This document shows positions 1-64,000 of a DNA stretch of 64,000 bases, one piece after another. The notes under the pieces were generated by a model, which worked only from the letters and a program-made list of their open reading frames with translations, made no database searches and was not told the DNA's origin. Positions within the stretch are counted from its first letter, which is position 1; each line of letters opens with the position of its first letter. The stretch is from Candidatus Woesearchaeota archaeon (lineage in GTDB: Archaea; Nanobdellota; Nanobdellia; Woesearchaeales; 0-14-0-80-44-23), in assembly GCA_038874135.1 (NCBI GenBank), contig JAVZCZ010000001.1, forward strand, positions 416,001 through 480,000. Reading direction: 5' to 3'. Position numbers and translations under genes: made by a program.

Positions 1-81
1 GCTGCTGAGCTTTTTCTTGTACTTCTCCAAAAGCTCGTCCATCTGAGGATTTGCGCCTTCGCTGCCCGGATTAACAGCCAT
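1..81 (-). CDS. Partial gene (5' end only), probably a TadB/TadC-like type IV pilus membrane platform protein
   Basis: ATG at 81, 5 bp after the ATPase stop. Reads MAVNPGSEGANPQMDELLEKYKKKLSS off the window edge, resembling the N-terminus of 17039..19174 (IEEIEAEVKKRLAS). Confidence 0.5.
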   Translation of the reverse strand, partial: MAVNPGSEGANPQMDELLEKYKKKLSS

Positions 82-86
82 CTTGT

Positions 87-2423
87 CTACTCCCTCGCTA
101 GCTGCTTTGCAAAATTGGTTTTTATGTAATGCTTAAGCCAGCTTTCCCACTTGACAATCACTCTTTTGCTGTCTATAGAGCCAACCTCATTTTTTATCTC
201 ATCGCATATCCTGTGGAACTGGTCATTTGCAACAACAACATGCTGTGCCTCCATAAGCTCAGGAATCTTAAGCTTGTTTGCATACTGAACTATTAGCTCC
301 TTAGTTTTTGCTCTCAGAAGGATGTTGTCCCAAACAGCATCCCAGTTGCCAGCCCACTCTTTCACATTTCCAGCTATCGCCTTGAGCACGTCAGAGTCGC
401 CATTTATAAGGTCATCAGTTGGCTCCAGCTGGTCTGTCTTTGCCTGGTATTTCATAAGGTCAGAGAATCCGTTCTCAGAAAGAGGGTCGTCATTCCAGAA
501 CTTTCTAACTTCTGTAATCTGAGTAACGCGCCTCCACCTGTGCAGCTGGTCTGCACTCTTCAAGGGGTTGGCAACTATGATTATATCCGTAGCCTTAAAG
601 CTGGTCTTTGGAACTTCCAAGTCGTTAACAACCCTGTCAAACACGCCGTACGGGCTGTCTCCATGTATTGTTCCGGCAACAACATTTGCAAGAGCGCCGA
701 CCCTCATAGCCTCATAAAGAGCCCTTGCCTCTGTGGAGCGGACCTCTCCTACAATCAGGCAAGAATCTCCAAGCCTAAGAGTTGTTCTTATACCCTCATC
801 AGCAGCCACTTCTGAAGTGCCCTTAGTCATCGCACTGGCGACCTTCATTGACTGAATGTTGTAGCCAATCTGCTTTAAAGGCCTAACCGGAAGCTCCAGA
901 GTGTCCTCTATTGTTATTATCCTAAGCTTCCTCATAATCTCAGTCATGACAGAGCCGAGCAGAGATGTCTTTCCAGCAGACCTAGTACCAGCCACAAGCA
1001 TTGTTCTTGAGCCGTCTACCAAGAAGCTAATTAGTCCCGCTGCCAGCGGATTTATCATCCTGGTATTGATAAAGAGGGGAAGCGTCCAGGGCTTGTCCCT
1101 ATGCCTCCTGAAAGCATAGGCCAATCCGCTCGGGTTTAACGGCTCGGATATTACTGCAACCCTGGCGTTTGCTCCTGGGAGAGTTATCTCAGTATCTAAG
1201 ATGGGGTTTGCCTCATCCAGAGGCCTTCCCGACATCATTCTCAGCTTGGAAGCCCAAGATTCTGCTTCGCTTAGGGTTGGAATTATGTTAGTCATGCAGT
1301 CGTCAAAGTCCTGGTGCACTATGAAAACAGGACTCTGTCCCATGGGGCTGTTTATAGTTACATCCTGAATCTTATCATCCTGCAGCAGGACTTCAATAAG
1401 TCCGAAGCCCACTGTGTAACGCACAAGTATATCTGTCAGTTCATCAATCTCTTTTGTTCTAAGCTTCATGCTCTGATATGCTGCCAGTTCTTCTATAAGG
1501 TCGTGTCCTACATTGTAGAAGACGCGCCTCATACGCTCAGGATCCACAAATTCGGATTTACTGGGCTTGTGCTCTGCAATTATCTTCCTTGCAGCATCCA
1601 ACAAGTCGTACTTTTCTTCAGAGAGCTTAAATTCTGGAGGGGTCATATGGTATAATTTCTGAATTGAGTCGTTAAGCGCAAAAATTGTTATTTCAGTATT
1701 GTCTCCTACCATGTAGGTATCCAACTCCTCTGCATTCTGAGGGTAAGATGCCATGAGCTTAGTGAACATGAAATCTGGTTTTATGGTTGGAGAGAATATC
1801 TTTCTATAAACATCCCTGTTACCGAGGATGTATCCAGAAAGGTATGGCTTTGCCAGTGCAACCAACTTAGTTTTTTCAAGGGAATCCTTAAGATATGTTA
1901 AAAGGCCTATAAGCTTCTCTTCGCAGTTTATGCACTCTGTTGAGTTTGTCTTGTCCTGGTTTATTCGCTCCCTGCGAATCATCCTTGTGAGCTGAACATA
2001 CGCTCCTAAGGGATCGCTCTTTATAAGATTATAAACTATGTCGTGAAGCTCGTTGTACCAGCGCGTCACGCACTTGTTGCAGTTCGGATTAAATGAAGAG
2101 AGGTAGTGATAGCTTATCAGGTTCTTCTGCCGGACAATCTCATTGTAGATCTTTGCAATTTCTAGAAGCATCTCAACCTGGTTGTAGTCATATTCAAAAT
2201 CCCTCTTCTGAGATAGAACTATTTTAGTTGCATCCGAGTTCTCAATTAGGCGCTCCACCATAGAAGCCATACAGAAGGCGTTGTCCTCAATTGAGGGGGG
2301 ATAATTGCACTTTGAACAGTTTACTCTTAGAACATTATCCTCTCCTTCCCTCTGCATCTCAGAAGGACAATTGACACCTATCTTAGCTTCATCCACTACC
2401 AATCCCTCTTTTTCCCATGGCAA
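87..2423 (-). CDS. Type II/IV secretion (VirB11/CpaF/ArlI-like) pilus assembly ATPase with Cys-rich N-terminal extension
   Basis: Walker A GTRSAGKTS, Asp box ITIEDTLEL, Walker B LIVGEVR, His box GTIHG; N-terminal CxxC pairs. Confidence 0.92.
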   Translation of the reverse strand: MPWEKEGLVVDEAKIGVNCPSEMQREGEDNVLRVNCSKCNYPPSIEDNAFCMASMVERLIENSDATKIVLSQKRDFEYDYNQVEMLLEIAKIYNEIVRQKNLISYHYLSSFNPNCNKCVTRWYNELHDIVYNLIKSDPLGAYVQLTRMIRRERINQDKTNSTECINCEEKLIGLLTYLKDSLEKTKLVALAKPYLSGYILGNRDVYRKIFSPTIKPDFMFTKLMASYPQNAEELDTYMVGDNTEITIFALNDSIQKLYHMTPPEFKLSEEKYDLLDAARKIIAEHKPSKSEFVDPERMRRVFYNVGHDLIEELAAYQSMKLRTKEIDELTDILVRYTVGFGLIEVLLQDDKIQDVTINSPMGQSPVFIVHQDFDDCMTNIIPTLSEAESWASKLRMMSGRPLDEANPILDTEITLPGANARVAVISEPLNPSGLAYAFRRHRDKPWTLPLFINTRMINPLAAGLISFLVDGSRTMLVAGTRSAGKTSLLGSVMTEIMRKLRIITIEDTLELPVRPLKQIGYNIQSMKVASAMTKGTSEVAADEGIRTTLRLGDSCLIVGEVRSTEARALYEAMRVGALANVVAGTIHGDSPYGVFDRVVNDLEVPKTSFKATDIIIVANPLKSADQLHRWRRVTQITEVRKFWNDDPLSENGFSDLMKYQAKTDQLEPTDDLINGDSDVLKAIAGNVKEWAGNWDAVWDNILLRAKTKELIVQYANKLKIPELMEAQHVVVANDQFHRICDEIKNEVGSIDSKRVIVKWESWLKHYIKTNFAKQLARE

Positions 2424-2549
2424 AGTTTAATAATGCAGGACCCCAAAATCGCCGTAACAGGGGTTTAAAATTGATAGATTTATAAAACTGACATATTTAT
2501 AAATATTTGTATCATAAAAATCCTCAGCATATATTCATTAACAGCACAG

Positions 2550-3044
2550 GTGATAAAGATGGTTGATGATGAACCAGATTTCTCAGCTATTATGAATGGA
2601 AACTTTAATCCCGAATCCTCAGCCAATATTTCTCCTACATCTGGACCACAAGCGCAAAAAAAGATTGATGTGAATTTAGACATTTCAGCGCAGACCAGTA
2701 ACCTGGAGAGAAGGCTCAGAATGCTGGAAGAAAGATATGGGCTGATGCAGAAGAGGGAGCAGATGGTTGAGCAGAACATGCTCTCTGCAAACAAGAAGAT
2801 AAACACTGAAATAAAAGCCATAACTGAAGAAATCGCTGAAATCAGACAGGAAATCGCACAGATTAAAGAAAAGGTTGAAGTAATAATTCAGGAATTAAAG
2901 CAGAGCGCACGCAGGGAAGAAATAAAGGTCATAGAAAAATATCTTGAACTCTGGGATCCGAGCAGGTTTGCAACTCAGACGGATGTAGAAAACATAGTAA
3001 GAAGGATGCTCTCCAAAAACAGCGAAAGTTTTAAAAAAGAATAA
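2550..3044 (+). CDS. Hypothetical coiled-coil protein
   Basis: 164-aa ORF with heptad-rich E/K/I pattern, divergent from the ATPase, TATA-like TTTATAAA upstream. Confidence 0.75.
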   Translation: MIKMVDDEPDFSAIMNGNFNPESSANISPTSGPQAQKKIDVNLDISAQTSNLERRLRMLEERYGLMQKREQMVEQNMLSANKKINTEIKAITEEIAEIRQEIAQIKEKVEVIIQELKQSARREEIKVIEKYLELWDPSRFATQTDVENIVRRMLSKNSESFKKE

Positions 3045-3087
3045 ACTGTTTATAACCTGAGGAGTCTGGAAAAAAGAGGGATCTTAA

Positions 3088-3816
3088 GTGCCAATCTTGG
3101 GAAAAAAAGAAGAAAAGCCTGCAACTCAGAGTTCTCAACAGCAAGGCATCCCCGTGGATATAGTGCTCGGACTCAAAGCAAAAGGGCTCTCTAACAATCA
3201 GATAATAGAGATTCTGCAAAGGGACGGCTATAAGACATATCAGATATTTGACGCCCTGAGCCAGGCAGAGCTTAAAAGCGCCTCTCCAGTATCGGCAGAG
3301 CCCCCAAAAAATCCAACTATAACACAAGCACCAACTTACACTGAAAATAACCCAATACCAGACTTTAATCCTGAAATAACAGGACAACAAAGTGCTAACG
3401 CGCAGGTATTCCCACAGCCGGAGCCGTTCCAACAGGCAGCTCCCCCAGAAGGCGGAGTTCCAGTAGTGGGAGAAGCGACTGACGCAATTACCGAGCAGAT
3501 AGAAGAGATAGCAGAAGCAATAATTGATGAGAAGTGGAATGAGTTCATAGTTAATGTAAATAAGATAATTGCGTGGAAGGAAAAAACCGAAGCTAGAATG
3601 ACAGCTCTGGAAAAGAGGATGGATGATTTAAAAGCCAGCGTGGACCAGCTGCAAAAAGCCATACTAGAAAAGGTAGGCGAGTATGACAAACACGTTACTG
3701 AAGTTGGCGTTGAATTAAAGGCGATGGAAAAGGTTTTTCAGAAAGTACTTCCCACATTTACCTCTAACATCAACGAGCTCAGCCGTATTGCTTCTGAATT
3801 AAAAGAGAAGAAGTAG
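3088..3816 (+). CDS. Hypothetical protein: N-terminal helical domain, Pro/Gln linker, C-terminal coiled coil
   Basis: 242-aa ORF; GLSNNQIIEILQRDGY and EEIAEAIIDEKW motifs; SD-like GAGGGG upstream of GTG. Confidence 0.8.
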   Translation: MPILGKKEEKPATQSSQQQGIPVDIVLGLKAKGLSNNQIIEILQRDGYKTYQIFDALSQAELKSASPVSAEPPKNPTITQAPTYTENNPIPDFNPEITGQQSANAQVFPQPEPFQQAAPPEGGVPVVGEATDAITEQIEEIAEAIIDEKWNEFIVNVNKIIAWKEKTEARMTALEKRMDDLKASVDQLQKAILEKVGEYDKHVTEVGVELKAMEKVFQKVLPTFTSNINELSRIASELKEKK

Positions 3817-3820
3817 AATT

Positions 3821-4477
3821 TTATCTAAGATTAACTGGCCCATATATCGCGTGCTTCTTTCCAAGTTTTGCTGCCCGGTACGCGTCTCCATAGCTCCAGT
3901 GCCACCATTCTAAAGGGTAGTTCACGAAGCCCTCCGCCTGCATGCAATTCTTTAGAATCTGCCTGTTCTTGCGAGCAGTTTTACTTATTGCTCTTGAATC
4001 TAACGCGGATTTTGCTGTAAAGCTGTCCAATTCTGTGCCCATCTCAAGTTCTCTCCCTTTTGAATCTGCAAGAGTAACATCTACCGCTCCGCCCGTAGAG
4101 TGAAAGGTTATCTTGTCCGGATTTGCTATGTACATGTCAGTTATTCTAAGAAGTTTTTTCTCACTCCAATTCGGATGCTTCTTTCTCAGCTTTCTCAGAA
4201 GGTTATCATGCATCCTTCTCTGCGCTTCAATACTTCTGTAACCATCCAACACTACAAGCTTTATTCCTTCTGGAAGCATCTTGGCAACTCTACAAAGCTT
4301 TTTTGCAACACTAACCCGCACATAGCATTCGTCCCTCTTAAAGTTTTGAAGCATCCTACTCTCAGGATCTATCCTTATCAATATGTGTGGGCAGACGCTC
4401 TTTAGAGCCACCAGCTTTTCACCATTATCTACAATCTTAATTCTGGCAAGTTTTTCATCAGGAATAAATCTTATCAC
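3821..4477 (-). CDS. ddpX: D-alanyl-D-alanine dipeptidase (peptidase M15D, VanX/DdpX family)
   Basis: LDGYRS, HSTGGAVDVTL (H-x6-D zinc motif) and EWWHWSYGD motifs. Confidence 0.9.
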   Translation of the reverse strand: MIRFIPDEKLARIKIVDNGEKLVALKSVCPHILIRIDPESRMLQNFKRDECYVRVSVAKKLCRVAKMLPEGIKLVVLDGYRSIEAQRRMHDNLLRKLRKKHPNWSEKKLLRITDMYIANPDKITFHSTGGAVDVTLADSKGRELEMGTELDSFTAKSALDSRAISKTARKNRQILKNCMQAEGFVNYPLEWWHWSYGDAYRAAKLGKKHAIYGPVNLR

Positions 4478-4502
4478 CGAATATCACCTTTAAAGATAAT
4501 AG

Positions 4503-4597
4503 TGCCCTCTCCGGGAATTTCACCATAAAGCTCTGGTTTTGAACCCGGGTCATGGCCTCCGCAGGGCCATATCTTATCCAGACTGGACTAAGAGGGC
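4503..4597 (-). tRNA. tRNA-Arg(GCG) with a 21-nt intron at position 59/60 (intron 4517..4537)
   Basis: Acceptor GCCCTCT/AGAGGGC, D-loop GGATA, anticodon arm TGGCC-CTGCGGA-GGCCA, T stem CCGGG/CCCGG. The T-loop is interrupted by a BHB-forming insert; removing it gives a 74-nt cloverleaf with T-loop TTCAAAT. Confidence 0.92.
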
Positions 4598-4639
4598 ACT
4601 GCAAATCAAGATTCGGGTTTAGATTAAATATTTTTTGGA

Positions 4640-5185
4640 TCACTTCATGTATGGCGGAGTGGTTAGAAGGAGAATTGCGAACATTGAAACTATAAGTATG
4701 AAGATTATGCCGAGCACCTTAGGATGAAATATTGCCTGAGCAACATTCTTTCCGTAGTCTGTGGCTTCTACAGAAGTTGTGTTTTGTGTTAAAGGCAAAA
4801 GCTTGTTGCCAAACACGGCAGCCAGTCCAACTGCAAAGATGAGGCACACAACAACTAAGAGGGCGATGTGCACTGGTCCCCAATGTTTCATCCCCTCTTT
4901 TATTGCTCCCTCTTCCATGCCTAAAAATCTGAGTCCTACCAGCATGAAGAATATGAAGAGCAGGAGAATAAAGAATAGGGGCATTATTGTTTTTATTACA
5001 TCCTGCGACTCGCTGGAGAGTATTACTAGAAAAGCAACTGCCATTGCAATCATAGCAATAAGATTGTTGCTATCTCCGAGAACTTTTGTGGTTTTTAGTA
5101 TTGCATACACTAAGGTAAACACTAGTAGAAGTATGAAGATTGGAGAAAACTTGTCCAGAAAGAATATTTCTAAAAATGTTGCCAT
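4640..5185 (-). CDS. Multi-pass membrane protein, paralog 3 of a tandem trio
   Basis: About 5 hydrophobic helices; N-terminal LLLVFTLVYAILKTTKVLG motif shared with the two neighbours. Confidence 0.8.
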   Translation of the reverse strand: MATFLEIFFLDKFSPIFILLLVFTLVYAILKTTKVLGDSNNLIAMIAMAVAFLVILSSESQDVIKTIMPLFFILLLFIFFMLVGLRFLGMEEGAIKEGMKHWGPVHIALLVVVCLIFAVGLAAVFGNKLLPLTQNTTSVEATDYGKNVAQAIFHPKVLGIIFILIVSMFAILLLTTPPYMK

Positions 5186-5204
5186 ATTCGCTGCGCCTTT
5201 TTAT

Positions 5205-5792
5205 TTATTTGTTATAGTGCTCAAATGATTTTCCAATGTCGTCCCACATCTTTTTGAAAGCGCTGTCCCCCTGAGGCTTTCCCGGCTCTGCAGTTATCGC
5301 CCAAACTATCACTCCAAATACTAAAAGTGCTACCACTACTGCCACTGTCTCAGGATTGGCTGCCACTGCCGAAAACGCCCTTGAACCAAACCAGCCAGCT
5401 GCTGAGCCGAATATGATTATTATTGCTGCCAGCGAGAATATTACTATGGCTCCTCTCATACTGCTGCCCTCTCCAGTGTAGCGTATGCCCCAAGCCCCTA
5501 TGAGCAGGAGAACCATTATAACTGCCACGATGATTGCAGTAACATTGGGTATTGCTTCATTTATTATTTCCACAACATCCGCTCCTGGAGGATAGCCGCC
5601 TGTAACGTGAGGTATTACTACTGTTAATGCGAGCACGAGGGATACTACCACATTAATGTTTTTTCTATCCTTTCCAAAAAGGTTTATGTTGCTCAGAACT
5701 GCAAAAAGTATTGCAAATATAAGGGTGAATGGCAGAAGCACATCCATAAGACCCATGCTTTCAAACGCGATTAACACTTCTTTAAAATCCAT
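5205..5792 (-). CDS. Multi-pass membrane protein, paralog 2 of a tandem trio
   Basis: DVLLPFTLIFAILFAVL...KNINVVVSLV motif; about 5 TM helices. Confidence 0.8.
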   Translation of the reverse strand: MDFKEVLIAFESMGLMDVLLPFTLIFAILFAVLSNINLFGKDRKNINVVVSLVLALTVVIPHVTGGYPPGADVVEIINEAIPNVTAIIVAVIMVLLLIGAWGIRYTGEGSSMRGAIVIFSLAAIIIIFGSAAGWFGSRAFSAVAANPETVAVVVALLVFGVIVWAITAEPGKPQGDSAFKKMWDDIGKSFEHYNK

Positions 5793-5798
5793 TTTTCA

Positions 5799-6374
5799 TC
5801 ACCCTTCTTTTTTTGGACTTGAAGTTATAAATGCTATTGCTCCTATCATGAGGCCCAGCAGCACTATTGTGCCTACAACGTCATTATTTACGCCTGAACT
5901 GCCAACTAGTGCGTTGCGTATTCCTGTGAAGATTATTGAAAGCACGCTCTGCCCTGAGGAGAGCTTAAATGCATTTAGGAATATCAGCACTATGCCTACA
6001 AACATTATAACCATAAATAGGTTCTTCCAGCCGCCTTCCAGGAAGACTCCTTCACTCGTTTGCTTTTGAAATGAGCCGACAAGAATTAGGAAGAGCACTG
6101 AAAGCACTAGCAGAAGCACTGAGTTGGAGACTGTCTCGTTTATCATTGCAACTAGGCGAGTAGAGCCCACCACTAAGAGAGAAGTTACGAATGCTACCAT
6201 GGAGTTGAGGTTTTTTCTGCTGTACTTCTTTCCTCCAATCTCTTCGTATCCTAAGACAAGCGTCTTTTCTAATATGCCAAACACTAAGGTGAAAACTAGA
6301 AGCATTGGAAGGATAACATCATAAACTCCGAGTTGGTCAAGAAAGCTTATGGTTTCTCTCAAGTTGGATGCCAT
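5799..6374 (-). CDS. Multi-pass membrane protein, paralog 1 of a tandem trio
   Basis: DVILPMLLVFTLVFGILEKTLVLG...KNLNSMVAF motif; about 5 TM helices. Confidence 0.8.
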   Translation of the reverse strand: MASNLRETISFLDQLGVYDVILPMLLVFTLVFGILEKTLVLGYEEIGGKKYSRKNLNSMVAFVTSLLVVGSTRLVAMINETVSNSVLLLVLSVLFLILVGSFQKQTSEGVFLEGGWKNLFMVIMFVGIVLIFLNAFKLSSGQSVLSIIFTGIRNALVGSSGVNNDVVGTIVLLGLMIGAIAFITSSPKKEG

Positions 6375-6444
6375 CTTACCCGATTTTTAGCCCTTATCAA
6401 TATTTAAATCTTTTGTTTTTAAAAAAAGATTTTTGGAATAGAAC

Positions 6445-7590
6445 TCATAGGAACTTTAGCTCAACTTCCAGCTGGTCAAATGTTGGGTATTGGTGCACTT
6501 CAGTAGGAACTGCGCCCATCTCCTTTATTGTTTCACTTAACTGTTCCACTATTGGAAGGGCTGTAATTATGCGGAGTTTTAATTTGTCTACTTTTATGAA
6601 GGAAGCAGGAATCTTATATTCTTTGATTAGAGCACTTCGTATTCTGTTAAGCCGTCTAAGTATTTTCTGCATTTCAGTTTTGCTAATCCTGGCAAGTTCT
6701 GCAGTATAGGCAAAATTCGGTTTTAGTTCTGGAAGGTATATTGCCCCTCTGATTAGTATTCCCTCGTTGTTGATTATGTCAAATTTTTCTGAAGATTTCT
6801 TGGCTCTGAGCTTTATCCTGTTGGCAAGCTGTACTGCATCCTTCAGCTTGGCAGTGCAGTAGTGCACTGAGAACTTCTTTCTTATGCAGTGCCTCATTAT
6901 TCTTAGCGCAGTCTGCTCGCTTCCGGCTATTGCATATGAAATTTCATCTTTGGGATGGAACCTTCTAAGTAGCATTGCTCCCGCATTTGTATCTGAGATT
7001 TCCAGCTCATTAAGATTGAGAAACTTAATCTTTCCATCAAGGTAGTCAATCAGCCTAAATATTCTCTTTTCTTCCCCTGGAATTGCAGGGATTTCTACTC
7101 CTACATCCCAGTTGAACTTCTGTGCTGCTGAAATTTTATGCCAGTACTTATCACAATAAATGTCAGGATGGAACCTTATCTCATCTAAGCCGGCTTTATG
7201 AAGTAGCCTCAGCTTTTTTTCATCCACTAGCTCCAGAGGTGCGTATAGGTGTATGTGAAATTCTTTACCGAAATGTCTTTTAAGAAGTCTGATGTAGCGG
7301 ACAGTTCTCCCTATTACTAGAATTGGATCTCCGCCTGTGATGCTGGCTGAAGTAGCACTAGAGATTTTTGCCTCTTCAACTATCTCATAATCTTTGACAA
7401 TTGGTCTTTCGTTTGCGAAGATTACATCCTTGTTTTTCTTGCTGTCAGAAAGGGGGCAGTAGTAGCACTGCCTGCTGCATAGCCCTGTAACAAATAGCAC
7501 TAACTTTCTTCCCTTCACGCAGAACCTGCAGCCCCTGCTGAGCCTTCCTATGCTCTTAGAATAGTAACCAGTATTTGTTATACGCCGCAT
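6445..7590 (-). CDS. Radical SAM protein (archaeal, COG2108-like)
   Basis: CSRQCYYC (CxxxCxxC), ITGGDP, GLDEIRFH and upstream GCRFC. Confidence 0.88.
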   Translation of the reverse strand: MRRITNTGYYSKSIGRLSRGCRFCVKGRKLVLFVTGLCSRQCYYCPLSDSKKNKDVIFANERPIVKDYEIVEEAKISSATSASITGGDPILVIGRTVRYIRLLKRHFGKEFHIHLYAPLELVDEKKLRLLHKAGLDEIRFHPDIYCDKYWHKISAAQKFNWDVGVEIPAIPGEEKRIFRLIDYLDGKIKFLNLNELEISDTNAGAMLLRRFHPKDEISYAIAGSEQTALRIMRHCIRKKFSVHYCTAKLKDAVQLANRIKLRAKKSSEKFDIINNEGILIRGAIYLPELKPNFAYTAELARISKTEMQKILRRLNRIRSALIKEYKIPASFIKVDKLKLRIITALPIVEQLSETIKEMGAVPTEVHQYPTFDQLEVELKFL

Positions 7591-7615
7591 GCACTAAGGA
7601 ATCTTTAATCAGCAT

Positions 7616-8461
7616 TTAAATTATTGCTTTTTTTGTACGGTTTATAAGAGCGTAGATACTTTTCCAACTTTTTACATAGAAGTCCGAAGCGTTTATCACT
7701 CCCATTGTAGGCTTATTTATTGCTATTTTTATTGTATTCTTTCTTCCGAAAATGTTCTCTGCTGCACTAAGCATTTCAAGGTCTTCATCAGCATTTAGAA
7801 AGAGCACTGCTCCTTCCAGAGATTCAGCACTTTGAATAAGAAATTTTTTCTTCTGGTAAGAATCAACTACTTTTCCGAGAATGCCTAAGATTCTTCCATC
7901 TCTTTCCAACAATTTGGTAGCATAAGCCTCAATGTGAAAAATGTTTTCCCCAATTTTCTTTACATATTCTTCCAAAACAGGATAAAAGGTTGTGCTTATG
8001 AGAACTGTTTTTTTATAATTTCTTGATATTTGAGAGAGGGTACTTATTGAGTAAGGATATGAAAAACGGCTTATGCTGCGAGCAGCGGCATGAACCTCTT
8101 CATAATAGAATCTTGTAAGGACTCTTTCGGAGAACTCTTCAACTATGCTTAGTAAGTCTTGTTCTCTTTCCAACCTTTTAATGCCCATCTTATAAGCCAA
8201 AACTTTAGAAGTGAAATAAACTCCATCAGCAGCATAGTTAAGCACACTATCTATTCCATGCTTAATTGCATAGGGTAGCAGAAGAAATGCCAGGTCAGCA
8301 CTACTAGAATTATAAAATAGTCCGTTGAACATTCCCCTATGGATGGTGCCGTCCAAGTCAAGGAACAACCCAATTTCCCTGCCTTCAGAGTTGAGCAGTA
8401 TCCCTTCCAAGTCCTTTTCAGAGTAGCTGTCTGAAAATATTCCTGGAAATATCTCTATCAT
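7616..8461 (-). CDS. HAD-superfamily hydrolase (SerB-like, divergent)
   Basis: Motif I FLDLDGT, motif II VLIST, motif IV-like NADEDLEML. Confidence 0.7.
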   Translation of the reverse strand: MIEIFPGIFSDSYSEKDLEGILLNSEGREIGLFLDLDGTIHRGMFNGLFYNSSSADLAFLLLPYAIKHGIDSVLNYAADGVYFTSKVLAYKMGIKRLEREQDLLSIVEEFSERVLTRFYYEEVHAAARSISRFSYPYSISTLSQISRNYKKTVLISTTFYPVLEEYVKKIGENIFHIEAYATKLLERDGRILGILGKVVDSYQKKKFLIQSAESLEGAVLFLNADEDLEMLSAAENIFGRKNTIKIAINKPTMGVINASDFYVKSWKSIYALINRTKKAII

Positions 8462-8540
8462 AATAGAAGGAATATTGCTTTAATTTTTAAAACCTTTCAA
8501 GAAAAACAAAAAATTAGTCACTATTTAGTGATTACAAAAA

Positions 8541-8555
8541 CGAAAGATTTATAAA
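8541..8555 (+). promoter_or_regulatory. Archaeal BRE/TATA promoter for 8578..9306
   Basis: CGAAAG-A-TTTATAAA ending 22 bp before the ATG; consistent with a leaderless or short-leader transcript. Confidence 0.55.
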
Positions 8556-8577
8556 ATAGTTTGTCTTCCACAGGTTT

Positions 8578-9306
8578 ATGAGTGCTCAAACAACAAACTT
8601 GGATGAATTGGTGAGAGATTGCCACACTTTACTCTATAAGAAGAAAGGAGCTGGATACAACAAAATTGTAATATTGACTGAAACAGCAATGGATGGAATG
8701 AACATGCTCAGGGAGGAATGCCGAGACATAGAAAAAAATTTTGGAAGGTTTTACGAATTCCCAGCTCTTCTTAAAGGTTATTATTTAAATAATAACATGA
8801 TAGTAGTTACCGGATATACTCTTCCCGCAACATTTCAGCCTATAAACTCTGAAAGGGAGTTAGAAAAAGTTTTAAAGAAAGGAACAGAACCTGATTGCAT
8901 CTTAGTAAGTACTAACAATAAGCACTATATTAAAATTTCAGACTCTTATGTTGCAAGAGCGTGGGCTGAGGCACTTAAAGATGGCAATGAAATAGTTGGT
9001 TTGGACCATGTGCATCCCTCATCTCCAGTGCCTTCCCCTAAGGATTTGAAATTTGTTGCCAGTGGGAAAATTCAGGAAGGCACAAAGAACAGAATCCTGA
9101 TAGTCCAGTCCGGATCATCAGAAGCATACGAAGCTTATTGGGTAAATCCTGAACATATCAATAAGATTAGAAACATATTAGATATGATTACCCTTAAAGA
9201 AAAAGGAATTATGATGGACTTATTCTCACCGGTGAAGAAGACGAGTGACAAGAACGAAATTGAATACATATTAAGACAAGCATATACTCTGAATCAGCTC
9301 AGATAA
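8578..9306 (+). CDS. JAB/MPN+ (JAMM)-like metalloprotein
   Basis: EFPALLKG (candidate catalytic Glu) and IVGLDHVHPSSPVPSPKD (HxH-x6-S-x2-D). Confidence 0.65.
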   Translation: MSAQTTNLDELVRDCHTLLYKKKGAGYNKIVILTETAMDGMNMLREECRDIEKNFGRFYEFPALLKGYYLNNNMIVVTGYTLPATFQPINSERELEKVLKKGTEPDCILVSTNNKHYIKISDSYVARAWAEALKDGNEIVGLDHVHPSSPVPSPKDLKFVASGKIQEGTKNRILIVQSGSSEAYEAYWVNPEHINKIRNILDMITLKEKGIMMDLFSPVKKTSDKNEIEYILRQAYTLNQLR

Positions 9307-10057
9307 AAACCCGCTGGTAGTTTGAATAAAGGATTTTGGCAACTTCTTCCTTGTCCATCCCTTTTATCTCAGCAACCTTGCCTATTGTCTCAGTTATAAA
9401 AGCGGGCTCGTTCTCCCTTCCGGGATGTGGGCTTAGAAATGGGGAGTCCGTCTCGGTTAAAATGCGTGAGAGGGGAAGCTGTTTTGCCATCTCTTGAAAG
9501 TGTTTGCTCCTCACAATGTTAGTCGGTATTGAAAACATAAAACCCAAATCAAAACCCCTTTTTAGCAAGTTTTTGCTGCCTGAGAAGCAGTGAAGAATTA
9601 CCTTCTGATTAGAATATGAAGAGAGTATATCCATGCATTCTTTCTCTGCTTCACGCGTGTGCACTATCACCGGCTTTTTAATCCTCTGAGCAAGTTCCAG
9701 TTCCTTCTCAAATAGAAGTCTCTGCCTATGCCTTTCTGCTTCTTCTTTTATCCAGTGAAAGTCCAGGCCTATCTCCCCAACTGCTACTATTTTGTTCCTG
9801 TTCTCTTCTATGAAATGCAGTTCTGAATCAATTTGAGAATCTGAAAACTGCCTAATAAACTCAGGATGAAGTCCCAGAGCGGCATTTACTATTTTGAACT
9901 CTTCTGCAAATTTCAAAGACTTCCTGTTTGTTTCAGGAGTGGTGCCATTAGTTATTATCACCTTAACTCCTGCAGACTCAGCACTTTTTACTACTTCAGC
10001 TACCCTATTCTCGGTTTTGTAATAATCCAGGTGCGCATGCACGTCAGCTATTAACAT
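9299..10057 (-). CDS. tatD: TatD-family nuclease
   Basis: DVHAHLD, GLHP, AVGEIGLDF, VHTREA, HCFSG and ETDSPF motifs. Confidence 0.95.
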   Translation of the reverse strand: MLIADVHAHLDYYKTENRVAEVVKSAESAGVKVIITNGTTPETNRKSLKFAEEFKIVNAALGLHPEFIRQFSDSQIDSELHFIEENRNKIVAVGEIGLDFHWIKEEAERHRQRLLFEKELELAQRIKKPVIVHTREAEKECMDILSSYSNQKVILHCFSGSKNLLKRGFDLGFMFSIPTNIVRSKHFQEMAKQLPLSRILTETDSPFLSPHPGRENEPAFITETIGKVAEIKGMDKEEVAKILYSNYQRVFI

Positions 10058-10095
10058 TTTTGAAAGAAATCTGCTAAGGCTTTAAAAGGTTTTCA

Positions 10096-10581
10096 TTACT
10101 TAACATACTCCCTAGTCCAGTTTATAACAACATCCCGTGGTCCCATCTTATAGATTGTGAACCTAATGTTTGCAACCATCTTCTTACCAAGGGCTTTTTG
10201 GATTAGGTAGAATAGCCCAGTTCTTTCAGATAGATCTATAGCCTGCATTGAAGCAGAACATAATTTAATACTTAAGCAGTGAGCATCTTCTTCTTTCAAC
10301 TTGAGGCAGAGCTGGTTTCCCGAGCCCTCACTGCCGTCCTCATCTGCCACATAGAGCTTTTCAACGCTGAATGGCAGTATATAATTTTTTGAAATCTTAT
10401 CATATGAGCCGCCCAGGCAGACCCTGCTCACTGAAAGCTCTAAGTCTTCAAAGTTTTCAAAAGCCTGATTCTTCTCCTGCTGTGCAAGGTATCTTGAAAA
10501 GAAGGTGTATGCTCCTCCAAACAGGAGTCCTCCAAGAAGTAATCCGGCTACTATCCACATCCAAATTTCAACTGACTCCAT
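10096..10581 (-). CDS. Pilin-like protein with N-terminal TM helix (no basic leader)
   Basis: N-terminal hydrophobic helix, then amphipathic helix and beta/Cys domain; last gene of the pilin operon. Confidence 0.65.
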   Translation of the reverse strand: MESVEIWMWIVAGLLLGGLLFGGAYTFFSRYLAQQEKNQAFENFEDLELSVSRVCLGGSYDKISKNYILPFSVEKLYVADEDGSEGSGNQLCLKLKEEDAHCLSIKLCSASMQAIDLSERTGLFYLIQKALGKKMVANIRFTIYKMGPRDVVINWTREYVK

Positions 10582-10582
10582 T

Positions 10583-11020
10583 TCACTCTATCCTAACCAA
10601 TTTTTTCTGGTAATCGTAAGAGATTATCGCCTTGTTGCTGGAGTCAAATGTTATTTGAAAGTTCGTCATGCCTGCCTTTGTTAACGAATCGCTAATCTGC
10701 TCCTTTCTGACTGAGCTGCAGTCCGCGGTTATAATGTAGCATATCGGCTCATTGCCTTGTTGAAGGCGGCCTTGCTTTCCGTTTTCGTTACAGAGACGGG
10801 CGTGCTTCACAATCTCACTTAGGAATTCGCTGCATGTAACATTTATTTTTTGTATGTCCCCTACTGGCTGTTCTGAACCGCATTCACCTGTTAGTCTGCA
10901 GATGAACTTCTGCGCACTTAGGCTGTTCTTCGCAATTATGCCGATTACTACGAAGACGGTTATTGTTGCCAGAAATATCAAAAAAGCGTATTGTATGGTC
11001 ATATCTGCTCTTCTTTTCAT
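10583..11020 (-). CDS. Class III signal peptide (prepilin-like) protein
   Basis: MKRRA|DMTIQ followed by a hydrophobic stretch; several Cys. Confidence 0.75.
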   Translation of the reverse strand: MKRRADMTIQYAFLIFLATITVFVVIGIIAKNSLSAQKFICRLTGECGSEQPVGDIQKINVTCSEFLSEIVKHARLCNENGKQGRLQQGNEPICYIITADCSSVRKEQISDSLTKAGMTNFQITFDSSNKAIISYDYQKKLVRIE

Positions 11021-11022
11021 TA

Positions 11023-11433
11023 TTACACCCTGCTGAAAACATCTAGCAGTTCTCTTAACATTGGAAGTATGAAGAAGTAGATTACTGCTCCCGTTATTAT
11101 TAGAGCTATTAAAATCAGTCCATATTTTAAGAGCGGATTCAGCTGCTCATTCTTTTCAACTAACTCTTCCTTAGGCTTTTCAAGTTCTATTTTCACTGTT
11201 ACTTCACTTTTTTTCTCCTGAGGCTCTTCAACCTTTTCCTGCTCTCTCTTTTCTTTGAGCGAATTTTCCTGTCTCAACTTTATTGTTATATCATCTTGGG
11301 ATAGTTTTTGAGCGTTTCCAAAATGGTCAATCTCGTATATTCTGGACAGTGCTGACTCTTTTGAGAACTCATACGCTTCACGAAGTGTTTCAAATTCCCT
11401 TCTGCCCTTTTCACTGGATACCACATATGTCAT
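11023..11433 (-). CDS. Hypothetical protein with C-terminal TM anchor
   Basis: Charged N-terminal domain, one hydrophobic helix at the C-terminus; tightly packed in the operon. Confidence 0.7.
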   Translation of the reverse strand: MTYVVSSEKGRREFETLREAYEFSKESALSRIYEIDHFGNAQKLSQDDITIKLRQENSLKEKREQEKVEEPQEKKSEVTVKIELEKPKEELVEKNEQLNPLLKYGLILIALIITGAVIYFFILPMLRELLDVFSRV

Positions 11434-11434
11434 T

Positions 11435-13552
11435 CTAGGTCACTACAACCTGGCGTTTAGTTGAATCGTATTCAACAAGTATGTTTGTATTTGTATTTAT
11501 ATCTTTTGTGAAATTTATGTTGTCCGAATCTCCGCAGCCGTACTCCGAATCTCCAATTATGTGACACCATTGTCTATCCATCAGAATTTTTGCAATGTCC
11601 CTCTCAGTTACTGCCCTTATGAAGTTATATTCTCGCGGCACTCCCAGTTCTGAGCAGAAGAAACTTGTTTTCTCCTGCCCGTATCTTGACTTGCGCCAGC
11701 AGTCTGCAATTGCTGAAACTATCTCCTCTTTAACAGGATACTTCGTATAGCTGAGTTTAAGATCGTCTGCTATCAGCTGAGTTGGGCCTGCTGTGCTAAT
11801 CTTAAATGTAAATGTACAGTAGTCAGATGAACAGCTTTTTTCAAGCTCTTTAATTTCATCTGTCAAAGAAACTGTTTTTGACTCAGCATTTAAGTTTGTA
11901 GCTGTCATTACATCTTTACCTTCAATAGACAAGGTTACCCCTTCTGCTTTTATGTCGTAGACGATTTTTAGGTGGCTAATGCTAATTGTGCCGTCCCTTC
12001 CAGAGGACACTTCTAAAGGTATTATGCAGTTGCCTTCCTCATCTGGAGAGCATTCTGAGAGAGCTCTCTGCAGGGAATTTACAAAACCCTGCCCTGAAAC
12101 CTTCCACGGAGAATTCACATTGTTTAGCTCGTCTTGGCGGTAGGCAAATTGTACTCCTGAAATGGAAAGCCCTATCTGGTTTGGATAGTTTGAGATAACC
12201 ATCTGCTTAACTGCCTCTGCTAATGCTGCCTCATCCCTAAATCCAAAGATTTTCCCCCCTGTAGAGGAAGCCAGCCTTTTCATCATACTAATTATCTGCC
12301 TACAATTGTTAATCACAACCTCGTTACAGTTTGGCGCTTGAACATTTATGCAGCTATAGGGATGTGAAGGACAGCATCCATCATAACAGCCTGGCCCGCT
12401 TCCTATGCTGAAGCCTTCTGGAGTGGTGCTGTCATCGTCTCCATAAACAACATTAACAAATATATTGTTCTGCTGAGCCTTCTGTATTGCCCTGTCGATT
12501 ACTTCTTCCTCGTTTCCACTCATAGATACTGGCGTGGGGTATTTAGGAGGCGCATCATTAGAGCAGGGGCTGAATACAACTGATTGATAAACAGCCCCGT
12601 TGGGGTCCGAGTCGCTTATGAGGATTTCAATCCTCTTCGCATCTGAGAGCCAAGCATCTTCACCTTCTATCTGCGAGGATAGATAGTAAGATGCTACACC
12701 CCAAGCTTCAGACGGCTGGTCTAAACCTATAGTTGAGTATGAACAACCAGCTGAAGAAAAGGAAAATTGGCATGTATTCATTGGAAGGCCTGTTTCTCTG
12801 AGTTGGTCGTATGTTATTTTCAGGTTCTTCGCTGGAATGGGACAGTTTTTTGCCACATTGGTTTTTCCGCACGGGTCTCCAACGCCGATTGCGTAGACTC
12901 TAACTCTGTACTCTTCTATGTGCATTGCTGACAAGATTTTTGAAATATTACTTACTATTGAGCATACTGCACTCCACTCGTTAGTCATGCTTCCTGAAAT
13001 GTCTATTGCAAAAGCGATATCGGTCTTTGTTGGATAGTTGCTTCCGTAAAGCTCTATGGAAGCATTTTTTATTATTGCATATTTTGGAATTTTTATTAAG
13101 GCCGTGTTGGTTCCCCCTCTCAATGGATAGGGTGGCAGAGTAATGTTTGTTTCTCCAGAAGCAAAGGTTCTGAGCACAATGTTGTGAGGGGCCCCTATAA
13201 CTATTGAAGCGTTTTGAAGAATTGCATCCCTGTCCACTGTTATCTGAAAGGTCCGTTCAAGACGAGAATTACTGAATCCTAAGATTTTAGTGCTGCTCCC
13301 GTCTGAAAACTCAGATGATATAATCTGTTCTGCCTTTATGATTTTGACATCGTGAGGCCCAACGCCTGCGCAGAAGCTGTCCATTCGCGTGTTGTAAAAA
13401 CGGGGAACATACTTGTGTGCAAGTTTGCAGTAGAACTCCTTACCGCTCCTCATCTGAGCTCCAAGGGAAAGCATAAGGGCTATTGCAAGAATGGTTATCA
13501 CTATTGAGAATACTACATTTATTGCAAGCTCACCTCTTTTTTTTACAGACAT
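11435..13552 (-). CDS. Prepilin-like protein with inserted vWA domain (candidate adhesin)
   Basis: KKRG|ELAIN signal; DIAFAIDISGSM (MIDAS DxSxS), ILISDSD, LASSTGG; Cys-rich C-terminal domain shared with two neighbours. Confidence 0.82.
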   Translation of the reverse strand: MSVKKRGELAINVVFSIVITILAIALMLSLGAQMRSGKEFYCKLAHKYVPRFYNTRMDSFCAGVGPHDVKIIKAEQIISSEFSDGSSTKILGFSNSRLERTFQITVDRDAILQNASIVIGAPHNIVLRTFASGETNITLPPYPLRGGTNTALIKIPKYAIIKNASIELYGSNYPTKTDIAFAIDISGSMTNEWSAVCSIVSNISKILSAMHIEEYRVRVYAIGVGDPCGKTNVAKNCPIPAKNLKITYDQLRETGLPMNTCQFSFSSAGCSYSTIGLDQPSEAWGVASYYLSSQIEGEDAWLSDAKRIEILISDSDPNGAVYQSVVFSPCSNDAPPKYPTPVSMSGNEEEVIDRAIQKAQQNNIFVNVVYGDDDSTTPEGFSIGSGPGCYDGCCPSHPYSCINVQAPNCNEVVINNCRQIISMMKRLASSTGGKIFGFRDEAALAEAVKQMVISNYPNQIGLSISGVQFAYRQDELNNVNSPWKVSGQGFVNSLQRALSECSPDEEGNCIIPLEVSSGRDGTISISHLKIVYDIKAEGVTLSIEGKDVMTATNLNAESKTVSLTDEIKELEKSCSSDYCTFTFKISTAGPTQLIADDLKLSYTKYPVKEEIVSAIADCWRKSRYGQEKTSFFCSELGVPREYNFIRAVTERDIAKILMDRQWCHIIGDSEYGCGDSDNINFTKDINTNTNILVEYDSTKRQVVVT

Positions 13553-13557
13553 GTCAA

Positions 13558-15750
13558 TCAGCTCACAATTATTGCTCCTTCCTTTTCAGAGTATTCTATA
13601 AGTACATTTCTTCCCGGAATTATTTTCTGAATTCTCCATTTTAACTGGTCGTACCTTCCGCAGTTAAAATCTGAGTTTCCAAGTGTTTCGCAAAGCCCAT
13701 TTTCTTTTAAAATTTTCGTGATTTTGTCTTCATCTACATCTTCAACATAGGTGCAAGTTGAAGGTATAGTGATCTCATAGCAGAGCAGGTCTGAGTTGCG
13801 CTCTCCAAATCTTGCTTTTTCCCAGCAAGCAAGCGAGTATGCTGCAATAACTTCAGAAACGCTGCACTGCCCATATTCTATTTCAATTCCTGAGAGCACA
13901 ATCTCTCCAGCGTCCTGTGAAGCTGCTGAGATTGTTACTTCGCATTTGTCCTTTTTGCAATTAGCTGCCTGTGAAACCTGTTTGGTTATGTCCAACTGTA
14001 TTGCTGGAGCATATGGCTTCATCACTTCAAAGTTTCCCACATCTACTCCAAAGACGTTTATTAGCACTCCTCTTATAGGAAGTTGGTAGTTTATACTTAG
14101 ATTTTCAATTGAGATTATTGGCTCAGAATTGAATATCATAGCGCTTATCTTCAGGGGAATTATGCAATTTCCATCCTGATCTGGAATGCACCTTCTCAGC
14201 CAGGAGTTCAATTTTTCAGAACTAATATGTGCTGTCCTGCCACTTTTGAATGAGCCGCTGCTCTGCCAGTCTGGCTGTGCCGAATTGCACGAATAAAATT
14301 TTATCCATGAAGATTTTTTCAAGCGAGAAATTATGGCGTTAATCATGAAGTTTGTATCTCCAAACTCCGATCCGAGCTGTTCTTCAATATTTGGAGCGAT
14401 GTAAATCACGCTGCCATTGCCGTATGAGAACTCTATAACTGCCTGTCCAGGTCTTCCATAGTTTCGGTCTGCACATTTTAACTTAAGGTCCTTGTCAAGA
14501 GGAGATGGATTAGTTGAGTTGTAAACGAGGTCCGCAAGGACTTTTACCTTGGAGTTTGAATAGTTTACCTCAACGCAAGGAGTGTTATCATATATCACAG
14601 AGTACTGCTTGTTTGAGCTTACTCCGTATTGCGCTTCTGCCTGTGCGGAGAATGTTATTCTTTGGCTCTCTCCACACCTGCCTCCAAAACCTACAGTTTC
14701 CCTGCACGGAACTATTGATTTATCATTGCAATTTTTTGGAATTGTTGCGTTGCACTCAGTTTTGTAATCTGCCTCATCAGGACTATTGCCTTTTGAAGGA
14801 ATAAGTTGGTCTTGCTTCTTAGCCTGTAAAAGCCCCGGGCAGTTCTGGTATGGAGTTATTCTTTTGAAGTATGGCGTGATTTCTTTTTCAGGAAGTTGAG
14901 ATTCGCTGAAGAGTTCAACTAGAAGGTTTATTGCCCAGCCGGTTACCATCAGCGTGTTTCCTTCTGCTATCCAATCCTTTAAGTATTCCCTGTCAGCACT
15001 ATTTCCGATGGTTGTATTAAGCCCGCTTCCCACTATGAGCACAGAATGTTTTGCGAGTGTCTCTTTCCAGTTTGGGTCTCCCTTCCAGCACTTACTCTCA
15101 TCATATGAGATGAGATAATAGTAGAGATATTTTCTCACATCATCAAAAATTCCGGAGCCGTACTGCTGGCCGCACTTGTTTGAGTAGCCCGTGAAGACAA
15201 GCACTTCTGAACTTTCACCTTCCTGTTTAGAGTAGAAGTCAAAAGAAGCGTTAAGAACGTGGGCGTCCTTGGGAAGTTTCAGAAATAGAGTTTGCTCAGC
15301 TTCTTTTGAGAAGTCCAAAACTTTTGATGTGCTTCCATCGCTCAGAGTATTAACCCTTCCGAGAGAATATCCGAATATTGAAATCTTTGCTCTAGTTATG
15401 TTTGTAGCTGGGACTAGAATGTGAGCGGTAGCAGTTAAGCCAGGGCCTACACTTAAAACTTTTCTTTCAGAACCATCTGAGAAGCTTCTAAGGATCACCT
15501 TTTCCATTTTGATTGTGCTGTTTTGCAAGCTATCATCTTGTGAGCAATATGCTTCTTCAGCTGTTCCGGAACTGAGCGAGAACATCACTTTTAAGGGCGA
15601 AAGTATACTGCAGTAAACGGAGCGGGATAAATACGGAAACTTTGAAAAGATTAACAGGAGAAAAATTGAAACTGCAATTATTCCTACAAATAGTGTAAAT
15701 GCAAGAGTTATTGAAAACTCTCCTTTCCTGCTCATTAGTTTTAGCTTCAT
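13558..15750 (-). CDS. Prepilin-like protein with inserted alpha/beta (possibly GATase-I/ThuA-like) domain
   Basis: SRKG|EFSIT signal; central VLIVGSG..LKDWIAEGNTLMVTG..YGNGSVIY segment; paralogous flanks and C-terminus with 11435..13552. Confidence 0.75.
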   Translation of the reverse strand: MKLKLMSRKGEFSITLAFTLFVGIIAVSIFLLLIFSKFPYLSRSVYCSILSPLKVMFSLSSGTAEEAYCSQDDSLQNSTIKMEKVILRSFSDGSERKVLSVGPGLTATAHILVPATNITRAKISIFGYSLGRVNTLSDGSTSKVLDFSKEAEQTLFLKLPKDAHVLNASFDFYSKQEGESSEVLVFTGYSNKCGQQYGSGIFDDVRKYLYYYLISYDESKCWKGDPNWKETLAKHSVLIVGSGLNTTIGNSADREYLKDWIAEGNTLMVTGWAINLLVELFSESQLPEKEITPYFKRITPYQNCPGLLQAKKQDQLIPSKGNSPDEADYKTECNATIPKNCNDKSIVPCRETVGFGGRCGESQRITFSAQAEAQYGVSSNKQYSVIYDNTPCVEVNYSNSKVKVLADLVYNSTNPSPLDKDLKLKCADRNYGRPGQAVIEFSYGNGSVIYIAPNIEEQLGSEFGDTNFMINAIISRLKKSSWIKFYSCNSAQPDWQSSGSFKSGRTAHISSEKLNSWLRRCIPDQDGNCIIPLKISAMIFNSEPIISIENLSINYQLPIRGVLINVFGVDVGNFEVMKPYAPAIQLDITKQVSQAANCKKDKCEVTISAASQDAGEIVLSGIEIEYGQCSVSEVIAAYSLACWEKARFGERNSDLLCYEITIPSTCTYVEDVDEDKITKILKENGLCETLGNSDFNCGRYDQLKWRIQKIIPGRNVLIEYSEKEGAIIVS

Positions 15751-15751
15751 T

Positions 15752-16627
15752 TTAACTTATTCTTATCTTCTTTGAGTTGTTTAAAAACTCTATCAGGATT
15801 GAGCCCTGCGGATGTATTGAAGTTAAATTCCATTCTATGTCATCTGAATCACCACACTCGTAGTCCAAGTTAGAGATTGCCCCGCATAAACCGTTATCAC
15901 GGAGATATTTAGTAAGCGTTGACTCATTTATGTTAAGCGGCGGACAGTTCCTTATCAGGATTGCCGCGCACGGAATATTTTCAGAGTAGCTTCCGAAGTT
16001 TGCGCTCTCCCAACAAGAGATTGTTGAGGCAGCAATTGCTTCAAGGAGGGGGCAATCCTTATAAGTTAGGGAGAGATCTTTAATCCAAACCTTGCCACTG
16101 CTCCTTACACTTACATTTAAAATGCACGGGTACGCCTTGCATTTTGAGGAGCATTCTGCTAAATTTTTAACAAGTGAACCAGGGCTAGTATAATATTTTG
16201 AGGGAACTGCTCCTTCTATCTGCCAGTCAGCATTTTTAGAACCGCATATGTAAAATTCTGCACTTCCAGACTCTGCCCTTGCTGAAAAGGAAAACCCGGT
16301 GAGGGTAGAATTTATTGGCAGGATGAAGTAGAAGGTGCTTTCACCATTAGAAGTAAAAGTTGTTGAATTGTCCGCAAACCTCTTAACAAAAATCCTGCTA
16401 GGTTTTACTTCAATGAAGTGCAGCATTGAAAATTCCCTGCAATAATCGGAACTTTGCCTTATTCCAGAGGGGAGGAATGATGCAGAAGCCACATAAAAAA
16501 ATGTTTTGCAGTAAACCTGTTTTGCAAATACGGGCATCTGAAATGAAAAGAAGGATATGAGCAACACGATTGCTAAAACTGCTGTCAATCCGCCAAAGAT
16601 TGCACTTATAGTAATTTCAGCCCTCAT
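15752..16627 (-). CDS. Prepilin-like protein, short paralog of the two preceding genes
   Basis: Likely start MRA|EITIS at 16627 (overlapping the upstream stop; ORF track starts at 16648). C-terminal CWESANFG..C..GLCGAISNLDYECG domain. Confidence 0.75.
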   Translation of the reverse strand: MRAEITISAIFGGLTAVLAIVLLISFFSFQMPVFAKQVYCKTFFYVASASFLPSGIRQSSDYCREFSMLHFIEVKPSRIFVKRFADNSTTFTSNGESTFYFILPINSTLTGFSFSARAESGSAEFYICGSKNADWQIEGAVPSKYYTSPGSLVKNLAECSSKCKAYPCILNVSVRSSGKVWIKDLSLTYKDCPLLEAIAASTISCWESANFGSYSENIPCAAILIRNCPPLNINESTLTKYLRDNGLCGAISNLDYECGDSDDIEWNLTSIHPQGSILIEFLNNSKKIRIS

Positions 16628-16974
16628 TCCATCCTCCTCACAAGGCACTTTGAGGAGCTGCTGTAGATCTTAAGAGTGTAGCTTCCAGGTGCCAAACTGT
16701 GAAATCCCTGAAACTCAAAATTGGAAGAGCTGTTAAGAACCCCTTCAGTTATCTCTGCCGTTATAAGGAAGCAGTCCCTCTCTGCAGGACCCCTGCACAA
16801 TTCGCAAAGACGGCTTATCTTGTGGTATAGTTGGCTGGCACTTCCCGAGAAGTTTTGAAGTTCGTCCTCTCGCGTTGGCTTTGCACCTATCACTTTGAAA
16901 GCAAAAGCCATAAGCAGGCCCATCACTGCTACTGCCACTACTAGAATTCCAACCTTCAGGTAAGTATCTTCCAT
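16624..16974 (-). CDS. Small pilin-like protein with N-terminal TM helix
   Basis: Hydrophobic N-terminus, CxxC..C pattern, translational coupling with the next gene. Confidence 0.65.
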   Translation of the reverse strand: MEDTYLKVGILVVAVAVMGLLMAFAFKVIGAKPTREDELQNFSGSASQLYHKISRLCELCRGPAERDCFLITAEITEGVLNSSSNFEFQGFHSLAPGSYTLKIYSSSSKCLVRRME

Positions 16975-17038
16975 AATGCCTTATTTGCCCTTTCAATTTA
17001 AATTTATTTCTCAAATTTTGATGCTGGAAGCATTCGTG

Positions 17039-19174
17039 CTAGCCAGTGGCTGAAATTCCTGAAGCCACCAGCATTTTTAGGAAAGTTGAACCTATCACGG
17101 TTACGAATACGTAGACTATAATTGCAATAAGCACATTCTTGGCTATCTCCGCATCTCTGGATATCTCATCAAAGCCGTTCTCAACGCCGTTTGCAAGCTG
17201 CGATAATAGGAACACTGCTTCTATGGTGTAGATGCCTACTAACACCTGAAATATTGGCGGGGGAGTCACCCGTGTGAAGTTTATAAATTCAGTAAAAAAT
17301 CCAGTATCCTGAGAGCCCAATGCGCTGCCTGCTAGCTTCTGCATTACGAGTTCCAATCTTCCCAACATGTCATAAAGGGATTTAATAATTACAAGGGTCA
17401 ATGAGCCTACGATTCCTGCTATGAACGGTGCTAGGAACTTTGCCTGCATCCTTACTGAGGTGACTGTCTCTTCCAACAAGTCGTATATGAGCTCTTTTAT
17501 CTTCTTCACATTGTCAAGGTAGACTGCAATCTTCTGCATTATATTGTATATAACCTGAGAGCCCTTCCTGGCGCTTTCAGTAAATATCCACATTATCTCT
17601 TTTAAGAGGGTGGACGGGTACTCTTTTATTATGCCCTCTTGAGGGTGAAAGACTGCCTGTCCAAATGTCAGCCCGAGTGTCCGCATCTTTTCAAGAATCC
17701 TATTAAAAAGGTGAAATATCTGCCTCTTTTTTAAGTTCATAACCTGATAATTGTTTACGAAGTTTTCAACTGCGATCTCAACCGGAATATTCTCTGTAAA
17801 CTGGTTTGCTATGCTATACAGAGAGGCGTTTAAATCTTCTTCAATTTCAATTATCTCGTCCCTAAGCTTTATCTTCTGAACGCTCCTTCCATAATAGAAG
17901 AGAAATATGCCAACAGCAATTCCAACGGGTATTGTCAAGGTCATAAACATAACGCTCGACTCGTATTCGTGAGCCAGGGCTGGAGGAGGCGAAGCGTTTG
18001 CCGGAAGCTTGCTGGCTTCCAGGAATACGGGAATTGTAGCAGTGAAAAGGTGAAAAAGCCCCGGGCTCATTATCAAGAGTGCAGCTAAAATGGCAACTGG
18101 GAGGACTGGAACAAGGTAAGACTTCTTTCTAACCAGCAGTCGGTATTTTCCCTTCGGAGGAAGATTAGGATTTCCAGAGATGTCTGGTGCTGAGAAAGCT
18201 CCTGGCCTCTTTGCAAGTATCCTGTTGGAAAAGAAGTATATCAGGGAGGGCAGTATTACGATGTAGCCGAAAAAGAGGTAGGATATTTTAATACTTGAAG
18301 ACATGAATACGCTTATGATTGGAAAAGCAATAAGTCCTATGAGTGGTAGCATTAAGCCGAAGGTGTTTATTATCATTATCGGATTCTTCAAGTCGTGAGC
18401 GTAGTATTTCATCTTTTCATAAGTGTCCTGGAGTAGAGTGGAAAGGGCCTTATCAAGTATTGCAGATTGGTGTTCCTTGTCCGGCTGGGTGGTTACGCTT
18501 AGAAGTATCATAAACGACTTTACAAAGTCGGGATTCCTCTTGAGCCAGAGCTCCATATAAAGTTTGAAGCCGTCGTGAATTGAGGATATCTTTCCACCAT
18601 CTAAAAGCCAGAGTATTCTCTTGAAGTCTCTGCCGAGTGGTCCATTAAGATGCTCTGTGGCAAAGGCTATTGCGTTTTCCAGCACCGGATTCACGCGCAT
18701 GTAAATTGTTATATAGAGGAGAGCTAGTAGTGATTCCTGTTGGGCTCTTATCTTGGTAATCTGACTTGAGAATGCTGGGTATGTGTAAGCTATATAAGCT
18801 AAGAACATTCCCGTGAAGATAAAGAAGAATGCCAAGTCAATCCAGCCCAGAATTATTAGAGGAAGTGCTGACATAATGCCGAGGAGCACTGTTAGGATTG
18901 CAGCTGCTAGCACCTGCTTAGGTCTTATGTGGAGCCTTGCAATTTGGATATCCTCATACATTTCCGGTTGAGATTCATCTTTTACATCTATAAAAGAAAG
19001 AAGTTTTCCTGCAAAATCAGCATATTTTTCAAAAAAAGTGGGAAGTGCAGCCTCCTCTTGCTCTTCCCGAGCAAATGAGGAAAATTGACTGGAAACAAAT
19101 TCCGACTGCTGCCCCTGCCCGGAAGCCAGCCTCTTTTTAACTTCTGCTTCTATCTCTTCAATGCTTTTAGGCAT
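17039..19174 (-). CDS. TadB/TadC (type II secretion F)-like membrane platform protein of a type IV pilus system
   Basis: 711 aa in two repeated halves (NPVLENAIAFA..GPLGRDF; NIPVEIAV) with multiple TM helices; embedded among prepilins. Confidence 0.8.
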   Translation of the reverse strand: MPKSIEEIEAEVKKRLASGQGQQSEFVSSQFSSFAREEQEEAALPTFFEKYADFAGKLLSFIDVKDESQPEMYEDIQIARLHIRPKQVLAAAILTVLLGIMSALPLIILGWIDLAFFFIFTGMFLAYIAYTYPAFSSQITKIRAQQESLLALLYITIYMRVNPVLENAIAFATEHLNGPLGRDFKRILWLLDGGKISSIHDGFKLYMELWLKRNPDFVKSFMILLSVTTQPDKEHQSAILDKALSTLLQDTYEKMKYYAHDLKNPIMIINTFGLMLPLIGLIAFPIISVFMSSSIKISYLFFGYIVILPSLIYFFSNRILAKRPGAFSAPDISGNPNLPPKGKYRLLVRKKSYLVPVLPVAILAALLIMSPGLFHLFTATIPVFLEASKLPANASPPPALAHEYESSVMFMTLTIPVGIAVGIFLFYYGRSVQKIKLRDEIIEIEEDLNASLYSIANQFTENIPVEIAVENFVNNYQVMNLKKRQIFHLFNRILEKMRTLGLTFGQAVFHPQEGIIKEYPSTLLKEIMWIFTESARKGSQVIYNIMQKIAVYLDNVKKIKELIYDLLEETVTSVRMQAKFLAPFIAGIVGSLTLVIIKSLYDMLGRLELVMQKLAGSALGSQDTGFFTEFINFTRVTPPPIFQVLVGIYTIEAVFLLSQLANGVENGFDEISRDAEIAKNVLIAIIVYVFVTVIGSTFLKMLVASGISATG

Positions 19175-19192
19175 AATACACCACTATGTTTT

Positions 19193-20995
19193 TCAAGATA
19201 CTGAAGGTTGATCTGGGGGAGGTGGAGGTGGGTTAGGCGGATTGTATGGAGGACTTGGTGGCTCGGGTGTAGGATTTGGCTCGTCCTTGTTATGAACAAG
19301 TATTCCTTCAGCATAGAAGTCATTCACGCTTTCTATGCGTTTGAGATTGTAGGTTCTTATTTTTGTAGGGCTGCACTCTAATGAGATTACCCTTTTCAAA
19401 ATAATGTTTTTCCCATCAAAACTGAATGCATAATCCCCTCTTTCAAGAGGTAATACTTTGAGATTTGGCGTCTCCCCTTTTGAATTCTCAGGAGAGATTG
19501 AAGCCCAGCCCTTTAGAGTGTATATTGGATGCTCGTCAGTAAGTCTTAAAAATGAGCCGTCTTCAAAGGATACGGTGCAAAGGTGGTCCCTATATGGAGA
19601 TTCAAGCTCCAGCACCCTTGCTGGAACATGCTTTCCAGTTTTAAAATCATAGCCGAGCACCAGCTCTCCAACTCTGACATCTTCAATATTTTTTAAGCTT
19701 CCATCAGCCATTCTTATTCTAGTTCCAGCAGGAAAACAGGAGGAAGGCGTATCACCTGTTGGCTCACAATGTTCTGGGCAGTCGCATTCGGGCTCTGGCG
19801 GGTTCGTAGTTCTGGTGAGGAATACGTGCACTAAAAGGTTGAACCTCAAATTTTCAAAACCGCTTTCAGAGATGGGATGCTGATACTTTGTGTCAGTACA
19901 GGTTATATTCATTATAAAGTCTATATTGTGCCTCTCTCCATAACCGTAGGGGGAGAATGGGCAGGTTATCAGAGTGTTAGGTTCAAGCTGTGTTCCGAAA
20001 GGAATCTCAACTTGGGGCTGCTCTGGAGGGCTTGGGATGTTCTGAGGATTTTCACATTTTCCGTCAGATTTTTGCCCGCTCAAACAGTTCTGCTTAAGAT
20101 CTGGATAAGGGCATCCTGAAGCTGGCCAGATAACTCCGCATCCTGCCGGGCAGTTTATAGCTGCGCTGCACAATATTTCGGTTTTTGCATAAAGGCATGG
20201 AAGAGTGTAGGTACACTTTACATATGAATCAAATGAGTCTTGAAGATGCTTCAATGACGAATCTGCTATTTGTTTAACATATTCCTCATTTATAACATAT
20301 GCTGGACATGCACTTGTTCCAACTCCGTAATAAGTCATAAGTTTATCACAGCTATATTGCGATACGATGTTCTGCCTAGCCCATTCCTCAATCTTCCTGT
20401 AAAGGTACCAGTAGCGCAGGGGATAAGCATATGACTTGAACGCATTCTGCTCCTGAACCTCTTCTCCAGAATCAACTTCCTTAACAACTGCTGGAATTGT
20501 ACCCCTTCCCTCAGCCAAGAAGCCTTCATCTGCGCCTGCGGAACCGTCCATCTCATAAAGGTCTGTATCTGAAACGAGTATTTCAATAGATGATATGTCA
20601 CCCGCATCTTCAATCTTAAATTTTCCAAGATCCTCTCCACGTATTGAAGCAAGATACTGGTTAGTGTAGATGATTGCAAACCGGCTAAGATTACTCTTTG
20701 CTTCCCAAAGTTTAGGCGGGATTGAAGAGGAGTAGCTTATCCAGTATGAGTTCTGAGCACCTGCTCCAGAGCTTGCGCTGTCATAGGATGCACGTATAAG
20801 AGCGTCTCTGAAAGAGTGAAAGGAGTAAGTTCTCAGAATTTCAGAGTAGCTGTTCAGCTGAGATTTCTGCTCTTGAGAAGTTGTAAATTCAACTACAGCC
20901 TTCCTATTCTGAAGATATACCAGGTAGAATATCAGAATTACAAGTGCCACGAAAAAGAGCAGCATAAATGTTGATGCGCGCCTATTGAACTTCAT
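19193..20995 (-). CDS. Prepilin-like Cys-rich protein with C-terminal Hint (intein-like) domain and Pro-rich tail
   Basis: Likely start MKFNRRA|STF at 20995 after SD GAGGTGA (ORF track starts at 21016). Contains CFPAGT...TDEHP...YNL...GILVHN. Confidence 0.85.
   Translation of the reverse strand: MKFNRRASTFMLLFFVALVILIFYLVYLQNRKAVVEFTTSQEQKSQLNSYSEILRTYSFHSFRDALIRASYDSASSGAGAQNSYWISYSSSIPPKLWEAKSNLSRFAIIYTNQYLASIRGEDLGKFKIEDAGDISSIEILVSDTDLYEMDGSAGADEGFLAEGRGTIPAVVKEVDSGEEVQEQNAFKSYAYPLRYWYLYRKIEEWARQNIVSQYSCDKLMTYYGVGTSACPAYVINEEYVKQIADSSLKHLQDSFDSYVKCTYTLPCLYAKTEILCSAAINCPAGCGVIWPASGCPYPDLKQNCLSGQKSDGKCENPQNIPSPPEQPQVEIPFGTQLEPNTLITCPFSPYGYGERHNIDFIMNITCTDTKYQHPISESGFENLRFNLLVHVFLTRTTNPPEPECDCPEHCEPTGDTPSSCFPAGTRIRMADGSLKNIEDVRVGELVLGYDFKTGKHVPARVLELESPYRDHLCTVSFEDGSFLRLTDEHPIYTLKGWASISPENSKGETPNLKVLPLERGDYAFSFDGKNIILKRVISLECSPTKIRTYNLKRIESVNDFYAEGILVHNKDEPNPTPEPPSPPYNPPNPPPPPPDQPSVS
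19289..19738 (-). other. Hint domain (150 aa), no homing endonuclease
   Basis: Block A CFPAGTRIRMADGS, block B LRLTDEHPIY, block F/G TYNL..FYAEGILVHN; the +1 residue is Lys. Confidence 0.88.
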
Positions 20996-21005
20996 AAAAA
21001 TCACC

Positions 21006-21524
21006 TCAGCCTGCAATCACAAGCAGTGCACCCCTCTCGTAGCTTCCCGAAGAGCAGGGTCTTGGAAATCTGAAATCATAGGATACATATTCAGTGAATT
21101 CTGGAGTACCAGATTCGGAGATTAAAGAGGAGGTGAGAAAAAGCGGTTTAGAGCCCTGGCTGTCTGATTTTAGGATTAGAGCCCAAGCATTTTTCCCGTA
21201 TGTGGAGTCAAGCATTGCTCGTAAAGATTGAATTATGTTTATCTGTCCATTCCCGTAGTTTGCAGTTTCCACTCCGTAACAGGAATAAACACCCAAAAGT
21301 TCTTCTATTGGGATTCCCAAAGAGTTTCCTGCTGCATCCTTGGCGGTTATGTATGGAAATGAAAATCCTGTGGAGGCAACTCCTGATACGCGCATATCTC
21401 TAAGTATTGCTTCTGCCCTGTTAAGAACAGATGCAGAGGTCTGCATCCTCACAAAGATTGCAATCAGAACTATTGTTGCCACAAGAACTATTATGCCTAC
21501 GAACTCTGAGGACTGCGCCCGCAT
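21006..21524 (-). CDS. Class III signal peptide (prepilin-like) protein
   Basis: MRA|QSSEF followed by a hydrophobic helix. Confidence 0.75.
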   Translation of the reverse strand: MRAQSSEFVGIIVLVATIVLIAIFVRMQTSASVLNRAEAILRDMRVSGVASTGFSFPYITAKDAAGNSLGIPIEELLGVYSCYGVETANYGNGQINIIQSLRAMLDSTYGKNAWALILKSDSQGSKPLFLTSSLISESGTPEFTEYVSYDFRFPRPCSSGSYERGALLVIAG

Positions 21525-21573
21525 ATCAACCCCTTTTTTGTGAATTAAATTCTCTTTCGCATATTTAAAGTTT

Positions 21574-22308
21574 TCAGTATTTTACTCTTACTGAATTTGA
21601 ACTTTCATTATAAGAGATTAGCACAAGAGATTTTCCTTTGGGAATTGTGAAGTTTCCAACACTGCATTCAAACCTAGGAAAGAAAAGGTATTCCCCAACA
21701 TAGAAAGTGTTTGTAAAGTTATCATACCTTATGTTATAGTCTGAAATAAGAATGTGCTGCATCCCCTCATGGCTCCTGCAAGCCTGTTTTATCTTGCCAT
21801 AAAATGAGGGGATGCTGCCGATGTAAGCGGTAATGGATGCAAATCCGGGATTTATAGTTGGCACCTCCGAAGGGTATCTTATAGCGATAGGAAGTGCTAT
21901 TGTTAAAGTATCCTCTGCAAACTGCGGCTCATTCAAAAGGCCTATGCGCCACTCCTTCCCCGTAAGACTATCTACAACTCTGAATGTGTAGAGAAAGTCA
22001 TACTGCTCTACGCAGGATATGTCCTCGTTACCCCTGTTGTAGTAGTCCAGCTTTTGCTGGTATAATACCGCCTGAGACGCAGTGGTCCAGCTTCCCTCTT
22101 TCTCCTTATATGCGAAACAATCGCTGGCAATCATCGCCTTGAGAAATGAGGTTGCAAGAGCATAATATTCAGATGTAAACTTGGCTTTCTGAGAAGAGGT
22201 TCTACTTCCTAGCAAGGTCATTATTACAAACATTAAAAAAATAACCGTGAATATGGCGAATATTGACTTTATCGTAAGATCCTCAGAGCCCTTTTGTGAA
22301 ATCCTCAT
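21574..22308 (-). CDS. Class III signal peptide (prepilin-like) protein
   Basis: SQKG|SEDLT followed by a hydrophobic helix; SDCFAY motif. Confidence 0.72.
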   Translation of the reverse strand: MRISQKGSEDLTIKSIFAIFTVIFLMFVIMTLLGSRTSSQKAKFTSEYYALATSFLKAMIASDCFAYKEKEGSWTTASQAVLYQQKLDYYNRGNEDISCVEQYDFLYTFRVVDSLTGKEWRIGLLNEPQFAEDTLTIALPIAIRYPSEVPTINPGFASITAYIGSIPSFYGKIKQACRSHEGMQHILISDYNIRYDNFTNTFYVGEYLFFPRFECSVGNFTIPKGKSLVLISYNESSNSVRVKY

Positions 22309-23087
22309 CTTTCACCATTCACCTTCGCTCTTATTATCAAAAAAGCCAACACTAAAATTATACAAATTGCTACTAACGCAGCAATGAGCAGCTTGGAAGA
22401 GTTATCCTCTCTTTTCTGAATAGTTTTAATACAATCGGGATCTTTGTTTGGAGCGCAGTCAGGATCACAGATGCCGTCCTTAACCATATCGCAATAGCCG
22501 TCCCTGCTTCCAGATTTGCAGTCCTGCGGACAGCTAAGATATGTTTCAGTAGGATCGCAGACTGAGTTACCACAGCCTGAAGGGGATATGTTGATAGGGT
22601 TGGTTTCAGTTGGAGTGCTTGTGCTGCAATCTGCTGGACAGCTTATTTCACTTTCATATTTCTCACAAATGCCGTTTACTCGGCAAAAATTAGAAGTTTT
22701 AAAAGAAAAAATTTCTACACCTGATTTAAAGATTTTTATAGTGTCCGCATTGGCAAAAAAAGGAACTTTTAGTTCAATCAGAGTATTATTTGAGCTGATA
22801 GATACTGGCGGATCACTCATTATATTAAAACTAACAAAAAAGGGAAGTGAATATAACTCTTTATCTTCAGAATACACTTTTAGGTAATATTTTGTAGGAG
22901 AGTCTGTTGGAATCGTTTTATACCCTTCAAGCACTTTAGCATATGTTAAGTTTATTTCTCCAGTATTCCAGAATAAAATCTGCATGTCGTAGATTTTTTC
23001 ATATGCCAGAGTCATATCTATTGAAATAAGTAGAAATAACAAAACTGTTGCACTTATTATGAGATTTTTCATTTTCATCAGCCACAA
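22305..23087 (-). CDS. Secreted Cys-rich protein with C-terminal TM anchor
   Basis: Sec-type signal; C..NG.C...E....CP.DC twice and DGICDPDC motif; C-terminal hydrophobic helix. Confidence 0.78.
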   Translation of the reverse strand: MWLMKMKNLIISATVLLFLLISIDMTLAYEKIYDMQILFWNTGEINLTYAKVLEGYKTIPTDSPTKYYLKVYSEDKELYSLPFFVSFNIMSDPPVSISSNNTLIELKVPFFANADTIKIFKSGVEIFSFKTSNFCRVNGICEKYESEISCPADCSTSTPTETNPINISPSGCGNSVCDPTETYLSCPQDCKSGSRDGYCDMVKDGICDPDCAPNKDPDCIKTIQKREDNSSKLLIAALVAICIILVLAFLIIRAKVNGER

Positions 23088-25129
23088 TATTGTTGTATTA
23101 TTCTACTTCTTAAATAAGTATAGCTTGTGGAAGTGAATGCATATCCTTCGCTGCATCCATAACGGCATGCATCCATAGAGCACATTATGCTATCCTTTTC
23201 TGGAACATTTGGACAGCAATAAAGCTCCTCTCCTTCTGGGACATAACAATTATCGTAGCAGTCCCTTCCGCCAACAGTATACCAACCGCTAGGGCAAGAA
23301 CTGCACCTGCCTCCTCCATAACCTTCATCACAAAGTCCAAAGGTGTGTCCCATTTCGTGAGTGCACACATTAGTAATGCGAGTACCTGAAGATACGAGTG
23401 CAGGGTAGTTTAGGTAGGTATATCCGCCAATACAACTTTCTCCTTCATTATACACGCAGTCCCCTGCAACTACACCTATGATTCTATCATACTTTCCCGC
23501 GTACCCCCAGGAAGTTGCACATTGTTGTATTATGTTTAGCGCATTACCATTTCTTCTGTCAGTTTCCGATACTGGACAAATTTTAGTATCTTCAAATAAG
23601 TAGCACACTCTATCTGGACATTCCTTGAATGGACTTAGCGAAACCCAAGCGTCTCTCGCTGCCTTGGCAACATTTCCAAAGTTGCTTATAGGATCTATTT
23701 TTATAAATAACATAGTAAACGAGCAGCTGTTTTTGCATGTATTTCCATCCCAGCTTTTTCCATTTGGACAGCAAGCCTTGTCATTACTATTCTTAGGATT
23801 TGACATGCATTTCAAGCCAGAGTTGCACTCTGCATCGCACTCACACCTTTGCCCTTCTGCTTTTCCTCCTGGTGTGATGCAGTATAAGCCGTTCTGCTTT
23901 TGGCACTTTTTTGTTCCGGAGGGACAGCATCCGCTGCTTTCTGCTCCTACACAGTTTGGACAGCATTCAGCAGTGCACTTGCAGTCATTAGGAGAGTTTT
24001 GGCAGTTTTCGCTGAATGGCTCACTAGTGTTGCAGATGCCATCATTTTTGTAGTTTGTGCACGCCCCGTTTTTGTAGTAGCTGTCTGGGGGGCAGCATCT
24101 AAATGTGCCAAATCTTGTATCGCAGATTAGTTTTTCTCTATCTTGTGAGCATTGGCAGTCCTGAGTGCACTGCTGCCCCTTTGCTGATAGCTTCGTCTTT
24201 TCAATGCAGCCTCTTTCATCTAGGAAGTTTTGAATTGCTGGGCAGTCCGCCTTGCAGATCTGTGAATCTGAGCATTTGCAGTCCTGAAAGAGGGGGTAGT
24301 CTAAGCAGCTTTCTCCCCTGTTTGGCTCGCAAATGCCATTCCCCTTGTGAGGGCAGTCTGCATCATACTGGGTGCAGTCTGGATCGCAAACTCCATTGGT
24401 GCCGAGGCAGTCTGGATCACAGATGCCATCCTTAATATTGTTAGTTGCTGGGTCACAGATTCCGTCATTTTCATAGTCTACGCAGTCAATATCATAAACG
24501 CCCTTGTCAAAGTTTGTATAGCATGCTGGAATGCAGATCTTGTCTGCATCTGCAGGGTCTATTCTACCATTCTTGTTGGTGTCCAAGCAGTAGGGGTTGC
24601 ATACTGATTTTTCCATTGGACTCTTGCAAGCTGGATCGCAGATTCCGAGGGCAATACAGGCAGCATCGCACTTGTCATCTTCAAGGTTGCACTCCTCAGC
24701 TGCATTCGCCCTCGTTATTATGATGTAGTTATCTTTTTTGTAGATGTGTATGATTCCTGAGTTTTCAATATTTGATGGTATTACTACTGAGTTTCCTGGA
24801 AAGAAGTATGTTGTGCTAGTGAGGTTGTTGATTGCAAAATGAGCCAGAATCCTGTTCTGGCTAATGTTTATGGTATAGATTAGTGGGTCTTTGAGCGTTA
24901 TTACGTATTCAACATTTGCGGGAGTGGATGCTGCTTTTTCTATTGCACTCTTTAAATCCTCAACTACTGAGATTGTGTAATCAATCTCAACCTGCTTCGC
25001 CTGTTGGAGAGCCAGGTTTCTTAGGACGCCTACTATTGCAAGAGAGATGAATATCATTCCTATTATAAGGATTGAATTTGTTAAAGTGGCGCCTCTTCTT
25101 CTGGTCCGGTTATTCAAAAATATTTTCAC
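23078..25129 (-). CDS. Prepilin-like Cys-rich protein with C-terminal zinc metalloprotease (metzincin-like)
   Basis: RRRG|ATLT signal; DGICDP repeats; DTNKNGRID loop; HEMGHTFGLCDE and SIMC Met-turn. Confidence 0.82.
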   Translation of the reverse strand: MKIFLNNRTRRRGATLTNSILIIGMIFISLAIVGVLRNLALQQAKQVEIDYTISVVEDLKSAIEKAASTPANVEYVITLKDPLIYTINISQNRILAHFAINNLTSTTYFFPGNSVVIPSNIENSGIIHIYKKDNYIIITRANAAEECNLEDDKCDAACIALGICDPACKSPMEKSVCNPYCLDTNKNGRIDPADADKICIPACYTNFDKGVYDIDCVDYENDGICDPATNNIKDGICDPDCLGTNGVCDPDCTQYDADCPHKGNGICEPNRGESCLDYPLFQDCKCSDSQICKADCPAIQNFLDERGCIEKTKLSAKGQQCTQDCQCSQDREKLICDTRFGTFRCCPPDSYYKNGACTNYKNDGICNTSEPFSENCQNSPNDCKCTAECCPNCVGAESSGCCPSGTKKCQKQNGLYCITPGGKAEGQRCECDAECNSGLKCMSNPKNSNDKACCPNGKSWDGNTCKNSCSFTMLFIKIDPISNFGNVAKAARDAWVSLSPFKECPDRVCYLFEDTKICPVSETDRRNGNALNIIQQCATSWGYAGKYDRIIGVVAGDCVYNEGESCIGGYTYLNYPALVSSGTRITNVCTHEMGHTFGLCDEGYGGGRCSSCPSGWYTVGGRDCYDNCYVPEGEELYCCPNVPEKDSIMCSMDACRYGCSEGYAFTSTSYTYLRSRIIQQYCG

Positions 25130-25211
25130 CTCTTTTTAAATCCCGTATTTAGAAAAAGATATTTATAAATCCTTCTTTATTGTAAGATTAAATGGAATGA
25201 AAAATAAGAAA

Positions 25212-25745
25212 TTATCTCTCTGTAAATCCAAACCTTACCTTCCAGTTCATCTGGCTTTCAGTGTCTAATCCGCACCCGTCATCTAAGCCCCTAGCAGCCA
25301 ATTGGTCATATGTTGCTAGGTTGTTGTTGTCTGGATCTAAGAGTGTGTTCTTACAGGTTTCTCCAGTATATTTTCCGTTCTGACATTTATCCACTAACAC
25401 GAAGCAAGGCACCTTGTCCTCACAGAACTGCCACTTTCCATAAGTCACTTTATCCTTCAAATTTTGATTGCCGTTCCAATCAACCTGTATTGTTCTCTTG
25501 CAGAACTCAATTAGTGTGTTGTCATCATTTATTGCTTCGCATAACCCTTGACAGGTCTGTATTGCCTTATCAATTGTCGCCTTTGTAAAGTACTCTGTTG
25601 AAGCACCTTCCATCTTACCAGAGCTCTTCTCAGTAAACTTGAAGAATAGGCTAAGCACGACTAGCGAAATTATGAGTAGTACGAAAAGCCCGAATATCAT
25701 TTGAAGCTCCTTTTCTCCCTTTCTTGAAAAGAACACTTGTATCAC
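25212..25745 (-). CDS. Class III signal peptide (prepilin-like) protein
   Basis: SRKG|EKELQ followed by a hydrophobic helix; Cys-rich body; SD GAGGTGA. Confidence 0.75.
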   Translation of the reverse strand: MIQVFFSRKGEKELQMIFGLFVLLIISLVVLSLFFKFTEKSSGKMEGASTEYFTKATIDKAIQTCQGLCEAINDDNTLIEFCKRTIQVDWNGNQNLKDKVTYGKWQFCEDKVPCFVLVDKCQNGKYTGETCKNTLLDPDNNNLATYDQLAARGLDDGCGLDTESQMNWKVRFGFTER

Positions 25746-25804
25746 CTCTGAATTAAGAAAAATTGGGTAATTTCAATATATAAAACTTTCTGTAATTTCA
25801 ATTT

Positions 25805-27022
25805 TTATTCCTCATATCTCAAGGCTTCTGCCGGCTGCAGTTTAGCTGCCTGTCTTGCGGGAAGGAAGCCTGCAAATGCACCTATTGCGAATGAGAATAT
25901 TAGCAGCATCACCAAAAGTGGTGGGTTTATTGATATTTTCAGGATTGACACTTTAAATATGTCCGTTGCTACAAAACCTATTGTATAAGATGCTGCTGTC
26001 CCGAGCACAACTCCAATTATTCCGCCTACGAGCCCTAAAAGGCCTGCTTCTAGAATGAAAATCGCCATTATTTCTGACTCCTTAGCGCCTATTGCTTTCA
26101 TGACGCCTATGTCGCGAGTTCTTTCAAGTACCGAAGTGTACATTGTGTTTGTGATTCCTACTGCGCCTACCAGGAGTGATATCGCCGCTATTCCTACCAG
26201 GAGTGCCTGAACTATTTTTAGAATGTCTAAGAAGGAGTTTATGATGTTTCTTGTGCTCTGCACGCTGAATGACTCCTCTCCTTTTTTCTCATTTCTTTCC
26301 CTGCGAAGAGTGTCTTTCAAGCGCTCTTCAACTGAGTTTATATCAGAGTTGCTTTTCACTATTACACTTATTGAAGAGAGCTCATCTTCTTTGTTATCTA
26401 ATGCTCTAGCAACATCTAAGGGCATCCTCACCACATAGTCAAAAATTCCGGAGCCTGCTGTTTTCTGTATGCCTATCACCTCAAATGGGATGTTGTCAAT
26501 TGTAACTATGTCACCAACTCGCACCTTCTTAGAAAAAGCCTTCTCAGCTATTCCGCTTCCTATTATGATTTTATATTTGTCTCCTGGCTTGAAGTCTCGC
26601 CCTTTTTCTATTTCATAAAGACCGCTCTGCTCAGCATATCTAATTGTCTTCTCATCAGTGGATATGCCTCTAACATAGGCTTGTATTGATTCCTTTCCGA
26701 AGCTTATTTGCTTGCTGGTTATGTAAACTCCTATTGCATATTCTACGCCTTGAACGCTCATTGCTCTTTCAAGGTCCTTGTCAGTGAGCTTTACTGTTGT
26801 TCTAAGCATTGATATTCCAGCAGCTCCTGCTGGGCTTATTGTTAACCTGTTTGAGCCGAGCTTTGAGAATTGTGCATTAACCGCGTTTGTTAGCCCCTGT
26901 CCTAGCGATATCAGAGTAACAACTGCGCTTATGCCTATGAATATTCCTATTATTGTAAGGAAGCTTCTAATCTTCCTTTTGCTTATGTAATTCAAAACTA
27001 TTCTGAAAAGTTCGCTTAGCAT
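25805..27022 (-). CDS. MacB/FtsX-type ABC transporter permease
   Basis: RSFLTIIGIFIG, GITNTMYTSVLERTRDIGVMKAIGA, PARQAAKL motifs. Confidence 0.93.
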   Translation of the reverse strand: MLSELFRIVLNYISKRKIRSFLTIIGIFIGISAVVTLISLGQGLTNAVNAQFSKLGSNRLTISPAGAAGISMLRTTVKLTDKDLERAMSVQGVEYAIGVYITSKQISFGKESIQAYVRGISTDEKTIRYAEQSGLYEIEKGRDFKPGDKYKIIIGSGIAEKAFSKKVRVGDIVTIDNIPFEVIGIQKTAGSGIFDYVVRMPLDVARALDNKEDELSSISVIVKSNSDINSVEERLKDTLRRERNEKKGEESFSVQSTRNIINSFLDILKIVQALLVGIAAISLLVGAVGITNTMYTSVLERTRDIGVMKAIGAKESEIMAIFILEAGLLGLVGGIIGVVLGTAASYTIGFVATDIFKVSILKISINPPLLVMLLIFSFAIGAFAGFLPARQAAKLQPAEALRYEE

Positions 27023-27024
27023 TT

Positions 27025-28245
27025 TCAGAGCCTTTGCCTTATGCTTTCTACAACCTTCATCTTGGAAGCATGCCTTGCCGGTAGGAATCCTGAGAGCATT
27101 CCGAAAGCCATTGAAAATAGGAGAGCGCCTATTATAAGAATTGGAGAAAAGTATGCCTTGAGCAGGTTAGTTTTCAGTGCAATAAGCGCAAGCTGCTCTA
27201 TTGCCTTACTTAGAAGAAAGCCGAAGAATACCCCTATTGCTCCTCCTATAAGACCAATGAGACCCGCTTCTATTAGGAATAGGAGTAGGATGTCTGAATT
27301 TTTTGCCCCAACGGCTTTCATTATTCCTATATCCCGCGTCCTTTCTAGGACTGAAGTGTACATCGTATTCATTATGCCAACTCCGCCTACAATTATTGAA
27401 ATTGCAGCTATTCCGAGCACAACTATCTGTACTGCACTTAGAATTGAGTTAAAGCTCTCTAATATTTGCTGAGGGGTCTGCACTGAAAAATCCTCTTTTC
27501 CCTCTTTCAGGTTTCTGCTTTTGCGAAGGTTCTTCTTTATTGCTTCTGCAGTCCTGTTAACTTCAGCTTCTGAAACTGATTCCACTATTATCATATCATA
27601 CTGATCTTTTCTTCCAAATATCTCCTCAGCGTCTGCTAAAGGTATTGCTATGCTGGTATCATCTGATGGGTTGCCCACTGGCTCCATTATTCCAACAACT
27701 TCAAATTTTTTTCCTCTAATGAGCAGCGAGTCACCAACCTTAACTGGCTTGTGAAAAAAATCGTCAGGAGTTGCTAGCATACTTCCGCACATTGCCTTTC
27801 CCCGCTCTCCAGCTTCAACATACCTGCCCTGACTTATCTTTATATTCTGCATATTTTTAAAAAAGTTCAGGTTCTCAGAATCTGAAGGTATTCCGTTTAC
27901 AATAGTGTACTTTGTTTCTCCGCTATGTTTAACCTCTACTGTTGAATAGATTATGCCTGCAGCTTTGGTAACTCCGGCTGTTGTCTTTATTATTTCAAGT
28001 TCGTCTTTTGTAAAGTAAGACTTGCTGGCTAAAGAATTAAATATTTCAGAACCGGGAACTATTATGAGCTTATTCTTTCCGAGGGCATCAAATTGGGCAA
28101 CTATGGCACTCCTTACACCCTGACTTATTGAAATTAGAGAAACGATTGTGGAGATGCCTATAATTATGCCGAGTATTGTAAGCCAGGACCTCATTCGTCT
28201 CCGCCGAATCCCTTTTACGGCGAAGGCGAAGTATTCCCTTATCAC
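27025..28245 (-). CDS. MacB/FtsX-type ABC transporter permease (paralog)
   Basis: RSWLTILGIIIG and GIMNTMYTSVLERTRDIGIMKAVGA motifs. Confidence 0.93.
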   Translation of the reverse strand: MIREYFAFAVKGIRRRRMRSWLTILGIIIGISTIVSLISISQGVRSAIVAQFDALGKNKLIIVPGSEIFNSLASKSYFTKDELEIIKTTAGVTKAAGIIYSTVEVKHSGETKYTIVNGIPSDSENLNFFKNMQNIKISQGRYVEAGERGKAMCGSMLATPDDFFHKPVKVGDSLLIRGKKFEVVGIMEPVGNPSDDTSIAIPLADAEEIFGRKDQYDMIIVESVSEAEVNRTAEAIKKNLRKSRNLKEGKEDFSVQTPQQILESFNSILSAVQIVVLGIAAISIIVGGVGIMNTMYTSVLERTRDIGIMKAVGAKNSDILLLFLIEAGLIGLIGGAIGVFFGFLLSKAIEQLALIALKTNLLKAYFSPILIIGALLFSMAFGMLSGFLPARHASKMKVVESIRQRL

Positions 28246-28267
28246 AAAACATCACTTCCCAATTTGC

Positions 28268-29584
28268 TCACTTGTGCTGAACATGGGAGTGTTTCCTCTT
28301 CCTATAGATAAGGTAGATGACTGCAAAGGCTGCTGTTACGAGTATCCACAAGACTAATGAGTTATTCCGCTGATAGATGCCGAGAGCTCTCTGCTCCGAA
28401 GCAGTGTAAACTCTCAGTGAAACCGTTTTGTTCTCCGTATAAGTCCTTCCCAGTGAATCTGCATACCTTAACTTTACAGGAAGCTGCAAGGTGCCGTTAG
28501 CAGTCTTTGAAATATGAACTCTCAATTCAAGCGTGTCATAATCATCAGAAGATATCTCCCCAACATACTGCTTTGCCCCTGAAATTATGCTGAGGCCATC
28601 CACTTCTGAGGCTTCTGCTTCAATGAACCTTGCAGATCCAATTCCTGAGTTTACAATCCTTATGGTAACCGGACCCGTATATCCCTGGCTTATCGGATTT
28701 GCGGATTCTAATAGTAGGTCAATTCTGGGCATGGGATTTATTAATATTCCTATCATTTCATTGACGGAGTGCTCGACATTAGCATCGTCCTTGTAGGTTA
28801 TTGTTACTGGAATTTTGTAGAGTCCTGCAGCTGCGCTGGGAGAAACTATAAGTTTAAATGGGAAGGTCTGAATCCCGTTTGGTTCTATGCCGTAGGACTT
28901 CTGCTGTAAGCCCGATTCGGTAGGGGCGAGTGGTAAGGCTTCATTTATTAAAAGTGCTACTGTTATGTCACGCATCTGCGCCTCTGCAAGGTTTTTTAGT
29001 GTTATGTTCAGCTGGGCTTCCTGGCCCGGTTCAAAATATTGAGATGATGTTGAAATTTTGTTAAGAACAAGACCCTTGAAGTATCGTCGGACTTCTACTG
29101 AAAATTCTGGGAAGTCGACCCATTCTGAATTGTCAATTCTATACCTGAGTTTTATGGTGTTGCTTCCTGAAATTGCCCTTTCATCCACTCTGACCTTGTA
29201 TTCTATTATTGGGGTGAGGGAGCCAGTCTGCAGGCTCTCTAGAGTTCCAATGTTTTTTATGCCGTCTTCTCCGGTGTCCAGATAGAATGGATATTCCTGG
29301 ACGAGCTGAATTTGAACATTTTTAGCTATTTCTCTACCTAGGTTTTCAATCCTAAACCTTAAGGTTACATACTGTCCTGCATCCACTGGATATGGGTCCT
29401 GATTTATCAGGGTTGCCCTGAGATAGTAGCCGGGCATCAGCAATGCTTCAGAATTTCCCGCCAGTGTAACTAATACGAGAAAAACAACTGCCAGACTTGT
29501 TAAGTGCTTTGTTTTCTTTTTCTTCATGCTCATATTTTCACCTTCATATTTCACCTTTATCTTAATCTTTAACGATTCTTCCAT
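28268..29584 (-). CDS. COG1361 S-layer-domain (Ig/CARDB-like) protein; true start probably about 50 nt downstream
   Basis: Signal peptide, QDPYPV..G..V.L motif, three beta-sandwich repeats, C-terminal TM; typical partner of archaeal MacB-type ABC modules. Confidence 0.85.
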   Translation of the reverse strand: MEESLKIKIKVKYEGENMSMKKKKTKHLTSLAVVFLVLVTLAGNSEALLMPGYYLRATLINQDPYPVDAGQYVTLRFRIENLGREIAKNVQIQLVQEYPFYLDTGEDGIKNIGTLESLQTGSLTPIIEYKVRVDERAISGSNTIKLRYRIDNSEWVDFPEFSVEVRRYFKGLVLNKISTSSQYFEPGQEAQLNITLKNLAEAQMRDITVALLINEALPLAPTESGLQQKSYGIEPNGIQTFPFKLIVSPSAAAGLYKIPVTITYKDDANVEHSVNEMIGILINPMPRIDLLLESANPISQGYTGPVTIRIVNSGIGSARFIEAEASEVDGLSIISGAKQYVGEISSDDYDTLELRVHISKTANGTLQLPVKLRYADSLGRTYTENKTVSLRVYTASEQRALGIYQRNNSLVLWILVTAAFAVIYLIYRKRKHSHVQHK

Positions 29585-30272
29585 CTTTTAAGCGTATTAT
29601 CCTGTCAGCATATCTCTCTGCTAAGGCTTGATCGTGAGTCACGAAAACGATGGTTTTTCCGTCCTTCTCATTAAGCTCCCTTATCATTTCCATAATCTCG
29701 TGCCCAGCTTTTGAGTCCAGGTTGCCGGTTGGCTCGTCAGCGAGTATCATTTGAGGATCATTAGCTAAGGCTCTGGCTATTGCAACCCTCTGCTGCTCTC
29801 CGCCTGAAAGTTCAGTTGGCTTATGTTCAAGCCGATGTTCCAGGCCTACTCTTTTTAGCAGCTGGCGGGCTCTTTCCTCTTGGAAAGTTTTGGGCATGTC
29901 TTGGAACATCATTGGAAGCATTACATTCTCTTTTGCAGTAAAGGCGGATATGAGATTGAACTGTTGGAATACGAAGCCTATCTTTTTTCCTCTTATCCTT
30001 GCAAGAGAGGACTCTGAAAGGTGTGCGATGTTCATTCCATCTAAGAGTACTTCGCCCCTGCTTGGAATATCTAAACATCCAATCAGGTTCATTGTTGTGG
30101 ACTTGCCAGAACCGGAGGGACCCATTATTGAAACAAATTCGCCTTTATGTATCTTAAATGTTAACCCTTTAAGTACATCTAGCTTGTTCTTTCCTAAAAA
30201 GTACGACTTCCACACTTCTCTAAATTCTATGACTGGCTTTTCCATAAAATTCCTCCAATGCTTTAAGAGCAA
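29562..30272 (-). CDS. ABC transporter ATP-binding protein (LolD/MacB-like)
   Basis: GPSGSGKST, LSGGEQQR, ILADEPTGNLD, VTHD motifs. Confidence 0.95.
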   Translation of the reverse strand: MLLKHWRNFMEKPVIEFREVWKSYFLGKNKLDVLKGLTFKIHKGEFVSIMGPSGSGKSTTMNLIGCLDIPSRGEVLLDGMNIAHLSESSLARIRGKKIGFVFQQFNLISAFTAKENVMLPMMFQDMPKTFQEERARQLLKRVGLEHRLEHKPTELSGGEQQRVAIARALANDPQMILADEPTGNLDSKAGHEIMEMIRELNEKDGKTIVFVTHDQALAERYADRIIRLKDGRIVKD

Positions 30273-30344
30273 AAGGGAAGGGAAAGATAGGGGCTTTTAA
30301 ATTTTTTCAATAAAACTTTTAAAGATGCCTTAGATATTGTTTTT

Positions 30345-31679
30345 GTGAGGAGTGAGGTGGAGAAAATGAGTGAAGATCTTAAAAAATTATTCGGAACAAA
30401 CCTTCTAAAGTATGGACTTGCTCAGATGCTTAAAGGAGGAGTCATAATGGATGTAACAAGTGCTGAACAGGCGAAAATTGCTGAGGAGGCTGGAGCAGTT
30501 GCAGTTATGGCTCTGGAAAGGGTGCCTGCTGACATAAGGAAAGAGGGCGGCGTTGCGAGGATGGCGGCCGTGCAGAAGATTAGGGAGATACAAGAAGCTG
30601 TTTCAATTCCAGTCATGGCTAAAGTTAGAATTGGGCATTATTCTGAAGCAGATTTGGAAGAGTCCTTGGGCGTTGATTTTATAGACGAGTCCGAGGTTTT
30701 AACACCTGCTGACGACGAGCACCATATTAACAAGTGGAAGTATAAGGTTCCCTTCGTGTGCGGTGCGCGCAACCTTGGAGAAGCACTCAGGAGAATATCT
30801 GAAGGGGCTGCAATGATAAGGACTAAGGGTGAAGCGGGAACTGGAGATGTAAAGGAAGCCGTATCGCACATGAACACAATCAGAAGGGAAATTGCAGTTC
30901 TAGTCGGCTACAACGAGCTTGAAGTTTTAGTAAACAAATATTCGGAAAATGAGGAATATAAGAATCTAGCAGTCAACTCTCTTGAGAAGTATCCTCTTCT
31001 AAGAGAAATCAGTTACGATTCTGAAAGAATAGTTAAGACAATCGGACTTTTGAAACTTAACCGTTATTATCAGAAGAAAAACATACTTGGAATGGAAGAT
31101 GAGCTTGTAAGATTCTTTAGGAAGGAAAAAATGCCAGTTGAAACACTAGAGGTGCTACTTGATAGCATGAAGCTAGGAATTGAGGAGGGCATAATGGCAG
31201 CCATAACTGCAATGTACCTTGAAAATGTTCCTAATGCTTATGCAGAAGATAAGCAGATACATCAGACCAATAAGATAGAAATTGCAAAAAGGCAGCTGGA
31301 ATCTGAGATTGAAAATATTGCGCGGGATTACGGAGTAAAGTGTGAACTTTTAAAGAGGGTTGCCAACATCTGTTACGATCCTCAGGAGTTTAACACTCTT
31401 CCCGTGGTGAATTTTGCAGCTGGAGGAATTGCCACTCCAGCAGATGCAATGCTGATGAGAAAACTCGGCTGTGACGGCATATTCGTCGGTTCGGGAATCT
31501 TCAAATCGGAGAATCCTAAGAAGACAGCAGAAGCAATAGTGATAGCAGCAAGCCAGTGGGACAATCCGGATTATGTGAATGAAAAGCTTGAAGAACTGGG
31601 AAACCTTGGCGGGGAGATGCCTGGAATAAGCCACTTAGAACTTACAGAAGAAAAGAAGATGCAGCAGAGGGGCGAGTGA
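30345..31679 (+). CDS. pdxS: Pyridoxal 5'-phosphate synthase lyase subunit with a large internal insertion
   Basis: [56 protein letters not shown] motifs. Confidence 0.95.
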
Positions 31680-31683
31680 GTAA

Positions 31684-32379
31684 TTGAAAGAGGAAGAAAG
31701 CAAAGGAAAACGAATAGTTTGTGGAATTGACGAAGCAGGCAGAGGGCCAGTAATAGGTCCGATGGTGATTTGCGGTGCCTGCTTTGAAGAGGGAAGCAGC
31801 GATGGGCTTAGAAGTATTGGTATTAAAGATTCTAAACTTCTAAGCGTGAGTGCGAGAAATCGCTTATTTAAGGAAATTGTCAGAGCTTGCCACGGCAGGT
31901 ATTATGTAGTCATCGTAAGCCCGCGCGAAATTGATGAAGCCGTATTTAAGAAGCAGCTTAACTTATTGGAAATTCAGAAGAGTGCAGAAATAATAAATTT
32001 TCTTAGGCCTGATGTAGCAATCTTGGACTGTCCTGACACTAATGAAGTCAGATATGCTGAGAATGTAAAGTCACTTGTGTGGAATAAGGAGATTAAGATT
32101 GTGGCGGAACACAAGGCTGACTCAAAGTATCCTGAGGTTGGAGCTGCTTCAATACTTGCAAAGGTAATACGGGATAGGGAGATAGATAAGATAAAGAAAA
32201 AATTAGGAGTTGATTTCGGCTCAGGATACCCTGCAGATCCGGTGACTTCAGATTTTATAAAGAAGAACTGGAATAACGATAAGCTTGAAGGAATAATAAG
32301 AAAGAGTTGGGCTCCTGTTGTTGAAATTTCAAGGAAGAGTAGAGAAGAAAAAAGGCAGAAGAAGATTTTTGATTTTTGA
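31684..32379 (+). CDS. rnhB: Ribonuclease HII
   Basis: GIDEAGRGPVIGP, KDSKLL, HKAD, AASILAKV, GSGYPAD motifs. Confidence 0.95.
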   Translation: MKEEESKGKRIVCGIDEAGRGPVIGPMVICGACFEEGSSDGLRSIGIKDSKLLSVSARNRLFKEIVRACHGRYYVVIVSPREIDEAVFKKQLNLLEIQKSAEIINFLRPDVAILDCPDTNEVRYAENVKSLVWNKEIKIVAEHKADSKYPEVGAASILAKVIRDREIDKIKKKLGVDFGSGYPADPVTSDFIKKNWNNDKLEGIIRKSWAPVVEISRKSREEKRQKKIFDF

Positions 32380-32395
32380 ATCTCTTTTAAACCTT

Positions 32396-33346
32396 TCACG
32401 GAAGAGTTCTGTAGCGGGTGTTAAGCAGAGTCCATTCTAAGAATATTAGAATTATACCGAGAGGTAGAAATACTTCCGAAAGGTTGAAAGCTGTATTTCT
32501 AACCCTTGCTGAGATTATCTGCTGGTAAGCGCTTTTGAGCTCTTCGGGAGTGCTCGCTTTAAAATAGGAGCCCCCTGTTTTTTCAGCTATCGTCTTAAGG
32601 GAGTCCTCATCTAGTTTTGAAACCAGCTCAGTTTTTATGAATGAACCTCCCTGCTCTGTGCCTATGCCTATTGTGTAAATTGCAATGTTGTAAGCATTTG
32701 CGTGCTCTATTGCTTCATCAATTCCAGCCCCCACATTGTTCTGCCCGTCAGTTATTAGGATTATAGTCTTTGCAAATTGCTCTTGGCTGAGCATGTTTGA
32801 AGCTGTTATTATTGCTTCTCCAATTGCTGTCCCGCCAACATTTTCCACTTCAATAGTTTTTATTGAACTCTTTACACTTAAAAGGTCATCAGTGATTGGC
32901 TGTTTTACAAATGCTGCCCCTGCAAAATCTATAACTCCAACTCTACCTTGAGAGAGGCTGTTCACAAATGAGAAGGCAGATTCTTTTGCAGCAGAAAGCC
33001 TGTTTGGAATTACATCATTTGCCAGCATGCTGGAAGAGGCATCTATTGCAATGACGAAGCTCTGAGATGTAACAAGTGCTCTGTATCTCAGCTGAGCTCC
33101 TGCTGAGGCAAGTATCAGAAGCGTAAGCGAGAAAACTCTTATTAAAAGCAGCAAAATATTGCTGGAGACAAAATGAACATTGGCAATATTGCCCTGAGGT
33201 CCAACTATTCTTCTTATAACTTCAAAGTTTGCAAATCTGATTGCCCTTCTTTTTAGGAAGCCGAATACGAAGAAGTGCGTTATTACAACTACTGGAATTG
33301 AAAGGAGTAACCAGAGGTTTTGAGGATTTGAAAATACTATCTCCAT
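32396..33346 (-). CDS. BatA-like membrane-anchored vWA protein
   Basis: N-terminal F.NP..LWLL (BatA-like), DASSSM MIDAS, GGTAIG, LITDGQNN. Confidence 0.9.
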   Translation of the reverse strand: MEIVFSNPQNLWLLLSIPVVVITHFFVFGFLKRRAIRFANFEVIRRIVGPQGNIANVHFVSSNILLLLIRVFSLTLLILASAGAQLRYRALVTSQSFVIAIDASSSMLANDVIPNRLSAAKESAFSFVNSLSQGRVGVIDFAGAAFVKQPITDDLLSVKSSIKTIEVENVGGTAIGEAIITASNMLSQEQFAKTIILITDGQNNVGAGIDEAIEHANAYNIAIYTIGIGTEQGGSFIKTELVSKLDEDSLKTIAEKTGGSYFKASTPEELKSAYQQIISARVRNTAFNLSEVFLPLGIILIFLEWTLLNTRYRTLP

Positions 33347-34224
33347 TTTTTCCTCTTTATGAAAAACTCGTTAACGCGGTGTACGAAATGCTGGCTTGTC
33401 AGGAGTTGAAGTAGGCTTCCTCCTGATTCTGTAAAAACCTTGTCCAGTTCAAACAGGAATTCCTTATTAAGCTTTTCATACTTACCCCTAATCTTTTCAG
33501 AGTCAAACATCAGCTGATCATTTGAAAATGGATCTGAGATCACTATCTTACCTATTCCCTCAGGAATGCTGTTGTCCATAGGGTCCCTCACGCATATACC
33601 TATCATCTCAAACTTCTTGCATGCAACTCTAATCAGATCCTGCCAGCCAGGCTTGAGCCCTATGAAGTCTGAAATGAGTATGATTACTGTCCCCTTTTTA
33701 AATTTCTTGTTAAGGTAATCCATAAGCTCCTTAAAGTTAAATTTTCCTTCATACAATTTAGGATTGCTGAGTTGTCTTAACAGATTGTAATACTGCTTTA
33801 TGCCTGAGTTAGCTTTTAGCTCTGCAGCAGGATGGTCAGAATACATGAGAAGACCTACGGAGTCGCCTGCCCTGAGTATTCCGAAAGCAATTGCCGAAGC
33901 AAGTTCAGCAGCGTATTCCGCTTTGGATTGAGACGGAGTTGAGGTGTAGCACATGCTAGAACTCACATCCAGAACAATTACTACTTCCAGGTTTCTCTCC
34001 TCTTTGAACTCTCTAACCAGGAGCTTCTGAGCCCTCACGCTGGCCTTCCAATCTATCCTTGAAGCGTCATCAAAAGGGCTGTACTCTCTGAATGAGTCAA
34101 AATCCATTCCCTTCCCCTTAACAGAGGAGAGATAGCCGCCTGAGAAGTATCCTGAGATTTCCTTCTTAGTAAAAATTTCAAGCTGTTTTAATATTGGCTT
34201 GAAATTAAGTTTTAGCTCATACAT
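33337..34224 (-). CDS. DUF58-family protein
   Basis: GKGMDFDSFREY..DDASRIDWKAS, DVSSSM, ILISDF. Confidence 0.9.
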   Translation of the reverse strand: MYELKLNFKPILKQLEIFTKKEISGYFSGGYLSSVKGKGMDFDSFREYSPFDDASRIDWKASVRAQKLLVREFKEERNLEVVIVLDVSSSMCYTSTPSQSKAEYAAELASAIAFGILRAGDSVGLLMYSDHPAAELKANSGIKQYYNLLRQLSNPKLYEGKFNFKELMDYLNKKFKKGTVIILISDFIGLKPGWQDLIRVACKKFEMIGICVRDPMDNSIPEGIGKIVISDPFSNDQLMFDSEKIRGKYEKLNKEFLFELDKVFTESGGSLLQLLTSQHFVHRVNEFFIKRKKWR

Positions 34225-34233
34225 GTTTTGCCC

Positions 34234-35214
34234 CTAAGGCAGTTCTACCTTTTCAAGAACTTGAGAGATTATATTGTCAGAAGTTACACCTTCAGCCTGG
34301 CCTTCATAGTTTACTATGATTCTATGCCTCAGCACATCAGGAACTACCCTTTTCACATATTCGGGAATAACAAAGTTCTTTCCTGAAAGGAGCGCTTCCG
34401 CCTTGGAAGCCATAAATATGCTTATAGAAGCTCTGGGAGAAGCCCCCCAAGCGATATACTTGCCCAAAGGTATTCCGTATCTTGAAGGATTCCTCGTAGC
34501 GTCAACTATCCTTATGATGTATTTCTCAATCTTGTTATCCACATAAATCTTGTGAATGCTCTGCTGTATCCTCAGAATTTGTTGAGGAGAAGAAACTGCT
34601 TTTATTTTGAAATCCTCAAATGGCTTTACGCTGATGTTCTGATGAAGTATCTTTTCTTCTTCTTCAAGTGATGGATATGTGATGTTAAGCTTGAAAAGGA
34701 ATCTGTCCATCTGAGCTTCTGGCAGGGGATATGTACCTAAGCTTTCCAGAGGGTTCTGAGTTGCCATAACAAAGAAAGGCCTTTTCATAGGAAATGTCTG
34801 ATTTCCTATTGTAGCCTGCCTCTCCTGCATGCACTCCAGCAGTGCAGACTGCACCTTGGGGGGAGCCCTGTTTATCTCGTCAGCCAGAACCAGATTGCTA
34901 AATATGGGGCCCTTAATTACATAGAATCCCTTGTTCTTGTCATATGCTGTCACTCCTATTATGTCTGTTGGGAGAAGGTCTGGAGTGAACTGTATCCTTG
35001 AAAAGTCGCAGCCTATTGTTTTTGCCAGGGTCTTTATCATAAGGGTTTTAGCAAGTCCGGGAACACCCTCTATCAGCACATGTCCATTTAGCAGAAGTGC
35101 CCTGAGAAAACCGCTTATTACCTCATCCTGGCCTACAATAACTTTTGAGATTTCCCGATGTATTCTATCTACTACTTCTCTGCTCTTTTCAATCTCAGCT
35201 GAGAGGTTTGCCAT
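34234..35214 (-). CDS. moxR: MoxR-family AAA+ ATPase
   Basis: EGVPGLAKT, RIQFTPDLLPTDI, LADEINRAPPKVQSALL, ATQNP, EAQMDRF motifs. Confidence 0.95.
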   Translation of the reverse strand: MANLSAEIEKSREVVDRIHREISKVIVGQDEVISGFLRALLLNGHVLIEGVPGLAKTLMIKTLAKTIGCDFSRIQFTPDLLPTDIIGVTAYDKNKGFYVIKGPIFSNLVLADEINRAPPKVQSALLECMQERQATIGNQTFPMKRPFFVMATQNPLESLGTYPLPEAQMDRFLFKLNITYPSLEEEEKILHQNISVKPFEDFKIKAVSSPQQILRIQQSIHKIYVDNKIEKYIIRIVDATRNPSRYGIPLGKYIAWGASPRASISIFMASKAEALLSGKNFVIPEYVKRVVPDVLRHRIIVNYEGQAEGVTSDNIISQVLEKVELP

Positions 35215-35294
35215 CTCGGCAGAAACTCTTTTTTCAGTATAAATTTTTATTGTTTCACTTTTAAAGAGTAAAAAATTCTGGGCAAGATTTAAAT

Positions 35295-35972
35295 ATGAAA
35301 AAAATAGAAGAAGAGAACATGTCTTATGACCCTTCCGGCAGGAATGATGAACAGCGAATTCTGACCGTGAAAAATGCCAGTAGAAAGATGAATGTGTTTT
35401 TGAAAAACTTCTCCCGCCACTCTGAAGAGGATAACGCTATACACCTGAGCCACATTGTAAAAAAGTTCGTCTCTTCTTTAATGAAAATTGACTACAACCT
35501 GTCTTATGAAGAGATGAAGGGTAAGATTAAAGAAAGTAAAGAGAACCCACACCTTAAGGAGCAGCTCACAAATATTCTTGACAGGCTGGACGCGCTGGAA
35601 TTTGAAGGAGTAAAAATAACTAAGCAGGATGTTTTAGAGTGTGCAAATCAGTTTATTAACACAATCAAATTCGTAGAAGTGAATACTAACAAAAACAGAA
35701 GTTCAACCCTGACTGTGCTAATAAGAAAGATTAGAAAGTGGTTTGGCTTAGAGAAGCTTGCGAAGGAGCGCGAGGAGGATGCTATTCAAGAACTATATGA
35801 GCTCCTTGTAGAAGGACATAAATTAATATCTTCTGGAAAGAAGGGAGAGGCTTCACTTCAGTATTTGAAGATTAAAAAGATATATTCACACCTTTCAGCG
35901 GAATCAAAGAAGAGAGTTTATCCCGATGTGATATACTACTATAAGAAAATTGTTGGAACTGCTACAGATTAG
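35295..35972 (+). CDS. Hypothetical helical protein resembling the cytoplasmic segment of the adjacent giant protein
   Basis: LSHIVKKFV..LSYEEM..LEFEG and YLKIKKIYSHL..KKRVY motifs align by eye with about aa 700-875 of 35975..42742. Confidence 0.7.
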   Translation: MKKIEEENMSYDPSGRNDEQRILTVKNASRKMNVFLKNFSRHSEEDNAIHLSHIVKKFVSSLMKIDYNLSYEEMKGKIKESKENPHLKEQLTNILDRLDALEFEGVKITKQDVLECANQFINTIKFVEVNTNKNRSSTLTVLIRKIRKWFGLEKLAKEREEDAIQELYELLVEGHKLISSGKKGEASLQYLKIKKIYSHLSAESKKRVYPDVIYYYKKIVGTATD

Positions 35973-35974
35973 AA

Positions 35975-38900
35975 CTACTTAAATTTACGCCTAGTGTATA
36001 GCACCACGCTTAAGGTTAAGATGAAAATTACAGCCAGTGAAGAGGCAACTATTATAAAATTCCTCGTTATTTTTAGTGAGAATGTTGAAGGCTTTTGATA
36101 GATTCTTTCTTTCTGAGAGATTAGATACTGACAGTTTTCCACAACTGAGCTTAGAACTCGTGCTGCCTTTTCATAATTGCCCATTTCAACATCTGCCTCT
36201 GCCTGCTTTATGAACTCGTTCAGCTCAAGACAGATGCTGTTTTGGCTGAGCAGGTCCCTAGTGTAGGCAATTCTCATATCTAATGCTTTCCGGTCCAGAG
36301 TGCCTTTTTCCAGAGAATTTATGAAAATCTTATTGGTTTCGTTAAAGCGCGGATCCTCAACCATTGCTCTAACCAAAACTTCATAACTGCCAAACATCTG
36401 GTATGAGGTTATTATAACTGTTGCTCCTGCTTCTTCTCCCGGGTTTAATCTTTCTATCAGCTCAGGAGATATTGAGATCGTAACATTCTTGTTTTCAGAT
36501 GTGACATCCAAAGATATTTTGTTTAGTGTTATATTTCCGGAGTTGACAATCTTTATCGGTATTGAGATTGTTTCATTTTTGTAGATTGTTATTGGCTGAG
36601 GAACTATTATGTTCATAGAGTATGGAACCTCTTTTGGAATCTGCTGGAAGACTACCGTGGTGCTTCCCCCTCCCGAATTCTGAGGAACTGGGACTGGGCT
36701 TGAAATCTTTTTTATAGTAACATTTACTGCATTGCTCTCTACATTTGCACCTTCAGGATCTGAAGCTGAGAATTTTATCACTGCATTACCCTCTGCCAGT
36801 GGGATCAACTGGACTCTGCCATTTAAGGACATGGTGAGATTCAAGAAGCCAACTCCTGAAAGCATTGTATAATTGTAGGTGAGGTTCTCTAAATCGTCAT
36901 CCTTAAAGAAATTTCCAAGATATACCCACCACAGGTTTATATTGTCTGGAATAGTCACATTACTTATCGTGTAGTTTATTCTAACTGCTTCTATCACTGG
37001 AGTTTGTTCAGACCGAGAGGTTAAGAGCACAAGCTGGTATTGTACATACCTATTTGAGGTTAGGTTTGCACATTCCGGATTGCACTCAGTCCAAGCACCC
37101 CAATTTGTATTGTCTGAAGAGGTTCGCAAATACAGCTGAACTGAAGTTTCACTGGGAACATACCCCAAGTATTCTGCACTATTGATTGTAAAGTGAGGAT
37201 AATTAGAATTGTCCTCCTGCAAGTCCAGAACTCTGGAAATCAGAGCGCCCTTCAGGTAATGCTGAGAAGAATTTTCAAGTGCCAGCTCAACAGAATGTGT
37301 AAAGCTTAGGTTCTGATAGTATGAGTTATTTTCAAAGTTTGTATCATAAAATATACCAAAGTACGGGGGCCTATTCACATTCAAAACTGTAATGTTCCAA
37401 GTGATAGATGTCTCATTCTCTCCATCAGATGCAATAAATTGTAACAGATGAACGCCTGAACCGAAATATCCTGGAGCGTATGTGAAGTTTTCTGCCGTAG
37501 AATTTGGAACGCCGTCTAAGATCCAAGAATAGGTTATGTTGTCAAAATCAGGATCCACAGTATGCTGGGTGAATGTTACAGATTCGTTTTCATACATCAA
37601 AACAGTAAGGTTTATGGGAGCGTACTCCATTATTTCCGGGGGGTTATTCTTGTGCTTAACTGTTATCTTAAACATTTTAGAATCGTTGCGAGAATAATTT
37701 AGAACTTCCCTTACAGTTATGTTTATCATATGCGTACCTATGTCAGTTGAATTCGGAGTGAAATTTATCAGACCTGAAGAGAGCATTCTAAAGTTCGGGA
37801 AAGAATCCAAGAGCGTGTAAATGAATTCTAAAGGATCATTTTCCAAATCGGTGGCGTTTATCTGAATAATGAATGTTGTGTTTTCGTAAGCTATGAGCTC
37901 ATCTGAAGGTATAAGAGTTGGGGGGTTGTTTATCGGCAATACTCTGAACAGTAATTGTTTTGTGCTCTGATTTTCTTCATCGGAAACTGTTATGTTTATT
38001 GTGTGGTTTCCAATGTCGCTCTTGTTCAGAGTAAAATACATGAGTCCAGATTGGCTTAGGTAAAAATTCGGGAAGTCATCTAAGAGAACATATGAGAAGT
38101 TCAACGGGTCATTATCAAGATCCAGGACATATTGGGAAAAGTTCATGTAGAAATTATCGCCTTCTGTTGCATTTATCTCGCTTATTAATATTTGTGGAAT
38201 GAAGTTATAATCTATTGTGATGTTCAGCTGCTTAGAATCGTGCTCGCCGTACGCGTCACTAACATTAATTGTAAATGAATAATTTCCAATTTGAGCTTCA
38301 GAAGGAGTGAAGTTTATCATAACTGCAGTTTCATTATAATATTGTAGGGAGAAAAGAGAAGAATCATTTAGCTGGAAGGTGAGGGTGTCTCCACACATGA
38401 TATCTGGATCAAATGCTCTTATTATAAGCGCGAATGGCTTGTTTATCTTTGCTCTCTTAGTTCCAAGCTCTTCAAGCTCCGGCTTCTGGTTTATGTTAAT
38501 GACTTCAAAGTTAAAGCTATAGTTGGAGTAAGCTCCCCAAACATCAGTAGCGATTATTGTAACCGTGTGGTTTCCAACATCGCCCTGATTAAGAGTGAAG
38601 TTCATAAGTCCCGTACTGCTGATATATAGGCTTGGGAAGTAGTTGTTAGAAGTTGCTGAAAAAGTTATATTATCATTATCAGGGTCAGTTGCTAATACTT
38701 GCATAGTAAAAGTGCTGGTCTCATTTACGGATTGATTTGAGATTGGCTCAATTATTGGAGCGTGATTATTTGAAATATTAAAGAGTACATCCTCAGCGTC
38801 TGAGAAGGAATCTGAATCTGTAACTATTATTTTTATAACATATTCACCTATCTGCTCGTTTGTCGGAGTAAAGTTGATAACTGCAATGCCGATTGGGCTT

Positions 38901-41900
38901 AGTGTAGTTATGTTAAATAAGGAGGTATCATTTAAAGAGAAGTTTAGTTCATCTCCGTAAGGTATGTCTGGGTCTGAGGCATTTATATAAAGCACAAATT
39001 GAGATTCTGCTCTCAACTGCTGAGTGCCGATTGGATTAAGTTTAGGCGGGTCCGGAAGGCAGTTTACAGAAACTTTAAAGTTGTTGCTGTATGTCTCGTT
39101 TTCAGAATCAGAAGCTACAACCATCACAGTCTGATTTCCGCACCAGTTGCTCGCTGCTGAGAGCAAAACATTTCTATTTTCATCTACAACCATGCTTATT
39201 GCTGAGGCGCTGCCATTGGAAAGTTCAATGCGGAAGGTTAAATTATCTTTGTTGGCATCAGTGCATTCCAGCTCGTCAGGATCGTAGAATATTCTATTTA
39301 GATTAAATGCGTTTTGAAGGAAAGAGTCCTCATCCCAGGATTGGTTTTCAATTGTTCCGTTAAGCACAGGTGGCCTATTGAGGTTTGTAACATTTACTGT
39401 CCAGGAATGAGAATCATTTAAGTTATATGAATCTCTTACCATTACAGTTATGTTGTGAAGTCCAGCATCACAGAAGCTTGTAGTGTAGTTGATTGCGCTC
39501 TTGTTATATTCAAAAGGATTGTTATCAACATACCATTCTGAGGTCAGATAGTCTCCATAGGGAATGTCAGGATCACTGGCAGTGTAGTTAAACATGAAGC
39601 CAAGCGTGTAGTTCTCTTCAATGGAGACGCTCTCATTTTGAGGGAACCATCCTGTTATTGATGGGGGGTCGTTAATGTTTAGGATGGTGTAAGTTGGCTG
39701 CTTCTGGTCTAGAAGAACTCCGTTTTCTGCCTTTACGGATATTGTGACGATGTGCGATCCGACATCTGAATTACTGGGTGTGAATGTTATTCTGCCGCAG
39801 GTGTTGTTTATCTTCTCTATTGAGGAAAATAACGGGTTTCCTACAAGGGTGTCAAATGTTATGTTCTGATCGTATGGATTCGTTACATACACATAGACTG
39901 TTACATTTTCGCTCTGGTTAAATGTCATGTCTGAGGGAACAGGATTAAAACAGATGTCTCCACTGCATATGAATTCAAACCCTGTTATTGAAAGCCTTCT
40001 CCCGAGAAGACCGCGCTGATTTGCCACAATTAGGCCTGATATTATAAGCAGGAGCATTATTGCAGCTATGCCTGCGGTTAAGTTATGCTTGTGAGCATCT
40101 TTTCTGGCCATGCCTGTTCTGCTTCCCCCTATTCTGTTGTAAAGCTGAATTATTTTTTGTTTTAAAATCTTTTTTTCTTCCTCTTTTAGTATGGAATATT
40201 CAGTGAGTATTTTTGAATATGCTTCTCTGGCAAGTGGAAGGTTACTATTTTCAGCTGCCCTGTTGCCCTCTTCTATTAGTTCCAGTATCCTGAAAGCTGA
40301 GGGGCTGTGAAGCTTCATTGAACTCTCGTCAGGTTTTAGGTTCAGCTTCTCTGCCTCCTGGCTGATTTTTATTATTAAATCCCTACTTAATTTAAGCGCT
40401 TTTGCTAAGTTCTGTGGTGAAGCCTTAAATCTTGCGAATTCCATCTCTTCAATTATGTTGTAAAGCTTTGAAGCTGCTTCTTTAATCTCTCCGCTGAGAG
40501 GGAGGATTTCTAACTCTCTTGAAAGGTCCTGTGCAGTAAACTCGTATCTTAAACCAAAGCCTTCCTGAAAGAAGGTTCTCACTGCAAATGAAAGCTGCTG
40601 AGCAGACTTTTTAATACTATTTTTAGCAATATTGCTGGATATACCTTCCAGGTGAAGCAGAGCCCTCTCCTCTGCTGTCAGTATTGGGTTCTCAGCTGGA
40701 GTCTTCATAAAATTCAATGAAGAAACTCCCCTGGCAACCACTTTTGCAATTCCTATGAGTATAATTGCTGAGAGGGAAAGCGTGAAAAAAATTAGAATAC
40801 CCTTTTGCCTACTCCCAACCACGCTGAGCTGTGCAGGCATCTCAATCTTAGAGCACGGCTGGCATGGTCCTCCGCAGTCAACTCCTGTTTCGCCCTGGTT
40901 CTGTATTCCGTCAGAGCAGTTGGGGCAGGGAGCACATAGTCCTCCGCAGTCAACTCCGGTTTCAAGGCCATTCTTTATCAGGTCTGAGCAGCTTGGACAG
41001 CTCGGGCAGGGCCCTCCGCAGTCCACGCCCTCCTCGCCATTGTTCTTTACCAGGTCGTAGCAGGACGGCTCGTATAGGCACTCAGAATATTCTTCCGGCT
41101 TGCTTCTGTTTGTACTGCAGTTGTGCAGGTCTATGCAGTTTCTGAGGCGTATTCCTGAGTATAGGCATGGGCTCCATTCAGTGCAATTCCAGAGTGGTAT
41201 GCATGAGGAAGACATTCCGCCTCCTGAGCTTGTTTCTTTGGGAGGAACGTGTATTACTGAGAGGAGCACCTCGTTGCTCTCAGCTATAAGCCCTGCTGGG
41301 TCGTGAGCATAGAATCTTACTGTTTGGTTTCCGTACCAGAAGTATTCCGGCTGTAGCGTTATCATGCTGGAGTTGCTTATTTCCACTTTTATGTGCGGCA
41401 CGGGGCTTGAGTCGTATCTGAGTTTTTCCCCGTCTGGGTCTGCGAAGTAGTCGTTCAGGTATAATCCTGAGAACTGCCTATTTTCCAGCCATGTAATGTT
41501 GGGTATTGGAGAGATTAAAACTGGAGGCCTGTTTGTGATTAGGAAGGTAGAGTATTTAGTTAACGATTGAATTTCAAGTTCTGGAGAGTAGCAGGTGACT
41601 GTCCAGTTGTGTATTCCCGTTGTGGTAAAGCTTCTTGTGTATTCGTATAGCAGGCTCGCGTTGTTGAAGCTCATCCGTACAGGAGTAGCGTATCTGTTAT
41701 TTTCTTCAAAGCTTGCTTCGCAGTAGTATTGGCTTCCGTTAAGAATAATGCCGCCTATTGTAGTGAAGTTTGCGTAGAATGTTACATTTTGAAGCACGAA
41801 TCTCTCATACTTGTCTGTGTCGCTGAATATTTTCAGGATTGGAGTCATGTTTTCTGCTACTGAGAAGAAGAGTCTTTCTCCAATTCCGAATGTGTATACT

Positions 41901-42742
41901 CTCATTATGTATGTTGAGTTGTTATAAGCTAAGAACTTGCAGATTGAGTTGGGACAGTTCTTTCCGTTTGCCATTGGTTTTGGTGCTTTGAAGGATAGGT
42001 TGTAAAATTCAAGTATCGCCTGCACGTCCAGGCAGGGCTCTGCGCTTGTATCTACTGATATGTTGTTGTGTTCTATTTTTACATTAGAATTGAGGTCTGC
42101 AGCATCAAAGTTTAATGTTGAATCTGAGAAGTTGATCAAGCCGACATCTGGAATTCCTATTGTAGCATCTCTTATTCTTACCCAAGAGGTAAAGTTTGAA
42201 AAGTTAGTTGTAAGCTGGTTTGCATACTTACTCCAGATTGGCGGCTGGTCTATATTGTTGATTGATATCTTTCTGACAAGAGCTATTTTCTTTTCGCATA
42301 TGCTCTCTGCCCGGGCAACAAGAGTGTATCTGCAATTCGCATCGGGAATTGTTGTAGTGTTTAAGTCCATCTCGTACTGAGAGTCCCCGTCAAAAAAGAT
42401 TGTTCCAAGCCCGTACTGCTGGTCGCCGTATTGCAGGCCTAGAGAAAGGTTTGCGAACACGCTTACATTTTTTACAGTGTCTATGCTGTAAAGGTTTGTT
42501 GCATAAATCTTTATTCGTTCAGTCCCGTTAAGAACGGCCCAGGATTGGGGGTAGATGAACCACACTTCTGAGGGTGGCCCGACGCAGAGTCTGATTTGTG
42601 TGGTAGTTTTTCCTAGGAGAGGTTGAGATGGCAGGGAAAGGTAGAGGAATGTGAAGTTTAGGCAGACGATTATTAGGAGGAGTAGAGAGAAAATGAAGAG
42701 GGCTATCCTGTTGTTCTCATCTCCTGAATCTGGATTGTTCAT
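35975..42742 (-). CDS. Giant (2255 aa) cell-surface protein with cadherin/Ig-like repeats, Cys-rich repeats and four TM segments
   Basis: Recurrent N(R/D/H/N)PP...A.DPD.D.L.F ~95-aa units, many N-x-S/T sequons; hydrophobic helices near aa 15-35, 650-670, 890-910 and the C-terminus. Confidence 0.85.
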   Translation of the reverse strand: MNNPDSGDENNRIALFIFSLLLLIIVCLNFTFLYLSLPSQPLLGKTTTQIRLCVGPPSEVWFIYPQSWAVLNGTERIKIYATNLYSIDTVKNVSVFANLSLGLQYGDQQYGLGTIFFDGDSQYEMDLNTTTIPDANCRYTLVARAESICEKKIALVRKISINNIDQPPIWSKYANQLTTNFSNFTSWVRIRDATIGIPDVGLINFSDSTLNFDAADLNSNVKIEHNNISVDTSAEPCLDVQAILEFYNLSFKAPKPMANGKNCPNSICKFLAYNNSTYIMRVYTFGIGERLFFSVAENMTPILKIFSDTDKYERFVLQNVTFYANFTTIGGIILNGSQYYCEASFEENNRYATPVRMSFNNASLLYEYTRSFTTTGIHNWTVTCYSPELEIQSLTKYSTFLITNRPPVLISPIPNITWLENRQFSGLYLNDYFADPDGEKLRYDSSPVPHIKVEISNSSMITLQPEYFWYGNQTVRFYAHDPAGLIAESNEVLLSVIHVPPKETSSGGGMSSSCIPLWNCTEWSPCLYSGIRLRNCIDLHNCSTNRSKPEEYSECLYEPSCYDLVKNNGEEGVDCGGPCPSCPSCSDLIKNGLETGVDCGGLCAPCPNCSDGIQNQGETGVDCGGPCQPCSKIEMPAQLSVVGSRQKGILIFFTLSLSAIILIGIAKVVARGVSSLNFMKTPAENPILTAEERALLHLEGISSNIAKNSIKKSAQQLSFAVRTFFQEGFGLRYEFTAQDLSRELEILPLSGEIKEAASKLYNIIEEMEFARFKASPQNLAKALKLSRDLIIKISQEAEKLNLKPDESSMKLHSPSAFRILELIEEGNRAAENSNLPLAREAYSKILTEYSILKEEEKKILKQKIIQLYNRIGGSRTGMARKDAHKHNLTAGIAAIMLLLIISGLIVANQRGLLGRRLSITGFEFICSGDICFNPVPSDMTFNQSENVTVYVYVTNPYDQNITFDTLVGNPLFSSIEKINNTCGRITFTPSNSDVGSHIVTISVKAENGVLLDQKQPTYTILNINDPPSITGWFPQNESVSIEENYTLGFMFNYTASDPDIPYGDYLTSEWYVDNNPFEYNKSAINYTTSFCDAGLHNITVMVRDSYNLNDSHSWTVNVTNLNRPPVLNGTIENQSWDEDSFLQNAFNLNRIFYDPDELECTDANKDNLTFRIELSNGSASAISMVVDENRNVLLSAASNWCGNQTVMVVASDSENETYSNNFKVSVNCLPDPPKLNPIGTQQLRAESQFVLYINASDPDIPYGDELNFSLNDTSLFNITTLSPIGIAVINFTPTNEQIGEYVIKIIVTDSDSFSDAEDVLFNISNNHAPIIEPISNQSVNETSTFTMQVLATDPDNDNITFSATSNNYFPSLYISSTGLMNFTLNQGDVGNHTVTIIATDVWGAYSNYSFNFEVININQKPELEELGTKRAKINKPFALIIRAFDPDIMCGDTLTFQLNDSSLFSLQYYNETAVMINFTPSEAQIGNYSFTINVSDAYGEHDSKQLNITIDYNFIPQILISEINATEGDNFYMNFSQYVLDLDNDPLNFSYVLLDDFPNFYLSQSGLMYFTLNKSDIGNHTINITVSDEENQSTKQLLFRVLPINNPPTLIPSDELIAYENTTFIIQINATDLENDPLEFIYTLLDSFPNFRMLSSGLINFTPNSTDIGTHMINITVREVLNYSRNDSKMFKITVKHKNNPPEIMEYAPINLTVLMYENESVTFTQHTVDPDFDNITYSWILDGVPNSTAENFTYAPGYFGSGVHLLQFIASDGENETSITWNITVLNVNRPPYFGIFYDTNFENNSYYQNLSFTHSVELALENSSQHYLKGALISRVLDLQEDNSNYPHFTINSAEYLGYVPSETSVQLYLRTSSDNTNWGAWTECNPECANLTSNRYVQYQLVLLTSRSEQTPVIEAVRINYTISNVTIPDNINLWWVYLGNFFKDDDLENLTYNYTMLSGVGFLNLTMSLNGRVQLIPLAEGNAVIKFSASDPEGANVESNAVNVTIKKISSPVPVPQNSGGGSTTVVFQQIPKEVPYSMNIIVPQPITIYKNETISIPIKIVNSGNITLNKISLDVTSENKNVTISISPELIERLNPGEEAGATVIITSYQMFGSYEVLVRAMVEDPRFNETNKIFINSLEKGTLDRKALDMRIAYTRDLLSQNSICLELNEFIKQAEADVEMGNYEKAARVLSSVVENCQYLISQKERIYQKPSTFSLKITRNFIIVASSLAVIFILTLSVVLYTRRKFK
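40854..41066 (-). repeat. Three tandem 24-aa Cys-rich repeats (C.D...N..E.GVDCGG.C..C)
   Basis: SCYDLVKNNGEEGVDCGGPC / SCSDLIKNGLETGVDCGGLC / NCSDGIQNQGETGVDCGGPC; 72-bp periodic TCCGCAGTC. Confidence 0.85.
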
Positions 42743-42921
42743 TTTTTTGCCTCTTCCTTTTCTTCTTTTTGATATTGCTGTTTATATCTCAAAACTAGGG
42801 AGCGTATTGCCTCGCGAGCAAGTTCTGTTTGACTTGAGAATATTCCTATATCTATAAGCTCGTCAATATCCTTTTTAAGCTGCTTTCCAACCCTTATATG
42901 CAAGAGCTCATCTTTAGACAT
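42739..42921 (-). CDS. Ribbon-helix-helix (CopG/Arc/MetJ-like) DNA-binding protein
   Basis: 60 aa: LLHIRV strand, ..IDELIDIGIFSSQTELAREAIR helices; overlaps the start of the giant gene by 4 bp. Confidence 0.85.
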   Translation of the reverse strand: MSKDELLHIRVGKQLKKDIDELIDIGIFSSQTELAREAIRSLVLRYKQQYQKEEKEEAKK

Positions 42922-42931
42922 TCAGGATTTA

Positions 42932-43002
42932 TGTATCGTTTTGATATATAAATATTTCTATACCAATATACAAAACCAAAATAGATATATCAAAATGATA
43001 CA
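42932..43002. promoter_or_regulatory. 18-bp inverted repeat (17/18 match) overlapping the promoter of the RHH/giant-protein operon
   Basis: TGTATCGTTTTGATATAT (42932-42949) and ATATATCAAAATGATACA (42985-43002); minus-strand TTTATATA box at about 42945-42952. Confidence 0.7.
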
Positions 43003-43025
43003 CTTCCGTTTTAGAGAATAGGAAA

Positions 43026-43100
43026 CGCGCCTGGGGAGATTCGAACTCCCGACCCACAGCTTAGGAGGCTGTTGCCCTATCCAGACTGGGCTACAGGCGC
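43026..43100 (-). tRNA. tRNA-Arg(CCT), intronless
   Basis: GCGCCTG/CAGGCGC acceptor, GCCC/GGGC D stem, ACAGC-CTCCTAA-GCTGT anticodon arm, GGGAG-TTCGAAT-CTCCC T arm. Confidence 0.96.
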
Positions 43101-43174
43101 ATAAAAGTTTAACACGGGAATTAACCCGGGACTTTTAAATATTACTAAAACATAAAGAAAGGATGAGAAGAGGC

Positions 43175-43402
43175 TCAGCTCTGCTCAATATCTCTATATA
43201 TCTGAGCGGTTATTCCGAGAATCACAAGAAACACTAGAATACCGCCGAGAAACAAAATATCTGTTTGCCTTGAAACATTAGAAGCAGAAACCGCCATTCC
43301 CGAAGGCCCTCCCGCAATCCAGTTGAGCAGGGTTATTGCCCCGATGACTGTTATTGTTGCTGATACTATCAGGATTACCTTCTGCCAGTTTTTATCTATC
43401 AT
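43175..43402 (-). CDS. Small two-TM membrane protein (75 aa)
   Basis: Likely start ATG at 43402 after GGGAG (the ORF track start at 43498 collides with truD); two hydrophobic helices. Confidence 0.6.
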   Translation of the reverse strand: MIDKNWQKVILIVSATITVIGAITLLNWIAGGPSGMAVSASNVSRQTDILFLGGILVFLVILGITAQIYRDIEQS

Positions 43403-43496
43403 AATCTCCCCACTTTGTTTAATAAAGTTTTGTTTAAATATTTTTCCAATACTTTTTTGAAATAAATTTTTAAATTCAACAATTTGTCCAGGAAGC

Positions 43497-44693
43497 ATGT
43501 ATAAGATAAAGCAGCTGCCTGAAGACTTTTTTGTAAGGGAGATTGCCAGGCACGAATTCAGAGAAAAAGGGGATTACGCTTATTACATTATGAGAAAGAA
43601 AAATTATACCACGCAGAGGGCTGCCGAGAGGGTTGCTGATTTTCTCGGAGTAAAGCGTGAGGACTTCAGCTATGCAGGATTGAAGGACAGGAATGCTGTT
43701 ACTGAACAATTTGTTTCAATAAGAAGCAGGGAATCGCCTACAGAGATAAAACTTCCGGATATTGAGCTTAAGCTTCTGGGCAGAGGCTATGTTAAGATCG
43801 GAATAGGCGAATTGGATGGGAACGAGTTCAAGATAACAGTCAGAAACTTAGAAATTTCAGATATAATAAGGCTCTATAACCGCTTTGCAGAAGAAGAGAT
43901 GCTGGAAGATTTTCAGCTCTCAGAATCGGGGTTGAAGGTTCTATTCAACGAACTTAAAGAGATAACCAATTCAAGAGGAATATTCTTTCCGAACTATTTT
44001 GGAAATCAGAGATTTTCCAAGAACAATTACGAAGTTGGAAGAAGCCTACTCCTAAGGGACTTTAAAGGCGCAATTAATAAGATACTCTGCTTTGACATTC
44101 CTGAAGAGAGTGTCAAGAATCATTGGGAAAACTGGGATGAGCTTCTTAAGATTGCAAGAGCTGAGAGCAGCAAGGAAATTCTAAAACACCTCTCCCAAAA
44201 CAGCAGGGATTATGTTGGCGCTCTTAGGAGAATTCCCAAAAGGATTCTAAGATTATACATAGGAAGCTTTCAGGCCTTCTTGTTTAACGAAGCACTATCC
44301 GCAAAGGTCAGGAGTAGGTTTGAAAAATACTTTGAAGTCAATTACAAACTTGGCAGGATGGCTTTTCCTGAAAAGATTATTGATAAGCCAAATAATGAAA
44401 AAATCTCACTTCCAGGATTCGGAAGTGATAAAGTAGACGAACAGGTTTCTAAAATACTTGAAAGGGAAGGGATCTCCCAGCGAAGCTTCATAATAAGAGA
44501 AATGCCAGAGCTGTCTGCTGAGGGAACTGAGAGGGATGCCTTCTGCGCTGCTGAAAGGTTCACAATTACAGGCATTTCAAGAGATGAGTTGAACAGTGGA
44601 AGATTCAAAATTGAACTCTCATTTTATCTGAGAAAGGGAAGTTATGCCACCATACTCATTGACTTCCTATTTGGTCAGAATATTTTGAACTGA
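43497..44693 (+). CDS. truD: tRNA pseudouridine(13) synthase
   Basis: KQLPEDFFVRE, YAGLKDRNAVTEQ, GNEFKI, PNYFGNQRF, KGSYAT motifs. Confidence 0.95.
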   Translation: MYKIKQLPEDFFVREIARHEFREKGDYAYYIMRKKNYTTQRAAERVADFLGVKREDFSYAGLKDRNAVTEQFVSIRSRESPTEIKLPDIELKLLGRGYVKIGIGELDGNEFKITVRNLEISDIIRLYNRFAEEEMLEDFQLSESGLKVLFNELKEITNSRGIFFPNYFGNQRFSKNNYEVGRSLLLRDFKGAINKILCFDIPEESVKNHWENWDELLKIARAESSKEILKHLSQNSRDYVGALRRIPKRILRLYIGSFQAFLFNEALSAKVRSRFEKYFEVNYKLGRMAFPEKIIDKPNNEKISLPGFGSDKVDEQVSKILEREGISQRSFIIREMPELSAEGTERDAFCAAERFTITGISRDELNSGRFKIELSFYLRKGSYATILIDFLFGQNILN

Positions 44694-45327
44694 AGAATTC
44701 ATCTATTCTTTTTATCAGTTCTCTATGAACCTCAGAAGCACTCCTATTCCCATCAATAGTTATGAGCATGCATTTTTCAGAATAGTGCTCTGCAACTCTT
44801 TCTGTAATCCTGTGGTATATGCTAACCCTGTGCCAGAAGGAATCCTCAGAATCATCAGCCCGCCTAACAAGCTGAACCTTGCAAGTATCGCATAGAGTGT
44901 CTCTTCTCGGCTTAGGCCCTGTTATCATGTTGTAAACTGCTGAACACTTGGGACAGTAAAGCCTTCCCATTATTCGCGCTTTTGCAACCTCATCCTCCAA
45001 GGATATTAAAATGGCGAGGTCAATTCCTATTCTGCTGTCCAGAAACTGCGCCTGAGCCAAATTTCTCGGATAGCCATCCAGAATGAAACCTCGCTTACAG
45101 TCCGGCATGGATATCCTACTTTTAACCATTTTGTTGATTATGGAGTCGGGAACCAGCTTTCCCTCACTTGTTAGTTGAAAAACTTTCTTAGCCAGTTGAG
45201 TGTTTCTGTTAAGCTCAGCTCTGAGCAGGTCTCCAGTGGATATGTGAGCTATATGATAATGCCTCGCTAGCATTTCAGCCTGGGTTCCCTTCCCCGAACC
45301 AGGCATCCCTATTATTATCGTTTTCAT
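44656..45327 (-). CDS. adk: Adenylate kinase (bacterial-type, Zn-lid)
   Basis: Likely start MKTIIIG at 45327; GMPGSGKGTQA, HISTGDLLR, GFILDGYPRN, CPKC..CDTC lid. Confidence 0.93.
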   Translation of the reverse strand: MKTIIIGMPGSGKGTQAEMLARHYHIAHISTGDLLRAELNRNTQLAKKVFQLTSEGKLVPDSIINKMVKSRISMPDCKRGFILDGYPRNLAQAQFLDSRIGIDLAILISLEDEVAKARIMGRLYCPKCSAVYNMITGPKPRRDTLCDTCKVQLVRRADDSEDSFWHRVSIYHRITERVAEHYSEKCMLITIDGNRSASEVHRELIKRIDEFFSSKYSDQIGSQ

Positions 45328-45328
45328 C

Positions 45329-47638
45329 TTATCCGAAATATCCCGGACTTTCTTCCTTCTCCTTTTTCCTCTTCTCCTTAGCATAAGCAAGCTTTGCAAC
45401 TTCCTTAAAGTCCTTATAAGCCTTCATCAGCTCAGGCGTTATTGAAGGCGATACCTTCTTAAGTGCTTCTTTGAAGTTTTGAGCACTCACTTCCTTAGCA
45501 TTTATGTCCTTTCTAAGAGCCAAGATTGCTGCCTCCCTGCAAACAGCCTCTATCTCTGAACCCACATAGCCTTCAGTCTTCTTAGCAAGCTCTTCAAGAT
45601 TCACATCCTTAGCCAACGGCATTCCCTTAGTGTGAATCTTAAAGATTTCCAGTCTCGCCTTCTCGTCAGGCATATCAGTAAGTATGAGCCTATCAAACCT
45701 TCCTGGCCTTAGAAGTGCGGGGTCCATAATGTCTGGCCTGTTAGTAGATGCTATAACTACAACATCGTGAAGTTCCTCCAAGCCGTCAATCTCAGTGAGC
45801 AGCTGGTTAAGGATTCTGTCAGTCACTTGAGAGTCAGAGCTGGAGCCTCTTCTAGGGGCTAAGGCGTCAATCTCGTCAAAGAATACAATTACAGGTGCGT
45901 TCTGCCTCGCCTTCTTGAAAACTTCTCTAACTGCCTTTTCAGACTCTCCAACCCACTTGCTCAAAAGCTCGGGGCCCTTAACAGGTATGAAGTTGGCTTG
46001 CGACTCGTTTGCAACCGCCTTAGCCAGCAGGGTCTTCCCAGTCCCGGGAGGTCCGTAAAGCAGGATTCCCCTCGGAGGCCTTATACCCATCCTCTTAAAG
46101 GCTTGAGGATACTTAAATGGCCACTCAACAGCCTCTTTGAGCTCCTGTTTTGCATCCTCCATTCCGCCAACATCTTCCCACTTAACCTTCGGAATCTCCA
46201 CCAGCACTTCCCTCATTGCAGAAGGCCTTACAACCTTGAGAGCGTCCTTAAAGTCCACTTGTTTTACTATAAGCTTTTCCAGAACCTCCTGAGGCAGGGG
46301 CTCGTCCTCCTTTATTTTCAAATCTGGAACAACCCTTCTAAGCACTATCATCGCAGCCTCCTTTGCAAGTGCTTCCAGGTCTGCGCCTACGAAGCCGTGG
46401 GTGATATCAGCAATCTCTCTAAGATTTACATCCTTAGCAAGGGGCATGTTTCTGGTGTGAATCTGAAGAATCTCGTAACGGGCGTCAGCGTTCGGAACTC
46501 CGATCTCTATCTCCCTATCAAACCTTCCAGGCCTTCTAAGAGCTGGGTCTATCATGTTTGGAACATTTGTAGCTGCAATTACAACAACCTTACCTCTGGA
46601 TTTTAATCCATCCATAAGTGCAAGCAGCTGAGCAACTACCCTCCTTTCAACCTCTCCCTTGCTTTCTTCCCTCTTAGAAGCAATAGCGTCTATCTCGTCA
46701 ATAAAGATTATGGAAGGAGCATTTGCTTCAGCTTCCTCAAACTTCTTTCTGAGATTTTCTTCACTCTGGCCGTAGAACTTGCTCATAATCTCTGGACCGT
46801 TAATCAGTATGAAGTGCGACTGAGTCTCGTTTGCAACCGCCTTAGCCAGCAGGGTCTTCCCAGTCCCGGGAGGTCCGTGTAATAATACACCCTTAGGAGG
46901 CTCTATTCCCAACCTTTCAAATATTTCAGGATGCTTAAGCGGAAGTTCAACCATTTCCCTTATCTTTTTTATCTCATTAGAAAGTCCGCCTATATCCTCA
47001 TATGAGACATCTGCAATTCTGGCCTCTGAAACCTCAACTGCTCTCGGGCTTATCTGAATCTCAGTAAGCTCAGTTATCTGAACCGCCTTCTTCGGAACTG
47101 TATCCACTATCATCAGTGCAATATTCCCGAAGCCAAGAGGAAATGCTGTGAAGCTGTCCAGCTGCCTAAGAGCTTCTGTCACCTCATCTGCGAATGGGGA
47201 AATTGATTCTGAAAGAGAAGTTCGCCTGTATCCAGTCCAGGTCGGAATAACCACATCTCCCTTTAAAACATACCTGCCGAGCAGGGCGTCTCTAAATATG
47301 TTTGGAGATGAAACTCTAAGCTCCATCTCCTTCTTCGCAGGGGCAACTATTATCTTCTTAGCCTCTTTTACCTCAACCTTTCTAACCCTAACTATGTCCC
47401 CTATGCTTGTCTGGGCGTTCCTCCTAGTAACGCCGTCCATCCTAACTATTCCCAAGCCCTCGTCTCCCGGATAAGCCCGGTCCACCATCGCCACGGTTTT
47501 CCTGCCACCTTCTATCTCTACAGGATCGCCCGGCTTCAATCCGAGAATCTTCCTAGACTCAGCATCAATTCTCACAACTCCCCTATTAACATCTTCCTGC
47601 TGGGCCTCAGCAACCTTCAGTTTTAACTCTTCAGCCAT
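45329..47638 (-). CDS. cdc48: CDC48/VCP-like AAA+ ATPase
   Basis: N-domain plus two AAA modules (GPPGTGKT twice, DEID twice, [20 protein letters not shown]); C-terminal GYFG tail. Confidence 0.96.
46004..46878. repeat. 53-bp exact direct repeat (46004-46056 and 46826-46878) within cdc48
   Basis: CTCGTTTGCAACCGCCTTAGCCAGCAGGGTCTTCCCAGTCCCGGGAGGTCCGT is present identically twice. Confidence 0.9.
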
Positions 47639-47732
47639 GTGCTCACCCCGATTAGCGTAAATCTGAAAGCGTTATATCTTTAAATGGAATTTTGTATTTA
47701 AATAAATTTTTGAAAAGAAAAGAGAAAAATGC

Positions 47733-48179
47733 TTAGCCGATGTACTCGTTACTTCCCTTTTGTTCGCTCTGCTGTTCATTCACTCGTGGAAAAGGAATAG
47801 GAGGTGGAAGTGAAAGCTCTCTGCTAATAACTACTGCCTCAACAGTTGCTCTAGCGAGGATAGCGTCCATTATCTCCTTTACAAGTTCCTTAAGCAATGT
47901 TTTGCTCTTCTTCCATTCCTTAACTGCACTCTCTGCAACTTCCTTTTTCTCAACAGCAATCAGCTCTCCTTCAAGTTCAATAAGTCCTATGTCGGGCGTA
48001 TAAGTTGTAGTGAATGTAAAAGAAACTTTTATCCCGCCGCTGTTCTTCTGCGATCCTCCAATCTCGGCATTCTCAACTCCCTTTATCTGGACATTATTAT
48101 TCACTTGAAGCTGTCCTGCAACTCTTTTCTTGTTCTCAGCTGAAATCTTAACAAAGTTTATTCCAAGTATCAAAGACAA
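47733..48179 (-). CDS. Conserved archaeal hypothetical protein (possibly SecB-like topology)
   Basis: Four beta-strand-like segments, two helices, LSLPPPIPFP tail; SD AGGTGA. Confidence 0.65.
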   Translation of the reverse strand: MSLILGINFVKISAENKKRVAGQLQVNNNVQIKGVENAEIGGSQKNSGGIKVSFTFTTTYTPDIGLIELEGELIAVEKKEVAESAVKEWKKSKTLLKELVKEIMDAILARATVEAVVISRELSLPPPIPFPRVNEQQSEQKGSNEYIG

Positions 48180-48244
48180 TCACCTTTCCTTAATGAAATT
48201 GGGCGCGAATTTAAAAACTTTGCTAAAATGTGCTAATATTTCAG

Positions 48245-48258
48245 GAAAAGATTTATAA
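48245..48258 (+). promoter_or_regulatory. BRE/TATA promoter of the por operon
   Basis: GAAAAG-A-TTTATAA about 40 bp upstream of the porC ATG. Confidence 0.5.
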
Positions 48259-48298
48259 TATAGTGGCTTAACAAGAAAATAAGAAATCGGCGAGTTGA

Positions 48299-48862
48299 AT
48301 GAGTGCAGTCAAGGAGATAACAATCCTGGGAAGAGGAGGTCAGGGAGCGGTAACTGCTGCAGAGCTTATTGCCAAGGCCGCATTTCATGAGGGCAAGCAG
48401 AGCCAGGCGTTCCCGAGCTTCGGAGTTGAAAGAAGAGGCGCTCCTGTAAGCGCCTTCTGCAGAATTTCTGAAGACAAAATAACATTGAGAAGCCAGATTT
48501 ATGCGCCGGAATATGTCCTGGTATTAGATTCAACACTGCTCTCATCAGTGGATATTCAATCCCTCTCAAAGAAGAAGGGAACTTTAATAGTGAACACTTC
48601 CAAAGAGATAAATGGTGAAATAAAGAGGGAAGGAATAAAAATATTCAGCGCGGACCTGAGCAGCATAGCCAAAGAAACCTTTGGGGCAGACATAGTAAAT
48701 ACTGCAATTGTAGCAGCATTCGCAGCATTCACTAAAGAAATCTCAATAGGTTCAGTTGAAGAGGCATTGCCAGAAATATTTGAAGATAAAAACTTGCTGA
48801 ACAAAAACATTGCAGCTGTCAGAAAGGCGTACAATATCTGTATAAAAATGATGGAAAAATGA
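48299..48862 (+). CDS. porC: Pyruvate/2-ketoisovalerate:ferredoxin oxidoreductase gamma subunit
   Basis: GRGGQGAVTA, FPSFGVERRGAPV motifs. Confidence 0.93.
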   Translation: MSAVKEITILGRGGQGAVTAAELIAKAAFHEGKQSQAFPSFGVERRGAPVSAFCRISEDKITLRSQIYAPEYVLVLDSTLLSSVDIQSLSKKKGTLIVNTSKEINGEIKREGIKIFSADLSSIAKETFGADIVNTAIVAAFAAFTKEISIGSVEEALPEIFEDKNLLNKNIAAVRKAYNICIKMMEK

Positions 48863-49158
48863 GGAGTAGAAAAAAATTTGAAAATAAGAGCGAGATTGAG
48901 TTCACCCCTGGCGCAGTGATAAGAAGCCCTGGATCCACTCTAAATACAAAAACAGGCAGTTGGAGGAGCGAGAGGCCTGTGCTGGACCTTGCAAAATGCA
49001 CAAAGTGCGGACTCTGCTGGACATTCTGCCCTGACGCTGCAATAAGAAAAAACAAGAAAGGCGAGTTTGAAATTAACTACGATTACTGCAAGGGCTGCGG
49101 AATATGCGCCTCCGTATGCCCGGTAAAGGCAATATCCATGAAAAAAGAAGAGAAATGA
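48859..49158 (+). CDS. porD: Pyruvate:ferredoxin oxidoreductase delta subunit, 2[4Fe-4S]
   Basis: KTGSWR..RP, CTKCGLCWTFCP and CKGCGICASVCP. Confidence 0.93.
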   Translation: MRSRKKFENKSEIEFTPGAVIRSPGSTLNTKTGSWRSERPVLDLAKCTKCGLCWTFCPDAAIRKNKKGEFEINYDYCKGCGICASVCPVKAISMKKEEK

Positions 49159-49173
49159 AGAAAGGGTGAAAAA

Positions 49174-49518
49174 ATGAAAAAGGAAATTTTAGACAAGCTT
49201 AAGCAGGATGCAAGGAATGACGAGATTACATTGAAAGAGATACTGGCTGAAGAGAAAAACACTGAAGCTGCAGTTGCCAGATTCTCCCAAAAGCTAAGTG
49301 AGAGGCACGCTTCGGATTTCAGCGGAGTCCTAATGTTAAAATATGACAAAATATCTGGAAAGATACATCTATACGCTGGGGACATCAAAAAGCCAGAATT
49401 AGTAATAGATAAGGAAGACATATTAATAATACCGCATCAGGTTATGCTTTTAAGAGAACGAAGGATAAAGGAGAAGGAGCTAAAAGATTGGGAATATTCC
49501 ACCAAGTCAAAAGTGTAA
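49174..49518 (+). CDS. Hypothetical protein inside the por operon
   Basis: 114 aa, SD GGGTGA, fills the porD-porA gap exactly. Confidence 0.7.
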   Translation: MKKEILDKLKQDARNDEITLKEILAEEKNTEAAVARFSQKLSERHASDFSGVLMLKYDKISGKIHLYAGDIKKPELVIDKEDILIIPHQVMLLRERRIKEKELKDWEYSTKSKV

Positions 49519-49528
49519 GATAAGGGAA

Positions 49529-50674
49529 GTGGGTATGGAAGAAGTAATTGAAGCCAGTGAAGCTGTTGCCAGGGCAGCAGCACTCTGCAAGCCTGCTGTA
49601 ATTCCGATGTATCCAATAACGCCTCAGACGCACATAGTTGAAAAGCTTGCTTCAATGATAAGCAAGGGCGAGTTAGACGCTGAGATGATCCACGCAGAAT
49701 CAGAACACAGCGCACTCAGCGCAGCCATAGGCGCATCTGCAACAGGAGCCAGAGTATTCACTGCAACATCAGCTCAGGGACTGGCGCTCATGCATGAGGT
49801 GCTGTTCATAGCTTCTGGGATGAGGCTCCCAATTGTTATGGCAGTTGCGAACAGGTCCCTCTCAGCCCCAATTAACATTTGGAACGACCAGCAGGACACA
49901 ATTTCCGAAAGGGACTCGGGCTGGGTGCAGCTATATGCTGAATCGGCTCAGGAAGCATTAGACACTACAATTATGGCTTTCAAGATTGCTGAGAGCAAAA
50001 AAGTCCTACTCCCAGTTATGGTTTGCATAGACGGCTTCACACTCTCACATCTTTTTGAACCTGTGGAGATTCCTGAACAGAAGGATGTAAATAGGTTCCT
50101 GCCAGAGTTTAAGCCGGAGGACTTCTTGGATCCTAAGAGTCCTAAGAGCTTCGGGCCGATAGCATTTCCAAACACTTATGCCTGGTTTAGAAAGATGCAG
50201 CAGGAAGCTATGAAGAATGCTGTCCCTGAGATAAAAAGGGTAAATCTTGAATTCAAGAAGAGCTTCGGAAGGGCTTACGGAGATGGCTTGATTGAAGAGT
50301 ATATGATGCAAGATGCAGAATACGCAATAATCGCAATCGGATCTGTGTGCGGAACTATAAGAAGCGTGATAGATGAGATGCGCTCTCGCGGAAAAAGGTA
50401 CGGAATGATAAGGATAAAGTCTCTACGCCCATTCCCGCAAGAGGAGCTTAAAAAATCTGCATCCAGACTTAAAGGCATCTGCGTAATTGACAGAAACCTG
50501 AGCCCCGGATTGGGTGGAGCTGTTGTAAATGAGGTCAGAGCAGTTCTTCCTAACAAGAAGGTGTGCTCAGCAATAGCGGGACTTGGCGGCATGGACATAA
50601 CTCCTGAACACATAAAAGAGGCTTTCCAAATTGCTGAGCGGGGAAGTCAAAAAGAGCATTGGCTGCTCAAGTGA
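49529..50674 (+). CDS. porA: Pyruvate:ferredoxin oxidoreductase alpha subunit
   Basis: YPITPQT, ESEHSA, TATSAQGLALMHE, VANRSLSAP motifs. Confidence 0.95.
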   Translation: MGMEEVIEASEAVARAAALCKPAVIPMYPITPQTHIVEKLASMISKGELDAEMIHAESEHSALSAAIGASATGARVFTATSAQGLALMHEVLFIASGMRLPIVMAVANRSLSAPINIWNDQQDTISERDSGWVQLYAESAQEALDTTIMAFKIAESKKVLLPVMVCIDGFTLSHLFEPVEIPEQKDVNRFLPEFKPEDFLDPKSPKSFGPIAFPNTYAWFRKMQQEAMKNAVPEIKRVNLEFKKSFGRAYGDGLIEEYMMQDAEYAIIAIGSVCGTIRSVIDEMRSRGKRYGMIRIKSLRPFPQEELKKSASRLKGICVIDRNLSPGLGGAVVNEVRAVLPNKKVCSAIAGLGGMDITPEHIKEAFQIAERGSQKEHWLLK

Positions 50675-50678
50675 AAAA

Positions 50679-50921
50679 ATGAGACACATAAAACATCACA
50701 TATTAAAAGATGAACAACTAACGAGCAGATGCTTTTACTGCAATGAAAAAATTACAAAGGAAAAATGGAAATCTGAATTTGAATCATACTTCCACTACAA
50801 GGTTGCAGAATGCCCAAAATGTAACAAGACAAACAGAATAAGAGTAAGGTTTTACGGCTCTGGACACGACAAGTGGGCTGATGGTCTTGAAGAAAGATTG
50901 GTAGCAAGTGAGAAAAAATGA
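50679..50921 (+). CDS. Small zinc-ribbon protein inside the por operon
   Basis: Likely start ATG at 50679; CFYC...CPKC and GSGHD; 4-bp overlap with porB. Confidence 0.65.
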   Translation: MRHIKHHILKDEQLTSRCFYCNEKITKEKWKSEFESYFHYKVAECPKCNKTNRIRVRFYGSGHDKWADGLEERLVASEKK

Positions 50922-51823
50922 TAATGGGACTTGAGGAAGAGGAATATTTTGCATCTGGGCATAGAGCCTGCGCTGGCTGTGGCGCTGCAATAATACTTAG
51001 ACACGCCTTAAAAGCTGCTGGGCCAAACACTATAGTGGTGAGTGCCACTGGCTGCATGGAGGTTGTGAGCTCTCCATATCCTGAAACTGCTTGGAAGCTG
51101 CCGTGGATACATGTTGCCTTTGAAAATGCCGCTGCAGTCGCTTCCGGCATTGACTCCGCACTTAGAAAGATGAACAGGAGGGAAGGAATAAACATCTTAG
51201 TAATTGGCGGAGACGGGGGTACTTTTGACATAGGGCTTCAGGCATTAAGCGGCGCTGCTGAGAGGGGCCACAAGTTCACATACCTTTGCTATGACAACGA
51301 GGCGTACATGAACACTGGAATTCAGAGGAGTGGTGCAACTCCGAGGTTTGCATCAACCACTACGAGCCCGTACGGCTCAAAGATACACGGAAAAACCCAG
51401 AATGCTAAAGATATGCCATTCATAATGGCTGCTCACGGCTCATATGTCGCTACTGCCAACATTTCAGAATTTATAGATTTTAGGAACAAGCTTAAGAAAT
51501 CATTCTCAAAAGACGGAGTAAGTTATATTCAGATATTCTCACCTTGCCCTCCCGGCTGGAAGAGCCCTAGTGATAGTGCAGTTGAGATTTCTAAAATTGC
51601 CTTCTCAGCTAAGGTCACACCTCTTTATGAGATTGAAAACGGCGTGGTCAGGATTACAAGGGAGCCGGCGCTCACCCTTCCTGTTTCAGAATACCTAAAA
51701 AGGCAGGGAAGATTTGCACATCTAAGCGCTGAAGAAGCTGCAGAGGTTCAGAAAAGTGTTGATTCATATTATGAGAGAATAAAGAAGCTTTCAGAATCTG
51801 GAATTAAAATATTCAATTATTAG
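50918..51823 (+). CDS. porB: Pyruvate:ferredoxin oxidoreductase beta subunit
   Basis: GHRACAGCG, ATGC, GGDGGT..DNEAYMNTGIQRS (TPP-binding), SPCPPGW. Confidence 0.95.
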   Translation: MIMGLEEEEYFASGHRACAGCGAAIILRHALKAAGPNTIVVSATGCMEVVSSPYPETAWKLPWIHVAFENAAAVASGIDSALRKMNRREGINILVIGGDGGTFDIGLQALSGAAERGHKFTYLCYDNEAYMNTGIQRSGATPRFASTTTSPYGSKIHGKTQNAKDMPFIMAAHGSYVATANISEFIDFRNKLKKSFSKDGVSYIQIFSPCPPGWKSPSDSAVEISKIAFSAKVTPLYEIENGVVRITREPALTLPVSEYLKRQGRFAHLSAEEAAEVQKSVDSYYERIKKLSESGIKIFNY

Positions 51824-52515
51824 GAAATCGTGGTACCTTCAAACTCTTTCCCAAGAATAGCCCTCTTAATATTGGAAGCTCTTGTTCCAACTATGTTAAC
51901 TACAATTTTGTGCTTCTCACAATTTAAACTTGCCACTGGATCAAAAGGCATGTTCATTCCTGGAACCCACTTACTTCCAACCAGCTTTCTAAATTCCTTC
52001 CAGGAGACATATTTCAGCGGCTTAGCATCTTTAAACCTGCTGGGATCCTTATCGTAAACATAATCTATGTTGCTCACATTAATTATCTTCCTAACTCGGA
52101 AGCGCATTGCCCATAGAAAAGCGTCATAATCAGTACTGCATCCTGGCTTGTATCCAGCTGCTATCAGGAGCCTGTGCTCGCCACTTATCCTGCTGTTTGG
52201 GTCTGTAAGGATTTCTTCATAAGCACTTCTTCCGAATATGGTTTTAACAAGCTGAGCATTCAGTTTAGTTGCCATTATTCCAATCAGGTCTTCTTCCTCT
52301 TTGCTTACGCGAGAAACTTTGGCAGCTGAGCTCATATACTTCCTAGCAGTACTTCCTCCCCCGCAGACAATCAGTATTTTTTTTCCAAGTCGGATGCACT
52401 CCAGGATGACTCTGCGAAAATTTTTCAGAAAATCAACATTTATTTCATTAGGAACTATCACAGAGCCGCCTAGAGAGATTATGACTGTTTGCAAGCCAGC
52501 TGTTTTTGCCTTCAT
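51820..52515 (-). CDS. pyrH: UMP kinase (archaeal type)
   Basis: ISLGGSV, VCGGGSTAR, PGCSTDYDA, VYDKDP, PFDPVA motifs. Confidence 0.93.
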   Translation of the reverse strand: MKAKTAGLQTVIISLGGSVIVPNEINVDFLKNFRRVILECIRLGKKILIVCGGGSTARKYMSSAAKVSRVSKEEEDLIGIMATKLNAQLVKTIFGRSAYEEILTDPNSRISGEHRLLIAAGYKPGCSTDYDAFLWAMRFRVRKIINVSNIDYVYDKDPSRFKDAKPLKYVSWKEFRKLVGSKWVPGMNMPFDPVASLNCEKHKIVVNIVGTRASNIKRAILGKEFEGTTIS

Positions 52516-52536
52516 TTTCTAACCCTCCGCTAACAT

Positions 52537-52878
52537 TTACGAAATACTTATCAGCAGCACTCCTAAAATTATTGACGAGATTGAAGCATATTTCCAAAAA
52601 TTCATTCTCTCACCGAGAACCTTAACAGAGAGCAGTGCAGTCCAGACATAAGAAAGGGAAGTTATAGGATAGAGTACTGAGAGTGGTGCATTTTTAAGAG
52701 CAATGAGAAAGGGAATTGTGGATATTCCGTAAAGCATCACCCCTAACAAGAGCTTCCAATTTTTCAGAAAGTCCCTAAGCCCAAAGGTAATTGAAGAAGA
52801 ACCGAGCTTAAGCATGAGCGCTCCGAAAGAGCCTATAATCGTGCCAAAAACAACTAACAGTATTGGAACTATCAGCAT
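52537..52878 (-). CDS. Small DMT/EamA-like (ArnE/F-type) membrane transporter
   Basis: 4 TM helices, PLSVLYPITSLSYVW motif. Confidence 0.85.
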   Translation of the reverse strand: MLIVPILLVVFGTIIGSFGALMLKLGSSSITFGLRDFLKNWKLLLGVMLYGISTIPFLIALKNAPLSVLYPITSLSYVWTALLSVKVLGERMNFWKYASISSIILGVLLISIS

Positions 52879-53357
52879 TTCCTTCTCACCTTCAGATTTA
52901 AACGCCTGTCTCTCCAGCTTACATTTTTACTGCTTCCAAAGCCCATAAGAACAACCCCTAATATTATAAGAGAAATGCCAACCAATCTCCATCTGCCTAT
53001 TACATCTCCAAACAATTTGGAAGAGAGGATACTCACCCACACGAAACCAGTAGAAATTACAGGATAAACCACGGAGAGCTCCCCATACCTCAATGCAGTA
53101 ATGAGAAGTGCTGCACCAATAAAATAGGAAATAAAACCTAAGATGAGGGGAACATTTCCTAAGATGAGCAGTATGTTTGCAGAAAGATTAGAAGCCGCCA
53201 TCTTGTAAAGAATTTGGCCTGCTGATGTAAAGAATGTGCAGAGTATAACAAAGAGGAGCGCCTTAAGCTGACTTGTTTTTTCGCGTCCTTCAAGCTTTTT
53301 TCTCAACGCAATCCTCCCGAAAAGAATTTTACACATGACTTTATATAATTTTCCCAA
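52872..53357 (-). CDS. Small DMT/EamA-like (ArnE/F-type) membrane transporter, partner; start uncertain
   Basis: 4 TM helices, AGQILYK and GELSVVYPVIS motifs. Confidence 0.82.
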   Translation of the reverse strand: MGKLYKVMCKILFGRIALRKKLEGREKTSQLKALLFVILCTFFTSAGQILYKMAASNLSANILLILGNVPLILGFISYFIGAALLITALRYGELSVVYPVISTGFVWVSILSSKLFGDVIGRWRLVGISLIILGVVLMGFGSSKNVSWRDRRLNLKVRRKC

Positions 53358-53427
53358 TGGCTAAACTCATACTGACAGAAAACTTTTTAATAGTTGCATA
53401 ACAGAGTATTGAAAAAGAGGTGGTGGA

Positions 53428-56124
53428 GTGCAAGACTTCTCCTACGCACAGAAGACTGAAGAGGTGCTCTCTCAGCTCAACACTCGCACTTCGGGACTGA
53501 GCATTGCAGAAGCAAAGGAACGGCTAAAATCTGGAAGAAATGTATTAGAAGAGGAAAAGCGGAGAAGCAGACTTAGCATATTCTTAGAACAATTTAAAGA
53601 TGTAATAATAATAATCCTTGTGATAGCAGTTGTAATCTCATTTCTCCTGGGAGAGTATGTTGATGCTGCTGCAATTCTAATAATACTTCTCCTAAATGCA
53701 ACAGTGGGATTCATACAGGAATACAGAGCTGAGAAGGCAATTGCAGAGCTCAAAAAGATGGCTAGCAAGAAGGCACTCGTGATAAGAGAAGGTAAAAAGA
53801 TGGAGATTGAAGCAGCAGAGCTCGTGCCTGGAGACATAATAATGTTAGAGCCCGGAATGATTGTTCCAGCAGATGCTAGGCTGATTGAAGCAGTAAACCT
53901 GGAAACTCAGGAAGCTTCCCTCACTGGAGAATCAATGCCTGTGCGGAAAACAACAGAGCCTCTGCCGGAATCCACACCTTTAGCAGAGCGAAATAACATG
54001 GTATATGCTTCAACTATCGTTACGAGAGGTAGAGGAATAGCAGCAGTAACTTCCACTGGAATGAAAACTGAAGTTGGCAAAATAGCTAGTCTCATCCAAA
54101 ATCCGGATGAGGACATTACACCCCTTCAAAAGAAACTGAAAAAGCTAGGAGTACAACTTAGCTATATCGTACTGATAATATGCTGCTTCGTGCTCATCGC
54201 GCAGCTTTTGAAAGATTCTGAGCTGATTAGACTGCTTCTAAATCTTGACTTAGCCATATTTACTAAACCGGCATTTGTTCAACTGCTGATAAATTCCGTT
54301 GCATTAGCAGTTGCAGTGCTGCCAGAGGGGCTTCCCGCAATAGTTACAATATCCCTAGCCTTGGGAGTTCAAAGGATGGTTAAGAGGAATGCTCTCATAA
54401 GAAAGCTTCCTGCAGTAGAAACTCTTGGATGCGTGAATGTAATATGCACTGACAAGACAGGCACTCTGACCTGCAATGAGATGACGGTTAAGAAGATTTT
54501 TGTAGATGGGAAAGTTGCTGAGGTTTCAGGAGAGGGATACTCCACAGCTGGGAAGATTTCTGAAAGTAGCAAAGACACTCAGCTTTTATTAAAAATAGGA
54601 GTATTATGTAATGATGCCGACATTGAAAACGGAATAAACGGAGATCCTACTGAAATTGCGCTCCTGGTAAGTGGAGCAAAGCTCGGACTGTCCAAAAGAG
54701 AACTCAGCAGAGAGCTTCCAAGAGTTGGTGAAATTCCGTTTGAATCTGAAAGGAAGTTGATGAGCACAATTCATTTGGATTCAAAGAGGAAGATGCTTCT
54801 ATCCTGCGTTAAGGGATCTCCTGAAGTGCTACTGAGAAGATGCTCAAAGATAATGATTAACGGCAAAGCTGTAAGGCTCACAAAGAAGCATAGGGAACAG
54901 ATTATAAAAACAAATGAAGAGTTCGGCTCCCAAGCGCTTAGAGTTTTAGGATTTGCATTCAGAGAGTTCAAGGGAAATAAGCTCAGCGAGAAAATCAGAA
55001 AAAATGCTGAATCCGAGCTTACCTTTGTTGGGCTGCAGGCAATGATTGACCCGCCCAGGCCTGAAGTCCAATCCGCTATTGAGAAGTGCAAGAGTGCAGG
55101 CATAAGAGTAGTTATGATTACTGGAGATCAGAAGCATACTGCAGAGGCGATAGCTAAGCAGCTGGGAATTGAATCAGAAGGCGTTGTGACTGGGGAGGAG
55201 CTAGATTCAACTGATTCAATTGAATCAATAGTGGATAGGGTTTCTGTTTATGCAAGAGTTAGTCCGGAACACAAGATAAAAATTGTTGAAGCTCTGAAAA
55301 AGAAGAATATGGTTGTAGCAATGACGGGTGACGGCATAAATGATGCTCCTGCACTCAAAAAGGCAGATATTGGGATTGCGATGGGCGTCACCGGAACTGA
55401 TGTGGCTAAGGAAGCTTCAGATATGATTTTAACAGATGACAACTTTACTTCAATAGTTAATGCTGTTGAAGAGGGAAGAATCATATACAGCAACATAAAA
55501 AAGTTTGTAAGGTTCCTTCTTTCAAGCAACATGGGTGAAGTTATGATTATTTTCTTTGCTGTGCTATTTGGACTTCCTCTTCCACTGGTTGCTGTTCAGA
55601 TATTATGGATAAATTTGGCTACGGATGGGCTCCCGGCAATAGCTCTGGGTGTTGAGCCTCCTGAAAGGGACATTATGAAGAAAAGTCCGAGGAAGATTGA
55701 TGAAGAGATAATTAACAGAAAAGATATGATTATAATGCTGCTCATAAGTTTTGTTATGAGCATTGAGACCCTTTTGGTATTTAGAAGTTACCTGCCCGAT
55801 CTGCCTATGGCAAGGACAGCTGCATTCACTATGGTTGTAATGCTGGAAATGTTTAATGTGCTTAATTGTAAAAATCTTGAAACTCCACTTTTTAAAGGGG
55901 GCGCATTCTCAAACAAGTACCTCATATATGCGATACTAAGCTCAGTGGGAATCCACTTGATAATACTTTATACCCCGCTTAGCAAGATTTTTGATGTGGT
56001 GCCACTTTCATTTACCGAATTAGCAAAGATAATCCTGATATCCTCTTCAATATTATTAATTGGCGACCTTATTAAGATAGTTATTTCAAAGTGGCAGGCG
56101 AGAGAAAGCGGCATTAAGAATTAA
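53428..56124 (+). CDS. P-type ATPase, type IIA (Ca2+-transporting-like)
   Basis: LTGES, PEGLP, DKTGTLT, KGSPE, DPPR, TGDGINDAPAL, INLATDGLPA motifs. Confidence 0.95.
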   Translation: MQDFSYAQKTEEVLSQLNTRTSGLSIAEAKERLKSGRNVLEEEKRRSRLSIFLEQFKDVIIIILVIAVVISFLLGEYVDAAAILIILLLNATVGFIQEYRAEKAIAELKKMASKKALVIREGKKMEIEAAELVPGDIIMLEPGMIVPADARLIEAVNLETQEASLTGESMPVRKTTEPLPESTPLAERNNMVYASTIVTRGRGIAAVTSTGMKTEVGKIASLIQNPDEDITPLQKKLKKLGVQLSYIVLIICCFVLIAQLLKDSELIRLLLNLDLAIFTKPAFVQLLINSVALAVAVLPEGLPAIVTISLALGVQRMVKRNALIRKLPAVETLGCVNVICTDKTGTLTCNEMTVKKIFVDGKVAEVSGEGYSTAGKISESSKDTQLLLKIGVLCNDADIENGINGDPTEIALLVSGAKLGLSKRELSRELPRVGEIPFESERKLMSTIHLDSKRKMLLSCVKGSPEVLLRRCSKIMINGKAVRLTKKHREQIIKTNEEFGSQALRVLGFAFREFKGNKLSEKIRKNAESELTFVGLQAMIDPPRPEVQSAIEKCKSAGIRVVMITGDQKHTAEAIAKQLGIESEGVVTGEELDSTDSIESIVDRVSVYARVSPEHKIKIVEALKKKNMVVAMTGDGINDAPALKKADIGIAMGVTGTDVAKEASDMILTDDNFTSIVNAVEEGRIIYSNIKKFVRFLLSSNMGEVMIIFFAVLFGLPLPLVAVQILWINLATDGLPAIALGVEPPERDIMKKSPRKIDEEIINRKDMIIMLLISFVMSIETLLVFRSYLPDLPMARTAAFTMVVMLEMFNVLNCKNLETPLFKGGAFSNKYLIYAILSSVGIHLIILYTPLSKIFDVVPLSFTELAKIILISSSILLIGDLIKIVISKWQARESGIKN

Positions 56125-56870
56125 AGCTCTTCATATCTTTTTATTATCTCATCTATTCTCTTGAGAATGAGCACCCTGCCTGAGTTTAATGCCTCTTCAA
56201 TTCCTTCAGTATTGGCATCGTATCTCCATCCGCCGTTCGGGATGTAAATTGACTTTATTCCTGCTTCAAAGGCGGGCTTTATGTCAGATCTGAAATAGTT
56301 GCCAACGCTGTATGCTTTATCCTTATTTGTGATATCATATTTTTTGATTATTGAGAGTAAAAGGGAAGGGCTCTTATCTACTTCACTGACAAATATATCC
56401 TCTTCTGAGAACCAGCGATTGAGTCCGCATATTTCAATCTTACTCATCTGAAAATTTTTCTCCCCTTTTGTAAGAAGTGCCAATTTATCATGCCTGCTTA
56501 CTAGAAATTCAAGCGTCTCATAAGCTCCCTCAATAGTGTCTTGTGGAAGAACATTAAAAGTTGCTTTAGTTACTATCTCAGCAAGGTTGTCCAAATCGCG
56601 CTGTTTATACTGAACGCCTTGCTCCTGGCATATGAGTCCAAAAGCATAGCATATTGATTTGGGAAACCTTTCAATTGAGTAGGGCTTATCTGAATGTTTT
56701 ATGGCATCTTCATCAATTTTGTGTATATATCCTAAAAGTCTATCTAAGTGTATTGCTCTTTTTCCAAGAAAGTTAGTTATAAAACATATTGCTTCTGCAT
56801 ATCCTCTAATATATTTGTAGTCGGTATGTATTAAAGTGTCGTCAAGGTCAAATATGAAAAGCTTATCCAT
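56121..56870 (-). CDS. HAD-superfamily hydrolase
   Basis: FDLDDTL, LLTKG, VGNYFRSDI motifs. Confidence 0.88.
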   Translation of the reverse strand: MDKLFIFDLDDTLIHTDYKYIRGYAEAICFITNFLGKRAIHLDRLLGYIHKIDEDAIKHSDKPYSIERFPKSICYAFGLICQEQGVQYKQRDLDNLAEIVTKATFNVLPQDTIEGAYETLEFLVSRHDKLALLTKGEKNFQMSKIEICGLNRWFSEEDIFVSEVDKSPSLLLSIIKKYDITNKDKAYSVGNYFRSDIKPAFEAGIKSIYIPNGGWRYDANTEGIEEALNSGRVLILKRIDEIIKRYEEL

Positions 56871-56967
56871 TTTTAATCAGTTAAAAAAATTGATATATAA
56901 ATGTTATCTTTTTTTAATAGTAAAAAATTTAAATATGGTTAAGTTAAAATAAAAATCAGGTGAGCTA

Positions 56968-58593
56968 ATGCAAAACAATGATGAAATTCTAAAAACACTA
57001 GAAGAAAACATAGAAAAATGGATGAGTATTTCTGAAAAGAGAAACCTGTTCGGAAATGAGGTGCTCATAAAGCCTGCTTACATTGGAATAAATCACTTAT
57101 TCGTCCGCACATTTGATGTAGAATATAAGAATGGAGTGCAGTATGAAGAAGTTTGGGATGATACAGATTCATATTTGGGAATAAGGGTTCTATCAGGAGA
57201 TCCAGAAACTGGATTTGGAAGCGGTTTTGACGCAAACATGGTTGGAAAAGAGCTGAATGCTCTTCATATAAAAAATGTTGGAGATAAAATGTTCAGAAAG
57301 CTCTTTTACGAAAGTGTAGGAGCTTATTTTAGAGGGCACGAGCACATGTCTTATAAGAAGCTTCCTGTAATAAACAATGTTAGGTATAATCCCAAGTTAT
57401 GTTACATTGGAAAGATGGAAAGAAATGAGTACATTGAAGAGATAGTTGAAAGTGAATATAACAAGGACAGAATAATCAAATTTGCAAAAAGAATAAGTGA
57501 GTATTTCAGTCAAAAAAAGTTTGTAAACACTGCGACAGTAAATTATGAGATAAAAGAAGAAGTTAAGAGGTTCATTTCTTCAGAAGGCTCAAGGATACAG
57601 ATTACTGGCAGAAGAATGAGATTGAACTTCACTTTAGAAATTAAAGACATTGACGGCAGACCAATTGAGTTCTTCACCGCAATAACTTTCTCAAAGCCGG
57701 GAGAAATGGTTAACTTTAACAGAATAATTAACAAGCTTGAAGAGTTTTATACAAAGGCGGCTGCAAGGTATGACTGCCCAATCCAGGAGGCTGGCTCTTA
57801 TCCTGTACTGCTGGACCCCGCTCAGATGGGCACTCTATTCCATGAGGCAGCTGTAGCTCATCTGTTCTCTGCAGATTACATACTGAACGAAAATCTGAGC
57901 ACATTCAATCTGGAAAAGCTCAACAGGCAGATAATGCCAGAATTCATATCCTTGTATGACAATCCAATCTTAGAAAGCGCTAAGCATTGGAACTATTTCA
58001 AGTATGATGACGAGGGAGTTGCAACTTCTAGAAAGCAGCTAGTAGAAAACGGAGTTCTTAAGAATTATCTCACTGACATAAACACTGCTGAAATACTTAC
58101 CAAGATTTTGGGCAGAGAAGTGAAAGCAGGGAATAGCCGTCTTAGTCTCAAAGAGTTCACTAAACCTGAACCGAGAATAAGCAACTTGGAGATAGAAACT
58201 TCTGATTACAAAAGTTTGAAAGAAATGGAAAAAAGTCTTATAAGAGAGTGCGAAGCAAAAAACTTGGAGTACGGCATATTCGCAGAAGATTTCATAAGGG
58301 GATTTGTAAATGTAGATGAAGACGAAGAGATAACAGGAGTTAATGCTGTATTTCCAACCTTCATGGAAAGAGTATACCCTGATGGAAGAAGGATTCCAAT
58401 CAAGTTCGCTCACATCATAGGATCTCCGCACAATATGCTTCAGTCAATAATAATGCTTGGAGGTCCAAAGAAGCTAATAACTGGCTTCTGCGGAGCAGAA
58501 TCTGGAGTAATTCCTACTTCAGAAGTTTCTCCATACGGGCTTATGAGAAATGTTGAAATCGTGAACGAGAACTCAGATATTGAGAGAGGGTAA
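56968..58593 (+). CDS. tldD: TldD/PmbA-family metallopeptidase
   Basis: GTLFHEAAVAH, YDDEGV, LVENGVLKNYL, PRISNL, GFCGAESG motifs. Confidence 0.85.
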   Translation: MQNNDEILKTLEENIEKWMSISEKRNLFGNEVLIKPAYIGINHLFVRTFDVEYKNGVQYEEVWDDTDSYLGIRVLSGDPETGFGSGFDANMVGKELNALHIKNVGDKMFRKLFYESVGAYFRGHEHMSYKKLPVINNVRYNPKLCYIGKMERNEYIEEIVESEYNKDRIIKFAKRISEYFSQKKFVNTATVNYEIKEEVKRFISSEGSRIQITGRRMRLNFTLEIKDIDGRPIEFFTAITFSKPGEMVNFNRIINKLEEFYTKAAARYDCPIQEAGSYPVLLDPAQMGTLFHEAAVAHLFSADYILNENLSTFNLEKLNRQIMPEFISLYDNPILESAKHWNYFKYDDEGVATSRKQLVENGVLKNYLTDINTAEILTKILGREVKAGNSRLSLKEFTKPEPRISNLEIETSDYKSLKEMEKSLIRECEAKNLEYGIFAEDFIRGFVNVDEDEEITGVNAVFPTFMERVYPDGRRIPIKFAHIIGSPHNMLQSIIMLGGPKKLITGFCGAESGVIPTSEVSPYGLMRNVEIVNENSDIERG

Positions 58594-58652
58594 AAAACAG
58601 GTTTGTCAGGCGGCAAAGCTTTATAAATTTTAGAATAAAACATTCATCTAAA

Positions 58653-60584
58653 ATGCACATCAATAGGAAAGGGCACTGGCTGGTGTTCTTTCTCACAATC
58701 GGCTCTTTAATAATATTCGCATTTCTATACGCTACCTTATACAAGAAGGATACACAGCTGACCAAATACATCGGATTTGAACAGATAAGAATGCTGGACA
58801 CATACGCTCAGGGAGAAAAAGCTCTTTATTTCATAGATGTCGCTTCAAAATATGCAATCTATGATGCAGCCGTAAAATTGGGTGAAAACGGAGGCCTGTG
58901 GGGAAGCAGCTGCGGACTGGCTGACGGATTTCAGGCGTGGAGGGATAGAGCTCAGGAGTGCTATCCAAACTCAAGGGACGCTCTGATCAACTTTCAAAAG
59001 GCTTACAGCGATTCGCTCATCAAATACTTAAATTCGTATCCTGAAGGAAGCCTGCCTGTTGGCAAGTACTACTCCATAATCGCTTGGAATAATGACAAAA
59101 CTACAAGCGTAGTGGGCACTACCAAGGAGAGCATAGCAATAATTCCGCCTGGAAGTATTGAAGCATCAATTGACGCTTCAAAGGGGTTTGCATATCCGAT
59201 ACAGAAAAATGGAGGTATTAAAGCTGATAAGTTCTTTGTAACATCCTGTTTTGGAATTAGGATACTTAATGGCGAGCAGGATTCTCATCCTGGTGTTGAT
59301 TTTGGACATCCTGAAGGCACGCCAATATATGCAGTTGACGAAGGAATTGTAGAAGATGTAAGTTATGACTGCAAAAGCAGGTGCGAGGGCTTAATAGGAG
59401 AGGATAAGTGGGGTCCAAGCTGCTACTGCGGATCGGGATATGGGAACTATGTCAAGATAAAACATTCTAACTTTGAAACGGTGTATGCGCATCTGAAGGA
59501 AATCTTTGTAAAGGAAGGCGACTCTGTAAGCAAGGGGCAGCAGATTGGAACTGAGGGGAGCACTGGAAAATCAACAGGTCCACACCTGCACTTTGAACTC
59601 AGAATTAAAGGAAACGCGGTAAATCCGCTATGCGTATATGACACAAATTCTGGAAACTTTGTTTTTTCCGACGGCGGCGATGGAAGCTGCGAGCGTACAA
59701 TGCAGTGCAGCTATGTTGTAACAGCAAGCTCAACCGGCACAAGTGCTGATGAGTCAACATTTAAAGCCGGAGATCTAAGCTATTATGTCAATCCTTCATT
59801 CAAAGCCTCTGCTGAATACAGCTTTCAAATATATGACATTCTGAGTGAGAAGGCAAAAACTATAGTTAAAGCGTGCTCCAAGAAGAGTTATGATGAGAGG
59901 GCGCAGTGCGTAATGAGTAAGTCAAAAGAGCTTTCTGATAGCGAAGTTGAGCTTAGTGTTTGCAGTCAGAAAAAATTCAAATTTGGTGAAGAAGCAATAA
60001 TAACCCTGTTAAGAAGTATTGAAGAAGAATGCCTGGACGGGGACGGCTGTTACTGTTACACGGACTTATTGAACATACCTGCAATAGAGGTGCCTGATGG
60101 GACTTATGATTTTGAAGTAAGTAATGGCTTTCTAAAAGCGAAGGTGTGTACCAGCAGCAATTGCATTTCATCAACTAGGCTTGTGTTCCTCTCAGATAAT
60201 TATGATGATGCTTCTTATAACTTAGGATTCCCAACGACAATTTCTACGAATTACGAAATTGGAATAACTTACAGGAGTGGAAAAATAGTTAGTGCACAAC
60301 TCAGATTTGAGGACTCTTCCGGAAATATGCATGTTTGGGACCTTTCAAACCTTATAATTTTCAAGAAGAGAGGAATTGCGGGAGAACTCTTCTCAATGAT
60401 AGTTAACAAAGACGCATTTGAAAATCCAGACAACCACTTTAAAGAGTATATGAGCTGCGGTTTTTCTCCGGATGCATTTACCTTCTGCGCTATTGACAAG
60501 ACAAACAAGATTCCAGTTTATGTGCCAAACAAAAATAAGCTGTCATTAGAGAACCCAACAATAAAATTCGCACTTTACATATAA
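58653..60584 (+). CDS. Prepilin-like protein with inserted M23 metallopeptidase (peptidoglycan endopeptidase) domain
   Basis: NRKG|HWLVF signal; TSCFG.R, HPGVD (HxxxD), GYGNYVKIKH, YAHL, STGPHLHFE (HxH). Confidence 0.9.
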   Translation: MHINRKGHWLVFFLTIGSLIIFAFLYATLYKKDTQLTKYIGFEQIRMLDTYAQGEKALYFIDVASKYAIYDAAVKLGENGGLWGSSCGLADGFQAWRDRAQECYPNSRDALINFQKAYSDSLIKYLNSYPEGSLPVGKYYSIIAWNNDKTTSVVGTTKESIAIIPPGSIEASIDASKGFAYPIQKNGGIKADKFFVTSCFGIRILNGEQDSHPGVDFGHPEGTPIYAVDEGIVEDVSYDCKSRCEGLIGEDKWGPSCYCGSGYGNYVKIKHSNFETVYAHLKEIFVKEGDSVSKGQQIGTEGSTGKSTGPHLHFELRIKGNAVNPLCVYDTNSGNFVFSDGGDGSCERTMQCSYVVTASSTGTSADESTFKAGDLSYYVNPSFKASAEYSFQIYDILSEKAKTIVKACSKKSYDERAQCVMSKSKELSDSEVELSVCSQKKFKFGEEAIITLLRSIEEECLDGDGCYCYTDLLNIPAIEVPDGTYDFEVSNGFLKAKVCTSSNCISSTRLVFLSDNYDDASYNLGFPTTISTNYEIGITYRSGKIVSAQLRFEDSSGNMHVWDLSNLIIFKKRGIAGELFSMIVNKDAFENPDNHFKEYMSCGFSPDAFTFCAIDKTNKIPVYVPNKNKLSLENPTIKFALYI

Positions 60585-60629
60585 GAAGTTTAAGATAAAT
60601 TTAAGAATTAGAAGTAAATCTCTAAAACT

Positions 60630-61790
60630 ATGTTTGGAGTTGTTGCAAAAGACCCTAAAAGCAGGGCAAGAGCAGGAGTCCTTAAAACAAAGAGCGGGAA
60701 TGCGCTCACTCCATTCTTCATGCCTGTAGCAACCAAGGCAGCTCCCAGATATTTATCCTCTCAAGACTTAAAGGAGATCAAGGTTCAAGCAATAATCTCA
60801 AATGCTCTGATGCTATACCTGCACCCGGGAACAGAGGTAGTTAAAAAAGCAGGAGGCATCCACGGCTTTATGAACTTTCAGCAGCCAATATTTACTGACT
60901 GCGGTGGATTTCAAATACTCAGAAAGGGAATATTTCTTAAAATTGAGAAGAACGGCATACTGTTTAGGTCTCCATTTGACGGGAAAAAGATCCTGCTAAC
61001 TCCCGAGCTGAGCATTAATATTCAGCAGGAGCTAAACTCTGATGCTGCAATGTGTCTAGACTACTGCGCTCCCTACGGGGCTGAGAGGGACGAAGCAGAA
61101 GAGGCTCTTAAAAAGACGCACGAATGGGCCCTCCGCTCTAAAAAGGTGCATCTGCTAAAAGAACAGCTCCTTTTTGGAATAGCACAAGGTAGCTTTTACA
61201 GAGAGCTCAGAATTGAAAGCATGAAATTCATAAGAGACCTGAATTTTGACGGCGTATCTCTTGGAGGGCTCTTCATAGGTGAGCCTAAGAAAAAGAGCTA
61301 TGAGATGATAAAAGCTTCTATAAGGTATGCTCCCGAAGATAAGCCCCGCTATATAATGGGGCTGGGAAGTCCAGAGGACATTGTTAAGTGCGTTTCTTTG
61401 GGAGTGGACATCTTTGACAGCGTTTATCCTGTGGAGAATGCTAGGCACGGAACGCTCTTTACTTGGAATGGCAAGATCAGCATTGATAAAAAGGAGTATA
61501 AACAAGATTTTTCACCTATTGAAGAGGGCTGCGGATGCTACACTTGTAGGCATTACACTAAGGCGTACCTGCACCATCTAATTAAGACGGATGAGCAGCT
61601 CGGATTCAGACTAAGGATATATCATAACATGTACTTCATGCAGAGGCTCATGGACAAGATAAGAGAATCAATAGCTGCTGGAACATTCTCAAAACTTGAG
61701 AAGCAGATAACATCTGCATATTCTAAAGGCTGTGACCCTGAAGAATTAACTCAGGGAAGGGCTTCTAACAGGATAAGAGTTCTAAAGTGA
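60630..61790 (+). CDS. tgt: tRNA-guanine transglycosylase, bacterial queuine-type
   Basis: TPFFMPVAT, TDCGGFQ, FGIAQG, GGLFIGE, DIFDSV, CGCYTC..H zinc site; 386 aa with no PUA domain. Confidence 0.92.
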   Translation: MFGVVAKDPKSRARAGVLKTKSGNALTPFFMPVATKAAPRYLSSQDLKEIKVQAIISNALMLYLHPGTEVVKKAGGIHGFMNFQQPIFTDCGGFQILRKGIFLKIEKNGILFRSPFDGKKILLTPELSINIQQELNSDAAMCLDYCAPYGAERDEAEEALKKTHEWALRSKKVHLLKEQLLFGIAQGSFYRELRIESMKFIRDLNFDGVSLGGLFIGEPKKKSYEMIKASIRYAPEDKPRYIMGLGSPEDIVKCVSLGVDIFDSVYPVENARHGTLFTWNGKISIDKKEYKQDFSPIEEGCGCYTCRHYTKAYLHHLIKTDEQLGFRLRIYHNMYFMQRLMDKIRESIAAGTFSKLEKQITSAYSKGCDPEELTQGRASNRIRVLK

Positions 61791-61811
61791 ATAGTTAAAT
61801 AAGAAAAGTGC

Positions 61812-62561
61812 TTACTCGTTTTCTATCCTTGGCGCCAGTATGAAGGAAACCATAAGCTTATCGGTTTCTGCATAGTCCAGCTTTAGTGGGTAGTCTGAAC
61901 TCAGTGAGATTGTAACATTCTCACAGAGCTTCTCTGCTGTTATCATCTTCTTGAGGTATTCAATTGAGTAGCGCGCTCTGGCTTTTTCTCCTTTCAATTC
62001 TATCTTAGTGTTTTCAGATGCTGAGATCTCAACTTCTGCCTGGCTTAGCTCTCCCTCTGCAGATATTACCAGCTTGGACGGCTGCACTTCAAACAGGACT
62101 GACTCGCCGATGATGTCGGCATCTCCTATTGCACTGCTCAGTATTGAGGAAGATGTTTTTACCTTAGCGTTGAACTTTAAGTCTGGAACCTTCTGCTCCT
62201 TGTCTTCCATGTCTATTAGTGGGAGTGAAAATGTCCTCTTGCTCCCTCCCTGAAGGGTTATTTTTAGCTTGTTGTCGGTCCTTTCTATGGTCATCGTGTC
62301 GTTAGCATTCACTCTTCTTAGTATCTGTTTAAGGTTTGCCAGGTTGAGTCCAAGCTCGGATGGCTTTTGAAGCTCATATTCTACAAATGTGCTGGAAAAC
62401 AGCTTAAAGATTACCATCGCAACATTTGCAGGGTCCATGGCAACTATTTCTATGCCTTCAGAAGTTATCTTCATCCTTGCCTCATTAACAAGTTCTGAGA
62501 TGATTGAGATGCTGTCTTTGAAGTATTTTGGCTCTGCAAGCACTAGTTTCATATAAAACAC
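61812..62561 (-). CDS. pcn: DNA polymerase sliding clamp PCNA
   Basis: AMDPANVAM, YSIEYLKK, DYPLKL, ILAPRIE motifs. Confidence 0.95.
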   Translation of the reverse strand: MFYMKLVLAEPKYFKDSISIISELVNEARMKITSEGIEIVAMDPANVAMVIFKLFSSTFVEYELQKPSELGLNLANLKQILRRVNANDTMTIERTDNKLKITLQGGSKRTFSLPLIDMEDKEQKVPDLKFNAKVKTSSSILSSAIGDADIIGESVLFEVQPSKLVISAEGELSQAEVEISASENTKIELKGEKARARYSIEYLKKMITAEKLCENVTISLSSDYPLKLDYAETDKLMVSFILAPRIENE

Positions 62562-62674
62562 CCCACTTTTTTATTTAAATCTCCAAATGGCATATTTAAA
62601 CTTTTTCCTTTAACCATGAATTTTTTGCCCCTCTGTACAAAAGCTTTTTATGCATTTAATGCATCCTGTTAAGC

Positions 62675-63571
62675 GTGGACTTTATGGAGATTTACGAGTC
62701 TAGCAATGGGCTTATAAGCAGAGATGAGTGGGAGAAGCAGATAATCAGCCTTTTTAAAAGTAGACGGGCTGATATTAAAGAAGAAGTTAATGAGGAAGCC
62801 CTTTCCAAAATTATAAGCAGGGCAGTTGAGAAGCGCATTCCTTCTGAGAAGTGCGGAGTTCTCCTTTCAGGAGGAGTTGATTCAACCCTTATAGCTTTCC
62901 TGCTTAAAAGGTTGGGTGCAGAGGTGGAATGCTTCTCAGTCGGTATTTCAGGAAGTGAGGATTTAAATTGGGCGCGCATTGCTGCAGCATCGCTTAATCT
63001 TCCAATATTTTGTGAAGAGTTTTCAGATGAATCCTTGGAATCTGCCTTCAGAACTGTAAAAAGGATTCTTGAAACGGACAATCCGGTAAGCATATGCATA
63101 GGCGCGGTCAGCTACCTGGGAATGAAGCTGGCTTCAGATCACAATGTGCACATAATATTTTCCGGACTCGGATCTGAAGAGCTTTTTGCCGGCTATGAGC
63201 GGCACCTTAACGCTTTAAAACAGGGCAGGGATGTAAATGAGGAGTGCCTTTCAGGACTCATATCAATGTATGAAAGGGACATTGAGAGGGACTACAAAAT
63301 TTCAAAGGCTTTGGGATGCGTCTTAAAAACTCCATTTTTAGATGATGAGCTCATACCTGCTTCTGCAGCTATTCCTGGCAGTGAAAAAATAAATCTTGAG
63401 GATAAGAAGATAATTCTTAGGAGAAGCGCCATGCTGCTCGGCCTTCCAGAGCAGTTCTGTACAAGAAAGAAAAGAGCTGCTCAGTACGGCTCAGGCTTTG
63501 AAAGGCGAATGGAGAAGATTGCTAAGAAGCATGGGTTTAAGAGCGAGCGGGAGTATTGTAAGTTTCTATGA
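62675..63571 (+). CDS. Asparagine synthase C-terminal (synthetase) domain protein lacking the glutaminase domain
   Basis: LLSGGVDS, SGLGSEELFAGY, PFLD, KIILR, RKKRAAQYGSG motifs. Confidence 0.85.
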   Translation: MDFMEIYESSNGLISRDEWEKQIISLFKSRRADIKEEVNEEALSKIISRAVEKRIPSEKCGVLLSGGVDSTLIAFLLKRLGAEVECFSVGISGSEDLNWARIAAASLNLPIFCEEFSDESLESAFRTVKRILETDNPVSICIGAVSYLGMKLASDHNVHIIFSGLGSEELFAGYERHLNALKQGRDVNEECLSGLISMYERDIERDYKISKALGCVLKTPFLDDELIPASAAIPGSEKINLEDKKIILRRSAMLLGLPEQFCTRKKRAAQYGSGFERRMEKIAKKHGFKSEREYCKFL

Positions 63572-63578
63572 GCAGGAC

Positions 63579-64000
63579 TCATTTTAGGTGAAGCTGGAGT
63601 ATGTCTGTGTCTGAGAGCTGGTGTTCCAGCTTGAACTTCTGGCCTGGAAACTTGGCTGATGGTCCCCAGACGCGTGCGAATCTGAGCCTGTTGGGAAAGT
63701 CTGTGTGAATCTTAAGGCAGGCGTCCCTTATTGTGGCGCCCCTTCTCAGAATCATTGGCTTTTCAAGGTCTGGGTCCTTGCCAACCTCTTTTAGATAGAC
63801 TCTTATGAAGTCCAGCCGCTGGTAGATTGCCTCTTTTAGCTCTTCCAGGTTGGTGTTGTTTTCTGCTGAGATGAAAACAGCTTTGGGCTCTTTGCAGTTC
63901 TTGAGTATTGCAGACTTTTTAGAGAGCGATTCAATGTATTCCTTTATGCTCTTAATTTCTTCCTCTCCAACCATGTCAATCTTATTTACAACAATCAGCC
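63579..64000 (-). CDS. DRG/OBG-family GTPase, 3' part with TGS domain (continues beyond the window)
   Basis: Frame is open to the edge with VVNKID (G4), ISAE (G5) and TGS motif ARVWGPSAKFPGQ. Confidence 0.9.
   Translation of the reverse strand, partial: LIVVNKIDMVGEEEIKSIKEYIESLSKKSAILKNCKEPKAVFISAENNTNLEELKEAIYQRLDFIRVYLKEVGKDPDLEKPMILRRGATIRDACLKIHTDFPNRLRFARVWGPSAKFPGQKFKLEHQLSDTDILQLHLK

Follow-up and report, generated by a model that had tools for sequence, protein, structure and literature searches.

A putative accessory type IV filament module with variable hydrolase tips in a member of the Woesearchaeales

Introduction

A run of pilin-like genes in the closed 910-kb genome of a member of the Woesearchaeales raises the question of what these proteins build and what they are displayed for. 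A sequence-only reading of the window (the whole analysed stretch of DNA, 64,000 nucleotides) had proposed a pilus or pseudopilus that carries interchangeable enzymes and adhesins for attachment to a host or prey and for breaching its envelope. The question bears on how DPANN archaea recognise and breach hosts; very few hosts of Woesearchaeales or Aenigmarchaeota have been identified. Our analysis confirmed the observation of the locus. Of its interpretation, the filament module, the platform, the helix of the one modelled pilin and the variable payloads held, but the absence of a motor and the Hint domain as a regular payload did not.

Results

The gene module

The module consists of 14 genes at window positions 10096-25745, all of them on the minus strand and thus co-oriented, with intergenic gaps of -25 to +82 nt. 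Nine of the genes encode class III-like prepilins and two are pilin-family genes without a leader; the other three code for two membrane proteins and one platform with two PilC/GspF-type domains. The genes are named here by slot:

Slot N: 25212..25745, minus strand, 177-aa class III-like prepilin (RKG|E) that opens the module
Slot M: 23078..25129, minus strand, prepilin (RRG|A) with a Cys/Asp-rich DGICDPDC stalk (67 Cys) and an exchangeable C-terminal hydrolase
Slot M tip in this genome: 23078..23734, minus strand, metzincin-like Zn peptidase, M12/M64-like, below Pfam cut-offs
Slot L: 22305..23087, minus strand, Sec-type signal, beta domain, DGICDPDC repeats and C-terminal TM
Slot K: 21574..22308, minus strand, prepilin (QKG|S), used as distribution marker, vWA-bearing in some distant loci
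Slot J: 21006..21524, minus strand, prepilin (RA|Q), 160-175 aa here; in other lineages a vWA insert brings it to 380-490 aa
Slot I: 19193..21016, minus strand, prepilin (RRA|S), Cys-rich, with a Pro-rich tail
Hint domain in the slot I tail: 19289..19738, minus strand, BIL-type, Cys1 to His-Asn, Lys at +1
Slot H: 17039..19174, minus strand, second membrane platform of 711 aa with about 9 TM; its two cytoplasmic domains of PilC/GspF type span about residues 136-262 and 432-569
Slot G: 16624..16974, minus strand, small pilin-family protein, leaderless here, RRA|P in one orthologue
Slot F: 15752..16648, minus strand, prepilin (RA|E) with a modelled N-terminal helix of 41 residues and a CBM-like jelly roll as insert (16058-16402)
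Slot E: 13558..15750, minus strand, paralogue of D and F, nested insert, possibly GATase-like (about 14308-15216)
Slot D: 11435..13552, minus strand, prepilin (KRG|E), nested beta-sandwiches, vWA-MIDAS domain (about 12188-13027)
Slot C: 11023..11433, minus strand, small protein with a C-terminal TM, conserved in the module, N-terminus probably cytoplasmic
Slot B: 10583..11020, minus strand, small prepilin (RRA|D)
Slot A: 10096..10581, minus strand, leaderless here, KKG|TESVE with Glu at +5 in one orthologue

Prepilins were called by a motif scan (K/R-G/A, followed by a hydrophobic segment), and all nine N-terminal motifs quoted in the sequence-only reading were found, each with one hydrophobic segment behind it. 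Class III-like signals occur in 60 of the 807 genes of the genome, so that nine or more among 14 genes have a probability of 6e-8. When the gene order was shuffled, such a signal-dense window appeared anywhere in the genome in 1 of 10,000 shuffles. Three leaders (RRA|S, QKG|S and RKG|EK) depart from what we take to be the strict FlaFind consensus; their K/R-G/A cleavage site is retained in orthologues across families. No major pilin is encoded inside the 14-gene module, and two candidate major pilins of 84-85 aa lie outside it at C1:626381-626902 (C1 being the genome's contig). A sigma-70 promoter scan is unsuited to an archaeon and was uninformative.

The long N-terminal helix expected of a pilin was predicted for slot F, the one pilin that was modelled (AF2, helix 3-43, mean pLDDT 67). 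Its insert is a jelly roll resembling CBM6/35 (Z ~8), which filled the match list of the structure search, so no solved pilin fold was matched to the pilin domain. One slot F orthologue of 200 aa (L024:16446-17048) is free of the insert.

Platform, motor and peptidase

Slot H had been read as a TadB/C-like platform, and structure comparison agrees in giving it a PilC/GspF-type fold. Among solved structures it matches best with SpoIIIAB (Z 8.1, rmsd 4.0, 126 aa), PilC (Z 6.8, 6.7), EpsF (6.6) and TcpE (6.1), Z-scores which are middling for helical domains. These proteins make up five of the seven top matches and fall on two separate domains, and ESM Atlas clusters named for the GspF domain match at TM 0.82. 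The identification comes from VIA-align and the ESM Atlas, while Pfam (including T2SSF), NCBIfam, PDB-sequence and Foldseek searches did not recognise slot H as a platform. The protein is intact, 51-77% identical across families, and occurs together with the pilin set.

A neighbouring conserved locus, with its ATPase 7.7 kb downstream of the module, lies in the same window and reaches just beyond it:

Assembly ATPase: 87..2423, minus strand, VirB11/ArlI-like, 778 aa, PF00437 over cut-off
Two coiled-coil proteins: 2550..3816, plus strand, conserved beside the ATPase
Three paralogous multi-TM proteins: 4640..6374, minus strand, conserved beside the ATPase locus
Platform 1, paralogue of slot H: C1:413874-416081, after the ATPase, just outside the window

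The claim that the cluster has neither ATPase nor prepilin peptidase is therefore true of 10096-25745 only; besides this ATPase the genome encodes a single A24 prepilin peptidase with a GGGD motif (C1:265058-265936), away from the module. In another genome (G231) an A24 peptidase adjoins the module. Two platforms were detected in 17 of 18 module genomes, and platform 2 alone in one genome that is 89% complete. The long ATPase was detected in 16 of the 18, always in single copy. A dedicated module ATPase was considered and rejected, since no second long ATPase was found across the 18 genomes. Platform 2 genes adjoin the ATPase in three other families (G010, G219 and G361). Because a single ATPase stands against two platforms and the module is syntenic with it, the ATPase at 87-2423 is likely to be common to platforms 1 and 2. 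A complex prediction of ATPase residues 1-465 with platform residues 125-580 scored 0.20 (mark 0.32) and weighs neither for nor against this pairing. With class III leaders, platform, ATPase and A24 peptidase all present in the genome, we are highly confident that the locus is a type IV filament module.

Distribution

With slot K as the marker, the module was detected at E<1e-18 in 19 of 401 Woesearchaeales genomes. The same gene set, in shuffled order, is found in those genomes and in Aenigmarchaeota-type loci. About 95% of the order lacks the module, so DPANN parasitism as a whole does not depend on it.

vWA, Hint and possible GATase-like domains

The vWA payload of slot D is borne out by its MIDAS motif (DxSxS at residue 184), kept in six orthologues, though the Pfam VWA match is weak (E 0.017). 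Between lineages the vWA domain changes slot, to D, J or K. Slot A serves as a second payload slot in distant loci, where it carries M28, GH43-like, Zn peptidase or GATase-like domains.

The Hint domain is present in slot I (residues 427-576, Pfam Hint E 4.5e-7), as had been reported, but it is private to the source genome: it occurs there in single copy and is absent from the 13 slot I orthologues examined, some of them incomplete at the C-terminus. It is rejected as a regular payload. A class 1 self-splicing intein is likewise rejected, the +1 residue being Lys and not Cys, Ser or Thr. Cys1, the terminal His-Asn, the lack of a +1 nucleophile and the location in a surface protein are features of a BIL-type Hint. 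Over its full length the domain matches PDB chain 6Y75/6TMM best (E 5e-7), presumably the Tetrahymena BIL2 domain.

The GATase-like domain assigned to slot E is no more than suggestive. ESM Atlas feature matches include DUF4960 and DUF2194 at 0.91-0.92; the insert has no PDB or Pfam match and carries Gly where one orthologue has the elbow Cys. A profile comparison with the GATase-like slot A insert that occurs in distant loci found no similarity. Slot E itself was seen only in the source genome and its close relatives.

A constant stalk with an exchanged tip

In slot M the pilin-plus-cysteine stalk is constant and the C-terminal tip varies between relatives. The tip of the source genome is the one clear enzyme among its module proteins. 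The HExxHxxGxxD motif previously taken for a protease lies at residues 591-601, Pfam M12 and M64 match below cut-off, and a probable Met-turn at residues 647-651 would complete the metzincin signature. Among relatives the Pfam assignments of slot M tips are C1, C25, C39_2, S8, Transglut_core, M64/M12, GDSL (SGNH), GH and M23+SLT. Overall, the tips include eight kinds of protease, sugar-cutting enzymes and cutters of bacterial cell walls. On one archaeal contig (with an Alba gene) slot M bears SLT+M23 and another pilin-like gene an amidase_6/NlpC domain. In two genomes, G219 and G361, slot M is tip-less or split.

Within one family (f1), stalks are 52-73% identical versus 27-30% for tips, and its three different tips, which form three separate clades, share 38-46% identity with tips of distant loci. 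Because of the synteny and this incongruence between stalk and tip, we have little doubt that tips are exchanged on slot M. The synteny comparison across Woesearchaeota thus bore out payloads that vary on a constant scaffold in shuffled order; the Hint domain is the exception. The tip exchange suggests a contact tool that is adapted to differing hosts or prey, and the payload types in relatives favour a role in attachment and envelope breach.

The gene after slot M is slot L (or K for a second M paralogue), whatever the tip and even where there is none. Slot L does not vary with tip type and is therefore rejected as a tip-specific immunity gene. It has no ESM Atlas match above 0.8.

Discussion

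Proposed mechanism and alternatives

Our best explanation, taken as a whole and considered probable, is that the locus serves cluster-2 DPANN archaea as an accessory type IV filament module which grips and locally digests another envelope. Its parts would be a PilC/TadC-type platform that arose by duplication and some eleven subunits resembling minor pilins. Class III leaders would be clipped by the single A24 peptidase, and the single 770-780-aa ATPase of the neighbouring locus would drive platform 1 or 2, as copy number and synteny suggest. From the subunits platform 2 may then build a tip complex, carried either by a short pseudopilus or by a pilus whose major pilin is encoded elsewhere. 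The vWA-MIDAS domain and the CBM-like jelly rolls would attach to a glycoprotein or to the surface of a cell, against which slot M, by its long disulfide-rich stalk, would hold the hydrolase. Recombination replaces the hydrolase at a far higher rate than that of scaffold divergence, a pattern shared with polymorphic effector systems. The purpose would most likely be the grip and local digestion of the envelope (S-layer, murein or pseudomurein) of whatever host or prey a lineage relies on, and we give slightly better than even chances to a contact-dependent assault on the envelope of another cell, or entry into it. More tentatively, and with less than even confidence, the module may be a contact weapon, in which platform 2 borrows the DPANN motor, minor pilins show polymorphic envelope hydrolases and the kind of tip specifies the host range (S-layer proteases, pseudomurein-type Cys peptidases, murein M23/SLT).

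The strongest competitor, which we regard as rather unlikely, is a bindosome-like surface scavenging complex. The assembly would be the same, its hydrolases would digest extracellular protein, necromass or biofilm matrix for an auxotrophic cell, and tips would track the local substrate. Nearly all tips are indeed generic proteases, esterases and glycosidases of secreted type, slot A can carry an M28 aminopeptidase, no tip-specific immunity gene stands beside the tip, and class III signals serve sugar-binding proteins in Sulfolobus. However, a swap to unrelated folds within a genus is more typical of conflict than of nutrition, a long stalk, adhesins and a dedicated platform are costly, and the transporter adjoining the module is a MacB/LolD-type exporter and not a peptide importer.

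We find it improbable that the minor pilins act as the piston or tip of a type II secretion-like pseudopilus that exports or places other surface proteins, with the protease remodelling the cell's own S-layer or maturing its own adhesins. Many minor pilins without a major pilin recall T2SS pseudopilin sets, and Makarova et al. [quoted passage not shown] A self substrate, however, would not select for changes between Zn, Cys and Ser proteases, an esterase and murein hydrolases. Moreover, murein on which M23 or SLT could act is not known from archaea of this group. N-terminally anchored membrane proteins that never polymerise, beside a non-functional or repurposed platform 2, would suit the lack of a dedicated ATPase, the three leaders off the FlaFind consensus and the two genes leaderless here, but are very improbable given the conserved, intact platform 2 that accompanies the pilin set and the K/R-G/A sites retained across families.

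Implications

Under the preferred reading of an envelope-gripping and envelope-digesting filament, type IV filaments would extend from adhesin display to polymorphic enzyme display, and archaeal murein hydrolases would gain a delivery route. A testable rule follows, that tip chemistry should track the host envelope. The module offers candidate domains that are soluble and can be expressed, and their substrates could be tested with no need to grow the organism. If the contact weapon is true, some Woesearchaeota and Aenigmarchaeota would be parasites or predators of bacteria, and the host type could be read from the genome.

Comparison with known systems

Bacterial polymorphic toxin systems (CDI, Rhs, MafB) combine a constant N-terminal trafficking part with a variable C-terminal catalytic domain and occasionally a Hint domain. 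Slot M likewise joins a constant N-terminal part to an exchangeable C-terminal catalytic domain, but its trafficking part is a class III pilin and its payloads are envelope- and protein-degrading hydrolases, not cytoplasmic toxins. Neither a cognate immunity gene nor orphan tip cassettes were seen.

DPANN pilus loci are already published; for the present module and the exchange of its tips, a literature search of incomplete coverage found no description. The part of Hamm et al. 2024 considered here (PMC11291902) describes conserved type IV pilus and coiled-coil-protein (CCP) loci of cluster-2 DPANN which, like ours, have a CpaF-like ATPase, a TadC-like platform and coiled-coil proteins in Woesearchaeota and Aenigmarchaeota. 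Compared by description and not by sequence, its two-CCP locus 2 resembles window 87-3816 plus platform 1, and the pair at 2550-3816 probably corresponds to the CCP genes. That part mentions neither a second platform nor the 11-pilin module, nor hydrolase tips that are exchanged.

The clade 1 or Epd pilus of Methanococcus maripaludis (Makarova et al. 2016, PMC4858521) shares the operon of many minor pilins with major pilins elsewhere, one ATPase able to serve different pilin sets, an A24 peptidase and linked transglutaminase-family peptidases. In our module, by contrast, a single fused protein of 710 aa forms the platform and, unlike the ATPase, has been duplicated, and the peptidases are fused to pilins and polymorphic.

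Work on archaeal peptidoglycan hydrolases (Strock et al. 2025, PMC12352652; Vigneron et al. 2022, PMC9723730) reports prominent murein hydrolases for Nanoarchaeota and GH23 lytic transglycosylases for Woesearchaeota. The word 'pili' is absent from both papers, and the source genome's own tip, unlike those enzymes, is a Zn protease.

In the parts of the papers considered here, PilB (vWA) and PilC of Streptococcus sanguinis (PMC8179133, PMC9934059) similarly display a vWA or glycan-binding module grafted onto a pilin moiety. Here the system is archaeal, the inserts are nested inside the pilin globular domain, and catalytic hydrolases are exchanged between strains.

Gene content and class III signals

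The source genome (G000) is closed at 909,956 bp, and the 14 ORFs of its module (10096-25745) are closely packed and every one on the minus strand. Slot labels follow the direction of transcription:

25212-25745 (-), slot N
23078-25129 (-), slot M, carrying the tip
22305-23087 (-), slot L, Sec-type signal and C-terminal anchor
21574-22308 (-), slot K
21006-21524 (-), slot J
19193-21016 (-), slot I, Hint domain
17039-19174 (-), slot H, platform 2
16624-16974 (-), slot G
15752-16648 (-), slot F, jelly roll
13558-15750 (-), slot E, GATase-like insert
11435-13552 (-), slot D, vWA domain
11023-11433 (-), slot C, C-terminal anchor only
10583-11020 (-), slot B
10096-10581 (-), slot A, second payload site in distant loci

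The class III-like motifs which the sequence-only reading had quoted for nine genes are present in 9 of the 14, each followed by one hydrophobic segment. Such motifs occur in 60 of the 807 genes of G000, with the module as the densest cluster; nine motif genes in 14 were reached by 1 of 10,000 gene-order shuffles of this genome. Slots A and G have no leader in G000, but their orthologues do (KKG|TESVE and RRA|P), so eleven module genes represent pilin-like families.

At least seven further class III-signal clusters lie outside the module. Two of these seven have their own ATPase and TadB/TadC, and two candidate major pilins of 84-85 aa were found within such clusters.

Further class III-signal clusters in G000
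C1:121009-122090
C1:254493-265936
C1:340486-359634
C1:506681-508616
C1:540526-542194
C1:574865-579721
C1:626381-635384

Platform and motor

Slot H, previously proposed as a T2SS-F or TadB/C-like platform, has no Pfam or NCBIfam match. Its AlphaFold model (mean pLDDT 71) resembles Atlas clusters labelled GspF-domain with a TM of 0.82. Among solved chains, residues 136-262 match SpoIIIAB (Z 8.1) and residues 432-569 match PilC, EpsF and TcpE (Z 6.1-6.8). These scores are middling; as this one family makes up five of the top seven matches, a fused two-domain platform is the best reading of the modelled protein, in agreement with the proposal. A 32% identical paralogue, platform 1 (C1:413874-416081), lies immediately outside the left edge of the window and comes directly after a VirB11/ArlI-like ATPase of 778 aa (87-2423). 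Forty of 41 Woesearchaeales genomes contain a member of the platform family.

That the cluster has no ATPase or prepilin peptidase is true within 10096-25745, but the ATPase lies in the same window and the one A24 peptidase of G000 is encoded elsewhere in the genome. Both platforms occur in 17 of the 18 module-bearing genomes (the remaining draft shows only platform 2), and the long ATPase never exceeds one copy among the 18. Module genes sit between platform 1 and the ATPase in G010 and G219; in G361 platform 2, G and F abut the ATPase, with platform 1 elsewhere, and in G231 an A24-type peptidase directly follows the module. Each of the two other ATPases of G000 comes with a TadB/TadC pair and pilins of its own. 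From these sequences we infer that one motor, the ATPase at 87-2423, serves two platforms. The long ATPase of G388 (C7:15428-19186) is encoded by an open frame of 1423 aa; it shows a gap of ~500 aa around residue 505, probably an intein.

Pilin architecture

Two parts recur in the paralogous slots D, E and F, the N-terminal helix and a Cys-containing domain at the C-terminus. In G010 a 200-aa version has nothing else, and the longer proteins carry nested inserts in addition. Slot F, the one pilin modelled, has an N-terminal helix of 41 residues, as expected for pilin alpha-1, and its inserted jelly roll resembles CBM6/35 modules (Z ~8, model).

The predicted vWA domain of slot D is present with a conserved MIDAS; it is placed in J or K, not D, in other lineages, and slot D of G231 lacks it. 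Slot E is seen only in G000 and close relatives, and its insert resembles GATase-like families in language-model features but in nothing else. Because Gly replaces the Cys at the likely elbow in G000 (one orthologue has Cys there), the insert is probably non-catalytic, if it has a GATase-like fold at all. The Hint domain of slot I (residues 427-576) was correctly recognised and is BIL-like with Lys at +1. As the orthologues read are without it, even a 63%-identical one from the same genus, it appears to be a recent insertion. It could act by cutting the Pro-rich tail or by ligation of the pilin to a nucleophile.

The exchangeable tip of slot M

Slot M is built of a pilin domain, a DGICDPDC-type Cys/Asp-rich stalk and a C-terminal domain, the tip. 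The stalk core (residues 200-250) is 44-74% identical across families; identity collapses in the tip, which is replaced by unrelated hydrolase folds, so payloads do vary on a constant scaffold, as had been suspected. Among ~90 homologues the tips include peptidases (Zn peptidase of M12/M64-like type, papain C1, gingipain C25, C39 and S8/S53) as well as transglutaminase-like, SGNH hydrolase, glycoside hydrolase and M23 or SLT+M23 domains; in some the domain is not recognised or the tip is absent.

The stalk tree places M of G000 with L078, L080 and P0010 and contains well-supported sister pairs that differ in tip (SGNH versus Zn; Zn versus unrecognised). Stalk identity within the family of G000 is 52-73%, against only 27-30% among the tips of G000, the same-genus L078 and G003, which form three separate clades. 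With tips of distant loci, one of which is fused to slot A, these three share 38-46% identity. Since sister stalks carry different tips and similar stalks carry divergent ones, tip exchange is recent. In distant loci slot A holds M28, GH43-like, Zn peptidase or GATase-like domains. The gene after M is L or K for every tip type, and therefore no cognate immunity gene is seen.

A complete homologous module (L140:401-10804) is present on a contig that is archaeal as judged by its Alba gene. The M-family protein of this module (profile match 96%, E 1.6e-9) bears SLT+M23. The SLT+M23, amidase_6/NlpC and Zn peptidase payloads lie on three different pilin-like genes; the organism is a candidate bacteria-targeting DPANN.

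Two genomes that belong to the same genus have a slot M gene broken by a stop or split (L059:1063-3252 of G166, and G324:C24); in G166 the interruption lies upstream of a papain tip, and either a real split or an assembly error may be the cause. At L141:15249-21783 the K(vWA)-J-I block is duplicated in tandem, and M is present as two paralogues, one with a glycoside hydrolase and one with a papain tip.

Distribution and neighbouring genes

Slot K was found (E<1e-18) in 19 of 401 Woesearchaeales genomes from ten families, and the module gene set recurs with its order shuffled. Many metagenome contigs carry a more distant version in which M is often present as two paralogues; one M protein of this version has been assigned to Aenigmarchaeota. 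The distribution thus marks the module as old, patchy and accessory.

In five genomes a protein of 560-630 aa, probably a coiled-coil, is encoded convergent to slot A; the locus in the window has no such gene.

Proteins of 560-630 aa near slot A (homology judged by size and position only)
L025:632-2473
L061:1277-3001
L063:3181-4971
L065:7816-9720

Other genes of the window
3821-4477 (-), VanX/DdpX-like D-Ala-D-Ala dipeptidase (NCBIfam E 3e-25, below cut-off), inside the ATPase locus
8578-9306 (+), JAB-domain protein (Prok-JAB E 2.4e-4), between module and ATPase locus
25805-30272 (-), MacB/LolCDE-type ABC exporter and CARDB protein, directly upstream of the module and co-oriented
35975-42742 (-), 2255-aa surface protein with Big_9, cadherin, PKD and CARDB domains, a candidate second adhesin

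Murein is not expected in this archaeon. The VanX/DdpX-like protein could use bacterial wall fragments; its gene is not at the corresponding place in the gene lists of G010 and G219. Permease genes also precede the module in the same-family G003.

Possible role and comparison with known systems

The module, for which we established gene content, conservation, platform fold, one pilin helix model, domain identities and tip exchange, is a real and conserved variant of type IV filament systems. The A24 peptidase would cleave its prepilins, the ATPase at 87-2423 would power it, and the subunits would assemble into the tip complex of a filament, which may be short or long. The vWA and CBM-like modules may give adhesion, and the tip enzyme may digest the contacted envelope.

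Surface scavenging by displayed hydrolases is a serious rival to this proposal. Because unrelated hydrolase folds, murein-specific enzymes included, are replaced within a genus, a host- or prey-directed role would suit the data better than self-remodelling; the Zn-peptidase tip of G000 itself gives no clue to the target. Pseudomurein endoisopeptidases of methanogen viruses belong among transglutaminase-like and C39 peptidases, which for tips of these types is a lead only.

Hamm et al. 2024 (PMC11291902) describe two type IV pilus loci that are conserved in cluster-2 DPANN and include coiled-coil proteins, and the G000 ATPase locus probably corresponds to one of them. Archaeal type IV pili are known to be modular, their ATPases can work with different pilin sets, and DPANN have divergent pilin islands (Makarova et al. 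2016, 2019; PMC4858521, PMC6393860), and murein hydrolases were reported in DPANN without a pilus link (Strock et al. 2025, PMC12352652; Vigneron et al. 2022, PMC9723730). The second-platform module and its polymorphic hydrolase pilins, of which an incomplete literature search found no description, appear to be new. The module works like a polymorphic effector display, outside the toxin-immunity family.

Follow-up and report, generated by a model that had tools for sequence, protein, structure and literature searches.

Three adjacent genes in the window (the whole stretch of 64,000 nucleotides that was analysed) encode proteins P0001, P0002 and P0003, which are paralogues by sequence comparison; in the two longer ones the results support an architecture of beta-sandwiches inserted one inside the other around a globular head. 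Our overall reading, to which we give a probability of about 0.7, is that these are extracellular, disulfide-rich, nested-domain surface proteins that act as adhesins and belong to a type-IV-filament-like appendage, as its minor subunits or as subunits of its tip. The host of the three genes is a DPANN archaeon with a genome of 0.91 Mb. Every DPANN archaeon in culture lives attached to the cells of a host (PMC11291902). Very few molecules of this contact are known, and the family supplies concrete, testable candidates for them.

Paralogous genes and their common base

The three open reading frames are mutually adjacent and all lie on the minus strand. The P0001 gene (11435..13552; 705 aa) encodes, in the AF2 model, a vWA head borne by two nested sandwiches on a base module, and the P0002 gene (13558..15750; 730 aa) encodes a frame like that of P0001 (BLASTP) with a head of GATase1/ThuA-like fold (AF2 model). 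The P0003 gene, defined from its open reading frame, BLASTP and HMM matches, extends from 15752 to 16627 with an ATG start (291 aa) or to 16648 with a GTG start (298 aa). The ATG appears to be the likelier start, because it overlaps the upstream stop (ATGA) and has GGAGGA just upstream, and because the resulting 291 aa are the length of the database copy P0004. The genes of the cluster are separated by 1-5 nt or overlap, and their order is the same in a related metagenome contig.

The original prediction gave the three proteins a common N-terminus and a C-terminal cysteine domain, and the results of BLASTP showed homology at both ends and only there, the centres giving no mutual match. Residues 494-705 of P0001 matched 514-730 of P0002 (E 4e-29) and residues 3-236 matched 6-235 (E 4e-10). 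The C-terminal ends of P0001 and P0002 matched P0003 with E values of 3e-13 and 3e-22, respectively, and the N-terminal ends with E values of 1e-4 and 1e-5. The quoted motifs were present, namely YC past the hydrophobic helix, F.DGS or F.DNS, C..C ahead of the last sandwich strand and, at the C-terminus of all three proteins, CW...G...C...C...CG.D.

The N module of P0001 (aa 1-71, 13340..13552, minus strand) contains a class-III-signal-like KRG-ELAI, a hydrophobic helix and the conserved YC42 and C61; it was modelled by AF2 at low confidence (pLDDT 46-70). The corresponding starts are RKG-EFSI in P0002 and MRA-EITI in P0003, so that at the motif level all three have the leader of class III signals: short, positively charged, ending in Gly or Ala and leading into a hydrophobic helix about 20 residues long. 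The C module of P0001 (aa 605-705, 11438..11740, minus strand) is an alpha/beta module with invariant C618, C633, C663 and C673; that of P0002, located by BLASTP and HMM, covers aa 630-730 (13561..13863, minus strand). In P0003 the N module is followed by an unsplit sandwich (aa 78-198 in the 298-aa numbering, 16055-16417) and by the C module (aa 199-298). No LPXTG motif or hydrophobic tail was found in the three proteins, all of which end in the conserved C module.

Joining of the N and C modules of P0001 gave an hhalign match of 100% (E 2.8e-48, 169 columns) to stand-alone relatives of 174-209 aa. We propose that the base consists of the class-III-signal-like N-terminus, the hydrophobic helix and the C-terminal four-cysteine alpha/beta module; some relatives consist of this base alone. 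Neighbouring genes were compared with this zero-unit base. The 145-aa ORF at 10583-11020 was rejected as a zero-unit member, as only its N part resembles the base, with an E value of 3e-5 by HMM and about 91% by hhalign (88-100 columns); a 244-aa neighbour gave a weak match of its N part (69%), and neighbours of 116, 136, 161, 172 and 177 aa gave no match by hhalign or HMM. Since these matches are partial, there is no clean zero-unit copy in this genome.

Outgoing and returning halves of the sandwiches

In P0001 (minus strand) the outer sandwich is made of an outgoing half, S1a (aa 72-122, 13187..13339), and a return half, S1b (aa 536-604, 11741..11947, with C574/C579), and the inner sandwich of S2a (aa 123-172, 13037..13186) and S2b (aa 456-535, 11948..12187, with C501/C509). 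S1a and S2a were both assigned from HMM matches, hhalign and structure search, and S1a also from a two-chain fold. In P0002 (minus strand) the outgoing halves S1a and S2a lie at about aa 77-177 (15220..15522) and the return halves S2b and S1b at about aa 481-629 (13864..14310); these were assigned from BLASTP (to P0001 for the outgoing halves), HMM matches and the strand pattern.

The repeated outgoing and return sets that had been proposed were recovered with module HMMs built from 23 orthologues: the outgoing segments matched each other's HMMs, as did both return segments, and the repeat structure is therefore real homology rather than chance. When S1a and S1b were joined, they aligned by hhalign with the unsplit sandwich found in the one-unit family of paralogues at 99.0% (E 2e-18, 118 columns), and S2a and S2b joined did so at 99.2% (E 2e-19); both alignments run end to end, through the junction. 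Comparison of S1 with S2 gave 99.6% (E 5e-24). The long proteins contain two homologous jelly-roll sandwiches, each split at the same loop.

The AF2 model of P0001, made with the 23 orthologues, had a pLDDT of 84.4 and a pTM of 0.71, and in it the return halves share the pattern strand-strand-strand-helix-strand-strand, with one strand (521-543) continuous from S2b into S1b. Single contiguous PDB domains spanned both sides of this model, which shows that the outgoing and return segments are folded together in it: domain 68..206 of BcsB (6yg8_A) covers model residues 74..604 (Z 9.7, 108 residues aligned, 2.5 A), and the N-domain of PNGase F (1pgs_A, 4..136) covers 124..533 (Z 9.5, 110 aligned, 2.9 A). 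The outer halves (64-122 and 536-606), folded as two chains with ESMFold2, gave an ipSAE of 0.65, the best of three controls reaching 0.00; 58 of 80 solved complexes reach the pass mark, as do 2 of 110 mismatched pairs, although two halves of a single domain may owe part of such a score to their likeness to solved sandwiches. Three runs agreed in at least 97% of contacts, with a partner pLDDT of at least 81 and antiparallel pairing of 100-105 with 585-580 and of 116-119 with 561-559. A crossed pairing of the halves (S1a with S2b, S2a with S1b) was rejected, as the P0001 model pairs 123-172 with 456-533 and 74-122 with 536-604, the S1a/S1b pair folds alone and the linkers are all too short.

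The three-dimensional evidence comes wholly from predicted models, and predictors can favour nested architectures that are already known, that of integrin beta among them, which would argue for linear, contiguous domains whose N-side and C-side beta segments fold independently, the nesting being an artefact of prediction. However, the alignment of joined halves, end to end, with an unsplit domain of 120 residues is a sequence test free of any model, a single half has four strands in 45-50 residues, too little for a stable sandwich alone, and two predictors concur (AF2, and the two-chain ESMFold2 fold with its controls at 0.00). We regard such a linear arrangement as barely credible. The P0002 model was moderate (pLDDT 74.4, pTM 0.47, nine sequences) and its structure searches returned match lists filled by the GATase-like head, so that the P0002 sandwiches rest on sequence and strand pattern. 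Sandwiches inserted in one another, as first suggested, are supported in P0001 and P0002, and for P0001 also in three dimensions by predicted models. Four independent lines agree on this: the joined halves, the contiguous PDB domains, the two-chain fold and the alignment of integrin beta headpieces with model residues 123..525/530.

In the arrangement that we propose, the chain would leave the base at one fixed point between its halves, build a stalk and return. P0003 would carry a single jelly-roll sandwich at this exit point; in P0001 and P0002 the loop between strands 4 and 5 of the outer sandwich would hold the homologous inner sandwich, and the same loop of the inner sandwich the globular head. 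With such nested insertion the outgoing and the returning chain would therefore both cross every domain boundary, one boundary being a single continuous strand, and the stalk should be a stiff rod that keeps head and base apart by about two domains. The original description of a telescoping stalk of one or two units with a tip domain is retained if the stalk is taken as static, with a tip domain in P0001 and P0002; there was no sign of sliding, and the one-unit P0003 has no tip domain.

Heads of the two long proteins

The central payload had been described as swappable, a vWA domain in one protein and a GATase-like domain in the other, and structure matches agreed with both assignments, the second at the level of the fold. 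The P0002 head (aa 178-480, 14311..15219, minus strand) has a class I glutamine-amidotransferase-like fold in the AF2 model and structure search, with a cysteine-rich, low-confidence loop of about 60 residues (301-361). Residues 178-480 matched flavodoxin-like folds with Z of 13-16; the ThuA-like 4jqs_A aligned with 169..484 of the model over 222 of 245 residues (Z 15.4, 3.6 A), and the head matched GH42 domain B with Z 15.9 and the GIFT domain of IFT52 with Z 14.0. Pfam gave no match to the head, which has no detectable sequence similarity to GATase-like families, and an atlas feature search gave DUF4960 and DUF2194 as leads.

The nucleophile elbow, which was located by the junction of strand and helix in the P0002 model, is a glycine (TGWAIN) and not a cysteine, and the P0002 head lacks the catalytic residues of class I glutamine amidotransferases (Cys at the elbow, with His and Glu). 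Among seven full-length sequences, the elbow is a cysteine in two (P0039 and P0059) and a glycine in P0002 and four of its six relatives, and no histidine is invariant. The two elbow cysteines, the class I GATase fold itself (Z 13-15 to true glutaminases) and the enzyme-like modules carried by other proteins of the cluster are what could be expected if the head were catalytically active, as a glutaminase, a peptidase or an accessory domain of a glycosidase, and P0002 a displayed enzyme and not an adhesin. We consider this very unlikely in view of the prevailing glycine elbow, the lack of an invariant histidine and the best full-length structural matches, which are non-catalytic (ThuA-like, GH42 domain B, IFT52 GIFT and OST48). 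The model instead suggests a non-catalytic GATase-like domain. The P0002 head has its fold in common with the ThuA-like, GH42 domain B and IFT52/OST48 GIFT domains, all non-catalytic members; it differs from them in its cysteine-rich loop and in its place within a sandwich of a pilin-like frame. Its ligand could perhaps be a glycan.

The P0001 head (aa 173-455, 12188..13036, minus strand) has a Rossmann-like alpha/beta fold in the model, where it matched many vWA domains over its whole length (Z 9-12), and contains the MIDAS residues D184-x-S186-x-S188, D278/E282/W284 and S313-D-S-D316, with a cysteine-rich, low-confidence loop at about 376-410. Conservation within the family is 90% or higher at D184, S186 and S188 and across S313-D-S-D316. 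At the sequence level the domain is very divergent: PF00092 scored 15.8 bits on P0001 against a cut-off of 23.8, and one or two of the 23 orthologues matched it at E < 0.01. Pfam and NCBIfam scans of P0001-P0003 and of unusual relatives gave nothing above cut-off, including with the pilin, VWA and integrin models, and since no model tested recognises the family, surveys of modular pilins based on motifs would miss it. The P0001 head would bind a carboxylate of its ligand in a metal-dependent manner.

Filament context, relatives and comparison with known systems

That P0001-P0003 are pilins is suggested by the N-terminal motif and the gene context. A class-III-like start was present in at least eight proteins of the cluster. 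The gene at 17039..19174 (minus strand) encodes a polytopic membrane protein of 711 aa, paralogous by BLASTP (E 4e-102, with 30% identity along its whole length) to a T2SSF-like platform protein that adjoins a T2SSE-family ATPase (778 aa, 87..2423, minus strand; PF00437, E 4e-15). The partner itself matched T2SSF weakly, below threshold (E 0.017), and the T2SSF model gave no match to the 711-aa paralogue. This ATPase lies about 9 kb from the three genes, with unrelated genes between, and there is no ATPase gene inside the cluster itself. The genome also encodes an A24 prepilin peptidase (G000 265091-265426; PF01478, 39.5 bits). The 711-aa protein is probably the assembly platform of the pilin-like cluster, and the ATPase is possibly the motor for these proteins.

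Alternatively, the same nested, stalked adhesins could sit in the cell membrane, anchored by an N-terminal signal-anchor helix that stays uncleaved, and not be filament subunits. The missing ATPase inside the cluster and the lack of a match to any pilin family model are consistent with this, as are two relatives, P0053 and P0072, in which the C module is preceded by an ordinary Sec-type signal; the frame is therefore not tied to class III signals. A recent survey also reported that type IV filament systems are rare in DPANN archaea (PMC13705601). However, the [KR][GA][DE] and hydrophobic motif fits archaeal class III signals, it recurs in at least eight proteins of the cluster, a platform paralogue is encoded there whose partner adjoins the ATPase 9 kb away, and the genome has the A24 peptidase. 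We hold membrane anchoring to be unlikely, though the strongest competitor, and prefer filament subunits. The prepilin peptidase encoded in the genome would process these subunits, and the platform paralogue and the nearby ATPase would assemble them. Displayed at the filament tip, P0001-P0003 would mediate attachment of the symbiont to the cells of its host or to surfaces.

A close-homologue search gave 4-5 relatives of P0002 and P0003, and an exhaustive representative search gave 95. Most are from one archaeal order, and one is a named Woesearchaeota. The family includes forms with no sandwich, with one sandwich and with two sandwiches plus a head, and a FlaFind-like [KR][GA][DE] stands ahead of the hydrophobic helix in 46 of the 83 members having such a helix. 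Relatives of intermediate size (P0036, P0045 and P0046; 405-444 aa) may have two nested sandwiches without a head, or another arrangement. P0086 and P0087 carry a sandwich with an inserted vWA on T4SS-type pilins (Pfam T4SS_pilin), and the unit is therefore reused on a second kind of filament subunit. An atlas search with the zero-unit protein P0052 led to unnamed DPANN clusters.

Modular pilins and nesting of the RrgA and integrin type are already known. In the literature searched, the nested-sandwich design was not found described on an archaeal pilin-like base, no paper was found joining DPANN, pilins and von Willebrand domains, and a 2026 survey of archaeal type IV filaments did not mention vWA or modular pilins. 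Modular type IV pilins have been surveyed in bacteria via the IPR012902 signature (PMC8179133); the P0001 family differs in being archaeal and without InterPro or Pfam signature. [quoted passage not shown] Unlike the C-terminal graft of PilB, the vWA of P0001 lies three layers deep, with the chain returning to complete the base.

Comparison of the P0001 model with solved structures showed that the best 50 Foldseek matches were all integrin beta chains (best E 6e-8). Integrin beta3 (3zdx_B, 57..425) aligned with model residues 123..525 (Z 11.6, 262 aligned, 6.6 A) and integrin beta7 (9p95_B) with 123..530 (244 aligned), and the best PDB sequence matches of the family profile were betaI domains of integrin beta6 (E 7.6e-5), ahead of other vWA domains. 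In integrin beta the betaI domain is inserted at both ends into the beta-sandwich hybrid domain (PMC3840939). The inner sandwich and head of P0001 align as hybrid-betaI-hybrid with corresponding boundaries, and the vWA would be inserted in its sandwich as betaI is in the hybrid domain, as found in the model. The vWA part alone has a structural Z of about 11-12 to integrin, no higher than to other vWA domains. DxSxSM is found in both, D..E.W of P0001 compares with D.PEGGFDA of betaI, and WR..SK.iiipiSDsD with WRNDSLHLLVFVSDAD. P0001 is without PSI and EGF domains, C-terminal transmembrane helix and tail, and alpha subunit, PF00362 (integrin beta) gave no match to it, and outside the hybrid-like sandwich it has a second sandwich where integrin beta has the PSI domain. 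It is not an integrin beta chain, and the likeness is with the headpiece only. It seems doubtful that the sandwich-plus-vWA is a true homologue of the integrin beta headpiece with residues matching MIDAS, ADMIDAS and SyMBS, a tip adhesin of a DPANN filament regulated by force or allostery, and that the three paralogues form a mixed tip complex on one base with heads staggered at 0, 1 and 2 units.

In RrgA of S. pneumoniae and GBS104 of S. agalactiae, which are pilus subunits, two non-contiguous beta domains (D1 and D2), each built from an N-side and a C-side segment, enclose an inserted vWA domain (D3) with a MIDAS (PMC7893114). P0001 has the same double nest with the same kind of head. The sortase-pilus tip adhesins SpaC and PitA were among its structural matches (Z 9.8 and 9.1), mainly via the vWA, and an atlas cluster with VWA and a Gram-positive anchor aligned over P0001 120-594. 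RrgA and GBS104 have a Sec signal, LPXTG and sortase joining, whereas P0001 has a class-III-like N-terminus and no C-terminal sorting signal, its sandwiches match jelly rolls (BcsB CBD, PNGase F N-domain) and its host is archaeal; the likeness is most simply convergent. The pilin-like frame would display heads that can be exchanged for one another, on a stiff stalk whose length is set; the head of P0001 has a predicted integrin-like metal-dependent adhesion site. The double-nested design of integrin beta and of Gram-positive tip adhesins would also have emerged, or been retained, in an archaeon on a class-III-signal protein.

The three genes and their family

The organism is a DPANN-type archaeon with a complete genome of 909,956 bp; its archaeal SSU rRNA was matched at 1430 bits, and one of the three proteins has a close relative that bears the name Candidatus Woesearchaeota. 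The genes of P0001 (705 aa, 11435-13552), P0002 (730 aa, 13558-15750) and P0003 (298 aa with a GTG start, 15752-16648) lie on the minus strand, are spaced by 1-5 nt and belong to a minus-strand gene run from about 30272 to 10096, in which at least eight encoded proteins begin with a short charged leader followed by a hydrophobic helix. For P0003 the ATG at 16627 is likelier than the GTG; it overlaps the upstream stop as ATGA, has GGAGGA before it and yields a protein of 291 aa.

The results of our BLASTP comparisons showed that both ends of the three proteins align while the middles do not. P0001 and P0002 matched each other on the C-side (E 4e-29) and on the N-side (E 4e-10), and their C-side matches to P0003 had E values of 3e-13 and 3e-22, respectively, so that the N- and C-terminal regions said in the original prediction to be shared by three paralogues were recovered in all of them. 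An exhaustive search with an E cut-off of 0.001 returned 95 relatives, and 27 reached E <= 1e-30. Seven modules were cut from the alignment of 23 full-length orthologues and made into one HMM each: the base parts N and C, the out and return halves of the outer sandwich (S1a, S1b) and of the inner sandwich (S2a, S2b), and the vWA head. In nearly all members S1a cross-matched S2a and S2b cross-matched S1b. The base only (N-C) was found in 11 relatives, one sandwich in 24, two sandwiches with the vWA in 23 and two sandwiches with the P0002-type head in six, while three relatives of intermediate length were left unassigned. The relatives P0036 (413 aa), P0046 (405 aa) and P0045 (444 aa) carry the N and C modules plus two return-type matches, and possibly have two sandwiches but no head.

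Within this genome the modules are confined to the three genes. Of 201 genomes of the phylum, about nine, this one included, gave strong matches to several modules (E 1e-32 or better), all nine belonging to one and the same order; elsewhere, matches were limited to the sandwich or vWA parts, some within very large proteins.

Predicted nesting of the sandwiches

We tested the nesting independently of any structure model by joining the halves into profiles and aligning these by hhalign with the sandwich of the one-unit relatives, which is not split. Both S1a+S1b (99.0%, E 2e-18, 118 columns) and S2a+S2b (99.2%, E 2e-19, 113 columns) aligned with it end to end across the junction, and the two joined profiles matched each other at 99.6% (E 5e-24). 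As judged from these alignments through the junction, both layers are a single domain type of about 120 residues, cut at the same loop after strand 4. N and C joined matched stand-alone proteins of 174-209 aa at 100% (E 2.8e-48, 169 columns).

All three-dimensional statements here refer to predicted models. The AF2 model of P0001, made with the 23-orthologue alignment, had a pLDDT of 84.4 and a pTM of 0.71; S2b and S1b have a common pattern of three strands, a helix and two strands, and strand 521-543 is continuous over their border. Every PDB representative was aligned to the whole model. A contiguous BcsB domain (6yg8_A 68..206) spans residues 74..604 (108 residues, 2.5 A, Z 9.7) and the PNGase F N-domain (1pgs_A 4..136) spans 124..533 (110 residues, 2.9 A, Z 9.5); since small single domains cover these ranges, the out and return halves are predicted to make one sandwich. 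The best 50 Foldseek matches of the model were integrin beta chains without exception (top E 6e-8), and the realigned integrin beta3 (3zdx_B) paired 262 residues, 123..525 of the model with 57..425 of the chain, that is, hybrid-betaI-hybrid.

When the outer halves (64-122 and 536-606) were folded as two chains, they scored 0.65 and the best of three controls scored 0.00. Among solved complexes 58 of 80 reached this score, against two of 110 mismatched pairs, and halves of one sandwich could pass partly by resemblance to solved folds. Contact agreement between runs was at least 97% and partner pLDDT at least 81, with strands 100-105 and 116-119 pairing with 585-580 and 561-559, respectively. 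The predictor thus perceives one domain, which is a prediction and not a measurement. For P0001, the AlphaFold check proposed for co-folding of the halves favoured the nested reading; as for the "telescoping" stalk, one or two stacked units were retained but the telescoping was not, and the stalk is to be taken as static.

The two heads

The swappable tip of the original prediction was borne out by the models, with a vWA fold in P0001 and a class I glutamine-amidotransferase-like fold in P0002. Residues 173-455 of P0001 matched many vWA domains at Z 9-12, and the residues of the metal site (MIDAS) are near-invariant in its family. The top PDB sequence matches of the family profile were the betaI domains of integrins beta6 and beta8 (E 7.6e-5 to 4e-3), aligned in motifs around the metal sites, with anthrax-toxin-receptor vWA domains behind them (E 0.009). 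By beta3 numbering, individual integrin metal-site residues may have counterparts in P0001.

The P0002 model was moderate (pLDDT 74.4). Its head (178-480) matched a ThuA-like protein (4jqs_A; Z 15.4, 222 of 245 residues aligned), GH42 domain B (Z 15.9), the IFT52 GIFT domain (Z 14.0) and OST48 (Z 13.4). At the nucleophile elbow, P0002 and four of the six relatives that match it over the full length have Gly, and an invariant His is absent from this head among P0002 and the six; we take this head to be non-catalytic. In each head there is a Cys-rich loop of low model confidence (P0001 aa 376-410, about 12323-12427; P0002 aa 301-361, about 14668-14850), which may be the ligand-facing surface. 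The two loops have a short similar stretch in common (NCN..V/I..C).

Putative filament context and known systems

The N-termini of P0001-P0003 match the archaeal class III signal pattern, and this genome encodes an A24 prepilin peptidase. A 711-aa polytopic membrane protein (17039-19174, minus strand) is encoded just upstream of the P0003 gene, and its full-length paralogue of 735 aa (30% identity, E 4e-102) just outside the window (contig positions about 413874-416081), adjoining a 778-aa T2SSE ATPase (87-2423). Within the pair only the 735-aa protein matched T2SSF, weakly (E 0.017); the two appear to form a highly divergent platform family with a duplicate in the pilin-like cluster. On a related metagenome contig, both gene order and gene lengths correspond (743, 116, 304, 738, 689, 133, 150 and 161 aa). 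Two proteins with Pfam T4SS_pilin (PF18895), P0086 (440 aa) and P0087 (448 aa), also have a vWA between two sandwich halves, ahead of the T4SS_pilin domain, and P0094 has this unit beside PKD domains; a second type of filament subunit thus reuses the nested adhesin unit. P0092 was listed with these three as carrying the unit.

That P0001-P0003 are membrane-anchored adhesins, not assembled into a filament, is a serious rival, if a less likely one. The class III-like N-termini, the A24 peptidase, the platform paralogue, the conserved gene order and the reuse of the unit on T4SS_pilin proteins lead us to read them as putative minor or tip subunits that present adhesins on a type-IV-filament-like appendage.

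Other minus-strand genes encode a 607-aa pilin-like protein (19193-21016), whose tail is proline-rich and whose residues 426-576 form a Hint/intein-like domain (Pfam Hint, E 4.5e-7), and a 683-aa one (23078-25129) with a long Cys-rich region of repeated GICDP motifs and a metalloprotease-like HEMGH end (weak Reprolysin_5 match), overlapped downstream by a 260-aa gene (22305-23087) with a Cys motif common to both. An ABC ATPase, a CARDB/DUF11-type surface protein and two MacB/FtsX permeases (25805-30272, minus) head the minus-strand run to which the three genes belong. An archaeal D-Ala-D-Ala dipeptidase (3821-4477, minus; Peptidase_M15/VanY-like, E 5e-24) could act on bacterial cell-wall fragments. 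The 444-aa ORF at 30345-31679 (plus) may encode a PdxS-type pyridoxal-phosphate synthase subunit, and its greater than usual length would suggest an internal insertion.

In RrgA and GBS104, on sortase pili, an inserted vWA is flanked by two non-contiguous beta domains (PMC7893114), which is exactly the plan of P0001. In integrin beta, betaI is inserted at both ends into the hybrid domain and allostery is transmitted by its last helix (PMC3840939); the last vWA helix of P0001 (441-452) likewise runs directly into S2b. Bacterial modular type IV pilins include PilB, with a vWA grafted C-terminally, and GspK, with an inserted domain (PMC8179133). For each of the integrin, RrgA and amidotransferase families, some defining features were tested and found lacking, so P0001-P0003 are not members of these families. 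What is new is the combination of an archaeal class-III-signal base, an insertion three layers deep, graded stalks of 0, 1 or 2 units and two alternative heads for one frame, in a family without a database signature.

Follow-up and report, generated by a model that had tools for sequence, protein, structure and literature searches.

BIL domains have been characterized mainly in a few bacteria, with the Tetrahymena BUBL BIL2 in addition, and BIL2 is to our knowledge the one Hint that makes lysine isopeptides. Class 1 inteins, which share the Hint fold, need a Cys, Ser, or Thr at the +1 position and are located at conserved sites of housekeeping proteins. The type A BILs (Amitai 2003; Dassa 2004) include the C. 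thermocellum BIL (PDB 2LWY). These domains possess a Cys1 and a C-terminal His-Asn and have no +1 nucleophile; cleavage is their dominant reaction, with some splicing by aminolysis, and their sites are variable parts of secreted proteins that are not themselves conserved (PMC4031507, PMC7664689, PMC7765530). BIL2 is reported to form an isopeptide between a lysine epsilon-NH2 and a C terminus and to conjugate the sequence on its N-terminal side to further proteins (PMC8616854). The pretoxin Hint (PF07591) of polymorphic toxins belongs to secreted proteins and serves their autoproteolytic release (Zhang 2012, PMC3482391). The literature that we searched contained no description of a pilin with a Hint domain, and our searches on Hint and BIL domains in DPANN, pilins, and archaeal surface proteins, incomplete in coverage, gave no account of the subfamily presented here.

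We analyzed a gene on the minus strand of a 64,000-nucleotide stretch of a Candidatus Woesearchaeota contig (the window). The open reading frame at 19193..20995 (-) translates without interruption into 600 aa plus a stop, is identical to database cluster P0002, and consists of a pilin-like body, a Hint domain, and a Pro-rich tail. Residues 1-30 (20906..20995, -) resemble a class III signal (MKFNRRA/STF..., with the slash at the putative cleavage site) and lead into the hydrophobic start of a long N-terminal helix, as read from the sequence and an AlphaFold2 (AF2) model. Residues 31-419 (19739..20905, -) are modeled as a conserved, Cys-containing alpha/beta body that ends in ...CEPTGDTPSS, with Ser419 as the -1 residue. 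The Hint runs from Cys420 to Asn569 (19289..19738, -), as delimited by Pfam, the family alignment, AF2, Foldseek, a profile comparison with PDB chains, and reading of the DNA. Its key residues were all read in the DNA: Cys420 (TGT, 19736-19738), Thr486 (ACT, 19538-19540), His489 (CAT, 19529-19531), and His568-Asn569 (CAT-AAC, 19289-19294). The +1 residue, which is conserved in the subfamily, is Lys570 (codon AAG, 19286..19288, -) and not a Cys, Ser, or Thr nucleophile. The low-complexity tail DEPNPTPEPPSPPYNPPNPPPPPPDQPSVS occupies residues 571-600 (19196..19285, -), with the stop at 19193-19195; counted from K570 to S600, 31 residues follow the Hint, 15 of them Pro. The original prediction of a Cys1, a TxxH motif, a terminal HN, a +1 Lys, and a 31-aa Pro-rich tail was thus borne out by translation and DNA reading. 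So was the claimed absence of an endonuclease, as the Hint is 150 aa long, the size of a mini-intein, and has no endonuclease insert.

The host protein had been described as pilin-like, and our analysis supports this short of proof, through the N terminus, the helix followed by an alpha/beta body, the run of similar genes, and the presence of peptidase and T2SS genes. Its N terminus, MKFNRRA/STFMLLFFVALVILIFYLVYL, resembles a class III signal in having a short basic start and then a hydrophobic helix, and K/R-G/A-S followed by a hydrophobic stretch recurs across the 64-cluster body family. Ser at +1 of the putative prepilin site falls outside the classical FlaFind pattern. Cleavage by a prepilin peptidase is what we infer from this N terminus, and the protein is very probably exported. 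In the AF2 model, residues 6-75 form a helix that leads into an alpha/beta body, mostly above pLDDT 90. Comparison of body residues 41-190 with VIA gave the minor pseudopilin GspK as the best match (Z 7.9 over 87 residues) and other pilins at Z ~5; these scores are weak, as the best chance matches also fall in this range. The genome encodes a Peptidase_A24 (prepilin peptidase), three T2SSE matches (one of them in the window, 87-2423), and T2SSF matches. The gene itself sits within a run of similar genes, and the N termini of its neighbors are alike. Upstream lies a 172-aa pilin-like protein (21006..21524, -) that is syntenic in relatives and 65% identical to the gene at the same position in L002, the locus of a Hint-less ortholog. 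Downstream lies a 711-aa polytopic membrane protein (17039..19174, -), which adjoins the gene in relatives with and without the Hint alike and had no match in Pfam or NCBIfam; its identity is 78% in L002 and 84% in L004, the locus of a Hint-bearing ortholog.

Several comparisons identify the domain as a Hint. Pfam Hint PF01079 matched residues 419-496 at 30.1 bits (cut-off, 29.7) and was the sole model above its cut-off, with other Hint-clan models matching below theirs; NCBIfam gave no informative family. The domain is shared by more than 100 proteins at E 1e-14 to 1e-68, so the match is far beyond chance. With 65 homologs, AF2 modeled a single contiguous HINT fold at pLDDT 92.5. With this model, Foldseek found BILs and mini-inteins of known structure, the E values running from 5e-11 to 1e-8, with BIL2 as the top match (TMq 0.79, TMt 0.89, rmsd 1.9 A, 23% identity) and the C. 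thermocellum BIL 2lwy at TMt 0.86. When the full-length model was used, the Hint alone was matched and the body gave nothing. A profile of the family, compared with PDB chains, also placed the Tetrahymena BUBL BIL2 at the top (93 bits, E 2e-25), followed by 2lwy (76.7 bits, E 2e-20) and the Hint contained in 8w20, a chain of 1368 aa (71.5 bits), with the best true intein below the BILs at only 49.6 bits. Searches of the genome with the Hint sequence and with the family profile each returned this copy alone. The GC content of the Hint (0.40) differs little from that of the body (0.44) and so gives no evidence of recent import.

The family to which this Hint belongs is large, and its hosts are surface proteins of DPANN archaea, Thermoplasmatales, and CPR bacteria. 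Cys1 is present in 143 of 143 copies (103 proteins) and His-Asn in 137; among the 65 copies left when redundancy is removed at 60% identity, Cys1 and the block-B Thr and His never vary. The +1 residue is Lys in 99 of the 143 copies and in 47 of the 65 non-redundant ones (72%), where Arg accounts for ~8% and other residues for ~20%. Ser or Thr occurs at this position in 3 of the 143, and Cys in none. Many copies directly follow a signal peptide or are arranged in tandem, separated by just K, KG, or KD, and 40 of the 143 are at the extreme C terminus, where 35 end exactly in HNK and His-Asn is still kept. The regions around the Hints are modestly enriched in G/P/S/T (0.36 upstream and 0.45 downstream, versus 0.30 elsewhere).

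We also searched an independent sample of 301 genomes in six frames, using a family profile from which the +1 column had been stripped. The copies of the form CF...HN/K, found in varied large proteins, score at least 70 bits and have Lys at +1 in 11 of 12 cases and Cys, Ser, or Thr in none of the 12. Ordinary inteins of the form CL...HN followed by Ser or Cys score 55-68 bits, with 10 Ser and 1 Cys at +1. Several of these inteins recur in near-identical ~500-aa open reading frames. A near-invariant +1 Lys does not belong to the features that define type A BILs and is left unexplained by simple cleavage. It hints at a specific role, either as a nucleophile or in catalysis.

We compared the gene with its orthologs. 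The body is 59-63% identical to those of orthologs P0003 to P0007, versus 78-84% for the downstream neighbor. Four of these five close orthologs (P0004-P0007) have no Hint, and the body is joined directly to the Pro-rich tail; a 451-aa syntenic ortholog from the same genus likewise has the tail straight on the body. Gene order is identical at Hint-bearing and Hint-less loci. These Hint-less syntenic orthologs, with body joined to tail, identify the Hint as a precise, sporadic, in-frame insertion in the linker between body and tail. Thus, to the question whether orthologs keep or lack the Hint, the answer is that it is sporadic and absent from most close relatives. The original prediction of a pilus device for tethering to a host is not supported, as among the five close orthologs just one has the Hint and the same-genus syntenic one lacks it as well.

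Sporadic occurrence might have reflected a decayed mobile intein, the outcome that the original prediction had set against itself, but the catalytic residues are intact, and pN (0.30) is below pS (0.70) in comparison with the 53%-identical Hint of ortholog P0003. Synonymous sites are saturated in this comparison (pS ~0.7), so that dN/dS is unusable and the result is read just as pN < pS. The Hint is not decaying. Roughly one in ten related genomes carries the module, which is kept under purifying selection. It may be that the Hint benefits its host, so that calling it an optional add-on would undersell it.

Hints in other settings point to mobility. The same-genus genome with the Hint-less ortholog has a Hint of this subfamily, from another lineage within it, in an unrelated giant Cys-rich protein (more than 1466 aa); P0140, which is distantly related within the body family, has a different-lineage Hint at the same junction of body and tail; and P0021, a bacterial-type pilin, carries a close copy. 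When imposed on the maximum likelihood (ML) tree of the body, a clade of the two Hint-bearing orthologs gave p-AU 0.52 and a clade of the four Hint-less ones gave p-AU 0.35. Both are acceptable, and a single gain and a gain followed by loss are therefore not told apart. The Hints of the two Hint-bearing orthologs are nearest neighbors in the Hint tree, without support. Read by eye, the flanks of the insertion have just the 7-nt GAGCCAA on both sides, which we do not consider significant.

Taken with the known behavior of BILs, these results make it reasonably probable that the gene encodes an exported pilin-like surface protein, akin to a large minor pilin, with a mobile, endonuclease-free, type-A-like BIL Hint, an optional module whose autoprocessing would be dominated by cleavage. 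The earlier claim of an autoprocessing Hint, as opposed to a canonical intein, agrees with this: the residues predicted to serve thioester formation and Asn cyclization are all present and are conserved family-wide. After folding of the exported protein, Cys420 would attack the Ser419-Cys420 bond with the help of Thr486 and His489, giving a thioester. Asn569 would cyclize with the help of His568, cutting the Asn569-Lys570 bond. As no Cys, Ser, or Thr is present at +1, no branched ester could form, and the thioester would mostly be hydrolyzed, so that body, Hint, and tail come apart. In a minor fraction, attack by the freed amino group of Lys570 might re-join body and tail. Whether cut or re-joined, the mature body would end up like those of the Hint-less orthologs. 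The Hint would then be a horizontally shuffled, optional module of DPANN and CPR surface proteins that the pilus does not require. Export, chemistry, and product ratio are stated here as we infer them, the activity and product ratio of the subfamily being extrapolated from bacterial BILs. Counting against this reading are the near-invariant +1 Lys and the retention of His-Asn in C-terminal copies, where Asn cyclization would free just one Lys.

The thioester on the body might instead be resolved by the epsilon-amine of a lysine and not by water, producing a covalent, sortase-like link. The acceptor could be Lys570 itself (isopeptide "splicing," as in BIL2) or else a lysine or different amine of a second pilin subunit, of the cell envelope, or of the host surface, which would include the tethering idea. 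This would fit with the isopeptide-forming BIL2 being the nearest solved relative by both profile and structure (PMC8616854), with the conservation of Lys, or Lys/Arg, at +1 across unrelated host proteins, and with the recurrence of pilin-like hosts (the archaeal body family twice independently, plus the bacterial-type pilin). However, the syntenic orthologs of the closest relatives lack the Hint, showing that the pilus has no need of it, and the non-redundant copies include ~8% Arg and ~20% other residues at +1. Copies adjacent to a signal peptide, and tandem copies spaced by K, KG, or KD, appear ill-suited to dedicated tethering, and we found no partner gene and no conserved acceptor. We therefore regard a ligation device as unlikely, and for the CF...HNK subfamily as a whole, we are very doubtful that thioesters are passed to the +1 Lys, or to a lysine of another protein, as isopeptides. 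That the Hint is an inert passenger, an unreactive extra domain left by a decaying mobile element in a tolerant linker, strikes us as quite improbable. Its sporadic occurrence among orthologs, a low-complexity linker that may tolerate an extra domain, and borderline Pfam scores would suit such a remnant, but all catalytic positions are intact here and hardly vary among more than 140 copies. In addition, comparison with the P0003 Hint gave a pN well below pS, and the domain is modeled with confidence.

Normal splicing as a canonical class 1 mini-intein would be consistent with the Cys1, the TxxH, the HN, and the mini-intein size, yet it is barely credible given the family-wide +1 Lys and a host that is a fast-evolving surface protein, with the Hint in a low-complexity linker instead of a conserved site. 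In addition, the profile ranks BILs over all solved inteins, and the inteins of related genomes score lower and have Ser or Cys at +1. Just as little weight attaches to a pretoxin Hint (PT-HINT) that would free a C-terminal toxin. There is a weak PF07591 match (16.7 bits), and many relatives carry PF07591, but this score is under the 27.7-bit cut-off, only the 31-aa Pro-rich tail without a toxin domain follows the Hint, and the next gene encodes the conserved 711-aa membrane protein and not an immunity protein.

The subfamily is well delimited and widespread in surface proteins of DPANN, Thermoplasmatales, and CPR bacteria, with a conserved Lys at the position of the intein nucleophile. As the syntenic pilin-like gene exists both with the precisely inserted module and without it, nature offers a comparison of whether such modules cut, re-join, or attach. 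If they attach, minimal, host-dependent cells would have a new route to build or anchor surface structures, and if the product is a lysine isopeptide, ultra-small archaea and CPR bacteria would have an enzyme-free, ATP-free, sortase-like means of cross-linking or attaching surface proteins outside the cell. If they only cut, they would be mobile, self-removing passengers of surface-protein genes, which would explain their patchiness. Either outcome would improve the annotation of many archaeal "Hint domain-containing" proteins.

Set beside the known systems, the host protein as modeled is reminiscent of modular or large minor type IV pilins and pseudopilins such as GspK/XcpX, which have a long N-terminal helix and an alpha/beta head with extra domains, but the match is weak, its body has no sequence similarity to them, and its N terminus resembles the archaeal class III type. 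Like Hedgehog/Hog proteins, it would have a C-terminal Hint making a thioester on an exported N-terminal domain, and it passes PF01079 by 0.4 bits. It differs from them in the lack of a sterol-recognition region, in the intein-type His-Asn end, and in a much weaker structural match (1at0, TMq 0.62, rmsd 4.0); a Hedgehog-type Hint was rejected on the His-Asn end followed by only the Pro-rich tail. Compared with the pretoxin Hint and the Hint in PDB 8W20, there is no toxin domain or immunity gene here, and PF07591 falls short of its cut-off (16.7 versus 27.7 bits). The class 1 mini-inteins (for example, the splicing domains of Ssp/Npu DnaB and Mtu RecA) have the fold and blocks A, B, F, and G in common with this Hint, which differs in its +1 Lys and in its site, a surface-protein linker of low complexity. 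BIL2 (from the polyubiquitin-like locus BUBL1 of Tetrahymena thermophila, PDB 6TMM and 6Y75) shares the C-terminal block ...FFAnGvLvHN; it is eukaryotic and intracellular, with ubiquitin-like flanks, whereas the Hint here lies between a pilin-like body and a Pro-rich tail, and Pfam found no ubiquitin-like domain, the feature of BUBL C-type BILs, in the pilin-like protein. The closest likeness is to type A BILs, which have in common with this Hint the HINT fold with blocks A, B, F, and G, the Cys1, TxxH, and His-Asn, no endonuclease, no Cys, Ser, or Thr at +1, a variable site in a non-conserved secreted protein, and patchy occurrence among close relatives. The profile is also nearer to BILs than to inteins, as judged from PDB chains. 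Where the subfamily departs from type A BILs is in its hosts, mainly DPANN archaea, Thermoplasmatales, and CPR bacteria, and in its strongly conserved +1 Lys, with copies often in tandem or ending exactly in HNK.

The open reading frame at 19193-20995 (-) translates into 600 residues that comprise a pilin-like body, a Hint domain, and a proline-rich tail. Codons read in the DNA confirmed the Hint residues named in the original prediction, namely Cys1 (Cys420; 19736-19738, -), the TxxH motif (Thr486 and His489 of TDEH, -), and the terminal His568-Asn569 (19289-19294, -). Lysine is indeed encoded at +1, the position after the final asparagine (Lys570; 19286-19288, -). The Hint is 150 residues long without an endonuclease insert and is followed by a 31-residue tail with 15 prolines and then directly by the stop codon, also as predicted. 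It was modeled as one confident HINT fold (AlphaFold2 with 65 non-redundant homologs; pLDDT 92.5). In Pfam, the protein matched PF01079 of the Hint clan at 30.1 bits (cut-off, 29.7), and its matches to Hom_end_hint, Vint, and PT-HINT all fell under their own cut-offs.

The N terminus, MKFNRRA followed by STFMLLFFVALVILIFYLVYL, resembles an archaeal class III signal, and the full-length model has a helix (residues 6 to 75) preceding a confident alpha/beta body that extends to about residue 410. Foldseek gave no solved relative of this body. In an exhaustive structural comparison, the minor pseudopilin GspK ranked top (Z 7.9 over 87 residues), a score that chance matches also reach, and several other pilins near Z 5 likewise lie in the chance-level range. 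An exhaustive sequence search placed the body relatives in 64 clusters at 50% identity; the complete ones mostly start with K/R-G/A-S and a hydrophobic segment, and many have a low-complexity tail rich in Pro/Gly/Thr. The gene sits within a co-oriented run of similar genes, and the genome, a single contig of 0.91 Mb, encodes Peptidase_A24, three T2SSE ATPases, and T2SSF proteins. Given this gene run and these proteins, together with the N terminus and body family, the label "pilin-like" is reasonable but unproven. One of the three T2SSE (secretion/pilus ATPase) matches is a 778-aa ORF at 87-2423 (-), separated from the pilin-like block by about 8 kb that contain genes of both orientations. Another pilin-like protein (683 aa; 23078-25129, -) is very rich in Cys in its middle part and weakly matches a metallopeptidase (Reprolysin_5, E 0.003; HEMGH motif); L002, a Hint-less locus of another genome, has a 660-aa gene at the corresponding position.

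The original prediction called for checking whether orthologs keep or lack the Hint, and we found its insertion to be precise and sporadic. Among five close orthologs (59 to 63% identity), one (P0003) carries a Hint at the same site, and in the other four the body joins the Pro-rich tail directly. Gene order is kept at both L002 and the Hint-bearing locus L004. The syntenic 451-aa ortholog in G001, a genome of the same genus among species-representative genomes, lacks the Hint, as do orthologs in the two other genomes of the family. Only 3 of the body family's roughly 68 members have one (P0001, P0003, and the distant P0140); that of P0140 likewise sits at the boundary between the body and a low-complexity tail and belongs to a different Hint lineage. 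Trees of the six close orthologs fit one gain and gain plus loss alike.

Downstream, a 711-aa polytopic membrane protein (17039-19174, -) without a match in Pfam or NCBIfam is 78% identical in L002 and 84% in L004, far better conserved than the surrounding pilin-like genes (59 to 65%). The upstream 172-aa gene is 65% identical in L002.

Genome searches with the Hint and the family profile found a single copy in this genome, that of the study gene. Across the order, the profile matched in 40 of 151 genomes (E <=1e-8), a count that includes true inteins and the unpublished genome G114, which underlies none of the claims made here; in a class sample (E <=1e-15), about 8 of 300 other genomes had a CF...HN[K/A]-type copy of at least 70 bits. 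G001 does have a Hint of the same subfamily, 51% identical over query residues 393 to 577 (Hint plus short flanks). It lies near the C terminus of a Cys-rich surface protein of >1466 aa (L017:1-4401, +, contig C57), with junctions ...VITP/SCFPAGT...LVHN/KGSQPSTPC..., a 29-aa tail, and the block-B Thr replaced (ISEH). Hint-less relatives of that protein (41 to 44% identical; 2014- and 889-aa ORFs) occur outside the window at about 523-532 kb of the study genome. A close relative of the study Hint (51% identical; 21-residue tail; Ala at +1) is carried by P0021, a 411-aa bacterial-type type IV pilin (KGFTFLELMIVVAV; N_methyl 25.7 bits, cut-off 21.2), in which a pilin and a Hint have been combined independently.

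The study protein shares its Hint, and nothing else, with over 100 database proteins. A first sample comprised 143 full-length copies, drawn from 103 proteins. All 143 have Cys1 and 137 have the His-Asn end; the +1 residue is Lys in 99, Ser/Thr in 3, and Cys in none. Of 65 non-redundant copies (<=60% identity), 47 have Lys and 5 have Arg at +1, and the block-B Thr and His are invariant. Because the search behind this sample was word-seeded and its query itself ended in HNK, we ran a control in which 301 species-representative genomes of the class were searched in six frames using the profile minus its +1 column. Copies starting CF (at least 70 bits) read HN/K in 11 of 12 cases and lie in ORFs of 212 to 869 aa, measured stop to stop inside fetched loci and several cut at the locus end; open frames among all matches reach 3120 aa. 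Copies starting CL (55 to 68 bits) read HN/Ser in 10 and HN/Cys in 1 and are ordinary inteins, several recurring in near-identical ORFs of about 500 aa. Mini-inteins (CL...VHN/S-A/Q-...RFARIRE..) occupy a conserved protein of about 500 aa at L032, L033, L036, L041, L044, L045, and L047, and another intein (..SHN/SGKSY..) is found at L037 and L039; these loci belong to other genomes of the class, none to the window.

The P0067-P0109 family (about 40 proteins of about 740 to 760 aa) has a tandem pair of Hints near the C terminus, the first ending HN/F-K-Y-G-G... and the second ending the protein at exactly HNK. In P0017, P0014, P0020, and P0042, only K or KD separates two Hints (HNK-CCF...). A sub-variant (P0083, P0106, P0107, the second copy of P0017, and L035) ends ...LVYEE/YQE, followed in database proteins by HPP/HPK/HRR in place of His-Asn. 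This sub-variant retains Cys1 but apparently no longer has the Asn-cyclization end.

Compared with the P0003 Hint (53% identity), the study Hint shows a non-synonymous difference of 0.30 and a synonymous one of 0.70 (saturated); the body, with a non-synonymous difference of 0.23, is under somewhat stronger constraint. The original prediction had allowed for a decayed mobile intein, a reading we reject, as the catalytic residues are all intact and non-synonymous change is far below synonymous change. We lean toward the Hint being a self-removing, shuffled module that is tolerated in linkers of surface-protein genes. By analogy with characterized bacterial-intein-like (BIL) domains, an N-S acyl shift at Ser419-Cys420 would form a thioester after export and folding, and cyclization of Asn569 would cut before Lys570. 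Since a +1 nucleophile is absent, thioester hydrolysis should dominate, separating body, Hint, and tail, and a minority may be re-joined through the freed amine. The resulting body would resemble the Hint-less orthologs under either outcome, which is why self-removal fits.

Lysine-directed ligation, within the protein or to another molecule, seems unlikely to us; the host tethering originally proposed is a special case of it. It is nevertheless a live possibility, because simple cleavage offers no explanation for the conserved +1 lysine and because BIL2, the closest solved relative, reportedly forms a Lys epsilon-amine isopeptide and conjugates the domain upstream of it to other proteins (PMC8616854). 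However, the nearest orthologs of the pilin-like protein do without the Hint, which argues against ligation as the purpose of that protein. Many copies also lie directly behind signal peptides or in tandem with only K, KG, or KD between, and 40 of the 143 sampled copies are at the very C terminus, 35 ending exactly HNK. The role of the +1 lysine is a potentially important question.

Inteins, pretoxin Hints, and Hedgehog-type Hints were each rejected as the identity of this domain, since a defining feature of each was checked and found lacking. Against solved chains, the family profile scored highest with BIL2 of Tetrahymena BUBL (93 bits), followed by the Clostridium thermocellum BIL 2lwy (76.7) and the 8w20 Hint (71.5), with every solved intein far lower (49.6 at best); BIL2 was also the top structural match (TMq 0.79, rmsd 1.9 A). 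Type A BILs combine Cys1 and a C-terminal His-Asn with the absence of a +1 nucleophile, yield mostly cleavage and some aminolysis splicing, and sit in the variable parts of secreted proteins that are not conserved (PMC4031507, PMC7664689, PMC7765530). The study Hint shares these residues and likewise lacks the nucleophile; on the features testable here, it is a type-A-like BIL by the published definition. We found no description of this subfamily, or of a Hint on such a pilin-like host, in an incomplete coverage of the literature. Beyond the published picture are the subfamily's home in DPANN, Thermoplasmatales, and CPR, its conserved +1 lysine, its kinship with BUBL BIL2, and a pilin-like host for which Hint-less alleles exist in nature.

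Follow-up and report, generated by a model that had tools for sequence, protein, structure and literature searches.

A Woesearchaeal M23 Endopeptidase Set in a Two-Part Scaffold, Probably Held at the Cell Surface and Acting on Bacterial Murein at Contact

The genome of a Candidatus Woesearchaeota archaeon encodes a 643-residue protein, here called P0001, which is probably a surface-held M23 endopeptidase that is carried on a two-part scaffold and cuts bacterial murein at contact. The enzyme lies in a slot between a conserved head and a conserved Cys-rich tail, and in related proteins the same slot is occupied by murein hydrolases of other families. The window analysed comprises 64,000 nucleotides, bases 416001-480000 of one 909,956-bp contig, and the features discussed below are collected in Table 1.

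Table 1. Positions, within the window, of the gene for P0001, its modules and related features.
Feature	Position	Strand	Details
TATA-box-like TTTATAAA	58621..58628	+	25 nt 5' of ATG, with purine-rich AAAGC ahead; read from sequence
Whole gene (head, M23 cassette and tail)	58653..60584	+	Open frame, 643 aa plus stop; protein P0001
Class III-like signal MHINRK-G7 and 22-residue uncharged stretch	58653..58742	+	Residues 1-30; predicted start of long N-terminal helix
Conserved head module	58653..59090	+	Residues 1-146; signal, helices 5-39 and 42-78, motifs IGxEQ, YFID, GG, C87, W96 and EC103YP, then beta strands
M23 (LytM-type) zinc endopeptidase cassette	59163..59657	+	Residues ~171-335; H212, D216, H280, H311, H313; Cys pair C199/C327
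Four-Cys loop within M23 domain	59370..59429	+	Residues 240-259; C240, C244, C257, C259; pLDDT 55-58
Conserved Cys-rich tail module	59733..60581	+	Residues 361-643; starts YYVNPSFKA, ends IKFAL; helices 393-460, then beta-rich part
Head of Hint-bearing protein	20615..20995	-	Residues 1-127; only part resembling the P0001 head

Results

The gene and its genomic setting

The open reading frame is real and native to the archaeal genome. The contig from which the window was taken is a closed 910-kb archaeal genome, 99.4% complete and 0.24% contaminated. Genes for a P-type ATPase, a HAD hydrolase and TldD/PmbA lie upstream of the P0001 gene, and those for an archaeosine-type TGT, PCNA and an asparagine-synthase-like protein lie downstream; PCNA and the archaeosine TGT are the two characteristically archaeal genes among these otherwise ordinary neighbours. 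On a JGI contig that carries a 48%-identical homologue, the gene order ATPase-HAD-TldD-M23 is kept and is followed by a truncated gene without a family call, and in three related genomes a TGT-like ORF, judged by its N-terminal sequence, comes after the gene. The GC content of the gene is in line with that of its surroundings. The TTTATAAA box, which we take from general knowledge of archaeal promoters to serve as a promoter element, suggests that the gene has an archaeal promoter of its own and a leaderless or short-leader mRNA. Public records name homologues of both P0001 and the Hint-bearing protein described below 'Candidatus Woesearchaeota archaeon', and homologues carry the public label 'M23 family metallopeptidase [Candidatus Woesearchaeota archaeon]'. 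Genome quality, archaeal neighbours, kept synteny, GC content, the promoter-like box and the naming of the homologues together exclude contamination and recent transfer, so that the bacterial contamination of the region that had been a concern in the initial annotation is ruled out. An origin as a provirus was also rejected, in view of the housekeeping neighbours and the absence of phage genes nearby.

P0001 is the sole M23 gene product of the genome, and single-sequence searches with its head, its tail and the N-terminal part of the Hint-bearing protein found no paralogue there. A word-indexed search with the head (residues 1-205) returned the query itself only, which reflects the sensitivity limit of that search, and a scan of genome contigs with P0001, from which records of its own genome may have been withheld, brought up no relatives. 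Full-length matches to P0001 amount to a handful of proteins; these include homologues of 48% and 42% identity, with more in genomes of the same genus and the same family.

The M23 domain

On P0001, Peptidase_M23 (PF01551) is the one Pfam family that passes, matching residues 211-325 with an E-value of 5.9e-30 and 103.8 bits against a cut-off of 28.7. The motifs HPGVD (H212-D216, 59286-59300) and HLH (H311-H313, 59583-59591), which had been read from the DNA as a complete set of M23 zinc motifs, are borne out by this match and are accompanied by the third catalytic His, H280. Residues H212, D216, H280, H311 and H313 are invariant in the full-length homologues, down to 34% identity. The AlphaFold model of full-length P0001 (mean pLDDT 86.8, pTM 0.74), in which the M23 domain is predicted to adopt the LytM fold, was built on an alignment of head-to-tail pieces (A7) that placed 92-100% of tail residues correctly; an alignment of mixed fragments (A5), in which the tails were smeared across the whole protein and ∼22% were in place, was discarded. 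By sequence, the closest solved relatives of the domain are TagE/Csd, ShyA and NMB0315-type DD-endopeptidases of Gram-negative bacteria (E about 2e-18 to 3e-17), and the Gly-Gly endopeptidase lysostaphin is far more distant (E about 2e-8). In the ESM Atlas, neither shape-based nor feature-based searching brought up anything but M23 clusters. We predict that the domain is a catalytically competent, zinc-dependent M23 peptidoglycan endopeptidase.

Among the top structural matches are several degenerate LytM domains (EnvC, DipM and SpoIIQ), which would suit an M23 domain without catalytic activity that acts as a LytM-type regulator or adhesin, as EnvC or NlpD does, or else a functionless remnant recently acquired from a bacterium or phage. 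However, all zinc ligands and the catalytic His are kept in homologues down to 34-48% identity, and the degenerate regulator was rejected on this ground. The remnant is opposed by conservation over the full length, by synteny among housekeeping genes, by the native promoter-like box and by the lack of phage genes nearby, and we regard this reading in either form as scarcely credible.

The Pfam match extends over 115 residues against 95 profile positions and thus includes an insertion of ∼20 residues, which corresponds to the extra Cys-rich loop that the initial annotation had noticed and confirms it. The loop sits ahead of the GYGN strand, and its four Cys are invariant in a three-sequence alignment. 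It is retained in five of six aligned family members, P0125 being the one that lacks it, and two more distant scaffold-borne M23 domains (L021 and L023) have other Cys-rich loops in its place; this distribution indicates that it is a variable loop of the M23 domain and not a unique invention. The Cys pair formed by C199 (in SCFG) and C327 (in NPLC) is common to 9 of 11 aligned scaffold-borne M23 domains, and counterparts of both residues are present in none of the four bacterial-type M23 domains aligned. Over the full length, 20 Cys are invariant in a three-way alignment, as would be expected of an extracytoplasmic protein. No recognised peptidoglycan-binding domain, which together with a catalytic domain defines the modular peptidoglycan hydrolases of PMC12352652, was found in P0001 by Pfam or, for the tail, by Foldseek.

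The head and tail modules

The head of P0001 is recognised by a locally built HMM of 44 heads with an E-value of 2.3e-44. After a short basic stretch and ∼22 uncharged residues, the consensus of the heads of the family reads IGxxQ...Y..E..LFYIDQSAKY...L...GG...CG..GY.LW...ECYP. In P0001 the sequence begins with a short charged N-terminus ending in [KR][G/A] (NRKG7) ahead of 22 uncharged residues, and the pattern [KR][KR][G/A/S] followed by hydrophobic residues is present in 37 of 40 heads of the family. A KK[G/A/S]-hydrophobic motif is the form taken by archaeal prepilin-peptidase sites. The genome encodes an A24 prepilin peptidase (C1:265058-265936) as well as three T2SSE ATPases with T2SSF partners, and the model of P0001 starts with a 74-residue helix (5-39, 42-78), with strands next. 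The class III-like signal proposed at the outset is thus upheld by the shape of the motif, its recurrence among the heads and the presence of an A24 enzyme, and is weakened by His at +1 and Trp at +2 of P0001, which we take under the FlaFind rule to be atypical of archaeal class III sites. The anchor of the scaffold is probably of class III type, and its fold is plausibly pilin-like. A comparison of 34 heads with the Pfam pilin families (E <= 1) gave no match save one stray hit to Flp_Fap (E 0.002), and the head profile found no solved pilins.

The tail of P0001 is matched by an iterated local HMM with an E-value of 5.3e-68, and it is modelled with a pLDDT of 85. The model had no match in the PDB with Foldseek at E <= 0.001; with VIA, the tail gave weak top matches, to minor pilins or pseudopilins. 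Within the same order, a profile built on the last 309 residues detected large ORFs, of widely differing lengths, in 23 of 61 genomes, and a profile of three tails retrieved 77 representatives from a library of 1.8 billion proteins. Of 401 high-quality genomes sampled across the phylum, 174 (∼43%) had a match to a broader tail profile. Nearly all of these tail-positive genomes belong to that order, and they have one or two copies, usually one.

Four architectures were distinguished among the tail-bearing proteins. In class A, the tail follows the head contiguously, ∼16 residues apart, and members can be as short as 267-304 aa; in class B an insert of 180-560 residues lies between head and tail. 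Class C consists of a signal, the tail and a C-terminal extension, and class D of an N-terminal domain, the tail and an extension. P0001 belongs to class B, with ∼215 residues separating its head and tail. The head/slot/tail scaffold, which appears to be undescribed, is widely conserved and modular, and it is probably pilin-like.

Enzymes carried in the slot

To survey the contents of the slot, we used 16 class-B proteins outside P0001's own family, 14 of which were scanned with Pfam and two (L021 and L023) with a local HMM. A murein hydrolase was present between head and tail in 13 of the 14 Pfam-scanned proteins: a glucosaminidase in P0153, P0128 and P0172, an M23 domain in P0154, an SLT domain in P0155, P0162, P0171, P0191, L018 and L022, and an NlpC/P60 domain in P0180, P0188 and L015. 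The slot of the remaining protein (L017) had no Pfam match. Both L021 and L023 carry M23, which brings the slots with a recognisable murein hydrolase to 15 of 16. Some members of the wider family have an SLT or 3D domain ahead of the tail, and others have GH108 or SLT behind it; among 75 representatives we counted SLT in 12, M23 in 6, glucosaminidase in 4, NlpC/P60 in 2, GH108 in 2 and VanY, M15 and 3D in 1 each. The proposal that M23 had been inserted in a scaffold is well supported by this family, in which head and tail modules occur either without an insert or with other hydrolases between them, and the scaffold is much more general than a carrier for M23 alone.

In a tree of the tails, read without regard to branch support, architectures and cassette types are interleaved, which suggests that cassettes have been swapped repeatedly on the scaffold. 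A tree of the M23 domains (FastTree, 70 short domains, midpoint root) splits P0001's own family in two and leaves a single origin of the scaffold-borne M23 domains unsettled.

Relation to the Hint-bearing protein

P0001 had been placed on the same scaffold family as the Hint-bearing protein encoded at 19193..20995. The hhalign comparison of the two supports this for the head: the P0001 head profile aligns to the head of the Hint-bearing protein with a probability of 91% (E 1e-6, 123 columns, template columns 5-127), the hydrophobic signal segment supplying part of the score, and a second head profile does so with 83%. The resemblance between YDAAVKLGENGG and YDSASSGAG, on which the proposal partly drew, falls in the same register in the first of these alignments. 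When the head HMM was run against the genome, the Hint-bearing protein came third (E 0.09), chiefly via the hydrophobic segment, and BLASTP between the two proteins returned nothing.

No counterpart of the tail was found. The tail HMM had no match in the genome besides P0001 itself (E <= 10), hhalign of the tail with the Hint-bearing protein gave probabilities of 0.1-0.2% (E 0.3-0.6), the separate tail-N and tail-C profiles were not significant against the Hint family, and a profile of head plus tail-N did not extend the head match. The two further resemblances put forward for this part are no better than chance: for FKASAEYSFQIY and FKSYAYPLRYW the best, non-significant alignment yet lies in the proposed register, and for the C-terminal IKFAL and LRFNL it lies elsewhere (NIDFI, residues 357-361). 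Since the heads align and the tails do not, P0001 and the Hint-bearing protein have a head type in common and not a whole scaffold. The Hint domain is missing from four orthologues of the Hint-bearing protein.

Mode of carriage

In the mechanism that we propose, the class III-type signal of the head would be cut by the A24 prepilin peptidase of the genome, and the long N-terminal helix would be left as an anchor. The M23 enzyme lies at a constant position, with the head on one side and the disulfide-rich tail on the other. The protein could be carried on a pilus-like filament, where it might form a bulky tip subunit similar to GspK, or it could simply be anchored in the membrane.

The former possibility, a more specific form of the one in the initial annotation, can be stated more fully: once processed by the prepilin peptidase, P0001 might join a type IV pilus-like filament as a minor subunit at its tip, in the manner of GspK or PilX, and its M23 domain would be pressed against a bacterial wall and driven through it like a phage tail-associated lysin. 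The class III-like motif across the family, the A24 peptidase and three ATPase/platform sets of the genome, and the long N-terminal helix followed by sheet in the model are all consistent with such a subunit. So are the best non-M23 fold matches, which are GspK, PilX, ComP and other pilins, the homology of the head to another pilin-like protein (the Hint-bearing protein), and the presence of one copy per genome, which suits a minor subunit; in GspK, too, a large domain interrupts a pilin fold. However, the heads match neither Pfam pilin families nor solved pilins, and the +1 and +2 residues of P0001 are unusual. Moreover, tblastn with the pilus ATPases, platform proteins and A24 peptidase of the genome found no T2SSE, T2SSF or A24 homologue within ∼6 kb of the scaffold genes in any of 22 loci, and the neighbours of P0001 itself are TldD, TGT and PCNA, with no pilus gene cluster. 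Class III signals are also used by archaeal surface proteins that form no filaments. We consider the pilus-tip enzyme possible but doubtful. A further elaboration seems to us unlikely: Woesearchaeales would have in common a single-copy, GspK-like minor pilin split by a universal slot, into which murein hydrolases of differing bond specificity (M23, SLT, glucosaminidase, NlpC/P60) were swapped time and again, and which drills from the tip of a type IV pilus-like filament through the walls of bacterial hosts, with a cassette tuned to the peptidoglycan chemotype of the host. If true, the system would be a cellular counterpart, in archaea, of the tail lysins of phages, and the identity of the host could be predicted from the genome.

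Substrate and role

No Mur ligase was found in the genome, and the organism therefore makes neither murein nor pseudomurein. Besides P0001, the genome encodes a single murein hydrolase, an SLT protein with a signal anchor. SLT and glucosaminidase domains cut the MurNAc-GlcNAc beta-1,4 glycan, and the D-amino-acid stem or cross-link is the target of NlpC/P60 and M23 domains; both a MurNAc-GlcNAc beta-1,4 glycan and D-Glu/mDAP stems are absent from pseudomurein. Because the slot enzymes would cut different bonds of one polymer, and would recognise features absent from pseudomurein, bacterial peptidoglycan is the best-supported substrate. The M23 domain would probably cleave peptide cross-links in bacterial murein at points of contact between the archaeon and a bacterium, and this could serve attachment, host access or feeding.

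A different target, the pseudomurein or proteinaceous envelope of an archaeal host such as a methanogen, has in its favour the peptide-bond specificity of M23 enzymes, which might in principle take other cross-links, and the proposal that Woesearchaeota are partners of methanogens. It is difficult to reconcile with relatives that bear SLT, glucosaminidase or NlpC/P60 in the slot, and GH108 elsewhere on the scaffold, the substrates of which are absent from pseudomurein, or with nearest solved relatives (TagE/Csd, ShyA, NMB0315) that are DD-endopeptidases of Gram-negative bacteria; we regard it as highly improbable. The initial annotation had pictured a filament-displayed wall-cutting enzyme directed at a bacterial or pseudomurein-walled host or prey. 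Its bacterial alternative is the one best supported, pseudomurein is disfavoured, and display on a filament is tentative.

The enzyme might instead degrade free wall debris (sacculi and muropeptides) of dead bacteria for amino acids and sugars, with no living host or prey involved. The organism has a small genome (910 kb) and probably relies on building blocks from outside, scavengers commonly have hydrolases bound to their surface, and no toxin or delivery genes were found adjoining the P0001 gene. An M23 endopeptidase alone, however, frees no assimilable monomer, and a conserved single-copy enzyme on a pilin-like anchor, with swapping of glycan and peptide cutters, would suit a contact tool better than a catabolic pathway. 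Scavenging is improbable in our judgement, and the most economical reading is a contact-dependent role on bacteria, which could lie in attachment, access, feeding or killing.

Discussion

To our knowledge, no member of the Woesearchaeota has been cultured, and their partners are not known. Whether these abundant DPANN archaea live on bacteria is a question for which the idea has so far rested on scattered SLT genes. A conserved, usually single-copy scaffold in ∼43% of the genomes sampled from the phylum turns this loose idea into a defined, testable molecular object, and its hydrolase slot suggests that bacteria are physically attacked or used for attachment. The scaffold family offers a marker for metatranscriptomic and imaging work, and assays of its cassettes on defined sacculus chemotypes could narrow the host groups.

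P0001 resembles known members of the M23 family (LytM, lysostaphin, ShyA, Csd1/TagE and NMB0315/Mpg) in sequence family, catalytic residues and predicted fold. It differs from the bacterial enzymes in that its host is a murein-less archaeon, in that it has no LysM, SH3b or coiled-coil partner domain, and in that its M23 domain is embedded between two conserved non-catalytic modules. It also has the extra four-Cys loop, as well as the C199/C327 pair, which occurs in most scaffold-borne M23 domains and not in the bacterial ones aligned.

Murein hydrolases have been found in wall-less archaea before. Passages of PMC12352652 describe Woldo and Danwoldo of Halogranum salarium as archaeal peptidoglycan hydrolases, report that a haloarchaeal M23 enzyme kills bacteria experimentally, and list M23 in four Nanoarchaeia genomes, in a count limited to proteins that have a peptidoglycan-binding domain, which P0001 lacks. 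The large extracellular SLT proteins found in Woesearchaeota and Pacearchaeota are described in passages of PMC8204110 (fam00969) and PMC9723730, where the SLT genes of Woesearchaeota are interpreted as acting on bacteria. As far as these passages go, P0001 and the archaeal hydrolases are alike in being murein hydrolase domains of wall-less archaea that are read as acting on bacteria; Woldo, however, is described there as Tat-secreted with PG_binding_1 domains, and P0001 has neither. The proposed contact role on bacteria agrees with the readings in the passages of PMC8204110 and PMC9723730, and with the haloarchaeal M23 killing in that of PMC12352652. Keyword look-ups in these three papers yielded no description of a head/slot/tail scaffold, of a class III-type signal or of hydrolase swapping at one position, the word 'pilin' giving no hit in any of them, and a further literature search found no description of the scaffold. 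P0001 can already be annotated as an M23 peptidase, and its carrier scaffold appears to be the undescribed part.

Two other kinds of system are related to P0001 in design. The modular type IV pilins PilB and PilC of Streptococcus sanguinis, and the tip pseudopilin GspK (ETEC GspK, PDB 3ci0), are like it in combining a prepilin-type signal and helix at the N-terminus with a functional module that is grafted onto, or built into, a fold that is pilin-like, plausibly so in P0001. Outside the M23 proteins, the best structural match of P0001 is GspK, in an alignment that spans the insert, and the scaffold would add an enzyme-bearing class to the modular pilin-like proteins. Virion-associated M23 lysins of phages (phi29 gp13 and proteins of cyanophages A4 and A-1(L)), which are among the sequence and fold matches, likewise place M23 on a structural, penetrating device. 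In contrast to these, P0001 is chromosomal, has housekeeping neighbours and no phage context, and is borne on an unrelated carrier.

The Hint protein and other components of the genome

Of five orthologues of the Hint protein (window 19193-20995, minus strand), four lack a recorded Hint domain. These four, P0201-P0204, are 446-452 aa long and share 59-63% identity with the Hint protein across the N-terminal 415 residues. Because most of the orthologues are thus short, with no such domain on record, we infer that the Hint module is an addition in this genome's own lineage. The Hint protein lies within a run of consecutive large ORFs that lack Pfam matches; one of them, at window 23078-25129, gave a weak match to Reprolysin_5 (M12 metallopeptidase; E 0.003).

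At the start of the window, the T2SSE protein, taken together with a weak T2SSF-like match immediately upstream of the window (C1:415173-415541; C1 is the genome's own contig), would make up a divergent pilus-type machinery, the third in the genome. The genome's second murein hydrolase is an SLT protein, which falls outside the head/tail scaffold family. When the genome was searched with the head HMM, a 161-aa ORF ranked second (E 0.002), and its aligned part contains a KK-S start, an IGxxQ-like segment and an ID.S motif. Possibly this ORF encodes a small protein related to the head module.

Locations of the features described (C1 coordinates count along the whole contig)
Feature	Location	Strand
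T2SSE (pilus/secretion ATPase) domain in C-terminal half, 778-aa protein	window 87-2423	-
At least 8 consecutive large ORFs around Hint protein	window 11435-25129	-
P0001 C199, within SC[FY]G	window 59247-59249	
P0001 C327, within NP[LF]C	window 59631-59633	
SLT-domain protein, 360 aa, internal signal anchor	C1:654316-655398 (outside window)	-
161-aa ORF, head-HMM match	C1:865629-866114 (outside window)	+
M23 with H-L-D	L021:4884-8051	-
M23 with H-L-D	L023:4921-8928	-
M23 with H-L-D	L016:4131-6548	-
M23 with H-L-D	P0191 res 1193-1343	
GDSL/SGNH esterase domain	P0141 res 624-817	
GDSL/SGNH esterase domain	L015:3432-7202, res 1066-1244	-

Variation among scaffold-borne hydrolases

Two scaffold members, P0141 and L015, end C-terminally in a GDSL/SGNH domain, which may act as a peptidoglycan O-acetyl esterase partnering the SLT or NlpC/P60 cassette. 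Four scaffold-borne M23 domains (L021, L023, L016 and P0191) carry H-L-D (GPHLDFK) in place of HxH, with Asp substituting for the second zinc-binding His; HxxxD and the remaining His are conserved. The metal site of these domains may be unusual, or their activity altered. A Cys pair on either side of the M23 domain (SC[FY]G ... NP[LF]C; C199 and C327 in the window's M23 protein, P0001) is common to 9 of 11 scaffold-borne M23 domains. Both cysteines occur together in none of the four bacterial-type M23 domains aligned. The pair may form a disulfide staple that closes the cassette.
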